In this document: positions 1-64,000 of the stretch, piece after piece | How the letters are laid out: every line of letters starts with the position of its first letter | How positions within the stretch are numbered: position 1 is the stretch's first letter | Assembly (NCBI GenBank): GCA_964016885.1 | Contig: OZ024743.1 | Location: 331,700,001-331,764,000, forward strand | DNA from: Eledone cirrhosa | Taxonomy: Eukaryota | Reading direction: 5' to 3' | DNA length: 64,000 bases | Program-made: the position numbers and the translations under genes | The notes under the pieces: generated by a model | What the model saw: only the letters and a program-made list of their open reading frames with translations | Told to the model about the DNA's origin: nothing | Databases searched by the model: none

Positions 1-2364
1 TAAGTGCTCGTCTTCAGCCCTTTCAAACGTGTCCACCATACTATCTCTTTCGCCATGGCCACCAGACAGATAAAAACTGCCTGCCCTTCCCGGCTAAAGG
101 AGGAGGGCGGGGCAATCCTCACGATGGACTCAGATGATAGCCGGATCCGTCCTAAACGCGACAGCAGGTGTTCGACATAAACCCACAAGTCAGCAATTTT
201 CGGACACTGGACGAGTGCGTGCAGGATGGTTTCGTCGCCCTGCGCGCATCTCGGACATGCCCGGCTGACGGCACCTCCATGCCTGTAGAGTTTATTCCGA
301 ACTGGCAAGGCTCCTCGGTAGCACTGCCAGGCCAGAGATTTCTGGAAGTTGTCCATAGGCCCTGGCCCGAAAGTTCTTCCGAAGAGATTGGCTAGTTGAT
401 TTTCGTCGACGCCTAGAGTTTCCCCAAGTACGTCGTCGCTCTTCCCCTCCACTAATCCTCTATAGAACGCCGAGGTGGAGTTTCCACCAATCACATTGCC
501 CGATTGGTCGAGGGCTGTGAGCGCCTGAAGACATTCCAGTCTCCAGGCGCTCCCTCTCGGTCTTCGCTTGACCCAGGACTGCAGCTCCGTCAAGGAAACG
601 AGCTGGGGAAATACGCATCTAGCAAACGGCGACCACACCTGATCACCGTCGAGGAAGAGGTGGAGATGTCGTAGCCTGAGCGCGTGCCTGCGCATCATCA
701 GCCACGGCATGCCCAGCCCTCCACGTAGCGGGTGTTGACAACAGATGGACCGCCTGACCATCGGAGCACGTCCCTTCCACAAAAAGCGAAAGAGCAAACG
801 CTCCAGCGCAGTCAGGCGAGGCTTAGGACAAGATACGACGGTCAGGCGGTAGCAGATGACAGACGCGATGTACGCGTTAGCCAGCTCCGCTCGACCTTTC
901 AGGGATAGCTTCCTCTCCGCCCATTTCTGGGTGAGAGAAGCCACCCTGCTCGTCACCTCGTCCCAGTTTTTGTCCGTCTGGAGGTCCGGACCGAACCAGA
1001 CCCCTAGCAATTTAACCGGTCCGTCCGTCCAGCGTCCGACGACGCTGTTGGACGGCATGGACCTGCCTCTCCAGGTGCCGAGCTGCAGGCCCACTGACTT
1101 TTCCTGGTTGATCATTGCTCCTGTCACCGCTTCGTATTCTCTTAGTGTAGTGCCGATCGCCTCGATGTGTTTGGCGTTCGACACCACTACGGTGACATCG
1201 TCGGCATATGCTGACACGGATCTTCCGCATCCTAGTTCGCGCGGAACTCCCCTCAACGTCTCCAGTTTGTGCAGTAATGGCTCGAGAGTCAATACGTACA
1301 AGAGGGACGAGAGGGGACATCCTTGGCGGACCGAGCGCATGATGTTGAACGGTTCCGACAGGTGACCGTTCACTCTCACCACAGAGCAGATGTCGCTGTG
1401 CATGGCAGCGATCCATCCTCTGAAGACGGGCCCAAAGCCAGCCACCCTCAGGACTGCCGCCAGGTAACGATGGTCGACCCTATCGAAAGCTTTCGACTGA
1501 TCTAAATTGATCAAGGACCCACCCGTGCCAGGTTCCTTAGCTACCCTCTCTATGATGTATCGCATGAGGTGGAGGTTGTCGTGGATGGATCTGTCGGGAA
1601 TGGCGCATGTCTGCGCCTCTCCCACCAGACCACCAACGACAAGCGCCAACCTCTTTGCTAGCACCTTGGCCAAAATCTTGAACTCTGTGTTTAGCAGAGT
1701 TATGGGCCAGAAATTATCTATGTTATCCCCCTTGTTCGGATCCTTTCTCAGCAGTGCCACCGCTCCTCGGCTCACAGAACTGGGAATTCTCCCGTTCTGT
1801 TGCCAGTTGCAGTAGACGTCCGCCAAGAGGCCTCCGAACAAGTCTGGCATCTGTACGTAAAGTTCATAGGGCAGACCATCCAAACCAGGCGATTTACCCC
1901 TTGTGCAGCCAGTCATTGCCTCCATTACTTCAGCGGCTGCTATCGGCTTTTCGCAACACTTCGCCTCAGTGGCCGAGAGCCGCGGCAGTCCGTCGAGGTA
2001 GACACTAAAGTCCATCCCTCTACCCGGCCCACCGCTGCCCCCGAACAGCTGAGCGAAGTGTCGCTGAAAAGCTTCACACATTTGCCCGGGATCGAGTAGC
2101 ATGCGCCCGTCGTGGTCCACCAAAGACCGGATCGTGGCTTTGTTGCCACGACGCGCCTCCGCCACTCGGGCCCATTGAACGGCTTTCGTCCCCTCGTGTC
2201 TGAGAGCACGCACCCTTGCTCTGACAATGCAGCCTTCGTGCTTTGCATTGAAGAATTGGTCAAGGGCCAATTTCGCCGCAAGCACGTCGGTCGCAATGCC
2301 TTTGCTAAGCGCCTCGTCTAATTTTCTAACTAGTTCTCCCTCTGCTCTATTTTTCTCTATTGCT
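1..2364 (-). mobile_element. 5'-truncated L1-clade (Tx1-like) non-LTR retrotransposon ORF2 (linker, RT, Cys-rich C-terminus); runs off the window at position 1
   Basis: Manual minus-strand translation in one frame: LINLDQSKAFDRVDH (~1470-1515), SVRQGCPLSSLLYVLTLEP, VSAYADDV (1194-1217), CPRCAQGDETILHALVQCP (~200-257). GC-rich against the AT-rich background. Missing from the ORF track, consistent with no stop before the window edge. Confidence 0.93.
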
Positions 2365-2383
2365 AATGATGATAATGATAATG

Positions 2384-2415
<32 letters not shown>

Positions 2416-2537
2416 GATAATAATAATGATAATAATGATAATAATAATGATAATAATGATAATGATAATAATAATGATAATCATAATCATAATGATAATG
2501 ATAATGATAATAATAATGATAATAATAATAATAATGA
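2365..2537 (+). repeat. (AAT/GAT)n trinucleotide microsatellite
   Basis: Directly visible. Confidence 0.97.
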
Positions 2538-2570
2538 TTTCTTTATTGGCTACGAGGGCTGACATCAAGA
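2538..2570 (-). mobile_element. Very short 3'-terminal fragment of a Tx1-like LINE
   Basis: Minus strand GATGTCAGCCCTCGTAGCCAATAAAGAAA followed by (ATT/ATC)n; similar to the terminus at 5368-5400. Confidence 0.55.
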
Positions 2571-2589
2571 AATAATAATAATAATAATG

Positions 2590-2667
2590 TTTCTTAATTG
2601 ACATGAGCACTCCAGAAGATGGTAACATCTCTTCCAAGAAGTTCGAAAAGCTCAGTAAGCTATCAAC
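2590..2667 (-). CDS. Candidate exon of an unidentified minus-strand gene (DSLLSFSNFLEEMLPSSGVLMSIKKH)
   Basis: Strong acceptor GTTTTCTTAATTTCAG and unique non-repetitive sequence; no clear donor before the ATT microsatellite; phase-compatible with one reading of the 6142-6279 exon. Confidence 0.3.
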
Positions 2668-2694
2668 TGAAATTAAGAAAACGCGGTATCTTAA

Positions 2695-2913
2695 CCCTTT
2701 AGCATTTAAACCAGCCATGTCCGGCCAGAATTCTCTCACCTCTTTCTGTTCAAATCGGCCATAACTGGCCACTCATACTTATGTTAAGGTATTGTTCTTA
2801 AAATAAATAACATCAAAATTCGTAGATTCAATATTATGTGAGATAATTATGTAAGATAAGCCTTTACCACAAACATACAATAGTAAATATAGAGTAATGT
2901 AAATGCTAAAGGG
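2695..2913. mobile_element. piggyBac-type MITE
   Basis: TTAA-CCCTTTAGCATTTA ... TAAATGCTAAAGGG-TTAA: 14-bp perfect TIRs with TTAA TSDs at 2691-2694 and 2914-2917. Confidence 0.88.
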
Positions 2914-2983
2914 TTAAGGCCTGTACATTGCCAGTGATATTTAATACACTTGGAAGGATAAAAAAGAGAACTGAAAAATATTG

Positions 2984-3171
2984 ACACATGTTTTACAATC
3001 AATTGTCATACAAATGAAACCACATAGTGCTGACCGGCACTGTCCAAGTCTTGAGAGGGGCATTATCAATTTAAAAACCTTGTAAAAGACATTTACAAAC
3101 AGTAGTAAAAGATATTTACTACTGTTTGTGCCCTTGGCATCATTTATATGACAATTGATAGTAAAATGTGT
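2984..3171. repeat. Foldback/MITE-like nested inverted repeat
   Basis: ~30-bp imperfect outer IR (ACACATGTTTTACAATCAATTGTCATA / TATGACAATTGATAGTAAAATGTGT) plus inner hairpin CAAACAGTAGTAAA / TTTACTACTGTTTG. Confidence 0.6.
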
Positions 3172-3859
3172 GTATTATAAAATTAAGCCTCAGGTGCCAA
3201 GTTGACACTTGGCATGATTGGAAAGAAGCAGAATTCAAAGGAACTTTCAAATAATGACGATAATAATAAAATAATAAAAATAATCAAGTACACTTATATG
3301 ATTGAATATCATTCTGTTATAAATATGCTAATGTACACATGTATAAAGCAAATAATATATTTGTAACTGTGTAAAGTGTGTGATGTGAAAAATATGGTGT
3401 GTTTATTTTTGTGGCTTATCAATGTATGTAGTGAGTTTCTCTGCCCTATGTGTTGGGGAATTGTTTGGCAAGAAATTGTAACAAAACTGAAGGACATATA
3501 ACTGAACACATATAATAATGGTTTCTGATTTAGAGACAAGCTAACAGTTTTGGAGGGAGGAGAAAGTCAATTAAATCAACCCTAGTACATGTATAAATTA
3601 TACTTAGTTAAACTAGTAAATAAACAAAATATCATAAAATTTAGGTAACAAGACCTGAAGTACCGGAACCTTATTTTTATGTTTATTATTGATTTTCAAA
3701 TTTTTGGTTGTTAAAATTGGGGTGTGCCCTCAAGGGTGAAGATTCTTTGACAACTGGAAATATGGAAGTTTGATGTTCTAACATTTCTGATTGAACAAAA
3801 TTGGTAAGTTCCAGTGGAGAAGAAGTGAACTTGGATTGTAGATCTTATGGTTGTATCAC

Positions 3860-4812
3860 TGATGGCAGTGGTGGTGATGGTGGCGGTGGTGATGGTGGTG
3901 GTGGCAGTGGTGATGGTGATGGTGGTGGTGATGATGGTGGTGGTGGTGGTGATGATGGTGGTGGTGGTGATGGTGGTGATGATGGTGGTGGTGGTGGTGA
4001 TGGTGGTGGTAGTGGTGGTGATGATGGTGGTGGTGATGGTGGTGATGATGGTGGTGGTGGTGGTGATGATGGTGGTGGTGGTGATGGTGGTGGTGGTGGT
4101 GATGATGGTGGTGGTGGTGGTAATGGTGAGGACATTAATGATGATGATGAAGAACATGGTGTTGAGTATGAAGAGGACAAGGATGATGATGACAGTGAAG
4201 GTACAAATGGTAATGATAATGATGATGGTGGTGAAGACACTAATAGAGATGATGATAATGAAGACAATAATAATGATGATAATAATGATGATAATAATTA
4301 TCATGATAGTGGTTATGATGATGATGATAATATTGAGGATGATAATGGTGATGATGATAATGGTGATGATAATAGTGATGATGATAATGGTGATGATGAT
4401 AGTGATGATGATAATGGTGATGATGATAATAGTGATGATGATAATGATGATGATGATAATAGTGCTGATGATAGTGATGATGATAATAGTGATGATGATA
4501 GTGATGATAGTGGTGATGATAATAGTGATGATGATAGTGATGATAATAATGATGATGATTATGGTGATGATAATAGTGATGATGATAGTGATGATGATAA
4601 TAGTGATGGTGATAGTGATGATGATGATAATAGTGATGGTGATAGTGATGATGATGATAATAGTGATGATAATAGTGATGATAATGGTGATGATAATAGT
4701 GATGATAATGGTGATGATGATAATAGTGATGATGATTATGGTGATGATAATAGTGATGATGATAGTGATGATGATAGTGATGATGATAATAGTGATGATG
4801 ATAATAGTGATG
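3860..4812 (+). repeat. Compound (GGT/GAT) to (GAT/AAT/AGT) trinucleotide low-complexity tract
   Basis: Directly visible; gives ORFs in several frames on both strands. Confidence 0.95.
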
Positions 4813-4859
4813 TGACATCTAGCATTATAAATCAATTTAATAAAAAGTAATCACTAAAT

Positions 4860-5360
4860 AATGGCTTCAAAATTTGGCCCAAGGCCAACAATCTGGGGAG
4901 GGAGGGGAAGTCTACCAAATCTACCCCAGTGCATTACTGATACTTTATTTTAGCAAACCCGTAAGGATGGAAGGTAAAGCTAACTTGGATTTGAACTCAG
5001 AACATAAACTAATGTAACTATATGCTACAAAGCATGTTTTCTGATGCTCTACCAATCCACCACCTTTTATAATAATAATAATAATAATTGTTTCTACTTT
5101 AGGCACAAGGCCAGCAATTACCCAGTGCATTACTGGTACTTTATTTTATCGACCCCGTAAGGATGAAAGGCAAAGTCAACGTCGGCGGGATTTGAACTCA
5201 GATCGTAAAGGGATGTAATTATGCTGGAAAGCATGGCGTCCGACCCTCTACCGATACTGCCAATCCACCGCCCTATAATAATAATAATGTTTTCTGATTT
5301 AGGCACAAGGCCAACACTTTTGTGGGAGGGGAAAGTCGATTAAATCTACCCCAGTGTGTT
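4860..5360 (-). mobile_element. Cluster of family B tRNA-derived SINEs (full copy ~5085-5275 plus degenerate or partial copies)
   Basis: A box TGGCAGTATCGG, B box GAGTTCAAATCC, central GCCTTTCATCCTTACGGGGTCGATAAAATAAAGTACCAG, tail GTAGAAACAATTATT. Confidence 0.85.
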
Positions 5361-5367
5361 ATAATAA

Positions 5368-5683
5368 TAATTTTTTTATTAGCCATACAGGGCTCACATT
5401 AAGAAAACATTAAAGATGGCACAGGACGATAGTGTGTGTGGGGTGGGGTGGGGGGTGAAATATAATTTATAAGAGAGACTAAGAAAATTAAACATTTAAA
5501 AAAACAAACAAATTCCCCAAAGGTGAGGAGATTCCAAGGGTCACTCATGTAGAAACCCCACAAAAGGCATGTTCACCCTGTCTGCCAGGGCAAAGTGCCC
5601 TCTCTCAGTTGTTCCCCTCCAATCTACAGGGGTATGCTCAAGGTAGGCCCATTCACACAGACCATACTCACCACTCTCACCCA
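5368..5683 (-). mobile_element. 3'-end fragment of a Tx1-like LINE (last codons plus 3' UTR)
   Basis: Minus frame WVRVVSMVCVNGPTLSIPL*, then a UTR ending GAGCCCTGTATGGCTAATAAAAAAATTATT; (AAT)n on both sides. Confidence 0.55.
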
Positions 5684-6141
5684 ATAATAATAATAATAAT
5701 ACCTGTATAATTTTTAATACCAAAATAAGATATAAATATTAATTTGAAATGTGTACGTCCCAAACCAAATGACAATAATAATAATCAATCACTATAAATA
5801 TTAGTTGAGAAAATTGGATAAAGTACCCCAGGTGATGACGAAAATATCTTAGGCAGCAGCACTTTACCTGATTTTCTCAATTATTACTTATAGTGATCAA
5901 CTATTATTATGGTTGTTTCCGTTGAGACATGCACATTAAACATTTCAAATGTTTCCAATGCTACTTAAGTAAACCGCTTTGTTTATAAATATTAATATAA
6001 ATAAAATATGAAGAAAAAAAAACAGAAATAAAATATAACAATAAAGTTACATTTGATGTGGCATTAAACATGTTGTGTATGGAATGGTGTGGAATGGTGA
6101 GGAAAACGGAGAAAGGAGTGAAAGGTGGAAATCTAACTTAC

Positions 6142-6279
6142 TCCATTGTGCCGGAGTCTGGTGTTCTTCAAGTGAACAAGGTTCAATTCCCAGAAGTTTG
6201 TCAGCCCAGAGGTAATGGTGCCAGTAGCAGCATTCTTGAAATAAAGACTTGTGTCTTCCTCTTTCTCCCTAGCTATGAA
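6142..6279 (-). CDS. Candidate internal exon (138 nt) of an unidentified minus-strand gene
   Basis: Acceptor TGTCTGTCTAG, consensus donor GTAAGT. Open frame FIAREKEEDTSLYFKNAATGTITSGLTNFWELNLVHLKNTRLRHNG; an alternative open frame from a nearby AG gives GERGRHKSLFQECCYWHHYLWADKLLGIEPCSLEEHQTPAQW. Product not recognised. Confidence 0.5.
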
Positions 6280-6829
6280 CTAGACAGACAGACAGACACA
6301 CACACACACATGTATGTATATGTGTGAATGTATGTAGGTAGGTAGGGTGTGTGTGTGTGTGTATTTATACACACAAATACACACACATATGTATGTATGT
6401 ATTATATATATATGTATACACATACACTGTCTGCTTCACAAAGCGTCTAGCTTCAAACATACCTTACCATTCCAGCCCACACCACCCCACCACCACCACC
6501 ACACCCTATACTACTACCACCACCACCTTAACACCACACCACACCACACCACACCACACCACACCACACCACCACCATCAACACCAAGTCACTAGCTCTG
6601 CCACAGTAGTAGGGATGATGAAAAAAAAGTTAGGGTAAACCTAGAAAGAGGTGGGGGTAGGTACAAGAAATGAGGGGTAGATAGAGAAAGGGGTGAGGTG
6701 ATGGAGGAACAGTGATATGGAGAATATAGCCAGGGGAGAGGGGGGGGAGGAAATTGAGAAGCAGAAGACATGTAATAGCATATTTCTTGTTCTTTCATAT
6801 GGCACTACCTCAAACTAACAACACTACCT

Positions 6830-7490
6830 ATATATATCTTACACTGTATACTACATTGTATGTTATACACTGTATACTACATTGTATGTTATACACTGCA
6901 TAGACCAGCCTTTATATACTACACTGTATATTCTATACTATATATCATACACTGTATATACTACACTTTATATACTACACTGTATATTCTATACTATATA
7001 TCATACACTGTATATTCTACACTATATATCATACACTGTATGTTATACAATGTATGATATATAATGTATAGACCAACAGTGTAGGGTATACGGTGTGGGA
7101 TATACAGTGTATATACTACAGTGTATGGTGTATAATGTATGGTGTACAGTGTATGATGTACAGTGTATAATATGCAGTGTAGTATATATAATTGTTTCTA
7201 CATTTGGCACAAGGCCAGCAATTACCCAGTACATTACTGGTACTTTATTTTATTGACCCTGTAAAGATGAAAGGTCGAGGTTAACTTTGTCTTTGATCCT
7301 TATGGGGTTGATAAAATAAAGTATACTATACACTGTATATCCTACACTGTACACCTTACACTGTAGTATATACACTGTATACCCTACACTGTATATCATA
7401 CACTGTAGTATATACACTGCATATTATACACTGTATATTATACACTGTATACACCACCCATATATCCTACACTGTATATCACACACTAAA
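6830..7490 (+). repeat. Degenerate TACACTGTA-type minisatellite with an inverted internal block and a SINE B fragment
   Basis: Repeated tacactgtata; the 7055-7190 block reads tacagtgta (reverse complement); SINE B tail at ~7190-7320. Confidence 0.75.
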
Positions 7491-7767
7491 TACACCACTA
7501 AAACAATAACAACAGACCCTTAATGTAACAGCAGTACCTGTATACACCACCAATAACACCACTGCTGCCGCTACAAACACCACCGACACCGCCAACATCA
7601 CTGACAACACCACCATCATAACCACCACCAACACCACTACCATCATAACCACCACCATCATGTATAGTGTGAGCCACACCCAAGGTGTATTATAACACCC
7701 TAAACCTTTACACTTTACATGTTTTAAGTTGAAGTTATGGTTTATCAATCTGTTGCTCTCTACCTCT

Positions 7768-7769
<2 letters not shown>

Positions 7770-7814
<45 letters not shown>

Positions 7815-7815
7815 C

Positions 7816-7863
<48 letters not shown>

Positions 7864-7882
7864 CATATATATATATATATAT

Positions 7883-7927
<45 letters not shown>

Positions 7928-7943
7928 CATATATATGTGTGAT

Positions 7944-8029
<86 letters not shown>

Positions 8030-8031
8030 AT

Positions 8032-8077
<46 letters not shown>

Positions 8078-8087
8078 TATGTGTGAT

Positions 8088-8151
<64 letters not shown>

Positions 8152-8200
8152 CATATATATATATGTTTATATATATATACACACACACACACATATATAC
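7770..8200 (+). repeat. (TA)n compound microsatellite
   Basis: Directly visible. Confidence 0.97.
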
Positions 8201-8819
8201 ATGTTTCAGCGCAGGCTCTATGAATGGAATGTGTATGCATGTGTGTGTGTACATATATATTTTATGACTGTATGTGTCTGTGTCAATGTGTGCATGTATG
8301 TGTAAATATTTATCCATCTGTGTGTGTGTGTACATATATCTATCTATAGATCCATGTGTGTGTTCATAAACGCTGGACCCCTATCCAAACTCCAAACGTC
8401 CCCAGGTAAGGTGTATGTGTGTGTGTGATTGGCATTAGAAAGGGCATCCAGCTGTAGAAACCAAGCCAAAATCACTTCTGTATGAGCAAGACATGGTCAT
8501 CTGACCTCGATTTGTCTCAAATAGGACAACCCATCTAACCCATACTAACGTGGAAAATGGACGTTAAACAGTGATGATGATCATACAACTGACTGAACAC
8601 ATGTGTGAATTTTCACCAAAAATATAAGATCAACAATATGTATGAATACAACATGGTCACCGAACCATCCTAGCCTTAGAACCTGAAAATCTGTGTAACC
8701 CATGTAGGCATGGAAAATAGACATTAAATTGTGATATATATGTAATAATACAGTTAGTTAATCACTGATTCTATTGTATGCAGGATATAATAATAGTGTA
8801 TATATATATATATATATAT

Positions 8820-9164
8820 GAAGGCACATGGCTTAGTGGTTAGAGCATTGGCCTTGCAATCGAAAGGTTGTGAGTTCAATTCTCAGACCGGGTGATGTGT
8901 TGTTTCCTTGAGCAAGACACTTTATTTCACATTGCTCCAGTTTACTCAGCTGTAGAAATGAGATGATCGGGAATGAGGTCCCTATCATTCCACTGCAAAG
9001 TGGTCGTGGAGGTGCCACGGCAAAAAATCACCCAGCACTCACTGTAAATGAGGTTGGTGTTAGGAAGGGCATCCAGCTGTAGAAATCAAGCCAGAATCAG
9101 TTCCCGTCCCACCCTTGCAAGCAGGGAAAAGCGGACGTAAAATGAAATGATGAAATGATGATGA
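8820..9164 (+). mobile_element. Family A tRNA-derived SINE with CORE-like centre and RTE-derived 3' tail
   Basis: A box TGGCTTAGTGG, B box GAGTTCAATTC, CCTTGAGCAAGACACTTTA centre, tail GGTTGGTGTTAGGAAGGGCATCCAGCTGTAGAAA...GGACGTAAAA(TGA)n; sits inside (TA)n. Confidence 0.9.
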
Positions 9165-9259
9165 TATATATATAGACACACATAAACACACATATATATA
9201 TATATAGTAATATATAAGCAAACAAAGAATCAGTTTTGCATCTTATACATGTTTAATTG

Positions 9260-9349
9260 CATATTACATATGTTTCACTGTCAATCAGCTCAAGGAACGA
9301 TCTATTAATGACCGAATCTGACTCAGGAATCGAAAGCTCCTCAGAAATG
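9260..9349 (-). ncRNA. Type I hammerhead ribozyme motif (copy 1)
   Basis: Minus RNA CAUUU-CUGAGGA-GCU...AGU-GAAAC-AUAU-GUA-AUAUG; full catalytic core, palindromic stem III, one U-U mismatch in stem I. Confidence 0.65.
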
Positions 9350-9837
9350 TGTTAACATGTAGACTCGTGTCTGAGAGTGTCAGACGTGAGTCTACATGTA
9401 ATAATGTAAATAGTGTCTATAATTAGGTACTTGGACATCTTTTTCTTGGTTGCCTTCAGGAGTATAGAGAAACATCAGAGATTTTGAAGAATCTTAAAGA
9501 TTTAAAATAAAACTCAAACTTAAATTTGTTTCACATACTAGACAAACACATTTATATTTAAAAGTTTTAAGCAATTACATCAACCTCACTTCAATAATCA
9601 ATTTATCAGTCTATTTATGGAATGGCTAAATTCACCTATTGAGTTACAAACCTTTAGATGCCTCAGCAAAATTACATTTTTTTTTGCTTAACTTATGAGA
9701 TGACCTGTAAAATTTGACTTTAGATCACCAAGAAAAATTATATGAGGTGAGCTTACAACTGGGGGTCATCATAGAAAGCTATATGAAGTGACATATGAAC
9801 AGAAGTTGACTGGGTCTTAAAACCAACTTAAGTACCT

Positions 9838-10840
9838 GACTGCTGAGGATCACATGTGGGTTGTTACTGCTCAGCTCAGGTGACACTGACTAACAGACTG
9901 CTGAGGATCACATGTGAGTTGTCACTGCTCAGCTAAGGTGACACTGACTAACAGACTGCTGAGGATCACATGTGGGTTGTCACTGCTCAGCTAAAGTGAC
10001 ACTGACTAACAGACTGCTGAGGCTCACATGTGAGTTGTCACTGCTCAGCTAAGGTGACACTGACTAACAAACTGCTGAGGATCAGAGGTGGGTTGTCACT
10101 GATCAGCTAAGGTGACACTGACTAATGGATTGCCGAGTCTCAGAAGTGGGTTGTCACTGATCAGCTAAGGTGACACTGACTAATGGATTATGAGGGTCAG
10201 AAGTGGGTTGTCACTGATCAGCTAAGGTGACACTGACTAATGGATTGCTGAGGATCAGCGGTGGGTTGTCACTGATCAGCTAAGGTGACACTGACTAATG
10301 GATTGCTGAGGATCAGCGGTGGGTTGTCACTGATCAGCTAAGGTGACACTGACTAATGGATTGCTGAGGATCAGAGGTGGGTTGTCACTGATCAGTTAAG
10401 GTGATCAGCGGTGGGTTGTCACTGATCAGCTAAGGTGACACTGACTAATGGCATGCTTAGGATCAGAGGTGGGTTGTCACTGATCAGCTAAGATGACACT
10501 GAATAATGGATTATGAGGGTCAGAGGTGGGTTGTCACTGATCAGTTAAGGTGACACTGACTAATGGATTGCTGAGGATCAGAGGTGGGTTGTCACTGATC
10601 AGCTAAGGTGACACTGACTAATGGATTGCTGAGGCTCAGAAGTGGGTTGTCACTGATCAGCTAAGGTGACACTGACTAATGGATTGCTGAGGATCAGAGG
10701 TGGGTTGTCACTGATCAGCTAAGGTGACACTGACTAATGCATTGCTGAGGATCAGCGGTGGGTTGTCACTGATCAGCTAAGGTGACACTGACTAATGGAT
10801 TGCTGAGGGTCAGAGGTGTGATTTCACTGCTTAACTAAGG
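9838..10840 (+). repeat. 58-bp minisatellite, ~17 copies
   Basis: Unit CTGACTAATGGATTGCTGAGGATCAGAGGTGGGTTGTCACTGATCAGCTAAGGTGACA. Confidence 0.95.
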
Positions 10841-11104
10841 TATGTTCCATTTTCATTTCAATCTTTGTGCAACAGCTATATCTTCAGTTTTTTGTAACAA
10901 TTTTACATTTTCTTAAACCCAGTCCAGTGGTCCTTTGGCCATTTTTCAATACACCTATAGCTAGTTCCCTTCTGCCTCTAAAATGAGGTCATGATACAAT
11001 GTTATGTTATGACCCTTGAACCTGAATGTTATATGAAGTAAACTTTGACCTTTAGTTATAAAATGTTATCAAGATATAGCTTAATAGAAACTTTAATTAT
11101 TGTA

Positions 11105-11295
11105 ATAATTGTTTCTACTTTAGGCACAAGGCCAGCAATTACCCAGTACATTACTGGTACTTTATTTTATCGACCCTGTAAGGATGAAAGGCAAAGTTAA
11201 CCTCGGCGGGATTTGAACTCAGACTGTAAAGGGACGTAACTATGCTAGAAAGCATGGCGTCCGACCCTCTACCGATACTGCCAATCCTCTGCCTT
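11105..11295 (-). mobile_element. SINE family B, full length
   Basis: Near identical to 5085-5275. Confidence 0.9.
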
Positions 11296-11873
11296 TAATT
11301 GTTGTAATAATGCTGAACTAAAAGTAATGATAAGATTTTCACAATATATTCTCAAGTCTGGTCTAGTACATGACTACCTGTCTAGTGCTGATGCCATGAT
11401 AAAAAGTACCCAGTACACCCTATAAAGTGGAAGTATTGGTGTCACAAAACATACAACATTACAGTCTTAAAGGTGGTTGGCATTAGGAAAGGTTTCCAGA
11501 CATGGAAACCATCCTAAATATGGAACATAAACAAAATGAGGTCACTCTGACCTGACTAATCACAGATCATGGCAACCCATCCAACCCACACCAGTGTGAA
11601 AAGAAGGCAAAGAATGATGATGACAACGATGATAATAGCTGGTGTATATTTGTAGTTGTGAAAGATGTTAGAGTTACTAGTGCTGGTGCGTGTGGTGTGA
11701 TCGGAGAATGTCTTATAAACTGAAATGGCACAGTCACAAGAAGAGAATGATTTCTTAGACAAAATAAAGTTGAAAGAAATCAATACAAGAAGAGAGACAT
11801 AACTAGAGCCATCTAAATATCTATCTCTCATATATATATATATATATATACACATATATATATATATAAATAT

Positions 11874-11910
<37 letters not shown>

Positions 11911-11912
11911 CG

Positions 11913-11944
<32 letters not shown>

Positions 11945-11953
11945 GACACACAC

Positions 11954-11986
<33 letters not shown>

Positions 11987-11995
11987 GACACACAC

Positions 11996-12026
<31 letters not shown>

Positions 12027-12027
12027 G

Positions 12028-12076
<49 letters not shown>

Positions 12077-12077
<1 letters not shown>

Positions 12078-12417
12078 GAGGCATATGGCTTAGTGGTAAG
12101 AGCATTGGCCTTGCAATCGAAAGATTGTGAGTTCAATTCTCAGACCGGGTGATCTGTTGCTTCCTTGAGCAAGACACTTTATTTCACATTGCTTCAGTTT
12201 ACACAGCTGTAGAAATGAGATGATAGGGCCTGGGGTCCCTATCATTCCACTGCAAAGTGGTCGTGGAGGTGCCACGGCAAAAAAGCACCCAGCACTCACT
12301 GTAAATGAGGTTGGTGTTAGGAAGGGCATCCAGCTGTAGAAATCAAGCCAGAATCAGTTCCCGTCCCACCCTTGCAAGCAGGGAAAAGCGGACGTAAAAT
12401 GATGATAAAATGATGAT

Positions 12418-12460
<43 letters not shown>

Positions 12461-12897
12461 TATGGAAGCACATGGCTTAGTGGTTAGAGCATTGGGCTTG
12501 CAATCGAAAGGTTGTGAGTTCAATTCTCAGACCGGGTGGTGTGTTGTTTCCTTGAGCAAGACACTTTATTTCACATTGCTCCAGTTTACTCAGCTGTAGA
12601 AATGAGATGATAGGGACTGGGGTCCTTATCATTCCACTGCAAAGTGGTCGTGGAGGTGCCACGGCAAAAAAGCACGCAGCACTCACTGTAAATGAGGTTG
12701 GTGTTAGGAAGGGCATCCATCTGTAGAAATCAAGCCAGAATCACTTCCCGTCCCACCCTTGCAAGCAGGGAAAAGTGGACGTAAAATGATGATGATGATA
12801 TATATATATATATATATACACACACATATATATATATATTGATGATGGCGATGACTTTGATACAAAGATACCTAAAGGGCTAGATGACATATGCGTC

Positions 12898-12991
<94 letters not shown>

Positions 12992-13296
12992 GAGGCACAT
13001 GGCTTAGTGGTTAGAGCATTGGCCTTGCAATCGAATGGTTGTGAGTTCAATTCTCAGACCGGGTGATGTGTTATTTCCTTGAGCAAGATACTTTATTTCA
13101 CATTGCTCCAGTTTACTCAATTGTAGAAATGAGATGATAGGGACTGGGGTCCCTATCATTCCACGGCAAAAAAGCACCCAGCACAAATGAGGTTGGTGTT
13201 AGGAAGGGCATCCAGCTGTAGAAATCAAGCCAGAATCAGTTCCCGTCCCACCCTTGCAAGCAGGGAAAACCGGATGTAAAATGAAATGATGAAATG

Positions 13297-13298
<2 letters not shown>
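12077..13298 (+). mobile_element. Three head-to-tail SINE A copies (12077-12417, 12463-12799, 12991-13298) separated by (TA)/(CA) microsatellites
   Basis: Each matches 8820-9164; the third has internal deletions. Confidence 0.92.
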
Positions 13299-13327
<29 letters not shown>

Positions 13328-13846
13328 TTTGTACCTATTGTGATTGACAATGCACTACCTACTAACCAAACAGTGCTACCAGATTTACACCAGAGAGAGT
13401 GTGTGAGTGAGTGTGTGTGTGTGTGTGTCTAATAATTTATACTACATAAATATTATCAGAAATGAAATTACAGCTATGACATAGAACAGAAAGACAAGAT
13501 TCAGGAGAAAGAGACACAAAGAGAAGAGACAGACAAGAAAATAACAGTTATAGAATATAATTGAGTAAAGAATGAGGAAATAACACAAAACATGAACTAC
13601 AAAACAAAGACAAAATGGAGTAGAAGTTTAAGACTAGAAAAATAGATGGTAGAAAACAGATGGTCATTGAGGAGGTCACAAAATGTGTGACAAAAACTAT
13701 CAATCAAGTGAAATTTATATGGTGTGTATGTTTCTTTCTATTGGCAATATTGGCAACATGACCATCCCTAAATATATGTGTAATAATACAGTTAGTTAAT
13801 CACCAACACTATTATATGCAGGATATAATAATAGTATACATATATA

Positions 13847-13932
<86 letters not shown>

Positions 13933-13985
13933 GTAATATATAAGGGAACAAAGAATCAATGTTGCATCATATACATATTTTATTT

Positions 13986-14074
13986 CATATTACATATGTT
14001 TCACTGTCGATCAGCTCGATGAACGATCTATTAATGATTAAAACTGAGTCTGGAATCGAAGCTCCTCAGATATG
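13986..14074 (-). ncRNA. Type I hammerhead ribozyme motif (copy 2)
   Basis: Minus RNA CAUAU-CUGAGGA-GCUUCGAU...AUCGACAGU-GAAAC-AUAU-GUA-AUAUG; 5-bp stem I, intact core, predicted cleavage between 13991 and 13990. Confidence 0.72.
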
Positions 14075-15538
14075 TGTTAACATGTAGACTCGTGTCTGAG
14101 AGTCTCAAACACGAGTCTACATGTTAACACATATCTGATACTCTACTCCCCAAAAGCATCAAGTGCTCATTCGGCAAACCACCTACGGATGCAATTAATT
14201 TGCATCTTTAATATGTGTGTGTGTGTGTGTGTGTGTGTAAAAGTTTAAGGCCAGGAAAAGGAGGAGGCACAAAACAGATAGTCATTGAGGTCAGAGAATG
14301 TGTGACAAAAGTACTGTCAAACAAATGAATAACGAACAATAAAAATGAAGTTAAAAATAAAGTGAAAATTATATGGTGTGTGTGTTTCTTTCTATTGGCA
14401 ATATTGACAACATAGCCATCCCCAAATATAACAATGAGGAAATAAATGTCCATATATTACCCCAGACAGTTAAACAGTGAGAAACAGGAACATTTTACAA
14501 GTAATTCTATGTCTACAACCAGCTCACTCACTCATATTTTTTATTACTGTTTTGTAATTTATTAGAGAAAGAACAACCAAAAACTTTTCCTTTAAACCTT
14601 TTGATATCAACCAAGCTGGAACAGTCTCTGGTTCTACAATACAAAAGGGTTTATATTTATCATAAACTATCCATCATATTCTTTGTTAAGCTATGTTGCA
14701 AACACCAGCTCAATAATGAAAAAGTTATATTACTAAATCCCTCCAAATTTGTTATTATTTTCAAGATAATTTAAAAGCCATAGGCAAGCTCTTTCATTAG
14801 AAATAGTATCTTTGATGAAAAAGTATCTTTATTAATAGTTCATTACCACTATCTATCTATATATCTATCTATATTAAATTCAATACTACAATGAAGACAT
14901 AACACAGAGAAACGCAAGAGTGCTTTACACCATGGATATCTTTACCAAACCATTACTATGTAATCACCCCACCAACGTCCTAACACCCGACCCCTAGATC
15001 TTCTTCCCCAATCCCCAAGTCCCCAATGCTGGGACACGTTGTCATAGTTTGAGACAAGACAGATCAGAGTGACCACATCTTGTTCATGTGTCCTATATTT
15101 GGCATGGGTTCTACACCTGGATGCCCTTCTTAATGCTAACCGCTCTATATATGCAGCCAGAGTGCTGACTTATTTTCAGTTTCATGTAGTACAGGACATT
15201 AAAGGTTGCTGCCCAGTCTTCTAATTTAGTTAGAAATAAATAGCTAAAATAGAATAGAGATTTATATCCTATTCTATCACCCATCTAACATAATTTGAGC
15301 TACATGGTCTGATGGTTAGGATGTTGTACTGACAATCATAATGACCAGATTTTGATTCACAAACCAAGTGACACATTGTGTTTTTGAGCATGACACTTCA
15401 ATTCACTTTCCTCCTGTTCACTCAAAAGAAAATGATGATGAACAGAAAATGATTACCAACAGCAGCTAGAGTCTAGTCCTGTAAAACGATATCTGGGGTC
15501 TTAAGGGGATGGGTGGGATGTATTCTCAGTTATTTTAA

Positions 15539-15770
15539 CCCTTTAGTCACTAGCCTGGTCAAACCGAGTTCTGGTTCTACGAAATAAAACCACCCATTTT
15601 AAAGGTTTCCAATTTAAATTAAAATCTCCCAATATAATTTTATATAAGAATTTTACATTAATTTACTGTCTTAGAAATGAAATAAATAATAATTTTTGTA
15701 AATCCCTCAAAATTATCAATTAATTAATTGAAATAGAGTGTATTTCATTAGAAATGTGGTCTTGAAAGGG
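15539..15770. mobile_element. piggyBac-type MITE (degenerate relative at ~14592-14830)
   Basis: TTAA-CCCTTT ... AAAGGG-TTAA termini. Confidence 0.7.
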
Positions 15771-15885
15771 TTAATGACATATTCTAGAATAAACTCCAGC
15801 TATCGTACACCATTTAGAGCATGAGAGAATCATTTTAGCCATTTAAAGACACACAAACCTGTTAACTTTATATTATATAGATCGA

Positions 15886-16188
15886 GGGCGGTGAATTGAC
15901 AGTATCAGTAGAAGGTCTGACACGATGCTTTGCAGCATAGAGTTACACCCCTTTATGATCTGAGTTCAAATCCCGTTAAGGTTAACTTTGCCTTTCATCC
16001 TTACAGGGTCGATAAAATTAAGTACCAGTAATGCACTGGGATAATTGCTGGCCTTGTGCCAAAAGTAGAAACAATTATATATATCGAGGTTAACTTTGCC
16101 TTTCATCCTTACAGGGTCGATAAAATAAAGTACCAGTAATACACTGGGGTATTTGCTGGCCTTGTGCCAAAAGTAGAAACAATTATAT
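15886..16188 (+). mobile_element. SINE family B with tandemly duplicated 3' half
   Basis: Full copy to ~16078, then a repeat of GAGGTTAACTTTGCC...GTAGAAACAATTA. Confidence 0.88.
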
Positions 16189-16361
16189 ATAAAGTTTATC
16201 CCAAGTTCAATCGGGGGTAACCACAGTAAGTAAACTACTCAATACATAGCAATACATATATATATGTTTTTGGTAATTCCGAAGAAAAAGCAAAAGAAAA
16301 AAGAGTGCTCTATCTATAGAACAGAGCTATTAAATTAGAAAGTGAACAACACAAAATATAA

Positions 16362-16435
16362 CTACTCCATTACCAAAGGTTTCAGTACCCTAGACAATAT
16401 TAATATATGTCTGGATCGTTCATCAGACAGAATAG
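16362..16435 (-). ncRNA. Type I hammerhead ribozyme motif (copy 3, different family) inside the 16334-16466 foldback
   Basis: Minus RNA CUAUUCUGU-CUGAUGA-A...CCAGACA-loop-UGUCUAG...U-GAAACC-UUU-GGUA-AUGGAGUAG; 9-bp stem I including G-U pairs. Confidence 0.62.
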
Positions 16436-16551
16436 AGTAACTATATATTGTTATTCACTTTCTAATCAAATATATATACATCTCATTATCATCACCGTTT
16501 AATGTCCATTTTTCCATGTTAGCATGGGTTGTATATCTATATACAACAGGT

Positions 16552-16785
16552 AATAATTGTTTCTACTTTAGGCACAAGGCCAGCAATTACCCAGTGCATT
16601 ACTGGTACTTTATTTTATCGACCCCGTAAGGATGTAAGGCAAAGTCAACCTCGGCGGTATTTGAACTCAGATCATAAAGGGACGTAACTATGCTGGAAAG
16701 CATGGCGTCCGACCCTCTACCGATACTGCCAATCCACCACCCTAGCATGGCGTCCGACCCTCTACCGATACTGCCAATCCACCGT
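16552..16785 (-). mobile_element. SINE family B with duplicated head segment
   Basis: Matches the family B consensus; 16744-16785 repeats the head. Confidence 0.88.
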
Positions 16786-16921
16786 AATAATGATATATAT
16801 AAAGTAAACAGATTTTTTATGTTTTTAAAATAGGCTAAAATAAATCTTCATGGATGTAATTGATTTAGTTTGAACACATGGTCTCAGGTCAAGTCATTTG
16901 ACAGACATGTACAACTCTGAA

Positions 16922-17098
<177 letters not shown>

Positions 17099-17250
17099 AG
17101 GCAGACACACATCTATATAAATATATATACACATATATACTTATATACATATATATATATATAGTAATAATAATAAATGTGAAGACTAAAATCCAAAGAG
17201 GGCTCAATAAGGATAAATATATATCAAATATATAAGAACCCTAGAGCAAA

Positions 17251-17374
17251 TATTTATTAAAATAATAGATTAAAGTTTAAGCAAAGAATCGCTGCTTTCA
17301 CCCTTCAGAAGATCCCGTTATGGGTGAAAGCAGCAATTCTTTGCTTTAACTTTAATCTGTTATTTTAATAAATA
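17251..17374. repeat. Inverted repeat with 53-bp arms and an 18-nt loop
   Basis: 17251-17303 is the near-perfect reverse complement of 17322-17374. Confidence 0.9.
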
Positions 17375-17382
17375 TAATTATA

Positions 17383-17717
17383 TCATCATCATCGTTTTAC
17401 GTCCGCTTTTCCCTGCTTGCAAGGTTGGGACGGGAACTGATTCTGGCTTGATTTCTACAGCTGGATGCCCTTCCTAACACCATAACACCAACCTCATTTA
17501 CAGTAAATGCTGGGTGCTTTTTTTCCGTGGCACCTACACGACCATTTTGGAATGATAGGGACCCCAGTCCTATCATCTCATTTCTACAGCTGAGTTAACT
17601 GGAGCAATGTGAAATAAAGTGTCTTGCTCAAAGAAACAACACATCACCCGGTCTGAGAATTGAACTCAACTTTTCGATTGCAAGGCCAATGCTCTAACCA
17701 CTAAGCCATGTGCCTCC
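17383..17717 (-). mobile_element. SINE family A
   Basis: Reverse complement of the 8820-9164 consensus. Confidence 0.9.
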
Positions 17718-17721
17718 ATAT

Positions 17722-19550
17722 ATCATCATCATCATCATCATCATCATCATTTAACGTCCATCTTCCGCGCTTGCATGGGTTTGGACGGGAGTTTTCCCAC
17801 TTGAGGCAAGAGTGGTTGTCTTGCTCGTATAGGACTGTCTGGCGGGTTTTCTACGGCTGGATGCCCTTCCTAACACCAACCACGTTTACAGTGTGGACTG
17901 GGAGGTTTTTACCGCGTTACCTACACGGCCACATTACAGCGTGGACTGTGTGTATTTTTGGCGTGACACCTACACGACCTCATTTGTTTCGGACTGGATG
18001 TTGTGGTACCAACATAACTTTACATTGAAAGGGGTGGTGTGGATGGGATGGAGGTAGTGGGACGGGGGTGTATTTTTGTTAGAGGTGCCTACTGACTGTA
18101 GTAGGTTTCACTTTGTACTTAGGTAAGGCGAGTCTTCTGTATTACTGTGTAACGCCAAAGATCTCGGTCCAGTGACATTGTCTTGGAGAGGTGTAAGTGT
18201 GTGAGGTCGGAATTTATCAGGTCGTCCCAGGTTTTTCTGGGTCTTCCTACTCCATGGCTACCTTCTATTTTTATTGCCCTGCACTTTTTTATACAGCTGT
18301 CGTCTTTCATGCGCATCACATGACCGTACCAACGTAGTCTTCTCTCAAGTAAACAACATCTGATCCCTCTTATTCCTAATTTCTCCCTTAGTTCGTTTGT
18401 GCTTTGCCGTTCACGTATATTACTATTACACCTCCAGCGGAGCATGCATGCTTCGTTCCTCTCCAGTTTGCGTATATCCTCTGCACACAATGCCCAGGTC
18501 TCACTGCCATGTAACATTGCTGTTAGTATGCAGGCATCATACAGCCTGCCTTTTATTTTTAGGGAAAACCCTTTAGCGGCTAATAGTGGTATAAGCTCTC
18601 TGAACTTTTTCCATCCAGTTCTGACTCTAGCTACTGTACTTTCAGAGCACCCTCCTCCACTGCTGATTTTGTCACCCAGGTAACAGAAGGTGTCCACTAT
18701 TTCTGTAGTACCATCTGTGCAATGGAATGAGCTAGTATTCTGTGGGCACTTGCTGCTACTTATTGCACCAGAGCACTGGCCACATATAAAATCTATATTC
18801 TTAGTTAGCTTACCTGTGATCCCACTACATCTTTTATATACCCATACTTTGCATTTGGGACATAAAATGGAGTTTCTGCCTACTCCTTTCCTACACACTG
18901 AGCATGGCCATTTCCCGGATGGGATCGGTGCCCTATTTTCTTTCCTACAAACTAGAACTTTAGTCTGAGACAGGTTAATTTTAAGGCCTTTTGATTCTAG
19001 GCCATGCTTCCATGTTTGGAATTTCTTCTCTAGTTCGGCCATTGATTCAGCTATGAGCGTTAGATCATCTGCGTATAGGAGTTCCAATGGGCAGCTGGTC
19101 TTGAACTCTTCTGTTTTAGCCTGAAGGGCAATAATAAATAGTAGGGGGCTAAGAACGGAGCCCTGATGAACACCAACTTTTATGGTAAACTCTATATTCG
19201 TTGTTAATTCTAACCTTGCTGACTGTTTCTTTATACATGGCTTGTATAGCTCTCACAAGCCATTCATCAACACCTAGTTTTCTAAGAGCCCACCAGATAA
19301 TGGAATGGGGGACTCTGTCAAAGGCTTTCTCCAAGTCGACAAAAGCTAAGTATAGGGGTTTACTTTTAGCTAGCTACTTCTCCTGTAGTTGTCGTACAAT
19401 GAAAAGAGCGTCTGTGGTGCTTTTACCTGACACAAACCCGAACTGCATTTCATCTAGATCAATTCGCTCTCTGATTAGTTGCGCTATTACTTTTTCTGTG
19501 ACCTTCATGACCTGGTCAATTAATTTAATGCCTCTATAGTTACCTCTATC
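17722..19550 (-). mobile_element. 5'-truncated, frameshifted RTE-clade LINE (RT, PHD-like Cys insert, C-terminus, 3' UTR, (GAT)n tail)
   Basis: ORF fragments GNYRGIKL...QFGF, DLEKAFDRVP, ELLYADDL, WPCSVCRKGVGRNSILCPKCKVW, ERRLRWYGHVMRM...GRPRKTW. Confidence 0.95.
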
Positions 19551-19769
19551 TATATATATATATATATTATATATATATAAATACATATACACACACACAC
19601 ATATATATATATACATATATATACACACAAACATATATATATATATACACACGTAGAAACAGAGAAAGACACATATTTCAAGGGAAATAGTAAACTATGA
19701 GATAATTGACTATTGATGCATGTGTTGATTTGTTAAAGATATGTTCCTGATGTACAATTTGTGTAGTAC

Positions 19770-20280
19770 CATGTGTAGCACCACCACCACTGCCATCATC
19801 ACCACCACTATTACCACCATCATCACCACCACCATTGCCACCATCACCATTAGAACCACCACCACCAAACCACCATCACCACAACTGCCACCACCAAACA
19901 ACCATCACCACCTAACCACCACCATCATCATCACCACCATTACCACCATCACCATTAGAACCACCACCACCAAAACAACTGCAACCACCAAACCACCATC
20001 ACCACCACCACCTAACCACCACCATCACCACCACCACTGCCACCATCACCACTAGAACCACCATCACCACCACCACAACTGCCACCACCAAACCACCATC
20101 ACCACTACCACCACTAAACCACCATCACCACCACCACCATCACTGCCACCATCACCATCACCACCACCACTGCCACCATCACCACTAGAACCACCACCAC
20201 TGCCACCATCACCACCACCACCACTGCCACTGTCACCACCACCACTGCCACCATCACCATCACCAAACCACCACCACCAT
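19770..20280 (+). repeat. (CAC/CAT)n low-complexity tract
   Basis: Directly visible. Confidence 0.95.
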
Positions 20281-20468
20281 GTACATGGAGGTGCAATAGA
20301 CATAATTCAGTTCCTGACATCTTCAGGTTAAAGAATATAACTCAGCAAAGAAACAAAATTCCCAGTTTATCAAGTGTAAAAATATAATTTCTTACCAATT
20401 ATCAGAGCAAATGTTAAATGTTATAGAAAAAACTACTTGTTTATATCATTACTGTACATGTATGTGCG

Positions 20469-20573
<105 letters not shown>

Positions 20574-21359
20574 GTATATATATATGTATATATATGTGTA
20601 TATGTATATATAAATATATATATATGTGTATATGTATATATAAATATATATATATATATATGTATATATAAATATATATATATGTATATATATGTATATA
20701 TAAATATATATATATATGCATATATAAATATATATATATACATACATAGATATGCATCTATACACACACACACACATGATATATATATATATATATATAT
20801 ATATATCATGTATATGTACACACACACACAGAGCAAGATATATGTCACTTCTTTACCTTACTATTCTCCTCCATACCAAGACAGTCTCTTCCTTCACACA
20901 CTACATCTGATTCTGCTTATAAACAATTTTTCTCTGAATTCATTTCTCCTTTCATGTTTATCTACATTAACAACCAATGCAGCATGCTCACCTCATATTG
21001 ACACTGTGTTCCCACACATCCAATGGAGCACCATCACTTCCACTTTATAGAGTGTACTGAGTGTATTTTATAGCCCCATCATTTCCACTTTACAGAGTGT
21101 ACTGGATGTATTTTATAGCCCCAGTGCTACCACTTTACAGAGTGTACTGGGTGTATTTTATAGCCACAGTGCTACCACTTTACAGTGACAAGTTACAGGT
21201 ACAACTCTATTTTGCCAGCTGTATTGACTCCAGCAAGATGAAATAATATGTTTTACTCAAGGACACAACATGCTGCCAGGAATTGAACTAATGACTTTAG
21301 AGCTATCAGCCAAACACCCTAACTACTAAGCTATGTGCCTTCACAAGTCAAGTAACAGA

Positions 21360-21770
21360 AGCAGCTTAATAACCTAACATGGTATCTCAAGTACTTGAGA
21401 GGACACTAGAAGGTACATACACTAAAATGTTTAGAGTTGTACAAAACATAAACTGGTATCAATGTATTACAAATGAAAGTTTATATGGAAACTTGCCCAA
21501 GATAACAACTACAATTGCTCAAAGACAGTTATGATTTAGAGGACATTACTGGAGGAGTTAACAGGAAGTTATACACAAGTTACTGTTGTGGGAACCAACT
21601 TATGGGAGATGCAGAAGAAGACCTGCTCAAACCTTCATCAATCAATTCTCAGACAATACAAACCTCGGTAGGAAGCTGTTGCCAAGAACAATAGAAAATC
21701 GTGAATTGTGGAGAGACTTTGTCAGGAATGTTTGACTGTGGTCACAATGGTGATGATGATGATGATGAAA
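21360..21770 (+). mobile_element. Degenerate RTE/RTEX-like LINE 3' fragment with (GAT)n tail
   Basis: Translates as LEGTYTKMFRVVQNINW...LYGNLPKIT...GHYWR...LLLWEP...NRELWR with stops. Confidence 0.7.
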
Positions 21771-22022
21771 TCTCTCATCTTATTACCATATTGGCAGAAT
21801 TATTTCACAAAATATCTTGTGATATTTCGTTACAATCTTTTATGTTCTAAGTTCAAATCCTGTTGAAGTCAATAACATAAAATACCAGTCATGTATTGGG
21901 GTCAATTTCATCAAATGTGCCCTGCCTCCCAAAGTCTTCTATGAGTCTGCTGGTGGTGTACATGGCAGCGATAGTGGTAGTACTAGTAGTGGTACTACTA
22001 GTAGTAGTATTACTACTACTAC

Positions 22023-22073
<51 letters not shown>

Positions 22074-22472
22074 CAGCAGCAGCAGTAGTAGATGAAGGAG
22101 ACTCAGGTGAGAGGAGTCATTGCACTTTACCAGAACATACAGGTAAATAGTGAAATAATTAGTGAGACAATGGTAATGGAGGGAGAGAGAGGGAACTGGT
22201 GATGTAGAGGGAGATAGTGAGACAGTGAAAATGGAGGGAGAGAGAGAGGTGGTGAAGTAGAGGGCGCTAGTGAGATCAGAGGTGATTTAGTCTTAACTAT
22301 GGTATATTGATGAACATATATAGACAGCAATAGTAGAATAGAATTTGGAAGAAATATACAGGAGGAAGTACCAGTGCCAGGAAACTGTATGTTCTGTAGA
22401 TTTTAAGGTCAAATAGACAAATTAGTGTATATTGCATCACATGTGTAGGTGGGTGTTTATTTTATATATATA

Positions 22473-22522
<50 letters not shown>

Positions 22523-22615
22523 CATATATAGATACACATGCATACAGTAGTATATATATATATATATATATATATACATACATACATACACATGTGTACA
22601 TACATATACATACAC

Positions 22616-22689
<74 letters not shown>

Positions 22690-22725
22690 TCATACATAGA
22701 CATGTGTACATACATATACATACAC

Positions 22726-22782
<57 letters not shown>

Positions 22783-23312
22783 CATACATACACATGTGTA
22801 CACACATACATACACATGTATATATATATATACACATATATATATATACACACACACATATATATCAAGCATTTGTTGTTGACTTTCATTTGTTTAAATA
22901 CCCACATTTCTTTTTTTTTTTGGGGGGGGGGAGCTTTTATTTTTATTCTATTTATTTTTTATTATAATTTTTCTTTTTTTTTTGGGGGGGGGGCTGTCAT
23001 GTTACTGATTTTGGTTGTTTATTTAACAATTTATTTAGTCATAAGATGTTGGCCTTTGTTAGAAGGTTCTTTGTGAATACCAGGAAGGTGAACCAAGTGT
23101 AGAGACCATGCAATAAAAGACTGCTACTGCTGCTGCTGCCGCTGCTTATGTTTGTTTTGGTTATTTTATAAGCTGCAACTTCAAATGCCATGTGACTGGA
23201 CCTCGAAACTTATTGTCCAGTTACTTTGACTTTCATAAAGATAAATATTTTTAAACATAGTAAATGATGATGATGATGATTAAACATTTCTCCCACTCAT
23301 GTGTGTGTACAT

Positions 23313-23345
<33 letters not shown>

Positions 23346-23482
23346 CACACACATATATATATACATACATATATATATATACATATACACATATATATAT
23401 ATATATGTTTGTGTATATATATATATATAGATATATGTTTGTATATATATATATATATATATATATTTGTATGTATATATAT

Positions 23483-25015
23483 ATCATCATCATCATCATC
23501 ATCATCAACGTTTAACGTCCGTGTTCCACGCTTGCATGGGTTTGGACGGGGGTAGTCCCACTTGAAGCAAGAGTGATTGTCTTGCTCGCATAGGACTGTC
23601 TGGCAGGTTTTCTACAGTTGGATGCCCTTCCTAACACCAACCACATTTACAGTGTGGGTCTGGGACGTTTTTACCGTGTTGCCTACACGGCCACATTACA
23701 GCGTGGACTGTGTGTTTTTTTTTCGTGACACCTACACGATCTCATTTGTTTCGGCCTGGATGGCGCGGCACCAACATAACTTTACATAGAACGGGGTGGT
23801 GTGGATGGAGTGGGGGTGGTGGTGGTGGGACGGGGTGTATTTGGTTAGAGATGCCTACTGGCTGGAGTAGGTTTTACTATATATTTAGGTAAGGCGGGTC
23901 TTCTCTGTTACTGAGTACCGCCAAAGGTCTCGGTCCAGTGACATTGTCTTGGAGAGGTGTAAGTGTGTGATGTCGGAGTTTATCAGCTCGTCCCAGGTTT
24001 TTCTAGGTCTGCCTATTCCGTGACTACCGTCTATCTTTATTGCCCTGCACTTTGTTATACAGCTATCGACTTTCATGCGCATCACGTGTCCATACCAACG
24101 TAGCCTTCTCTCGAGTAAACAACATCTGATCCCTCTTATCTCTAATTTTTTCCTTAGTTCGTTTATGCTTTGCCGTTCACGTATATTACTGTTACACATC
24201 CAGCGGAGCATGCAAGCTTCGTTCCTCTCTAGTCTGCGTATATCCTCTGCACACAATGCCCAGGTCTCACTGCCATGCAGCATTGCTGTTCGTATGCAGG
24301 CATCGTACAACCTGCCTTTCATTTTTAGGGAGAACCCTTTAGCAGCTAATAGTGGTATAAGCTCTCTGAACTTTTTCCAACCAGTTCTGACTCTAGCTAC
24401 AGTACTTTCAGAGCACCCTCCCCCACTGCTGATTTTATCGCCCAGGTAACGGAAGCTGTCCACTATTTCTATAGAACCCTCTGCGCAATTGAAAGAGCTA
24501 GTATTTTGTGGGCACTTGCTGCTACTTATTGCACCAGAACACCGGCCACATGTAAAATCTATGTTCTTAGTTAGCTTACCTGTGATCCCACTACATCTTT
24601 TATGCACCCATACTTTGCATTTAGGACATAAAATGGAGTTTCTACCTACGCCTTTCCTACACACCGAGCACGACCATTTCCCAGAAGGGATCGCCGCCTT
24701 GTTTTCTTTCCTACAAACTAGAACTTTGGTCTTAGCCAGGTTAATTTTAAGTCCTTTTGACTCTAGGCCGTGCTTCCATGTTTGGAATTTCTTCTCTAGC
24801 TCGGCCATTGATTCCGCTATGAGTGTCAGGTCGTCTGCGTATAGGAGTTCCCATGGGCAGCCTGTCTTGAACTCCTCTGTTATAGCCTGAAGGGCAATAA
24901 TAAATAGTAGGGGGCTGAGAACAGAGCCCTGATGGACGCCAACTTTTACGCTAAACTCTTCACTATATTCGTTGTTAATTCTAACCTTGCTGACTGTTTT
25001 TTATACATGGCTTGT
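23483..25015 (-). mobile_element. 5'-truncated RTE LINE, same family as 17722-19550
   Basis: ORF 23885-24808 plus upstream GVHQGSVLSP and YADD; 3' UTR and (GAT)n tail. Confidence 0.95.
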
Positions 25016-25308
25016 TATGTTGGTGCCACAACATCCAGGCCGAAACAAATGAGATCGTGTAGGTGTCACGACAAAAAAACACACAGTCCACGCTGTAATG
25101 TGGCCGTGTAGGCAACACGGTAAAAACCTCCCAGACCCACACTGTAAATGTGGTTGGTGTTAGGAAGGGCATCCAACTGTAGAAAACCTGCCAGACAGTC
25201 CTATGCGAGCAAGACAATCACTCTTGCCTCAAGTGGGACTACCCCCGTCCAAACCCATGCAAGCATGGAACACGGACGTTAAACGTTGATGATGATGATG
25301 ATGATGAT
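25014..25308 (+). mobile_element. RTE 3' UTR fragment joined head-to-head to the preceding copy
   Basis: Near-identical reverse complement of 23483-23780. Confidence 0.9.
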
Positions 25309-25346
25309 ATGTAAGAATATTTTCAAAACAGCGAGTTGATTTGAAA

Positions 25347-25580
25347 TTATTAAAAATGTTAGCTATCGCCGTATTTTGACTAAAGAAATTAAAGAAATTA
25401 TTTAGCCTGATATTGGGGTTAAGAACCCTCGGAGAAATGGAAAAAGATGAGTATTGACGTACATGTACGTCAATACTCATCTTTTTCCATTTCTCCGAGA
25501 GTTCTTAACCCCAATATCAGGCTAAATAATTTCTTTAATTTCTTTAGTCAAAATACGGCGATAGCTAACATTTCTAATAA
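25347..25580. repeat. 234-bp spacerless palindrome
   Basis: Centre GACGTACA|TGTACGTC at 25463/25464; 117-bp arms with two mismatches seen. Confidence 0.95.
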
Positions 25581-25596
25581 GATATATATATATTTG

Positions 25597-25644
<48 letters not shown>

Positions 25645-25752
25645 TGTATGTATGTATATATATATATATATATGTTTGTATGTATATATATATATATATA
25701 TATGTTTGTATGTATGTATATATATATATATATATATATGTTTGTATGTAGA

Positions 25753-26723
25753 TATCATCATCATCATCATCATCGTTTAACGTCCATCTTCCACGCTAGC
25801 ATGGGTTTGGACGGGAATTTTCCCACTTGAGGCAAGATTGTTTGTCTTGCTCGTATAGGACTGTCTGGTAGGTTTTCTACGGCTGGATGCCCTTCCTAAC
25901 ACCAACCACGTTTACAGTGTGGACTGGGAGGTTTTTACTGTGTTACCTACACGACCACATTACAGCGTGGACCATGTGTTTTTTTGTCGTGACACCTACA
26001 CGCACTTATTTGTTTAGGACTGGATGTTGTGGTACCAACATAGCTTTACATTGGAAGGGTGGTGTGGATGGGGTGGGGGTTGTGGAGCCGGGGGTGTATT
26101 TTTGTTAAAGGTGCCTACTGACTGTAGGTTTCGCTTTATACTTAGGCAAGGCGGGTCTTCTGTATTACTGTGTATCACCAAAGATGTCGGTCCAGTGATA
26201 TTGTCTTGGAGAGGTGTAAGTGTGTGAGGTTGGAATTTAGCAAGTTGTCCCAGGTTTTTCTGGGTCTGCCTACTCCGTGGCTACTGTCTATTTTTATCGC
26301 CCTGCATTTTTTTATACAGCTGTCGTTTTTCATGCGCATCACGTGACCGTACCAACGTAGTCTTCTCTCGAGTAAACAACATCTGATCCCTCTTATTCCT
26401 AATTTCTCCCTTAGTTCGTTTATGCTTTGCCGTTCACGTATATTACTATTACACATCCAGCGGAACATGCATGCTTCGTTCCTCTCTAGTCTGCGTATAT
26501 CCTCTGCACACAATGCCCAGGTCTCACGGCCATGCAACATTGCTGTTCCTATACAGGCATCATACAGCCTGCCTTTCATTTTTAGTGAGAACCCTTTAGC
26601 GGCTAATAGTGGTATAAGCTCTCTGAACTTTTTCCATCCCGCTCTGACATCTAGATCAATTCGCTCTCTGATTAGTTGCACTATTACTTTTTCAGTGACC
26701 TTCATGACCTGGTCGATTAATTT
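25753..26723 (-). mobile_element. RTE LINE copy with a large internal deletion
   Basis: ORF 26175-26705 fuses ...IRERIDLD to VRAGWKKFREL, skipping the RT core. Confidence 0.92.
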
Positions 26724-26860
26724 AAGATTCGATTAATCCTGATATACAGGCTGAAATGAGAAGGCTCAACAAAGACTGGCATATAGGTTCAACTATGATT
26801 GACACACAGAATCACAGAGGTGTAACTAATACTTTTAAGCTCAACAAAGACTGAAATACA

Positions 26861-27395
26861 GATAAACGAACTAAGGAAAAAATTAGAAATAAGAGGGATC
26901 AGATGTTGTTTACTCGAGAGAAGGCTACGTTGGTATGGTCACGTGATGCGCATGAAAGACGATAGCTGTATAACAAAGTGCAGGGCAATAAAGATAGACA
27001 GTAGCCACGGAATAGGCAGACCCAGAAAGACCTGGGACGAGCTGATAAATTCCGACCTCACACACTTACACCTCACCAAGACAATGTCACTGGACCAAGA
27101 CCTTTGGCGGTACTCAGTAATAGAGAAGACCCGCCTTACCTAAATACAAAGTAAAACCTACTACAGTCAGTAGGCATCTCTAACAAAATACACCCCCATC
27201 CCACCACACGGTAAAAACCTCCCAGCCCCACACTGTAAATGTGGTTGGTGTTAGGAAGGGCATCCAGCTGGAGAAAACCCGCCAGATAGTCCTATGCGAG
27301 CAAGATAATCACTCTTGCCTCAAGTGGGAAAACCCCCGTCCAAACCCATGCAAGCATGGAACACGGACGTTAAACGTTGATGATGATAATGATGA
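26861..27395 (+). mobile_element. RTE LINE 3' fragment inside a ~23-bp CAACTAAGACTGACATACAGGCT minisatellite (26725-26860, 27400-27710)
   Basis: ORF 26943-27143 is the RTE C-terminus; 3' UTR and (GAT)n tail. Confidence 0.9.
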
Positions 27396-27784
27396 CAAAC
27401 AGAATCTAAGACAGACTCAACTAAGACTTGCATACAGGCTCAACTATGAACTAAGACTGACACGCAGGTTCAACTAAGACTGACACAGAATTACATACAG
27501 GCTCAACTAAGACATATAACCAAGCTCAACTAATACTGGTACACAGGCTCGATTAAGACTGAAATTCAGTCTTAACTAAGATTGACATACAGGCTCAACT
27601 AAGACATACTACCAAGCTCAACTAATACTGGTACACAGGCTCAACTAAGACTGAAATTCAGACTTAACTAAGACTGACATATAGGCCAACTAAGACTGAC
27701 ACAGACTTAATGCAGTCACTAATAAAAATAGATATCATATGTCATAATAATGGATGTGTGTGCTTGTATGAATGTGTATATAAA

Positions 27785-27819
27785 TGAAAGCCCATGGCTT
27801 AATATTTAGCAGACGTAAA

Positions 27820-27858
<39 letters not shown>

Positions 27859-28110
27859 TTTGACTCACAATCGTAAGGTCATGAGTTTGATTCCAGGTGG
27901 CACATTGTGTTCTAGAGCAAGACATTTGATTCTTCATTGCCCAGTCCACTCAGTTGGTAATAATTAGTTGTACCTCTAATTCAAACAATCATCTTCCTGA
28001 GAAATATAATAAGGTTTGTGGAACCCTCAGTCATTTTCACATCAATTTCAAGAGCAGGCTGCTCCATTGATCAAAGAACCGGATCACTTGTCATTGGAAC
28101 TGACAACAAC
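27785..28110 (+). mobile_element. Degenerate tRNA-derived SINE (third family); related pieces at ~33755-34090 (+), 50140-50230 and 50860-51030 (-)
   Basis: TGGCTTAA..GAGTTTGATTCC head, GAGCAAGACA centre, AATTTCAAGAGCAGGCTGCTCCATTGATC domain. Confidence 0.6.
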
Positions 28111-28640
28111 AATACAACAACAATAGTATGTCTCTTTGGAAACTGAAGAAACAGTGAAAGAAAAAAATGGAACCTGAGGAGAGAGAGAGAGCGAGGGGGG
28201 CATACATTATTATGGTATTACAGAGAGAAAGAGCGAGGGTAGAGGAGAGGGGGGAATAAGAATGACATGTTTCTGTAGAGAGAGAGACAGACAGAGCAGA
28301 GCAGATACTCTGCCAGGAGAGGTGAAGAAGGGAAAGAGAAAGAACGGAGAGCTGTTATTAGTGACAGACATACAGAAAGACACTGACTAGGTGACATATT
28401 GTATCACATGATTACAGACAACACATCACATGACCAACAGACCATATGAGAAAACAATATTCTTTTGTTTGCCATTTATATTGTTTATCACGATGTATCA
28501 TACAACCCCCATATTTTGGTGTTATTAACCCCTTACATTTTCATATTTCTAATGAAAGACACTTCCTGTAATTTACAAATGGTTTTGAAAATAATGAAGC
28601 ATCTGGCGGGATTTAATAATATAACTAACCTTCTCATTAT

Positions 28641-28828
28641 TGTGGATTGGCATTATCGGTAGAGGGTCGGACGCCATGCTTTGACGCATAGTTACAGCCC
28701 TTGCCATTCTGAGTTTGAATCCTGCCGAGGTTAACTTTGCCTTTCATCCTTACGGGGTCGATAAAATAAAGTACCAGTAATACACAGGGTAATTGCTGGC
28801 CTTGTGCCAAACGTAGAAACAATTATTA
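28641..28828 (+). mobile_element. SINE family B inserted in a TTAA-MITE fragment (28526-28640)
   Basis: Consensus match. Confidence 0.85.
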
Positions 28829-29089
28829 ACACAGGGTCAGACTTTCACCTGCTAAGGCTCTATGTTATGTGAAATTTGAGGACCTTCTCTAAAAATATAT
28901 AATTATTATTAATATTAATGATAAAGTATAATATATATATAAAATTTTTGAATGGCTTAGTGTTAAAAAATAAAAACTAATGATAAAATAAACATTCACC
29001 CCTCCTTTGGCCATGATCCTCCCCCCCCCCCATGCGCCTCCCACATCATAATACTCCACCCATGTCCTAACCCCCACTTAAGTTCCCAG

Positions 29090-29465
29090 CCCACACTATT
29101 AAGTGGTCGTGTAGATGACACAACAAAAAGCATATAGCCAACACTGTAAAATGGTCATGTAGGTGTCATGACCAAAAGCAACTAGTCCACACTGTAAAGT
29201 GGTCCTATTGGTGTCACAACAAAATCACCCAGTCCACATTGTAAAGTGGTTGTGTAGGTGTCATGATAAAATCTCCCAGCAAACACTAAATGTGGTTGGT
29301 GTTAGGAAGGGCAACCAATCATAGAAACCAAGCCCAAATTAGTTCTATATGAGCAAGACACAGTCACCTGAACTGGCTTGTCTCAAAACGAGACACCTCG
29401 TCTAACTCACGCTAGCGTGGAAAGATGGACATTAAACGGTGATGATGCTGATAATGATGATGACA
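29090..29465 (+). mobile_element. RTE-type 3' UTR with four to five tandem ~47-bp modules and (GAT)n tail
   Basis: Repeated CAGTCCACACTGTAAAGTGGTCGTGTAGGTGTCA..., then GGTTGGTGTTAGGAAGGGCA. Confidence 0.8.
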
Positions 29466-29508
29466 TATTCAATTCCCAAAACAACAAAATCTATCGATGT
29501 TAACTTAC

Positions 29509-29538
29509 CAGATTTCTGCCTTAAATGACTCAAAGAAC
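29509..29538 (-). CDS. Candidate 30-nt exon of the minus-strand gene
   Basis: TTTTTGTTTTGATTTCATATTCTCTTCAG | GTTCTTTGAGTCATTTAAGGCAGAAATCTG | GTAAGT; two open readings (FFESFKAEI or SLSHLRQKS). Confidence 0.55.
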
Positions 29539-29799
29539 CTGAAGAGAATATGAAATCAAAACAAAAACCGTACGCTCTATAGATTTCTCATCAGAGTAAA
29601 ACCAACTAAAGTCACCAACTAAAGTCACATTCTATTTTAAGAGAAATATAAAAATATTGAAATAGAGAATGATTACCGGAGATATAGGAAATGAGAAAGA
29701 GAAGAACATGATGGTGTGAAAAGAGAAGAACATAATACTTTGAAATGAGATTTACAGCAGAGAAAGAAAGAAAAGGGTTAGATAAGTGGTTAAATCGCG

Positions 29800-30185
29800 A
29801 TTACATGTGGCAGAAATGGGGTTCCTTTGACTGGTCTTTGGAGTAACATTACTCGATCGAGTGCATAGCTCAGAGAGTCACACCAGGTAGAGCTGCTACT
29901 TCTCGAAATTGAGAAATCACAGCTCCGATACTATGGACATATGGTTAGAATGCCACAGGAAAAAATCATTGGATAGATTTTATGAGCAAAACCAACTGGT
30001 AAGAGACCCATGGTTGGAATCTGAGCAAGATGATAGGATAACATCCATCAGCTTGGCTGGTCACACTTGGGGATCCAGGTGGATCAGTTGGAGACAGCTG
30101 CTTCTGACAGGACCTACTGGAAGAAATGTTTGAGGACTCTACCCACTCGATTCTCCCAGGAATAAGTGGGCAAAGAAGATGTCTT
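29800..30185 (+). mobile_element. Degenerate RTE (Expander-like) LINE 3' fragment; same family on the minus strand at 34225-34362, 45925-46270 and 54270-54720
   Basis: ELLLLEIEKSQLRYYGHMVRMPQE motif; shared terminus ...CTCAGGAATAAGTG/AGGC(GAA)n. Confidence 0.75.
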
Positions 30186-32344
30186 AATGGTGAATTAGCA
30201 GATTCATTAGAACATTGTATAAAATGCTTTGTGGTATTTGTTCTAGCTCTCTGCTCTCTTAGTTCAAATTCCGATGAGGTCAAATTCACCTTTCATCCTT
30301 TCAAGGTTGATAAAAAAAAGTACCAGTCTAGTACTGTGGTCGATTCTTCCTCTATATCTCTTTCTCATTTTCTATTCTTTTCTGGAAGAAATCTGCTCTA
30401 TTAGGCTTTAAGAATGTCTGAGAAACGCTGTAGGCCACTACAGTGCCCCTACAACTCCATCAGGAGTTACTATACCATGTAGATCAATACCTGGGAAATT
30501 AAATTTGGGAAACAAACACGCTGTATATTATATCCTTGAGCAAGACACTTTTTTCACATTGCTCCTGTTCACCCAGCTGAAGGAATGAGTTGTGATGTCA
30601 CAGGTGTCAAACTGTATATTGGCTTTGTCATTCATTTGGACAACATTGGTGGTGTGGAGTGGGGAGGTTGGTATGCATGGGAGACTGCTGGTCTTCCACA
30701 AAAACACTTTCACTGGTCTGGTGCCTCACAGGAGGATTTTCTAGATGTAAAACCCATGGCCACTTATGACCTTTACTCTTTGTGTGTGTATGTGTGTTTG
30801 TGGGTGTGTGAAGAAAATATGAAAGAACATGTTACATTTTTCTCACTCATTCTCAAGAAAGGTTTGGTAAAATTTTGTGAAGCCTAGGCTATCCTCCAGA
30901 TTGGAACACAGCTGATTAGCAAAAAGAGAGAGGGGAGAAAGAGAGAGAAAGAAAGATATCTTTAATGCAACAAGCTGGAACAAATACTAAATGCCAAGAT
31001 ATATTTAATCCAATGAACTGGAACAAATGCCGAGATATCTTTAATGCAGTTAGCTGGAACGAATGTCAAGATATATTTAATGTCCAATATACTATCTTAC
31101 ATCTATCAAATATAGGAATCGATCAACAAGATCCCAGGCCTCATTCACTTACAGAGTTGGGTGGAACTCATCAAATCAAACCAAGAAAACAATGTTTCCA
31201 TTAGTCTTTCCAGTTGCAACTACTAGCAGAAATAACGTGAAATAAAGTGTCTTCCTCAAGGACATAACACATAACCAAGACCGGGAATTGTTCTCAGATC
31301 CGCACGATTGCAAATCCAATTCTTTAACCACTAAGCCATGCATCATCACATCTATCATTAGTTAGATAGATATTATTCTTGGTTTTCGATTATTTTATCA
31401 CTAAATCTTTGGAAATTTATGCCAGGCACTTATAAATTAATATTAAGATAGATTATTTTGTCAATTCTTATAAACAATTTAATGTGTGTGCCTCAAGAAA
31501 CCAGAATATTAAAATTATTAACTGGTTGAATAGCCAATATCTAACACAATGCATACATAGATATATATATTTACATACACACATAGATTTATTTACATAG
31601 AAATATCACATAGAAATTTATCTATGTAGAACATGTGTGTTGTGTGTTGTGTGTGTTAACATGCACGCACACAAGCTTATTTACATGCATATATCACACA
31701 CGTGTACAGATATATACTCACATATACATATCAATATCACATACAAATATACATATGTACACATATATATATGTACACATACAGCATATACATGCACTTG
31801 CATGTGTTGTGTGTGTGTGTTAACATATATAGATAAGTTTGTTTACATACATATATACACATATATACACAATATATACAACACATAAACACTTGCATGT
31901 ATATGTGTATATTAACATACACACAAGTTTATTTACATGCATGTATGTATATATATACACACACACACATATATATATATACAAAAACACATAGGTTTAT
32001 TTACATACATATATGTACACACACATACATTCACCTAAGGCATATTTACTTATATATATATACCATATACATAAACTATGTATGCATATATATATATATA
32101 TACAAACACAACACAAACAACCACGCATATACACATAAACATACAAACATATTTACACACACATACAAATACTCATACACACACCCATTCACAAAGATAT
32201 CCGCATCCACCCACCTATATACACAAATCTATATATACACATACACATACATATATACACAGACACATACACACACATATTCATAGCCACACATACACAC
32301 ACACACATATATACATAGACACACACACACATATACATACATGG

Positions 32345-32383
<39 letters not shown>

Positions 32384-33009
32384 TACACACACGTTTACAT
32401 ATACAGAAAGAGAGAAAACGAAATCCCTACACAACATACACACATATATTTTCTATTTGGTTCCAAACATAAAAGATATATCATTAATTCTATCATTATT
32501 CTCTATCTTGTTCTATGAAAAATCTCTGTGGAATAAAAACTCTTTTTCTTTTTTTCTTGTTTCCCCCTCCCCCATCCTGCAAGTACAATGCAGCACCTGC
32601 TCGCTCCTGCAACTGCATGCAGTGTTAAACGCCAAAATGGTGTAACCTAAACCATTTATACAAAACATCACCACATTTAATGGTACACAAGCAGTAGGAA
32701 TTGGAACAGAAAGATCTACAACAGATTCTGTATTTTTCACTATTTTTCTTCATTTTTTTCCATTCTCCATTCTTTCATTTCTATTTTTCTATATTATCGC
32801 TTATTGGGGAGTGTGGGGGCTTAAAGAATTATTTCCATTTAAACGAAACAATTCAGAAACAACATTTTTTTTCTATCTATCTATCTCGCTTTTTTTTTTT
32901 ATCTTCGAACTTGAATAAATTCCTGCAGATTTCTTATGACATCTAACAAAGAACATAATCAGTCTTAGTTGAGCATTGCTACATGTTTCTAGTTTCCAAA
33001 CAAAAAGTG

Positions 33010-33650
33010 GCGTTGTTCAGATATATACAGCACTAGTTTGAAAGTAAAAGTGTGGTTTTGTTCAGATATATATATATACAGCACTAGTTTGACAGCAAAA
33101 ATGTGGTTTTGTTCAGATATATACAATATTAGTTTGAAAGTAGAAATGTGGTTTTGTTCAGATATATATAACCAACACTAGTTTGAAAGTAAAAATGTGG
33201 TTTTGTTCAGATAAATACAGCACTGGTTTGACAGCAAAAATGTGGTTTTGTTCAGATATATACAGCACTAGTTTGACAGCAAAAGTGTAGTTTTGTTCAG
33301 ATATATACAGCACTAGTTTGACAGCAAAAATGTTGTTTTGTTCAGATATATACAGCACTAGTTTGAAAGTAAAAATATGGTTTTGTTCAGATATATACAG
33401 CACTAGTTTGACAGCAAAAATGTTGTTTTGTTCAGATATATACAGCACTAGTTTGAAAGTAAAAATATGGTTTTGTTCAGATATATACAGCACTAGTTTG
33501 ACAGCAAAAATGTAGTTTTGTTCAGATATATACAGCACTAGTTTGACAGCAAAAATGTGGTTTTGTTCAGATATATACAGCACTAGTTTGACAGCAAAAA
33601 TGTTGTTTTGTTCAGATATATATATATATACAATGTTAGTTTGAAAGCAA
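33010..33650 (+). repeat. 45-bp minisatellite, ~14 copies
   Basis: Unit TTTTGTTCAGATATATACAGCACTAGTTTGACAGCAAAAATGTGG; ACAGC and AAAGT variants. Confidence 0.95.
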
Positions 33651-34119
33651 AATGAAAACCTAGTCGGAATAGAACCCGTACCTTCTTTGTTGATACTTTG
33701 CAGTTGTTGTTACCACTACACCATAAACATGCTAATATTTTCTGTCATTTGTGGATACAGCATGGCTGAATGGTTAACGTGTTTCTTTAGCAATCTTAAG
33801 GTCCCAGGTTCAGTCCCATTGTGTGACATCTTTAGAAGGTGTCATTCAGGTCACCCTATACTTGGGATTAAAATGGATAGGTAGAAACAGTTTGGAAGCC
33901 AATCAAGTGGTCCGCACCAGTAATTCAAAAGGCCTGCCTTGTCACACAATGTGTTAGGCTGAATTTCTCTGAAAATTATATTAAGGGTACACGTGTCTGT
34001 GGAATGCTCAGTCACTTACACTTTAATTTCACAAGCAGTTGTTCCATCAATTGCAAAACTGGAACACTCATTATCAAAACTGACAAAGGCCCATTCCAAC
34101 TGTTCATTTTACATCTAAA

Positions 34120-34700
34120 CATTAATCCTTTCATTACCATATTTCTAATGAAAGATACTATTTATGTCATTAACTCTTTCATTACCATATCTCTAATGTA
34201 AGACTCTGTCTATGTCATTAAGCCTTCTTCTTCGCCTACTTATTCCTGAGAGGGTCATGGAGGCAAAATCCTCAAATACGCCTTCCAGCCGATCCTGTCA
34301 GAAGCAACAGTCTCCAACTGATCTGGTTGGATCCCCAAGCGAGACCAACCAAGTTCATTAAGGCTTTCTTAATGTATTTCTAATGAAAGATACTACCTAC
34401 GTCATTAACCCTTTCATTACAATATTTCTAATAAAAGACACCACCTATGTAATCAATCCTTTCATTACCATATTTCTAATGAAAGACATTATCTATATCT
34501 TTCACCATTTCATTACCATATTTCTAATGAAAGACACGGCCTATATCTTTCACCATTTCATTACCATATTCCTAATGAAAGACATTATCTATAACTTTCA
34601 AATAATTTTGAAAATAATGAAATATTTGAAGAAATTTAGTAATATAAGAAACTTCCTCTTAATTAAGATGGTGTTTGAAACAACTTGGGAAAGGTTCATG
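34120..34700 (+). repeat. 48-bp tandem repeat of a TTAA-MITE left end, interrupted by an RTE 3' fragment
   Basis: Unit TTAACCCTTTCATTACCATATTTCTAATGAAAGACACTACCTATGTCA; runs into a MITE body similar to 28526-28640 and 58445-58660. Confidence 0.8.
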
Positions 34701-34734
34701 CATTAAATTATGTGGTGTGTAGCAGAGATGGGTG

Positions 34735-35285
34735 GAAGGAGGTAGTACCCTCTTCTACCCTGGAGTACCACCACAGCCCTGGAAAGATGTGGTACACTAT
34801 TCCACCCTGCAGTGCCACCACAGTCCTGGAGAGATGTGGTACCCTGCTCCACCCTGCAACACCCCCACAATCCTAGAGAGATGTGGTACCCTGCTCCACC
34901 CTGCAACACCCCTACAACCCTGGGGAGAGGTGGTACTCTGCTCCACCCTGCAACACCCCCCACAACCCAGGGGAGAGGTGGTACCCTGCTCCATCTTGCA
35001 GCACCCCCCACAATCCTGGGGAGAGGTATTACCCGGCTCCACCCTGCAACACCCCCCCCCCCCCCCACAACCCTGGGGAGAGGTGGTACCCTGCTCCACT
35101 CTGCAGTACCCTCCACAACCATGGGGAGAGGTGGTACCCTGCTCCAACCTGCAGTAACCCCACAACCCTGGGGAGAGGTGGTACCCTGCTCCACCCTGCA
35201 GCACCCCCATAACCTTAGAAGGAGGTGGTACACAACCCCCACAACCTTGGAGGGGGGTGGTACACAGCTCCACCCTACTGTACCT
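34735..35285 (+). repeat. GC-rich ~46-50-bp minisatellite
   Basis: Unit GTGGTACCCTGCTCCACCCTGCAACACCCCCACAACCCTGGGGAGAG. Confidence 0.92.
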
Positions 35286-35459
35286 CAGGTGATGATGATG
35301 ATGATGGTTGTAGTCTTGATGATGGTTGTGGTGTGGATGGTGTTAGTGATAATGGTGCTAGTGGTGGTGGTGGTGGTTGTGGAGGTGATAATGGTGGTGG
35401 TGTTGATGGTTGTGGGTATGATGATGATGGTGGTAATGGTGATAATATAGAAACTCAAC

Positions 35460-36028
35460 ACTGTACTAACTACCTATAAGTACTAACTACGACTGTATAC
35501 TAATGTACCCATCAGTATTAACTACTAAGCTATATTAGCTACCACCACACTATACTAACTACCAATCTACTACACTAAAGTAGCCATCAGTACTAACTAC
35601 CAATCTATACTAAACTACCAATCTACTATACAAAACTACTTCTCTATATTAAACTACTAATCTATATTAACTACCAATCTACTATATAAAACTACCAATC
35701 AGTACTAACCTATACTAAATTACCACTATACTAACTACCAATCTACTATACTAAATTACCAATTAGTACTAAGTACTAAACTACCACTCTATACTAACTA
35801 CCAATCTACTATACTAAATTACCAATCAGTACTAAGTACTAACCTATACTAATCTACCACTCTATACTAATCTATTGTATACTAACTACCAGTCTACTCT
35901 ACTAAAGTACCAATAAGTAGTAACTACCAATCTTCTATACAAAAATATCACTCTATACTAACTACCAATCTTTTCTACTAAACTACTAAGCTATACTAAA
36001 TAACACTCTATACTAACTACCAATCGAC
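35460..36028 (+). repeat. Degenerate left part of the ACTA-rich satellite
   Basis: CTATACTAA/CTACCAAT subunits. Confidence 0.85.
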
Positions 36029-36149
36029 TGGGCGAAAGAACTGATAAAGGGCGAAAGAACTCATAAGAGTCAATGGCCATCCAAAAATGTGTAAATATGT
36101 GTATACACATGTACATATGTATGTGTATGTATATACGTGTGTATATGCC

Positions 36150-39127
36150 TGGGGTGTCAGGGAGGAGCATGTATCTCTGTAGGGAGGGCTAGCCATGCCC
36201 TTTTCAGGACAGCTCATCCTGCATTGGGTCCCACCTGACACTCAGCTCTCGCCTGAGGCGCCAAGAAGCTGTAGCATGCGACAGTGGCCACATCTCGGTA
36301 AACCGCCTTGGCTGGCGGGCCAAACCAGGTTGAGGGTAGCAGGACAAGTCTGAAACTCCCCCGGTGAGTTAGATAGGGGTGCCTGCCCCTGCATGCGAAG
36401 ACTGGACCCGGCAGAGTGAGTGGAGGAGGACAACATCGTCCCAACGGTCACGAAGGCGGCGACAGCAAGTGGTGTGGAGCGCTAGGGCACGGCAAGGCAC
36501 TACAGACGTTGTGGCCATCCACTGCAGCCAATGAAGTCCCTGGTCGTGACGGTCCTCCGTACCACCGAATTCTGGCTTCTACGGCCGAGTGAGTGGGACT
36601 GTCACTGTGCACTGGCCCTCCCACTATAAACCTTTCCTGCACAGGTTTCTTCTTTAGCGTGCACTCCCAAGCCCTGTGGCGATGGGCGAGAGGTGGAGGT
36701 AACCTCTGGGAGTTGCCAGTCTCAAGCCCACACGTTGGCGGCCTGGATGCGCAAGTCGTTCTCCTCCTGACTCTGGGATGACAGAGGAGATCAGGCGTTC
36801 CACTGGCGACTGGGCAGCCCTTTTCAGAGGACCACTGCTCACCCTCGCATGAGGGGAGGGACCATAAAAGGAGCCCTAATCAAATGCTCGTCCCACACAA
36901 AGCCGGCCAGTCTACTGAGGCTGGCGGTTTTACCCTTCCAAGCGGTCAAAACCAACATAATAGAAAGAAGAACTTGATTCTTGGCGCATGGAATGTGCAC
37001 ACCCTCATGGATAGGGAAACCCCCTTGAGGCCAGAGAGAAGAACTGCCCTCATAGCGAGGGAATTAGAATGCAGGACAAGTGGTGGGAAAAGAAGGCCGA
37101 AGAAGTCGAGAGATTTGCTGACACAAAGAACTCAAAGATCTTCTTCAGCGCCATTGGGGACGTCTACAGACCCCCCAAGCCTGTCACCACACCACTGCTG
37201 TCTGCTGACGGCTCGATCCTGCTGAAGGAGAAGAGCAGCATCAACTCGAGGTGGAAGAGCACTTCAGCAACCTGCTCAACAGGCCCTCCACTGTCGACCC
37301 TGCCACCCTCGACCAGGTCCCACAGAAGCCCGTAGTCGGCAGCTTCGACCTCCCTCCCACGTTGGATGAAGTCACGAAGGCAATCAACCAGACCAGCTCA
37401 GGAAAGGACAGGATTCCTGCCGAGATCTTCAAGTCGGCCGGTCCAGCTGCCCTGGGGGGTGGCCTTCCACACCCTCCTCGTCAGCATATGGGAGGAAGAA
37501 GAGGTGCCCAAAGACTTCAGGGATGCCCCAGTTGTCTCGCTTTTTAAGAACAAAGGCAGCAAAACTGACTGTGGCAACTATCGGAGCATTTCTCTCTGTC
37601 CATCGCTGGGAAGGTCCTAGCTCGGGTCATGCTTAACCACCTCATCGCCAACATCTCGGAGGACAACCTGCCTGAGGCCCAGTGTGGGTTCCGCCCAAAC
37701 CACAGCACGATCGACATGATCTCTGTACGCCAGGTGCAGGAGAAGTGTGTCGAGCAGAACATGGACCTCTTTGCCGTCTTCATAGACTTGATGAAGGCCT
37801 TCGACACTGTCAACAGGGAGGCCCTCTGGTTGATCCTGTCAAAGTTTGGATACCCAACAAAGTTTGTGAACCTGATACGGCAATTCCATGACGACATGAC
37901 CGAGCAGGTGCATTCGGGCGGAGAGGCATCGGAGCCGTTCGGAATCACCAACGGCGTCAAGCAAGGATGCGTGCTGGCTCTTGTCCTCTTCAACCTGTTC
38001 TTCGCCTGCGTGCTCAATCATGCCATCAGGGACCTCGAGCACGGAGTGTATTTGTGATACAGGCTGGATGGCTCCCTGTTTGACTTGCGGCGCCTGACAT
38101 CCTAAACAAGGACCGTGCAGAGGATCGCAATGGAGGCACTTTTTGCTGATGACTGTGCCCTCATGGCCCACAGAGAGTCTGACCTCCAAGTCATTGTCAA
38201 TAAGTTCGTGGAGGCCTCCTGCCTCTTCAGTCTCATAATTAGCCTTGGCAAGACTGAGGTCCTGTTCCAGCCTGCACCTGCCTCCGTCACCCACCCTCCT
38301 TCCATCGGAGGCACCCAGCTAAAGACAGTGGATGACTTCAAGTCCCTCGGCAGTGTCATCAGCAGCGATGGAAGCCTCGACAAGGAGATAAATGCCAGGA
38401 TCTGCAAGGCCAGTCAAGCCCTTTGCCGCCTGAAGACAAGCGTACTGAACCAGCACAACATCAGGCAGTCCGCCAAGCTGAAGGTGTACAGGGCCATTGT
38501 TCTCACCAGCCTCCTCTACGGATGTGAGACATGGACCCTGTACAGAAGGCACCTGAAGCAGCTGGAACGGTTCCACATGCGCAGTCTGTGGTCAATCATG
38601 AACATCAAATGGCAGGAGAGGTCTCCAACCTCGAAGTTCTTGACATGGCTGAGACAACCAGTGTCAAAGCTATGATACTGAAGAGCCAACTTCAATGGTT
38701 GGGACATGTCATCCGGATGGACGATCATAGGCTTCCGAAGCAACTGATGTATGAGGAACTCTGTTCGGGAAATGAAAGCGGAGAAGGCCACTCAAGAGGT
38801 TCAAAGACTGCGTTAAGTCCAGTATCAACAACACTGGAATCACCCCAAAAGAACTTGAGTCCCATGCTCAGGACAGGACTGAGTGGCGAGCCCTTACCAG
38901 ACACGCCAAGGACTCTTTTGAAGAAAAGAGACGGTCAGAGGTCACTGGGGCCCGTGAAAGGCATCAACAACTGCCCCAAGCAACTCTGGTCTTTTCCCCT
39001 GCCCCCACTGTCCCGGGACCTGCAAGTCAAGGTTCGGCCTCCACAGCCACCTGCGTGCCCACGACAGACGGGAACTAAAATAAAGAAGATGTCATCATCG
39101 TTCCCTATGGACAACCAAGAAAGACAA
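36150..39127 (+). mobile_element. GC-rich RTE (BovB-like) LINE with 5' UTR; most of the endonuclease deleted; several frameshifts
   Basis: LILGAWNVHTLMD...RRTALIARELE fused to MQDKWWEKKAEE; CGNYRSISL, PEAQCGFRP, FIDLMKAFDTVNR, GVKQGCVLA, LFADD, SLLYGCETW; C2H2 FPCPHCPGTCKSRFGLHSHLRAH. Confidence 0.95.
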
Positions 39128-42100
39128 ATCAACTATACCGATCTATCACTCTATACTATCTGCCAATCTCTTCTACTAAACTACTAAGCTATACTAAACT
39201 AACACTATATCAACTACTAATCTTTACTAAGCTATACTAAACTAACACTATACTAACTACTAATCTATACTAAGCTATACTAAACTAACATTATACTAAC
39301 TACTAATCTACACTAAGCTATACTAGATTAACACTATACTAACTACTAATCTATACTAGACTAACACTATACTAACTACTAATCTATATTAAACTAACAC
39401 TATACTAACAACTAATCTATACTAAGCTATACTAAACTAACACTATACTACCTACTAAGCTATACTAAACTAACACTATACTAACTACTAATCTATACTA
39501 ACTACCAATCTATACTAAACTATACTAAACTAACACTATACTAACTACTAATCTATACTAAGCTATACTAAACTAACACTATACTAACTACCAATCTATA
39601 CTAAACTATACTAAACTAACACTATACTAACTACTAATCTATACTAAGCTATACTAAACTAACACTATACTAACTACTAATCTATACTAAGCTATACTAA
39701 ACTAACACTATACTAACTACTAATCTATACTAAGCTATACTAACTACTAACACTATACTAACTACCAATCTATACTAAGCTATACTAACTACTAACACTA
39801 TACTAACTACCAATCTATACTAAGCTATACTAAACTAACACTATACTAACTACCAATCTATACTAAGCTATACTAACTACTAACACTATACTAACTACCA
39901 ATCTATACTAAGCTATACTAACTACTAACACTATACGAACTACCAATCTATACTAAGCTATACTAAACTAACACTATACTAACTACTAATCTATACTAAG
40001 CTAAACTAAACTAACACTATACTAACTACTAGCTATACTAAACTAACACTATACTAACTACTAATCTATACTAAGCTATACTAAACTAACACTATACTAA
40101 CTACTAATCTATATTAAGCTATAGTAAACTAACACTATACTAACTACTAATCTATACTAAGCTATACTAAAGTAACACTATACTAACTACTAATCTATAC
40201 TAAGCTATACTAAACTAACACTATACTAACTACTAATATTTACTAAGCTATACTAAACTAACACTATACTAACTACTAATCTATACTAAGCTATACTAAA
40301 CTAACACTATACTAACTACTAATCTATACTAAGCTATACTAAACTAACACTATACTAACTACTAATCTATACTAAGCTATACTAACTACTAACACTATAC
40401 TAACTACCAATCTATACTAAGCTATACTAACTACTAACACTATACTAACTACCAATCTATACTAAGCTATACTAAACTAACACTATACTAACTACTAATC
40501 TATACTAAGCTAAACTAAACTAACACTATACTAACTACCAATCTATACTAAGCTATACTAACTTCTAACACTATACTAACTACCAATCTATACTAAGCTA
40601 TACTAACTACTAACACTATACTAACTACCAATCTATACTAAGCTATACTAAACTAACACTATACTAACTACTAATCTATACTAAGCTAAACTAAACTAAT
40701 ACTATACTAACTACCAATCTATACTAAGCTATACTAACTACTAACACTATACTAACTACCAATCTATACTAAGCTATACTAAACTAACACTATACTAACT
40801 ACTAATCTATACTAAGCTATACTAAACTAACACTATACTAACTACTAAGCTATACTAACTACTAACACTATACTAACTACCAATCTATACTAAGCTATAC
40901 TAACTACTAACACTATACTAACTACTAATCTATATTAAGCTATAATAAACTAACACTATACTAACTACTAATCTATACTAAGCTATACTAAACTAACACT
41001 ATACTAACTACTAATCTATACTAAGCTATACTAAACTAACACTATACTAACTACTAATATTTACTAAGCTATACTAAACTAACACTATACTACCTACTAA
41101 TCTATACTAAGCTATACTAAACTAACACTATACTAACTACTAATCTATACTAAACTAACACTCTACTAACTACTAATCTATACTAAGCTATACTAAACTA
41201 ACGCTCTACTAACTACTAATCTATACTAAGCTATACTAAACTAACACTATACTAACTACTAATCTATACTAAACTAACACTCTACTAACTACTAATCTAT
41301 ACTAAGCTATACTAAACTAACGCTCTACTAACTACTAATCTATACTAAGCTATACTAAACTAACACTATACTAACTACCAATCTATACTAAACTAACACT
41401 ATACTAACTAACTACCAATCTATACTAAGCTATACTAAACTAACACTCTACTAACTACTAATCTATACTAAGCTATACTAAACTAACGCTCTACTAACTA
41501 CTAATCTATACTAAGCTATACTAAACTAACACTATACTAACTACCAATCTATACTAAACTAACACTATACTAACTAACTACCAATCTATACTAAGCTATA
41601 CTAAACTAACACTATACTAACTACTAAACTACTAAGCTATACTAAACTAACACTATACTAACTACTAATCTTTACTAAGCTATACTAAACTAACACTATA
41701 CTAACTACTAATCTATACTAAGCTATACTAAACTAACACTATACTAACTACTAATCTTTACTAAGCTATACTAAACTAACACTATACTAACTACTAATCT
41801 TTACTAAGCTATACTAAACTAACACTATACTAACTACTAATCTTTACTAAGCTATACTAAACTAACACTATACTAACTACTAATCTTTACTAAGCTATAC
41901 TAAACTAACACTATACTAACTACTAATCTATACTAAGCTATACTAAACTAACACTATACTAACTACTAATCTATACTAAGCTATACTAAACTAACACTAT
42001 ACTAACTACTAATCTATACTAAGCTATACTAACTACTAACACTATACTAACTACTAATCTATACTAAGCTATACTAAACTAACACTATACTAACTACTAA

Positions 42101-42250
42101 TCTATACTAAGCTATACTAAACTAACACTATACTAACTACTAATCTATACTAAGCTATACTAAACTAACACTATACTAACTACTAATCTATACTAAGCTA
42201 TACTAAACTAACACTATACTAACTACCAATCTATACTAAGCTATACTAAC
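39128..42250 (+). repeat. ~3.1-kb satellite with 43/45-bp units built from ~10-bp CTATACTAA(N) subunits
   Basis: Unit CTATACTAAGCTATACTAAACTAACACTATACTAACTACTAAT. Confidence 0.97.
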
Positions 42251-42870
42251 AGCCATCAATGTAAATCTGGTTTTGAAAAAATGCATTTCATAATTTGAAA
42301 TATTTTCTTTTTCCCCAGAGACTTAATAAAATAAAAGTCTAAGTGTATGTGTGTGTGTGTGATGAAGAGTCTGTGGAAGTATGTGTGTGTGTGGGGGTGA
42401 GTAAGTATGTGTATGGAAGTGTGTTTAAGTGTGTGTGCAGGTGTATATGTTGTAATATGTGGGTGGGTGGGGAGGGGGATACATATGGGAGTATGCATGT
42501 GTTGAAGTGTGTGTGTATGTATGTATGTATGTGTGGAAGTGTATGTGTGTTGAAGTGTGTACGCATGTGTATATGTTGAAATATCTGTTAAGACAAGTGT
42601 GTGAATGTATGTGTATGTGTGTATGTGTGTGCATGTGTGTATGTGTGTGTATGTATGTATGTATGTGTGTATGTGTGTACATATATGTATAAATATATAT
42701 GTGTGTGTGTGCGTGTGTTTGTGTGTGTATGTATATATGTATGTATCATGAATATACTAATGTATATGTAGAAAAAAGTGTAACTTGTCAAATGGTGTTA
42801 TATTTTTACTGTTTTGTTGTTTTTCTTGTTCTAAATGTACTTTTCTTTTAGTCTTACATAAACATGATTT

Positions 42871-42910
<40 letters not shown>

Positions 42911-43051
42911 ATAGATGCTGTGTGTGTGAGTGTGTTAGACCTCCTTTGGTTCCATTGATAAGTGAGCCGGATGATGACGATGATGATATCACACAAGACA
43001 GAAAGAGACAAAAGGATGAAAAACTATTATTACAGCACTGATTATATATAT

Positions 43052-43401
43052 GGAGGCACATGGCTTAGTGGTTAGAGCATTGGCCTTGCAATCGAAAGGT
43101 TGTGAGTTCAATTCTCAGACCGGGTGATGTGTTGTTTCCTTGAGCAAGACACTTTATTTTACACATTGCGCCAGTTTACTCAGCTGTAGAAATGAGATGA
43201 TAGGGACTGGGGTCCCTATCATTCCACTGCAAAGTGGTTGTGGAGGTGCCACGGCAAAAAAGCACCCAGCACTCACTGTAAAATGAGGTTAGTGTTAGGA
43301 AGGGCATCCAGCTGTAGAAATCAAGCGAGAATCAGTTCCCGTCCCACCCTTGCAAGCAGGGAAAAGCGGACGAAAAATGATGATGATGATCATCATCATC
43401 A

Positions 43402-43408
<7 letters not shown>
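43052..43408 (+). mobile_element. SINE family A
   Basis: Consensus match. Confidence 0.92.
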
Positions 43409-43435
<27 letters not shown>

Positions 43436-43548
43436 CATCATCATCATCATCATCATCATATCATCCTATATATATATATATATAAATATATATATAGGAA
43501 AATAGTCAGGACCCCGACGGCTGAGCACTGGCCGATGATGATGATGAT

Positions 43549-43862
43549 CATCATCATTTTACGTCCGCTTTTCCCTGCTTGCAAGGGTGGGTCGGGAACT
43601 GATTCTGGCTTGATTTCTACAGCTGGATGCCCTTCCTAACACCAACCTCATTTACAGTGAGTCCTGGATGCTTTTTTGCCGTGGCACCTACACAACCACT
43701 TTGCAGTGGAATGATAGGGATCCTTTCTACAGCTGAGTTAACTAGACCAATGTGAAATAAAGTGTCTTGCTCAAGGAAACAACACATCACCTGGTCTGAG
43801 AATTGAACTCACAACCTTTCAATTGCAAGGCCAATGCTCTAACCACTAAGCCATGTGCCTCC
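43549..43862 (-). mobile_element. SINE family A, inverted relative to 43052-43408
   Basis: Consensus match with a small internal deletion. Confidence 0.92.
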
Positions 43863-43965
43863 ATGATATATATATATCTTTATATATATACACACACATA
43901 CATATATATAAACATACATACAAACATATATATAAATATACGTATATATCTATATACACACACAA

Positions 43966-43998
<33 letters not shown>

Positions 43999-44870
43999 AA
44001 CATATGTACAAACACATTTTTAAACATATACACACACATAAACATATATACACACACACACAAACATAAATATATATATGTGTACGTATGTGTATTATAA
44101 CAGCTAATATAGTATAAATGTGTATATCACATAGCTAATTGTGCCTGTAACCATATCACAATATCACACCAGCAAACAACTCCATATCAAAATTTAACAG
44201 CATGTGATTAATGAGAATGAAATGGATATCACATAGCTAATTGTTCTTTTATCTCTATAATACATAGCAAACACTTCTAGATCACTTTTTATAGAAATCA
44301 ATAGAAATCAATATTGATTGATATCATTTACTGTAGTATGTAATAATTTATCAGACTTCACCATGTCACATTACATAACAGCACCATATCACATACGCTT
44401 CATTAAGATATTAGCTCTTATACATCAAGACACAACCAATCAACTTGTTACAATACTAATGGACCTATTGCCATCATAACTGATGGCAATAGTGATGGAC
44501 ATATTTAATGTGTGTAGTTCAGGATTGCTATGTCATATATACCAGAACTGGCCCCGTGCCATCAAAAATGATGGCTAATTGTAATAACTATACATAATAT
44601 AAAAAATATGTTGGTTGGGTGGTTGGTTGGTTGGTTCCTTTACGCTTACACACACAACTGATAAAAACATACAAATACACAGCTGTGATGAATCTTAGAA
44701 TGCTAGACTTCTATAGTTTCTCATCCCCACTTCTTCAGTTTCACACAGACGCGTGTGCATTAGATACCACTTCCTTCCTCAGTCAACATAATCACCCCTT
44801 CCTTCTTCAGTCATCTCTATTGTGTGACGGACAAATACACATTGGGTATTACATTAGTAGATTGTTAAAT

Positions 44871-45325
44871 AATAATGATGAAATTATTGTGTACAGTGCT
44901 CAGGTGCACTACAACTCATCAAAGGTGCATATATAGTACATAGAATAATATACAAATGTCAGGAAAATGAACAGTGTACGAGTCATGAAATACATGTGTG
45001 TGTGTGTGTATGGAGGGGGGACATCAGGTGCAGTGTTGGCAAATCTCAGGAAGCATGGAGGTTTTAAAGGATGCAGTGTCTCGACAGCTAACAACTGATG
45101 CAGGAGTTTGTTCCATGCTTCAGCAACTCTGAGCGTGAAAAAATGTTTCCGAAAGTCATGGGAGCTGTGCTGTTTTCTGACTTTGTAGGCATGTCCACGT
45201 GTGTTAGACACATGGAGATCAAAAAGGTGCTCAGGGTTGTTGTTGGTGAGATGGTTAATAACTTTGTGGGTGTTTACCAAGTCAGTTGTCAGACATCGGA
45301 GCTAGTCAGTTGCCAGACATCAGAA
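44871..45325 (-). mobile_element. CR1-clade LINE 3' fragment (second copy at 51686-51950)
   Basis: TRGHAYKVRKQHSSHDFRKHFFTLRVAEAWNKL is a typical CR1 ORF2 C-terminus; (ATT)n tail. Confidence 0.88.
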
Positions 45326-46344
45326 CTTTGGATATATAAACAATCATATAAATTAGGAAATTTCTATTGTGATAAATTAATGACTTTATACTCTTAAGTC
45401 CCAAATAACAGGGGGTGGGGGATAATAGGGGATTGGGTGGTGTGTGCAAAATCGGTAATTTTTCTAGGTTGTCGCTGTTGATTTAAAAGAAAAAGAAAAC
45501 TGAGATAATTGTTTACTTTACATATTGAGACTCCAACCCTTCCTATTTATTTTATAATGTATGGGATTTCTAGTAACGTTCTTTTTATCATGTGTAATGT
45601 TTTTTAAAGTATAAAGAAAATTAATTGTCACTGGAATGCTACCATAAAATTTTGTCTGAGATAGATTAGCAAAATTTAACAAGGATGGGGGGGGGGGGGT
45701 CTGAAAAATGGTATTTATGATGGTTAGGATGATGATGGTGGTGGTGATGGTGTTATTGATGGTGGTGATGGTATTGATAGTGATGGTATTTATGATGATG
45801 GTATTGGTGATGATGTTGGTGGTATTGTTGGTGGTGGTGATGATGGTAGAGCATCGAAAAACATACTTTGTGGCATATGCTTACGTCACTTTACATTCCG
45901 AGTTCAAATCCTATTGAGGTGAGAAACAACCGACTCCAGCTGATCCGGCTGGATCCCCAAGCAAGACCAGCCAAGTTCATCAATGTTATCCGACTATCTT
46001 GCTCGGGGTCTACCCCTGCCGGTTAGTTTTGCCTGTAAAATCTGTCCAGTGATTCCTTCCCGAGACATTCTAACCAAATGCCCACAGTATCAGAGCTGTG
46101 ATCTCTCAATTCAGAGAAATAGCAGCTCTACCTGAGATGATTAACTGATGTCCAAGATATACACTCTACAAGTAAAGTCACTCCAAAGACACCTCAGAGG
46201 AACCCTATTTCAGCCACTTGTTTGGTATCAAGAGTAACGTTACCCCAAAGACCCTTGAGAGGAGCCCCATTCTTAGTAGACTTTCCCCTTCCCTAAAATT
46301 GTTCGTCATGTGCCTAAATCAGAAACTATTATTATTATTACTAC

Positions 46345-46892
46345 TATTAGATTTGCAGTATCGGTAGAGCATTGGACAACATGCTTTGTGGCATAGAGTT
46401 ACAGCTCTTTACATTCTAAGTTCAAATCCCGTTGAGGTAACTTCACCTTTCATCCTTGTGGGGTCGATAAAATAGAGTACCAGTAACGCATTCGGGTTGA
46501 TTTAATTAACTTTCCCCTCCGGCGAAATTGTTGACTTTGTACCTGAATCAGAAACCATTACTATTATTATTATTGGAAGGGCGGTGGATTGGCAGTATCG
46601 GTAGAGAGGCTGACGCCATGCTTTGCAGCAAAGAGTTACAGCCCTTTATGGTCTGAGTTCAAATCTCGCCGAGGTTAACTTATTATTGGATTGGCAGTAC
46701 TGGTAGAGCAGCGGACATGATTTTTTGGCATATAACTACATTCCATTATGAGTTCAAATTGCTCCGAGGTTAACTTTACCTTTCATCCTTACGGGGGTTG
46801 ATAAAATAAAGTACCAGTAATGCACTGGGGTTGATTTAATCAAGTCTCCCCTCCCCTTAAATTGCTGGCTTGTACCAAAACTAGAAACAATT
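46345..46892 (+). mobile_element. Three tandem SINE B copies or fragments
   Basis: Repeated GCAGTATCGGTAGAG...GAGTTCAAAT...CTTTCATCC. Confidence 0.85.
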
Positions 46893-46984
46893 CTTATAAT
46901 CTTTTGCAGCCAGTGATGAAAATATTGTTGCTAGTCTTACAGTGGAACTTCTCAACAAGGGGATCTTAGAAACTTTTAAATTTG

Positions 46985-47835
46985 ATCACCACAATCATCA
47001 CCACCACCAACACCACCACCACCAATAACACCACCAACACTACCACCAACACCATCACCATCACCACCACTACTAACAGCATCATCAACACTACTACCAC
47101 CGCCAACACCACAAACACCATCAACACTACCACCACCAACAACACTACCACCACCAACATCACCACCACTACCACAAACACCATCACCACCATCACCACC
47201 ATAAACACCACCACCACCACTACCACCAACACCAACACCTTTATTATTTCTAGGCTGACATTTTTTTTTATTCACCACAATTTTTATTGTACTATTTGTT
47301 GTTTGTTTCATTAATTATAATTTTTAAAGATATGAAAAAAATATTTTAATTTAATTTTTTTTGTTATATCATAAAATATATTTTAGCAAATCTGAGATTG
47401 GCTTCATTTTATGTTGTATATTGTTGTATATCTTTATTATGGTTTTGTTGTTGTATATCTTTATTTGTTATTGTTGTTGTATATCTTTATTTGTTATTGT
47501 TGTTAATGGTGGAGGTGTTGTTGGTATTGTTGGTAGTGGTGTTATTGTAGTTAATGGCAGTGGTGTAGATGTTATTGGTGTTGTTGTTATTGTTAACGGT
47601 GGTGGTGGAGGTGTTGTTGGTGAGGTTATTGTCAATGGCAGTGGTGTAGATGGTGTTGTTGTTGTTGTTATTGTTAATGGTGGTGGTGGAGGTGTTGTTG
47701 GTGAGGTTTTTGTCAATGGCAGTGGTGTAGATGGTGTTGTTGTTGTTGTTGTTGTTATTGTTAATGGTGGTGGTGGAGGTGTTGTTGGTGAGGTTTTTGT
47801 CAATGGCAGTGGTGTAGATGGTGTTGTTGTTAGAG
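46985..47835. repeat. (CAC/AAC) and (GTT/GGT) low-complexity tracts with a ~80-bp higher-order repeat at 47500-47830
   Basis: Directly visible. Confidence 0.88.
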
Positions 47836-48180
47836 ATAAGACTGGTGTTAGTTTAATCACTAGTTTTGTGATAGGTTTTAATTGAGATAATAACGAAAGC
47901 AGAAATTAAATGAAAAGACTGAGAGTGACACTGATGATGGTGATGGTAGCAATTACTCGGATTAGGATGATGATGATGATGACGATATTGCTGCTGATGA
48001 TGATGATGATGATTTAATGTCAATGGGTAATTAGAAAAAAGGAAATATCATATCTGTAGTTTAGAGAAAGTGGGAGGCAGAGGGGGGGGGGGGGGTGATA
48101 TAATAATTAGTTATATGAGGAGGTTGTATTGGCTGGTTAATGGCAAAGTATGTTGTTGTATAAGCATGTATATTGTATAA

Positions 48181-48365
48181 TAATTGTTTCTACTATTGGC
48201 ACAAGGCCAGCAATTACCTCAGTGTGCTGTACTTTATTTTATCGACCCCGTAAGGATGAAAGGCAAAGTTAACCTCGGCGGGATTTGATCTCAGAATGGC
48301 AAGGGCCGTAACTCTATGCTAGAAAGCATGGCGTCCGACCCTCTACCGATACTGCCAATCTACCA
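48181..48365 (-). mobile_element. SINE family B (further copies at 53497-53685 -, 58110-58445 +, 59890-60110 +, 30185-30345 +, 61765-61925 +)
   Basis: Consensus match. Confidence 0.88.
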
Positions 48366-48900
48366 ATCTGGTTGGTTGTGATTCAAGATAAAGGCAGAGT
48401 TGTTTGTGTGTCGGAATCTCTGCATTCTAAGATCAGTTCAAGTTCTGCCAGGGCCAACTTCACCATTCATCCTTTTTTTTTTTTTGCTGGTGGTGGTGGT
48501 GGGGGGATATTCGGGGTGGGGGGGGGGGGGGGGATAAAATAAAATACCAGTGCAAACTGGGGATGATTCTCTTTTTATCCTTAGCCTCACCCTTTCTTTC
48601 TCTCTCTTACTTTCTTTTTCTCCCTCCCTCTTTCCTTCCCTTCCTCCCTCCATCTTTCTCTCACTCACCCTCTCTCTTTCCTTCTTTCTCTCTCAGCCAC
48701 CCTCTCTCTTTCCTACTTTCTCTCTCTCTCTCACTCACCTCTCTCTTTCCTTCTTTCTCTCTCTCTCTCACTCACCCTCTCTCTCTCTCTTTCTCTCTTT
48801 CCTTCTTTCTCTCTCACTTTCCTTCTTTCTCTCTCTCTCTTAGAAGAAGGAGAAGAAGAAATTGGCAATGGTTGGGTAAACCAAGCTCACAAATGCTTAC

Positions 48901-48972
48901 AATTGAGGAACCCCACAAATATATAGTCACCTTGACCACCAAGGGCATGTGCCCTTTTTCAATTATCTTTCT
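48901..48972 (-). CDS. Weak candidate 72-nt exon (RKIIEKGHMPLVVKVTIYLWGSSI)
   Basis: TGTATGTCAG acceptor, GTAAGC donor, open phase-0 frame compatible with the 54938-54980 exon. Confidence 0.22.
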
Positions 48973-50234
48973 CTGACATACAGGCCCCCACTGACAACGA
49001 CATACTTTAAATATAAACATGCTCTACTTAATTTAAATTGAGTTTCTACACTTAATATATATTCAACACCAAATTATACACACAGGGTATACATTCCTTC
49101 CTAAAAAATATTGTGTTTTTAAGGCAGACCCTAACTCCTTAACTGCACAGCCATCTCTTCACTTGTGTGTAGAATGGTAGATGGTATGGTAGAGAGACTA
49201 ACGAGACAATAGTAACAACAACACTAATAACACCATCAACGCCACCAACAACAACGCCAACAACACTAACAACAACACCACCAACAACAACACTAACACC
49301 AACAACACTAACAACATCAACAACACCAGCAACAACAACAACAACACCACCACCAACACTACCAACAACAAGACCAACAACACCGACAAAACCACCTACA
49401 ACAAAACCAACACAACCAACTTCAATACCAACAACACCACCATCACCAACTCCACCACCATCACCAACTCCACCACCAACAACTCCAACACCAACACCAC
49501 CACATCACCAACAACTCCAACACCAACACCACCAACAACAACACCAACAACAACACCAACACCACCAACAACAACAACACCAAGACCACCAACAACAACA
49601 ACTCCAACACCAACAACAACAACACCAACACCACCAACAACAACAACGCCAACACCAACAACAGCACCACTAACATCACCACCAACACCACCACCAACAC
49701 CACCACCAACACCAAACAACATCACTAACACCACCAACAACAACTCCAACAACACTACCAACAACACCACCAACAACAGTACAAAAGGGTAGAAGATGCA
49801 GGGGGAGACAATCAATAAAATGCATTAAAGCAGATTTGTTATCATAATGATATAATCAGAATTGAAGTGTTTCAAATTAGAGAGAGGGGAGAGGGCGGTA
49901 TTTGGGGTGGTGGAGGAGTAAAGAGAAGGAGAGGTGGTGTGGGTGAATGTGGGGGTGGAGGGTGATGAAAGAGGGGTTAATTATAGCGGTTAGAAGATGG
50001 CAGAAAGGGGGTTAGAGAGCGAATGTGGAATTGAGAGTGATATTGTGATAATGGTTGTAAAGGAAGAACAAAGAAAAAAAAAGGCCATTATGTAAAGTTG
50101 AGTTTTCATTTGGAGATAATGATAATGAGGGACCTCCACCAGTTCTGACGATGATTGTTTCAGTTGCTCAATTAATGGGACAGCCTGCTCATGACAGTAA
50201 CATCTAAGTGGCCAAGCATTCCACAGATATACAA

Positions 50235-50856
50235 CTCATAAACAAATTGAGAGAGAGACTAAGCATAAGAAGAATCAAATGCTGTGTGCAGGAGCGGAGA
50301 TTACATTGGTATGGATATGTGATGCATAAACAGGTGCAGATCACTAAAAGTCGATGGAAGCCTTGGAGTGGGGAGACCCAAGAAGACCTGGGATGAGGTG
50401 ATAAAAGCTGATCTTACCCAATTGCACCTCTCAAAGGCGATGACACACGACCGTGACCTCTTGTGTCACGCAGTAATACAGAAGACCCGACTTCCAACGG
50501 GTACAAGCCGGAGCTGAAGCATATAGACAGTATGCCCCCCCCCCCACCACTGTACAGTGGTCATGTAGGTGTCACAACAAAAAAGCACCCAGTCCACACT
50601 GTAAAGTGGTCGTGTAGGCGTCACAACAAAAAGTACCCAGTACACACTGTAAGGTGGGCACAACAAAAAGTACCCAGTCCACACTGTAAATGAGGTTGGT
50701 GTTAGGAAGGCCATCTAGCGGTAGAAATCAAGCCAAAATCAATTCTGTATGAGCAAGACATGGTCACCTGACCTGGCATTGACCACAACAGGACAACTCA
50801 TCTAACTCATGCTAGCGTGGAAGAATGGACATAAAACGGTGATGATGATGATGATC
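50235..50856 (+). mobile_element. Older RTE LINE 3' fragment with modular 3' UTR
   Basis: LRERLSIRRIKCCVQERRLHWYGYVM...GRPKKTW; (GAT)n tail. Confidence 0.85.
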
Positions 50857-52016
50857 AACTGTGACAGAGTGAGTAGCAAGGTTGGCTACCTTGGAATTAC
50901 AAGTACAGTCTGTCTTGCATTATAGATTAGTGGCTGAGTATTCCACATATATACATACCCTTGATATAATTCTCAGGGAGATTCAGCATGACAGTGTGTG
51001 GCAGGGTTAGCTCCCTTTGAATTACAGTGTGCACTGGGTGCTTTTGGTCATGACACCTACACGTCTACTTTACATTGTGTACTTGGTGCTTTTTGTCATA
51101 ACACCTATCTGACCACTTTTACAGTGTGTACTGGGTGCTTTTTGTCATGGCCCTAACACGACCGCTTTATCGTATGGACTGGTTACTTTTTGTCATGGCC
51201 CTAACACGACCGCTTTATCGTATGGACTGGTTACTTTTTGTCATGTCAATTAATGTAATATTTGCTCACTAATGCAGTTTTCTGAATATATTTCTGTACA
51301 AAACTTTTTAATTTAACCATTCTGTGTCGTAATGTAACATAACTTTTGTTTAAAATATATTGAAAAATATTTTACATAATTAACAAATTTTAGAAACACT
51401 CAAATATATGTATTTAAAAACCTGTGTTGAAAACTGATTAGCTATGTGTACATTTGAAAAAAAATGAGTAAAAAGGACTTTTCACTCTGACAAGCACATG
51501 ACAACCTCTCTGTTGTTGGTACTATGATAAATGTAAGGTTAAAACCTCTCTTCAGTCTGACCAGGTACATGACAACCTCTCTAGTGGTGGTGCCTCAATA
51601 AAATGTATCCAATACACTCTGTAACATGCTGGAGAAAAGAAGAGCATGCAGCCATAGATACTGTGCTAAAATATGGAGTATAGAAATAATAATAATAATG
51701 AAATTATTGTGTACTGTGCTCAGGTGCACTACAACTCAACTCAACTCATCAAAGCTGCATGTATAGTACATAGAATAATGTACAAATGTCAGGAAAATGA
51801 ACAATGTACGAACCATGAAATACATGTGTGCATGTGTATGGAGGGGGGATATCAGGTGTAGTGCTGGCGAATTTCAGGAAGCATGGAGGTTTTAAAGGCT
51901 GCAGTGTCTCGACAGCTAACAACTGATGCAGGTAGTTTGTTCCATGCTTATATGTGGTTCTCTATGTTTTGTGTCAGACTGTTGACCCAGTAAATCTATG
52001 TCAGCATGGAAAACAT

Positions 52017-52047
<31 letters not shown>

Positions 52048-52529
52048 AATGATGATGATAAGGATAATGATGATGCTATTCATGATGTCTCTTCTCCTCT
52101 ATCAAATGAAGAGCATTGTTTTTTGTGCTGCTCTAGACCCACCCACCTGCCTGCCTCAACTTTCCCAATGTGGAATAATTGGTTGATGTTTATACAAGAT
52201 CAAGCACCATGCCCCCAGTTAAATTACAGAACAGTACTGAACTGAACTGAACTTTCTCCACCTTCAATATTGAAATATACCTCAGATTTCTCAAGGCTGA
52301 ATTTAGTGATTTTTGTACAAAAATATTGCAAAACAAGACACTATTAGTTTCTTTTCTTTAGAATGAAATGAGAAAGAATGAAATTAGAAGGAACATATAA
52401 TTGAATGAAGAGGATGTGAGAGACAGTGTCTTAACTCCATTGATACCAACTTGACTAAAACCAGCTCTGCTTCTATGAAACAAAATCTACCCATTTTAAG
52501 GGGTTTGTATATGAGTTGGATTCTCACAG

Positions 52530-52945
52530 CTGACATGGAATGAAGAATCTAGTAATTTGAACACAAGTGCTTCAGAAGGATGCTACATATACCATATACG
52601 GAGCACAAAACAGATTTGTTAGACAACAAGTTAACAAATATAGTGGCAGACAGAAACCACACCTTGCAACAGTGAAAAGACAGAAGCTTGCCTGGTATGG
52701 TCATATATTCCGCCACAACTCCTTATCCAAAACCTTCCTTCAGGGTACAGTTGAGGGATGGCAAAGAAGAGGCAGACAAAGAAAATCTTGGTCCAACAGC
52801 ACCAAAGACTGAACTGGTGACAACACCAAGACCCTTCTATGCATGACAGAGTATAGAGAGCAATGGCAACAACTGACTGCAAAAGCATCTAGTGTGGTAC
52901 CCCAACACATGCCTCACCAGTTTCAGGAACATGACATGACATATG
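52530..52945 (+). mobile_element. Degenerate RTE-clade LINE 3' fragment (another family)
   Basis: ATVKRQKLAWYGHIFRHNSLSKTFLQGTVEGWQRRGRQRKSW; (CATGA)n tail. Confidence 0.8.
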
Positions 52946-54937
52946 AATTAAGTGAAGATACATGGTCTAGAGGCTAGGTTGTGGGACTCATGATCATATG
53001 GTCATAGGTGCAATCATTGGACAAGGTGACAGCTTGCATTCCTGAGTAAAATACTTTCTTTTATGTTACTCCTTCTCTCAAGAATTGTGACTGGCAGATT
53101 GTATCAGGAATGGGAAGACCAAATAAAATATTGTTTCCTTGGTCTGATCTGCAGATCAGTTCCTTTCTTCTGCTTCTGCCAAGAGTTGTAACCAACAGAT
53201 AGTATCAGCAATGGAAAAAACAATGGAAACATTGTTTTCCTGGTCCAATTTGATGACCTTTTTATTTTTTGTTGGCAATGTTTGTTGAAACCATTAATGA
53301 TATTAATACTGCAATTTTGAATCACCTTATCTAGACATTTCTTAAATACATCAGTCTCTTATTATACTGTTGTTCTTAATAATGTCCTCCAAAATTAATG
53401 TTAAATACACCAACCTCTTATACTGTATTCTTAATAATGTCCTATAAAATAAGTGTTAAACAAACCAGCCTCTTATTATACTGTGCTGTTCTTAATAATT
53501 GTTTCTACTATTGGCACAAGGCCAGCAATTACCCAGTACATTACCGGTACATTATTTTATCGACCCCCGTAAGGATGAAAGGCAAAGTTAACCTTGGCGG
53601 GATTTGAACTCATAATGGCAAGGGCCGTAACTATGCGTCAAATCATGGTGTCCGACCCTCTACCGATACTGCCAATTCACCGCAATGTCCTTTAAAATAA
53701 GTCGAGAGCAATGTTTAACAGACATGTTTTATAGTGGACCTTCACTAATGTTGTGATGTTGTGTGGAATCATATCATTGGGTGTTGTAGAATATTTCTTC
53801 TATAATAGTATACTATATTTTATATTTTTCCTACAAATTCTTAAAATATTATTAACTTGATGATAAAATAAGTTAAAAATGTAAAACTAACTAAATGTTT
53901 TAAAATATCATTGTAAAGCTTAACTAAATGTAATGGGTTTCATAATAGTGATTCTGTTTTTTGTGAAATTTAGAAAAATATTTGGTAAGTAGCTTCATGT
54001 TTTGAATCTATAGATTTGTAAAGACAGTTTTGAATGTACACATCCCTCCAGCTTTAATTCACACCAAACTTCTCTCAATTTCTACTCAATGTGAAATATT
54101 TTGCAGGCTCCTGGCCTTTCTTCAATTGCACACTGCCTTTGTCTGTGATGAACCATCCATCCCTTTTTAGCAGGTAGAACAGACATTAATGATAACGATA
54201 ATGATAAACATTTTGAAATAAATAGCTTTGTGTTGTAGAACGAGGGGTGGTTTCATGCAGTTTGATATCTTCTTTTTAGCACACTTATTCCTGAGAGGGT
54301 CGTGGGGGCAGAGTCCTCAAACACTCCTTCCAGCAGGTCCTGTCAGAAGCAACCATCTCCAACTGATCCAGCTGTATCCCCAAGCATGACCAGCCAAACT
54401 CATGGACGTTATCCATCTTGCTCGGGGTCTACCCCTGGGTCACCTGCTGGTTGGTTTTGCTCATAAAATCTGTCCAGTGATTCTTTCTTGAGACATTCTA
54501 ACCACATGTCCATAGTATCAGATCTGTGATCTCTCAATTCGGAGAAGAAGTGGCTCTACCTGGAGTGATTCACTGATCTCCAAGCTACGCACTCTATCGA
54601 GTAAAGTTACTCCAAAGACACCTCAGAGGAACCCCATTTCTGCCGTTTGTTAGATATCAAGAGTAATGTTACTCCAAAGACCCTTCAGTGAAATCCCATT
54701 TTTGGCTGCTTGTGTGGTATCGAAAGTGTTAAATATCTGTAAAAATATTTAGTTAATAAGAGCTGTCAATCAATTATATTTTAGGCACTTGGAAAATGTG
54801 AGCCGATAACTGTCCCAGATTGTGTCAAGCATAACTTGCAGAGGTTTATCTTTATAATAGAATAGAATTCCAGGTGAAGTGGCCATCAATCAAGGTAAGC
54901 TGTCTATTTCAGGTATGAATTAACTAATTTAACTCAC

Positions 54938-54980
54938 CACTTCAGGTATCAACACAATCTTCACTCCCACCCCAGCCACC
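54938..54980 (-). CDS. Candidate 43-nt exon of the minus-strand gene (VAGVGVKIVLIPEV)
   Basis: TTACCGTTTTTTGCAG acceptor and GTGAGT donor; a single open frame. Confidence 0.45.
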
Positions 54981-55464
54981 CTGCAAAAAACGGTAATTAA
55001 CAACCATTACAGAAATCAATAAGATTAAATTGCTATTTACAACCAATTGTTATTGATGATGATACTACTATAATGACAACTACACCACCACCACCACCAC
55101 CACAACTTCCGCCACCACCAACACTACTATCACCGCTACTACTACAACTATCAACACCACCACTACTATCACTACTGCTACTACCACTACTACCACAACT
55201 GCCACTGGCACCACCACCACCGCCACTACTACCACAACTACCACCACCACTACTATCACAACAGCCACTACTATCACAACAGCCACCGCCACTACAATCA
55301 TTAATACTACCACCACTATTACAACCCCCACCACAGCCACTACCACCACCACCACCACAACTACTATCACAACAGCCACTATGACAACTAACACAACAGC
55401 CACTGCCACTGCCACCACCACTACTATCACAACAATCACTGCCACTACAATCATTAATACTACC

Positions 55465-55500
<36 letters not shown>

Positions 55501-55687
55501 GTAAGATGATCTACAACAGTAAGGAGGCAATGCCAGTGTTCAGAGATAAACAAATGGTTGTAAAGATTATTTCAGTCCTTACAAATCTAATTTACATTCC
55601 ATTAAAAGATCATTGACTGCTTATCAACACAGTTGTGATTTTTATCAGAAGATTGTAACGAACAAGAGATTAATGAACTTCCATCAT

Positions 55688-56465
55688 TTCAGATGGTGAG
55701 TTTGATCAATGGAACAGCTTGCACATCAAACTGTTACTGTTGGACATTTGTCAGTTCAGATGGTGAGTTTGATCAACGGAACAGCTTGCACATCAAACTG
55801 TTACTGTTGGACATTTGTCAGTTCAGATGGTGAGTTTGATCAACGGAACAGCTTGCACATCAAACTGTTGCTGTTGGACATTTGTCAGTTCAGATGGTGA
55901 GTTTGATCAACAGAACAGCTTGCACATCAAACTGTTACTGTTGGACTTTTGTCAGTTCAGATGGTGAGTTTGATCAATGGGGCAGCCTACACATCAAACT
56001 GTTACTGTTGGACTTTTGTCAGTTCAGATGGTGAGTTTGATCAATGGAACAGCTTGCACATCAAACTGTTACTGTTGGACTTTTGTCAGTTCAGATGGTG
56101 AGTTTGATCAATGGAACAGCTTGCACATCAAACTGTTACTGTTGGACTTTTGTCAGTTCAGATGGTGAGTTTGATCAATGGAACAGCTTGCACATCAAAC
56201 TGTTACTGTTGGACTTTTGTCAGTTCAGATGGTGAGTTTGATCAATGGAACAGCTTGCACATCAAACTGTTACTGTTGGACTTTTGTCAGTTCAGATGGT
56301 GAGTTTGATAAATGGAACAGCTGCACATCAAACTGTTACTGTTGGACTTTTGTCAGTTCAGATGGTGAGTTTGATCAATGGAACAGCCTGCACATCAAAC
56401 TGTTACTGTTGGACTTTTGTCAGTTCAGATGGTGAGTTTGATCAATGGAACAGCCTGCTCATGAT
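55688..56465 (+). repeat. 67-bp minisatellite, ~11.5 copies
   Basis: Unit TTCAGATGGTGAGTTTGATCAATGGAACAGCTTGCACATCAAACTGTTACTGTTGGACTTTTGTCAG. Confidence 0.96.
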
Positions 56466-57649
56466 ATTGTTGTTATTGTGCCTCTGTCAGTTCAAGGGAA
56501 AGTGTAAAAACTTTACAGCTTGGCACCAGCTGACTGAACTGGAACAATATGAAATAGAGTGTCTTGACCAAGGATACAATGCACAGCCTGGTTTGAGAAT
56601 CGAACTGACAACCTCACAATTGTGAACCCAACACACTAGCCACATGCCTTCACACACAATAACTAAGTTCAGTATTCTACAAACACAATATCTATACACT
56701 GAATATACAGCACTCACACACATGCAAAATATACACATACAAAATACACTCAAATACACATATATACACAATGAATATCTACACAGTATGCATACATACA
56801 CAAACACACAATATCCACACATACCAACATATATACATACAATAAATATCTGTACACACAACATATCATACACACATGCATAATATCTAAACACAATAAG
56901 GATACATACACACGCACAATCCATATCTACACACTGAACATACTACACACAAACAATACTTACACACATCTATATAATAATATCTTTACACACAACATAC
57001 CACACATACATACACACAATAATAAACAATAACTACCCCACCATCACCCTACCCCACTCCCTACCACCACCCCACCCCTACCACCATGCCTCCCCCACCA
57101 TTACACCTCCAGAACTCAAAATCAATTGAAGCAACCCTTGTTACCACAATTCCTGTTTAAACCCCACCACCATCATCAATCGTGCATTATTCCCCCTCCC
57201 ACCCACTCCCTCTTCAACTGATGGGATATTCAGGATATCATGCTAATCAATAAGTGATCAATAATACATTGGGATACCAACCTAATCAATAAATAATCAA
57301 TAATATTTTATTTCCTGTTGTTAAATTGGATACAGTTTGTCTTTGTTTTGTTTTCAGTAGCCAGTGTTTCTATAATGGTTTATCTAGAACTTAGTATTGA
57401 AGAACTGTTCCTCAATCTTAGCTAGAGGTCAATGTAGAGGTCAGAGAGGTCACTAATATTGGGGCAGCTAGGAAAGACCTTTAGGTCACGTTGTCACTGA
57501 GAATTGAACCTGAATTAGATTAAAGTATTACATCTTCCAACTGAGTATATTAAATAATTTTCAATGACTTGAGTATTGAGGGTCACACCCCATATACCCA
57601 CCATTCTCACTCTCACTCTCTCTAGAAGAAGAAATCAGTTATATTCTAA

Positions 57650-57957
57650 CATAGGTATGTTACCTGTTGGGCATATGTGGATAACAGTCTTCTACTCGGG
57701 TATGTTACCTGTTGGGGGTGGGTAGAGAGTAGATATCTATCTACCTGGGTATAGATAACAGATTTCTATCTACCTGTATATAGATAACAGACTCCTATCT
57801 ACCTGAGTATATTACCTGTTGGGTACAGGTAACAGATTTACATCTACCTGGGTATGTTACCAGTTGGATATAGGGAGCAAACTTCTATCTACCTGGGTAT
57901 GTTACCTGTTGGATATAAGTAACAGACTTCTATCTACCTGGGTACAGGTAGCAGATT
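57650..57957 (+). repeat. Degenerate ~40-45-bp tandem repeat with internal hairpin
   Basis: GTATGTTACCTGTTGG..AGGTAACAGA..TATCTACCTGG. Confidence 0.7.
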
Positions 57958-59409
57958 TCTCTCTCCCTGCAACAGTGTCTGTCTGTGTCTATAATTTATC
58001 TCTTATTTGCAACACCTAATGAAATTCAAAGGAACCACCCTCTCTTTACAGTTTTAGGAGAAACATGATGTTATAGACTTGATAGATTTCATCAATTGTT
58101 GATTGAGAAAATTGGGAGAACAATGCCATTGTGGTACTTCCTCTCGGTCTTTTCATTCTGAGTTCAAATCCTGCCTAGATCAACTTTACCTGTCATCAAT
58201 CCAGGGTTGATAAAAACTAACAGTCAAGTACTGGTACTTTACCCTTCCCCTAAATTAGCTGGCCATATTCCTAATTTAGTAATCATTTATTGTGTAACCC
58301 AAAATAAAGTCATTATTATATTTCTAATGAGTTCAAATCCCACCGAGGTTGACTTTGCCTTTCATCCTTACGGGGTCGATAAAATAATGTACCAGTAATG
58401 AACTGGGTAATTGCTGGCCTTGCGCCTAAAGTAGAAACAATTATTATATTTCTAATGAAAGACACTGCCTATGATTTTCACATAATTTTTGAAATAGTCA
58501 AGAATTTAGAGGAATTTACTAATATAATACACCTTCTCATTAAGTTGGCATTTGGAGCATAACATAAAATTATAATGAAAGGTTTTTTTTTAGATAAATA
58601 TAAACACTTTAAAATAAGGTTTTATGTCATAGAAACAGAAGTTTGGTACCAAGAAGTTTAAACAAAATTCGAAATTCTATACTGATATAAAAGTACTTAA
58701 ACCCAGATGGGGAAGAAATACAAGAGTTTAGATACATTGAGAGCAGAAGAAGGTTTTAACAAGATGATAAAACTGTGAAGCAATTCTTAGCATCCTGTAC
58801 CTTATTAAATCACATTAGCAAGTCATTCTTGAAAAGTACAAAACAGAACTAATGCATCACATTAAAAATTAAACTTTAAATTAGTTTAAAACAAATTTTC
58901 ACAATAATCTGTCCATCAGTAAAGATACTATAAACATTTGAATTAATAAACTTGTTTTGTTTGGGTTTCTTTTTATATAATTTCTACTAAATCATTGCAT
59001 GATCGTAGATGGTAAGAGTTAAGAATCTAGACTTGTTTATTTGCACTTATTCTAACTTTGAAAGATTAAAAGGAAATATTTTTCCTTTGAATTCTAAATA
59101 ATATCTTCTAATATTGTGGATCACTGGAAGCACCAGGAAGAATAGACTTTGATGTTTCTCAGACGAAAGTTAAAATGGTCTTTAAGCTATTGACTTCAAT
59201 GAAGAATTTCAGACATAATAATGGCAATTCTTACAGGAGAGAGGGGGCAGGAAATGAAAAGTTGGGTATTTATAAAAGGTGTTCAGTTTACAAGTAAGTC
59301 GAAAAGGCTCTAATGAGGATTATAAACCAATTTATAGTTGAATTGTCTAACATCCGGTAATCACTTAGCAGAAAATATCTAAGAATGGGTTTCTTAATTC
59401 AAACAATTG

Positions 59410-59577
59410 ATCAGTTGCAAACAGACTGCGACCCATGAGCTACATGTGACCTATTTGACTTTCTGAATGGCATACCTAATTTCAAAACTGCCTTGAATTT
59501 GTTTAGTAGTGTGGCCCACTTTATGATGAGCCACATCATATGTGGCTCACTGTTTAAAAAAGGTAGCCCATGACTGG
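59410..59577. mobile_element. Possible degenerate hAT-like MITE
   Basis: ACTGCGACCC..TACATGTGACC start and TGTGGCTC..AAAAAGGTAGCCCA..CTG end resemble hAT/Charlie subterminal motifs; hairpin TGAGCCACAT/ATGTGGCTCA. Confidence 0.35.
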
Positions 59578-60267
59578 TTCATAGTATCTTAAATAGTGAA
59601 CAGAGCATTGTTGTTAAACTTTGGGGTATTAGGGTAAATGCTTTAATGTTTAGCGTGATGCCTTGTACCTTTCAAGAATGTTTTGCTGATATGGTTTAAT
59701 GTGGTTTAGGACATTTAAGAGTTAATATAGAATATTCTACAGGACTGCATTGCTTGACCTGCTAGAATTAGTAGTGAAATTTCATTCAAATCTTATATGA
59801 TGAAGAGCACATTGGATAATGTTGTCTTAGATACACTATGCCTGATAAAAAAGATGGGAAGGCTATGGCTAAACAACAACTATTATGTGGGTGGAATGGC
59901 AGAATTGTTAAGGCATCAAATAAAATGCTTTGCAATATTTGTTCCAGCTCTTTATGTTCTGAGTTCAAATCCAACTGAGGTCAACTTTGCCTTTCATCCT
60001 TTCCAAGGTCAATAAAATAAAATACCAATCATGTACAGGGGTTGATTTAATTGACTTCTCTCTTCTCCAACTCAAAATGACTGGCCTTGTGCCTAAAGTA
60101 TAAATTATTATATGGATGACTGGTCATCAACTTTAGTGAACCCTAAGTACCAGGCAACCAATATATATATATAAAATCAATATAACTCTACTACATGTAT
60201 GGAGTCACCCAATCAGTAAATGTCAGTTATTTATACACCTGTAATTCTACAGCCTAACATTCATCAA

Positions 60268-60802
60268 ATATCATCCTCATCGTTTTTATGTCCGTTTTTG
60301 CACGCTGAGATGGGTTGGACAGGTCCTTCTCAGCATGGCATCTCTCCATTTATTGCATTCCTTCGTCATCTCCTCTACGAGTTTTAGCAATTTGAGGTCA
60401 GCTCTCACAACCTCTGCCCAGGTCTTTCTTGGTCTACCTTTACTGTGACTTCCACTGGTATTTCCTGGCACCTCTTCACCCAGTGCAAATATCCATACCA
60501 ATGCAGTCTTCTCTCATACACACCACCTCAGATTCTTCTTAAACTCAGCTTCTCCCTCAACTTGTCTAAGCTCTGCTTAACATTCATCATCATCATCATC
60601 ATCATCATCGATTAACGTCCATCTTCCATGCTAGCATGGGTTAGACGGGAAATGTCTCATTTGAGGCAAGATTGGTCAGGTGACCATGTCTCACTTGTAA
60701 AGGACTATCTGGCAGGTTTTCTACAGCTAACCACATTTACAGTGTGGACTGGGAGCTTTTTACCGTGTTACCTACACGACCACATTACAGCGTGGACTGT
60801 AT
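60268..60802 (-). mobile_element. Two RTE LINE 3' fragments
   Basis: KGRPRKTWAEVVRADL motif (60286-60501); second tail at 60585-60802 with (GAT)n. Confidence 0.8.
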
Positions 60803-60971
60803 GTTTATATATTTATATTAGGCATGGCTGTGTGGTTAAGGAATTTCCTTCACAATCACATAGTTTCAGGTTCAGTGTCCAACTGTGAGACACCTTGGAT
60901 AAGTAGTGCCTTCTACTAAAGCTTTGCCTTCTGAGTGGAATTTGGTACATAGAGACTGAATGGAAGCCCAG

Positions 60972-61097
<126 letters not shown>

Positions 61098-62185
61098 CGT
61101 GCGTGCATGCGTGTCTGCTTATGTCCAGTAACTTGGTTTGACAAAAAGAGATCAATAAAAACACTTCACTTCAAGAGTTTGAAAGTTGAGGCAATAGAGA
61201 GGAATTCCAGCTAGATCCTGTAAATCTTTGTATGGTTTAACTACACACTAAGTCTCTGATATCCAAATGGATATAGACATGCACCCAGGAGTTATGACCT
61301 GGATGTGGCTCAGCCCCCTTAGAGTGTAAGAAATTATGGACCAAAATACTCGCTTGAGTGGGGGGTTTCTTCTCTGAAGACCTTCTGCTGCCCTACTCTC
61401 CTGAGAGTTTCTTACCACCTATGAACTATTACAAATTATTTTGAATGCTGTCTAAAATTGCTCGGAATATGTTCTCACTCCTACATAGCTTCCATTTATC
61501 TACTTATATATACTTTAGTTGTGGCCAAGGTGGATGGAATGCTTTTTTTTTTCGTTGTTTTTTTTTTTTATCTTTCTGTTGTTATAGAGACGTAACAAAG
61601 TAATTAGAGAATTAAATCACTTAATTTGCATATAAACCAGCTTATTTTATTTTCTTAAAAATCATCAATGCAAATTAGAAAGATTTAAATAATTACATAA
61701 TGGTAATTAGAGTTGTTAAAAATTACTTAAGGATTTTTTTTTCCATTAATCTATATATAGAGAAAGGTAATGAAATGGCAGAGTTGTTAGAACATAGTAT
61801 AGAATGCTTTATGGTATCCATTCTGGCTCTCTGATTTCAAATCCCGCTGATTTCAACTTTAATATTCATCCTTTTGAGGTCGATAAAAAGCAAAATACCA
61901 GTCTAGTGCTGGTGTTAATTCTTCCTCTATATCTTTCCTCACTTCCACTCTCTCACCTATCCATCTCAGGAAGACATAATCTGTGTTCAGACCTGGAGAG
62001 CAATGGGCTCAGCCAGCGTTTAAAAAAAAACATAAGAAACGCTGTATGGCACTGTGGCTCCCATATGTATGCATATATAGAGACAGAAGGCTTGTTCTTT
62101 CTCTCAAATATATAGATCCTTTCTTTCTTATTTATTTCATTTTATAGCATCTTTCATTAAATATGTAAGGTAACATGACCAATAA

Positions 62186-64000
62186 GCACCCAACCCATCC
62201 TGTAAAGTGGTAGTGTTGGTGGCATGACAGAAGGTACCTAGTCCATCCTGTAAAGTGGTAGTGTTGGTGGCATGACAGAAGGTACCTAGTCCACCCTGTA
62301 AAGTGGTAGTGTTGGTGGCATGACAGAAGGTACCTAGTCCACCCTGTAAAGTGGTAGTGTTGGTGGCATGACAGAAGGTACCTAGTCCACCCTGTAAAGT
62401 GGTAGTGTTGGTGGCATGACAGAAGGTACCCAGTCCATCCTGTAAAGTGGTAGTGTTGGTGGCATGACAGAAGGTACCCAGTCCATCCTGTAAAGTGGTA
62501 GTGTTGGTGGCATGACAGAAGGTACCCAGTCCATCCTGTAAAGTGGTAGTGTTGGTGGCATGACAGAAGGTACCTAGTCCATCCTGTAAAGTGGTAGTGT
62601 TGGTGGCATGACAGAAGGTACCCAGTCCATCCTGTAAAGTGGTAGTGTTGGTGGCATGACAGAAGGTACCTAGTCCATCCTGTAAAGTGGTAGTGTTGGT
62701 GGCATGACAGAAGGTACCTAGTCCACCCTGTAAAGTGGTAGTGTTGGTGGCATGACAGAAGGTACCCAGTCCATCCTGTAAAGTGGTAGTGTTGGTGGCA
62801 TGACAGAAGGTACCTAGTCCATCCTGTAAAGTGGTAGTGTTGGTGGCATGACAGAAGGTACCTAGTCCACCCTGTAAAGTGGTAGTGTTGGTGGCATGAC
62901 AGAAGGTACCCAGTCCATCCTGTAAAGTGGTAGTGTTGGTGGCATGACAGAAGGTACCTAGTCCACCCTGTAAAGTGGTAGTGTTGGTGGCATGACAGAA
63001 GGTACCTAGTCCACCCTGTAAAGTGGTAGTGTTGGTGGCATGACAGAAGGTACCCAGTCCACCCTGTAAAGTGGTAGTGTTGGTGGCATGACAGAAGGTA
63101 CCTAGTCCACCCTGTAAAGTGGTAGTGTTGGTGGCATGACAGAAGGTACCCAGTCCATCCTGTAAAGTGGTAGTGTTGGTGGCATGACAGAAGGTACCTA
63201 GTCCATCCTGTAAAGTGGTAGTGTTGGTGGCATGACAGAAGGTACCTAGTCCACCCTGTAAAGTGGTAGTGTTGGTGGCATGACAGAAGGTACCCAGTCC
63301 ATCCTGTAAAGTGGTAGTGTTGGTGGCATGACAGAAGGTACCTAGTCCATCCTGTAAAGTGGTAGTGTTGGTGGCATGACAGAAGGTACCTAGTCCACCC
63401 TGTAAAGTGGTAGTGTTGGTGGCATGACAGAAGGTACCCAGTCCATCCTGTAAAGTGGTAGTGTTGGTGGCATGACAGAAGGTACCCAGTCCATCCTGTA
63501 AAGTGGTAGTGTTGGTGGCATGACAGAAGGTACCTAGTCCACCCTGTAAAGTGGTAGTGTTGGTGGCATGACAGAAGGTACCCAGTCCACCCTGTAAAGT
63601 GGTAGTGTTGGTGGCATGACAGAAGGTACCCAGTCCATCCTGTAAAGTGGTAGTGTTGGTGGCATGACAGAAGGTACCTAGTCCATCCTGTAAAGTGGTA
63701 GTGTTGGTGGCATGACAGAAGGTACCTAGTCCACCCTGTAAAGTGGTAGTGTTGGTGGCATGACAGAAGGTACCCAGTCCATCCTGTAAAGTGGTAGTGT
63801 TGGTGGCATGACAGAAGGTACCTAGTCCACCCTGTAAAGTGGTAGTGTTGGTGGCATGACAGAAGGTACCCAGTCCATCCTGTAAAGTGGTAGTGTTGGT
63901 GGCATGACAGAAGGTACCTAGTCCACCCTGTAAAGTGGTAGTGTTGGTGGCATGACAGAAGGTACCCAGTCCATCCTGTAAAGTGGTAGTGTTGGTGGCA
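62186..64000 (+). repeat. Highly homogeneous 48-bp satellite, at least 37 copies, continuing past the window
   Basis: Unit GGTACC[T/C]AGTCCA[C/T]CCTGTAAAGTGGTAGTGTTGGTGGCATGACAGAA. Confidence 0.98.

Follow-up and report, generated by a model that had tools for sequence, protein, structure and literature searches.

Two related copies of a repeat in the window (the whole 64-kb stretch of DNA that was analysed) each carry a complete type I hammerhead motif, for which self-cleavage is predicted. We consider it likely that these copies are solo pLTR remnants of a Penelope-like retroelement with a long-stem-II hammerhead, and that they are inert. Hammerheads in the ends of Penelope-like elements have been known since 2014 (PMC4209133); what is new here is the version with a 60-nt stem II.

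Hammerhead motifs in the two copies

The two copies are 87.9% identical across an alignment of 199 bp (9201-9399 versus 13927-14124). Both have CUGAGGA and GAAAC-AUAU-GUA on the minus strand, as claimed in the original prediction, which was made from this DNA alone. The motifs comprise the following features:

9260..9349, minus strand: copy 1 hammerhead, with C3 at 9344, a 61-nt insert at 9337-9277, one U-U mismatch in stem I and a predicted cut at 9265/9264
13986..14074, minus strand: copy 2 type I hammerhead, with stem I at 14074-14070 / 13990-13986, CUGAGGA at 14069-14063, GAAA at 14002-13999, palindromic stem III at 13999-13992 and a predicted cut at 13991/13990
14003..14062, minus strand: copy 2 stem II insert of 60 nt with a closing G.U pair, predicted to form an irregular rod that ends in a 7-nt loop at 14035-14029

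In both copies, the core follows the order CUGANGA ... GAAA ... UH that defines type I hammerheads, with C3 at 14069 in copy 2 and the final base of GUA at 13991 (copy 2) and 9265 (copy 1). Stem I, which had been described as intact in copy 2 and as having one mismatch in copy 1, indeed forms five of five and four of five pairs, respectively. Stem III is a perfect palindrome of 8 nt, whose energy is +2.4 kcal/mol as a hairpin and -7.0 kcal/mol as a self-duplex. Because this stem has only 2 bp and is unstable alone, but is stable as an 8-bp self-duplex, cleavage after GUA in the parent element would need a dimer or the help of a protein. In a purified system, cleavage required protein, and insertion did not require cleavage (PMC11167929). 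The long stem II would form a rod, and the geometry of the core would be unaltered. In the two window copies, the free fold is 5.1 and 8.5 kcal/mol lower in energy than the hammerhead fold.

Anatomy of the copies and their repeat family

The assignment to Penelope-like elements is based on the units that contain the motifs and on the sequences attached to them:

9206..9374, minus strand: copy 1 pLTR-like unit, from the alignment to copy 2
9380..9399, plus strand: copy 1 inverted arm of 20 nt, with the same apex as in copy 2 and without a tail
13932..14100, minus strand: copy 2 pLTR-like unit of ~170 nt that holds the hammerhead motif, delimited by the alignment and by family depth in four runs
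14104..14138, plus strand: copy 2 inverted arm, a head-to-head copy of 14100-14066, giving a 35-bp hairpin (z -12.85)
14137..14212, plus strand: tail segment, based on joints, loose ends and junction letters, with an approximate far end
13865..13931: (TA)n run adjoining copy 2 on its 3' side
13772..13847: flank of 76 bp on the far side of this TA run, 89.5% identical to 8734-8809
8734..8809: the corresponding 76-bp flank of copy 1, beyond its TA run, with a tRNA-derived SINE (about 8820-9165) in between

The inverted arm of copy 2 pairs with the 5' strand of stem I and the beginning of the core. We rejected the 35-bp hairpin as a candidate miRNA, as every score was well short of gathering and the arm derives from the element itself, copied in inverted orientation. 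In other copies of the family, the tail (~75 nt) lies directly behind the 3' end of the hammerhead unit, whereas in copy 2 it sits on the inverted arm instead, a placement that probably arose via a microhomology deletion. The original prediction had overlooked the inverted arm, the tail and the 76-bp flank. Since this flank is common to both copies, they probably share an origin at a single locus and do not count as independent, and we regard them as probably one insertion that was duplicated locally. The copies do not bracket an element of 4.9 kb. We rejected them as left and right pLTRs of one such element, as the sequence between them consists of a 58-bp satellite, SINEs and microsatellites, with no Pfam match. 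A LINE protein of the window has its best named matches, at 44-53%, in Hydractinia and Branchiostoma, and the SINE and microsatellite pattern would suit an octopus.

The repeat is abundant, with 1,764, 1,900 and 1,574 contigs and 1,574 raw reads in four public runs, which represent three samples from three studies under two organism labels. Joints to the tail are present in all four runs and connect 13931, 13934 or 13943 to 14136 on opposite strands; in two further contigs of run X1, the 5' part is connected to the tail at a different point and in the inverted sense. Loose 3' ends continue into repeats of TA or TAA. In run X5, read ends at 13982, 13984, 14056 and 14196 look like enzyme cuts of a RAD library, and were not used as ends of the element.

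The features directly observed are the motif, the inverted arm and optional tail, the TA end and the abundance of the family. They correspond to the anatomy of Penelope-like elements of the EN+ type, i.e., a hammerhead pLTR with an inverted 5' copy or palindrome, an optional tail and an AT-rich or microsatellite target (PMC3846280; PMC8557442). As originally stated, no ORF for a Penelope RT or GIY-YIG is visible: neither was matched in the 138 of 183 complex ORFs scanned within the window, and membership of the family is therefore judged from anatomy. A close parallel in anatomy is with Penelope pLTR insertions in Adineta vaga (PMC3846280), which likewise have a pLTR of ~200 bp, a 5' palindrome, an inverted pLTR, an optional tail at one end, microhomology deletions and solo pLTRs. 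They differ in their tail, which is 31 nt versus about 75 nt here; the latter also exceeds the tail length of 30-40 nt that has been described. Also unlike in A. vaga, a target duplication is not readable here in the microsatellites, and no ORF is linked to the copies.

The idea of a non-autonomous ribozyme-bearing family holds as far as the repeat family is concerned. However, the term non-autonomous does not follow, because isolated pLTR pieces of autonomous elements are a common published state (PMC4209133; PMC3846280). It is conceivable, although unlikely, that the ~170-nt unit and its tail form a discrete short element with a fixed 5' end that is copied in trans by a Penelope-like protein. 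Non-autonomous Penelope-like elements do exist, e.g., MRC1 (PMC8557442), and four of the eight contigs listed for run X3 end at 14101-14105, while one enters the arm to 14129; at one locus in run X5, the end is at 14106 and lies within a (TC)n run. However, an ordinary pLTR also shows a fixed 5' edge with a palindrome (PMC3846280), and the apex common to both window copies is not independent evidence. Moreover, 29 contigs in run X3 extend past 14097 by a median of 255 nt with an agreement of 0.56, and this extension may be shared upstream sequence. Both window copies are probably decayed and without function.

Chance resemblance, retrozymes and the form of stem II

A descriptor, composed after the motif had already been seen, was applied to both strands of the 64-kb window, and matched the two copies only. 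In 200 block-wise dinucleotide shuffles, the mean number of loose matches was 0.045, with any loose match in 9 of 200 and a strict match in none. No match to the motif pattern was found in metagenome contigs or viral contigs.

We consider it very unlikely that the motif is a chance look-alike in an AT-rich repeat that was multiplied along with the repeat, even though several observations are of the kind that this explanation predicts. The scan spans ~250,000 windows. Neither copy has a folding signal above shuffles (z 0.19 to 1.09), and the 3' strand of stem I can pair equally well with the adjoining letters of stem III. In addition, the Rfam check suggested along with the original prediction found no hammerhead match at E 10 on either copy and none at E 1 among 150 of 164 matches listed; the only matches were to miRNA models, from microsatellites or hairpins that resemble them. 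The long stem II insert is the likely reason that the Rfam models miss the motif. Against chance, the motif is located where pLTRs of Penelope-like elements carry hammerheads (PMC4209133, PMC8557442, PMC3846280), stems I and II are better in the family majority than in the window copies, and the core sites look spared. Specifically, the majority letter at 13985, absent from both window copies, gives a sixth pair in stem I (six of six). Sites with minority variants number 0 of 30 in the core and stems I and III versus 21 of 134 elsewhere (p = 0.010, or p = 0.020 with CpG sites removed). This test uses unphased variants from 40 of 100 variant rows, none of which affects the core, after removal of 8 sites of majority change and 8 sites outside 13934-14097. 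Between the two window copies, the corresponding contrast is not significant (1/29 versus 18/139, p = 0.12).

The original prediction left the choice between a Penelope pLTR and a retrozyme-like element. The anatomy favours a Penelope-type origin, and we find it highly improbable that the family is a non-LTR retrozyme, i.e., one with tandem monomers of 150-450 nt that are cut by the hammerhead and circularised. Metazoan retrozymes are also short non-coding repeats with a type I hammerhead (PMC7229834), the unit here is within their size range, and the small palindromic stem III resembles that of amphibian retrozymes (PMC7229834). The 6-bp stem I of the family majority is also of canonical size and may continue past an internal loop. 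However, the copies are not tandem but separated by 4.7 kb that includes satellites and SINEs, and no head-to-tail joint occurs among 15 of 46 joints listed; inverted arms and an optional tail are found instead.

The stem II insert is 60 nt in copy 2 and 61 nt in copy 1. As predicted, it is closed by GCU/AGU and UCGAU/AUCGA, and these helices form in both copies when the insert is folded in isolation. The R10.1-Y11.1 position is a G.U pair followed by two further pairs, which is also the optimal closing of the isolated insert. The substitutions attributed to the insert are present, in that 10 of 61 columns differ between the copies, versus 1 of 29 in the core and stems I and III. The letters of the family majority repair the rod: of its 22 pairs, 13 are Watson-Crick in copy 2, 15 in copy 1 and 18 in the majority, although this last count is no test, as the register was picked after the majority letters had been seen. 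Minority letters at 14017 and 14024 disrupt pairs of the rod, and double-sided compensatory changes occur in 0 of 33 pairs in a comparison of two sequences only. By eye, we ruled out that the insert is an intron, as GT-AG ends are absent. It is barely credible that the true stem II is a local 4-bp hairpin before GAAA with 47-48 nt inserted between A9 and G10.1 and flanked by a 5-nt direct repeat. This hairpin is retained in both copies at canonical size, and in published motifs that position holds an unpaired base. However, the hairpin is less favourable than the rod by 3.9 and 3.4 kcal/mol in the two copies, and the rod fits the majority letters.

Relation to known hammerheads and possible implications

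Hammerheads in pLTRs of EN+ Penelope-like elements likewise have a type I core, a small palindromic helix III, predicted action as dimers, and mostly isolated copies with many per genome (PMC4209133). Their helix II has 7-8 bp, versus a region of 60-61 nt here. The present motif shares the short palindromic stem III, but differs in the 6-bp helix I of the family majority, in having G.U in place of the G10.1-C11.1 of the metazoan consensus and in having no unpaired base after A9 (PMC4209133). Because of these last two differences, we do not file it under the minimal consensus of 2014. Hydra-clade elements are similar in having a hammerhead near the 3' end, a quasi-palindromic stem III and (TA)n targets; U precedes GAA in 18 of 26 rows, and G.U closes stem II in three (PMC8557442, File S2). 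However, stem II and its loop occupy at most about 24 nt in the 26 rows listed. The Octopus motif Hydra-1_oBim and the 3' ends of Naiad_Obim and Naiad_Ovul differ in sequence from our copies (PMC8557442).

The claim that the extended stem II is atypical is correct for Penelope-like elements of animals; however, it has a plant precedent in Selaginella, where this region is 53 nt in PLE-X1_sMoe (PMC8557442, File S2). That element lacks an endonuclease, targets rDNA, and has a 9-bp stem with a 35-nt loop that is marked as deviating.

A more far-reaching interpretation, which we regard as doubtful, is that the family parasitises Penelope-like elements as an abundant, short non-autonomous element in which a selected 60-nt rod replaces stem II, serving to dock the helper RT or as a folding switch. 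It would then stand for a class of animal hammerheads with a long stem II that has stayed hidden from Rfam models and from descriptors with short spacers. In a possible off switch, the 3' strand of stem I in the monomer would pair with letters of stem III, looping out the cut site, and dimerisation would release it.

Since current models miss such motifs, animal hammerheads may be undercounted, and some of the Penelope-like families reported as "without" hammerheads may carry them. With its many copies and its 60-nt stem II, the family offers a natural test of the function of stem II in the ends of Penelope-like elements.

A hammerhead motif in two diverged copies

The window contains two related units on the minus strand (87.9% identity over 199 bp in a pairwise alignment), copy 1 at 9206-9374 and copy 2 at 13932-14100. 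In both, CUGAGGA is followed, after 60 or 61 inserted nucleotides, by GAAAC-AUAU-GUA; five of five or four of five stem I pairs are present, and the predicted cut sites are 9265/9264 (copy 1) and 13991/13990 (copy 2). That diverged copies keep these elements, as originally predicted, was upheld by the alignment and by a descriptor search. The descriptor was composed after the motif had been seen, and the chance test applies at the level of the window, uncorrected for the extent of the full scan: only copies 1 and 2 matched (two matches), while 200 shuffled controls gave a loose match in 9 and a strict match in 0. The hammerhead feature of the two copies is real. The Rfam hammerhead models, among them the type named in the original prediction as a check, matched neither copy, each searched up to E 10.

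On the opposing side, neither window copy folds better than its shuffles (z 0.19 to 1.09), the hammerhead fold costs 5.1 and 8.5 kcal/mol relative to the free fold in the two copies, and no two-sided compensatory change is demonstrable between them. The predicted free folds contain a competing hairpin that pairs stem III letters with the 3' strand of stem I. This hairpin could keep monomers off, and it also weakens the value of stem I as hammerhead evidence.

The family in public sequencing runs

We compared four public runs with the copy 2 region (13929-14212). Matching contigs numbered 1,764, 1,900 and 1,574, and matching raw reads 1,574; most are 80-95% alike, and they come from at most three samples and at most three studies that carry two organism labels. 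The family is thus abundant, the record counts being no copy number.

Among the 40 of 100 variant rows listed, the majority letter departs from copy 2 at 8 sites. At 13985 it creates a sixth stem I pair, absent from both window copies. Five of the sites lie within the insert, and each replaces a copy 2 mismatch or wobble by a G-C pair in the rod, the long irregular helix predicted for the insert. Of the 22 rod pairs, 13 are Watson-Crick in copy 2 and 15 in copy 1, and the majority letters give 18; the register was partly picked with these letters in view, so that the count is a consistency check and no test. When the natural copy 1 insert is folded freely, the apical and basal rod helices form as well. 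Minority letters are mixed with respect to the rod: one gains a pair, one gives a wobble, two break pairs, two fall in the end loop and two at an internal mismatch. Among the 40 of 100 rows listed, none of the 30 positions that make up the core, stem I and stem III is a minority-variant site, versus 21 of 134 others (p = 0.010, or p = 0.020 without CpG sites).

Origin of the units

It is fairly likely that the copies are inert solo pLTR remnants (terminal repeats) of a Penelope-like family with a long-stem-II hammerhead. Copy 2 begins with a 35-bp hairpin (z -12.85) whose arm, a head-to-head inverted copy at 14138-14104, pairs with the stem I 5' strand and the initial core bases; in this context stem I is predicted to form with probability 0, and in copy 1 with a probability near 0. 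Adjoining the arm is a segment (14137 to ~14212) that occurs once in the window. In four of four runs it adjoins, on the opposite strand, the hammerhead unit's 3' end (13931, 13934 or 13943 to 14136, plus loose ends), and it is therefore an optional 3' tail. Two further contigs, of set X1, have it joined inverted to the 5' part, at a different point. Unit 3' ends continue into TA or TAA repeats. Judging from sequence, copy 2 would be a unit plus a head-to-head copy bearing the tail, the middle having been lost at a 3-4-nt microhomology.

For Penelope pLTRs, such an arrangement is on record, with 5' palindromes, a tail that is optional, deletions at microhomologies and solo pLTRs (Arkhipova et al. 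2013, PMC3846280), and again together with (TA)n targets (Craig et al. 2021, PMC8557442). Of the two origins originally suggested, the Penelope type thus gains from the match of arm, tail and TA end to published pLTR anatomy. The evidence speaks against the other, a non-LTR retrozyme, as no head-to-tail joint occurs among the 15 of 46 joints listed.

At a TA-rich site, an RT/GIY-YIG protein would have copied the 3' end of the parent element by target priming, followed by a self-primed inverted copy and, subsequently, deletion, duplication and decay. Downstream of the cut, both copies have a minus-strand hairpin (13934-13976 and 9208-9250), and the tail (14137-14212, plus strand) has two small hairpins; these are candidates for RT start sites like those bounding the Poseidon tail.

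By analogy, the family hammerhead is expected to work like that of Penelope pLTRs. The 2-bp stem III alone is predicted at +2.4 kcal/mol and an 8-nt palindrome duplex between two motifs at -7.0 kcal/mol; in the parent element, stem III would be absent in a single motif and would form as a duplex of two. Such dimer action is established for these hammerheads (PMC4209133). In the one purified Penelope-like system (PMC11167929), the hammerhead cut only with protein and was dispensable for insertion, and therefore the motif of this family may have little activity or be assisted by protein.

Relative to the 2014 metazoan consensus (PMC4209133), the family lacks the unpaired base after A9 and G10.1-C11.1, but 18 of 26 Hydra-clade rows listed in PMC8557442 (our count) have U before GAA, as does the family. 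Stem II with loop reaches at most ~24 nt in these rows, versus 60-61 nt here; the long stem was rightly called atypical, with a 53-nt precedent in Selaginella PLE-X1. As published, the Hydra motif of Octopus and the ends of Naiad differ from the family in sequence. A literature search that extended to few subscription papers found neither this family nor any animal Penelope hammerhead with so long a stem II; the family may already be in supplements or repeat libraries (Repbase, Dfam).

Surroundings and kinship of the copies

The window is animal repeat DNA, possibly of an octopus, with tRNA-derived SINEs, LINE RT fragments and satellites.

Repeats in the window
9838-10841: 58-bp tandem satellite, ~17 units, between the copies; contains CTGAGGA, no hammerhead descriptor match
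8820-9165, 12080-12420, 12465-12800, 12990-13300: a single tRNA-derived SINE type in four copies, same orientation, each within a TA microsatellite
~17374-17723, ~43043-43884: further copies of this SINE
3-2480 (-), 18122-19694 (-), 23888-25217 (-), 37015-39184 (+): LINE reverse transcriptase frames
62044-64000, 39058-42240, 55639-56430: satellites of 48, 43 and ~67 bp

The LINE frame at 3-2480 is open over 826 aa, with RVT_1 and zf-RVT, and two others have a PHD-like finger within the RT region. In a scan of 138 of the 183 complex window ORFs for Penelope RT/GIY-YIG, RT matches were solely LINE-type, in agreement with the earlier statement that no such ORF is visible. The 48-bp satellite unit is similar to part of a SINE-like repeat at 11383-11444 and 29082-29266.

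The two copies are not independent. Past the TA run, both share a 76-bp segment (8734-8809 and 13772-13847, 89.5%), bounded by TA runs and without further occurrence in the window; a SINE separates it from copy 1. Compared with copy 2, copy 1 has no tail and a shorter arm. Most simply, then, copy 1 arose from the copy 2 locus by partial duplication or 3' transduction. The copy 2 unit is flanked by direct repeats (13620-13776 and 14237-14430, ~155-190 bp, 79-91%) that are too long for the usual target duplication. Because the copies are not independent, their common hairpin apex is no evidence of a fixed 5' end. Contig ends at 14101-14105 in X3, a contig set in which 29 contigs continue past 14097, weakly support such an end.

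Follow-up and report, generated by a model that had tools for sequence, protein, structure and literature searches.

A type I hammerhead motif lies on the minus strand, at 16426-16371, of the window, the 64,000-nucleotide stretch of Eledone cirrhosa DNA analysed here. The locus is likely a worn copy of a high-copy hammerhead family, in which the truncated 3' end of a Penelope-like element (PLE), a pseudo-LTR stub, appears to have been inserted head to head into a (TA)n microsatellite, and the copy is predicted not to cut efficiently. Its parts are arranged as follows, the 3' boundary of the sense copy being approximate (16266-16272):

16252..16265, no strand: (TA)n microsatellite at the 3' end of the sense copy, the likely target, which the family letters turn into a purer TA run
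16266..16431, minus strand: sense copy, made up of the hammerhead and ca. 100 nt of AT-rich 3' sequence, the putative 3' stub of a Penelope-like element (from depth and contig pieces)
16366..16370, minus strand: helix I 3' strand, the first bases past the predicted cut
16371..16383, minus strand: GAAA, 3-bp helix III with UUU loop, GUA triplet and predicted cut at 16371/16370
16384..16419, minus strand: helix II region of 36 nt, bulged at 16390 and AU-rich in its loop
16420..16426, minus strand: catalytic core CUGAUGA (C3-A9), with no variant among the 40 of 128 variant rows listed
16427..16431, minus strand: helix I 5' strand of the family, 5 bp (U-A, G·U, U·G, C-G and U-A with 16370-16366); family coverage ends at 16431
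16431..16472, plus strand: foldback arm, an inverted, 5'-truncated duplicate of the family from 16371/16370 to 16328 (from alignment and depth)
16470..16478, no strand: (TA)n microsatellite at the outer end of the inverted arm, the likely target

The motif, which occurs once in the window, carries the core positions C3-U4-G5-A6-N7-G8-A9, G12-A13-A14, A15.1-U16.1 and H17 that define type I membership. The preliminary description of this DNA had placed a canonical CUGAUGA on the minus strand at 16426-16420, followed by GAAACC, UUU and GGUA, and these readings hold, with GAAACC at 16383-16378 and GGUA at 16374-16371; the cut that it predicted at 16371/16370 would fit the GUA ending at 16371. Helix I and helix III directly adjoin the core, the former with 5 family bp (9 with the arm) and the latter with three Watson-Crick pairs. 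The 9-bp stem I with wobbles described earlier does exist (16435-16427 against 16362-16370, with three G·U pairs), but only five of its nine pairs belong to the family, the outer 4 bp being contributed by the arm. Both strands of the described stem II, CCAGACA/UGUCUAG, are likewise present, but they are interrupted by a C16413·A16391 mismatch and do not abut the core, with C·C and G·A lying between. Read from base to tip, helix II at 16384-16419 consists of A-U, C·C, G·A, three pairs, the bulge, C·A (16413/16391) and five pairs, the helix being weaker than first described.

A loose type I descriptor, written after the motif had been seen, matched two loci in the window, namely the 16426-16371 core and copy 2 of family 1, the first hammerhead family of this DNA, while copy 1 of that family was missed. 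The null expectation of this descriptor was 0.027 loci per window, with at least one match in 4 of 150 Markov nulls. The 133-mer around the hammerhead folds with z = -6.8. The core consensus and type I topology are those of Hammerhead_1 (RF00163), but the locus differs from that family in having no Rfam match: at the gathering score the whole window gave a single tRNA-like match and no hammerhead, and at E<=10 none of the 14 matches in 13500-17000 was a hammerhead. As an observation apart, the helix II apical loops of all three hammerheads (16397-16406, ~14027-14032 and ~9300) each contain a palindrome, of 10 nt at 16397-16406 and ATTAAT in both family-1 copies, and one contig of run X2 has a shorter apical loop; these could be kissing or dimer motifs, or chance in AT-rich sequence.

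The hammerheads of PLE pseudo-LTRs combine a short helix I with a long helix II and occur mostly as solitary motifs (PMC4209133). The motif shares with them the type I topology, the CUGAUGA/GAAA/GUH core, a 5-bp helix I and a long helix II with a mid-helix bulge, the last resembling the D. virilis variant; in both cases the copies are dispersed and solitary and fall into subfamilies by sequence (Cervera and de la Pena 2014, PMC4209133). The stub differs from those described in that paper in its 36-nt helix II region, in the A-U pair (or mismatch) followed by C·C at the core, and in that no linked ORF was found. Of the hallmarks of the PLE minimal hammerhead (min-HHR), the short helix I (4-5 bp) with long helix II is present (PMC4209133). 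An extra nucleotide after A9, followed by G10.1-C11.1, is not seen, and two bases per side lie between the first family G-C pair and the core; nor is there a minimal palindromic, dimer-forming helix III/loop 3, the locus having 3 bp and a non-self-complementary UUU. Because these two hallmarks fail and no PLE ORF was found linked to the repeat, the copy is filed as a likely PLE-derived type I hammerhead stub and not as a min-HHR.

The earlier suggestion of a second ribozyme-bearing family, against which a single-copy sequence without covariation would have spoken, agrees with what was found: runs X1, X2 and X5 show the unit at high copy, and its helix II varies with pairing preserved. Four of the seven listed sequencing runs were mapped to 16200-16550 at 80% likeness, with ~6,600 records mapped per run, two flanking repeats included; X1 and X2 are contigs from one sample, and X5 consists of RAD reads from a separate study. 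Coverage in these three runs is deep from ~16252 to 16431, where several contig pieces stop. Contig depth in X1 is 5,475 over 16416-16427 and reaches 224,673 over 16356-16367, depth not being copy number, while raw-read depth in X5 is ~255 over the 5' core (16416-16427) and ~700 just past the cut (16356-16367). The 16252-16431 unit is thus a high-copy family, to which these depths assign no copy number. No listed piece spans the locus, and X1/X2 may therefore represent another individual or a sister species. Run X4 (organism B, small share) gave three mapped records, enough only to note a relative; one of them covers 16315-16383 with one differing letter. A fixed 5' end of the family at 16431 was considered and set aside, since the ending of 7 of the 12 listed inverted joints at 16430/16431 may mark only the limit of likeness between reference and family.

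Beyond these runs, a scan for the family gave no matches in the metagenome collection, none in viral contigs and none, on two occasions, in prokaryote genomes. Two metagenome matches to a gapped pattern (L001 and L002) were rejected as chance, neither carrying, by eye, the family helix II or downstream sequence; in L001 the match is a tandem repeat next to a gene fragment, and in L002 it falls in AT-rich, coding-like sequence. The latter stretch (L002:1300-1900, minus strand) is apparently interrupted by TAG and, judged by eye only, possibly belongs to a phage with a recoded stop. The literature search returned no description of the hammerhead family and, for squid, Rfam counts only, among them 235 Rfam hammerhead matches in the giant squid genome (PMC6962438); in the O. 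vulgaris repeat paper the word 'ribozyme' is absent from the main text. It is likely a further Penelope-type family with a hammerhead in an animal genome, such elements having already been described in many animals.

The hammerhead had also been described as enclosed by an inverted repeat. The 13-nt repeat in question (16466-16454/16346-16334) is present, but it is longer in truth and is not a terminal repeat of the family. At 16431-16472 the arm repeats 16371-16328 in inverted orientation, with 79.5% identity over about 42-44 nt; its register sets 16431 against 16371 (12/15 identical), and the base at 16431 fits either copy. The arm therefore starts, within one base, at the predicted cut site. 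Depth over 16440-16463 is ~15-41 in X1/X2 and 0 in X5, and this near-zero coverage marks the arm as specific to the locus and not a family terminal repeat. The foldback is probably a by-product of insertion at this locus and no part of the ribozyme. A greater divergence of the arm than of the sense copy (~6 against 1 of 44 by hand count) was entertained and dropped, being not significant (p=0.11).

Inverted joints recur in other copies of the family. Opposite-strand joints make up 12 of the 15 joints listed (26 in all) and run from 16284-16398 to 16403-16442 at varied positions; three of the 12 start within 16369-16373 (nominal p=0.013, for an interval chosen post hoc). Measured from the cut, the sense copy of the analysed locus extends for ~101 nt and the arm for 43 nt, leaving a one-sided extension of ~58 nt. 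For PLE insertions, an inverted 5'-truncated copy, a tail of 30-40 bp at one end and, in some clades, (TA)n targets have been described (PMC8557442), pseudo-LTRs in head-to-head arrangement are known from PLEs (PMC3846280), and in Anolis the PLE protein uses two internal start sites to extend both strands of the target (PMC11167929). The head-to-head inverted copy, the extension at one end and the (TA)n on both sides are common to the locus and to the insertions in these three papers (Craig et al. 2021, Arkhipova et al. 2013 and Frangieh et al. 2024, respectively). The locus differs in being a ~200 bp stub without an ORF and in the length of its extension, ~58 nt against 30-40 (PMC8557442). 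The inverted joints with their (TA)n ends are, by this analogy, the published PLE insertion anatomy: a head-to-head, 5'-truncated inverted copy is found at the analysed locus as well as in the 12 of 15 listed joints elsewhere, and (TA)n stands at both outer ends, an observation of modest weight as (TA)n is common in the window.

The PLE origin of the stub is read from this anatomy and from the hammerhead type. No PLE protein gene (telomerase-like reverse transcriptase with GIY-YIG) was found beside the analysed copy. In a Pfam scan of 26 of the 69 frames in 12500-20500, only a frame with RVT_1 and PHD matched (18122-19252, 1.7 kb away), with no GIY-YIG. Consensus sequences of octopus Naiad, a PLE with (TA)n preference, are given in the supplement of PMC8557442, in which the four unit motifs GAAACCTTTGG, GGTAATGGAG, TTCACTTTCTAAT and TGATGAACGATC were not found, although a line break could hide a match.

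Alternatively, the unit might spread via small (circular) RNA, either as a non-LTR retrozyme or as a SINE-like unit with a hammerhead, and the locus would then be a dispersed monomer. Animal retrozymes carry type I hammerheads, also in mussel (PMC7229834), and have been proposed to derive from PLE pseudo-LTRs (10.64898/2026.07.22.740005). With them the unit shares its non-coding nature, its high copy number and a type I core, here with a stable 3-bp helix III; it has no ORF. Unlike retrozymes, it does not stand head to tail, with no tandem copy in the window, where it occurs once, and conserved loop 1/loop 2 contacts were not recognised. Furthermore, among the 15 of 26 joints listed none goes back within the unit and the 12 inverted ones dominate, which is the anatomy of PLEs. 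We regard this alternative as unlikely.

Under the preferred reading, that of a PLE stub, the reverse transcriptase/endonuclease of a PLE, acting in trans, would have made two cDNAs of the RNA, both begun at the 3' end. One would extend to 16431, a little upstream of the core, and the other would end at the cut site (16371/16370); the two, joined head to head, would have been inserted, likely into a (TA)n microsatellite. Self-priming by fold-back is a possible alternative step and would leave identical anatomy. In the parent element the hammerhead may have served to trim the precursor RNA after GUA, a role that has been proposed for the hammerheads of PLEs.

The figures that follow on variation in helix II rest on the 40 of 128 variant rows listed, among which no variant falls in the core, helix I or helix III. 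At 16386 a C is found in 97-99% of the family, supported by 111 contigs in X1 and by reads from 64 start places in X5, and it gives a G16417-C16386 pair where the analysed copy has G·A. G at 16391 (38-46%), A at 16388 (39-47%) and A at 16384 (35-43%) have matching frequencies and are carried together by one X2 contig, which suggests two subfamilies. U at 16413, present in 31-63%, would pair with A16391, and one X2 contig has that 5' strand; the family would then have U-A or C-G at 16413/16391, where the analysed copy has C·A. G at 16408 is found in 50-66% and C at 16396 in one contig, which suggests a compensatory change from A-U to G-C at 16408/16396. In addition, U16415 is able to pair with either G or A at 16388 (U·G against U-A). 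The tally thus stands at two apparent two-sided changes and one one-sided change, drawn from unlinked frequency tables and two contigs. The family letters would mend two helix II mismatches of the analysed copy, and they suggest two compensatory pairs. Such pair-preserving variation appears to be real support for the family's helix II, though it comes from unlinked frequencies and two single contigs.

The base of helix II is another matter. C16418 is found in 94-95% of X1/X2 and in 72% of X5 and faces C16385, where no variant is listed, and pairing at 16419/16384 is possible in only ~60%, followed by C·C and then, in the family, by G-C. The base of the helix therefore looks non-canonical in the family as well. 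As natural hammerheads with weak or mismatched helix II bases are known (PMC3088659, PMC7229834), the family C·C lowers the expected activity but does not exclude it.

In the lowest-energy fold of the analysed copy the arm, and not the helix I strand, pairs with the bases past the cut site. The active fold costs 8.8 kcal/mol with the arm, 5.8 for the 66-nt family part and 2.5 for a 74-nt fragment (16435-16362). Since copy 2 of family 1, taken as comparator, costs 6.8 kcal/mol, the energy model seems to penalise hammerheads generally, and only the extra ~3 kcal/mol counts. On this model the arm would compete with the active fold. Private helix II changes together with the competing arm would likely inactivate the hammerhead at 16266-16472, and the analysed copy is probably no longer cutting.

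The same energies bear on the idea that the locus is an active ribozyme co-opted by the host, the long foldback serving as a switch or as an extended helix I. Every core nucleotide is intact, the 74-nt fragment with the 9-bp stem I lies only 2.5 kcal/mol from the active fold, and all five transitions in the arm, read from the alignment, yield G·U and not A·C on the minus strand. The mismatches in helix II are private to this copy, however, the active register with the arm costs more than either the family part or the family-1 comparator, and conservation of the locus was not seen in the mapped runs, all of which make co-option very unlikely. A MITE-like foldback DNA element with terminal inverted repeats, its hammerhead core a chance match, would account for the strong hairpin and the lack of an Rfam hammerhead match, but it is largely refuted and highly improbable, given that the arm lies outside the family (near-zero depth), that the family extends ~60-75 nt beyond the other arm, that the descriptor null is low and that helix II variation preserves pairing.

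Returning to the PLE stub, the position of the arm start raises a further idea, namely that the family's non-canonical helix II hammerhead still self-cleaves in vivo and that the cleaved 3' product serves as template. We hold this to be quite unlikely. The joints at the cut site could equally reflect stalling of the polymerase at structure, microhomology of 1-2 nt or selection among the rows listed. In the literature examined there is no demonstration of PLE ribozyme cleavage in cells; the Anolis study reports that RNA-seq ends were not found at the site and that cleavage was not required in vitro (PMC11167929). If the idea were true, arms starting at the cut site would preserve in the genome a fossil record of cleavage by PLE ribozymes. 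The family would matter more were arm junctions truly enriched there. A family of such high copy number would permit a well-powered test of PLE hammerhead cutting in cells and would also show how far helix II may depart from the consensus.

Family 1 (9200-9410 and 13930-14140, minus strand) has a cleaner PLE-type hammerhead, with CUGAGGA, a very long helix II and a dimer-type helix III that has the palindrome ACAUAUGU. Just upstream stands a long hairpin whose junction is the same in the two copies, and the 3' end is followed by (TA)n; helix I of copy 1 is weakened. The two families had been thought possibly related through a short sequence:

14018..14028, plus strand: 11-mer common to the hammerhead, antisense within helix II of copy 2 of family 1 and not conserved in the other copy

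This 11-mer is indeed present at 16424-16414 (minus) and 14018-14028 (plus), but it is absent from copy 1, and the 14018-14028 occurrence is probably not part of the 16266-16431 element. Tested against shuffles, it gave p=0.003 for the copy-2 core and 0.01 for the whole unit, values uncorrected for four post hoc comparisons, and a BLAST E of 5.3 in the window. It is the only signal of relatedness and a weak one; with copy 1 the match is 8 nt long (p=0.087), and alignments on the same strand fall short of significance. The two families may plausibly share a PLE ancestry. The suggestion that family 1 holds a decayed hammerhead of opposite polarity found nothing in its favour: neither copy has CUGANGA or a U3-A8 variant on the plus strand, and the plus strand of copy 2 (13930-14140) has no GAAA.

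The window as a whole is AT-rich animal DNA, rich in microsatellites, tRNA-related SINE-like repeats and LINE fragments, a repeat landscape like that of octopus genomes. Truncated at their 5' ends, LINE copies lie at 18119-19252, 23885-25000 and 26175-26732 (minus strand); the first two are open over ~370 codons, and the one scanned (18119-19252) has RVT_1 followed by a PHD-finger-like insert. Immediately beside the (TA)n tracts, short pieces of two other very high-copy repeats are found at 16205-16251 and 16483-16530, with depths of up to ~900,000 and 160,000, respectively. The element is further bracketed by two opposed copies of a ~190-bp repeat (15885-16191 and 16551-16744), unrelated to the hammerhead unit, one of which has a 105-bp tandem duplication; the two form a much larger potential hairpin around the hammerhead, and at least 7 further copies, 84-96% identical, are present in the window. 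Around the whole cluster, weak inverted arms (72-89%) at 15826-15873 and 16797-16847, ~950 nt apart, may be the ends of an old DNA element into which the insertions came later.
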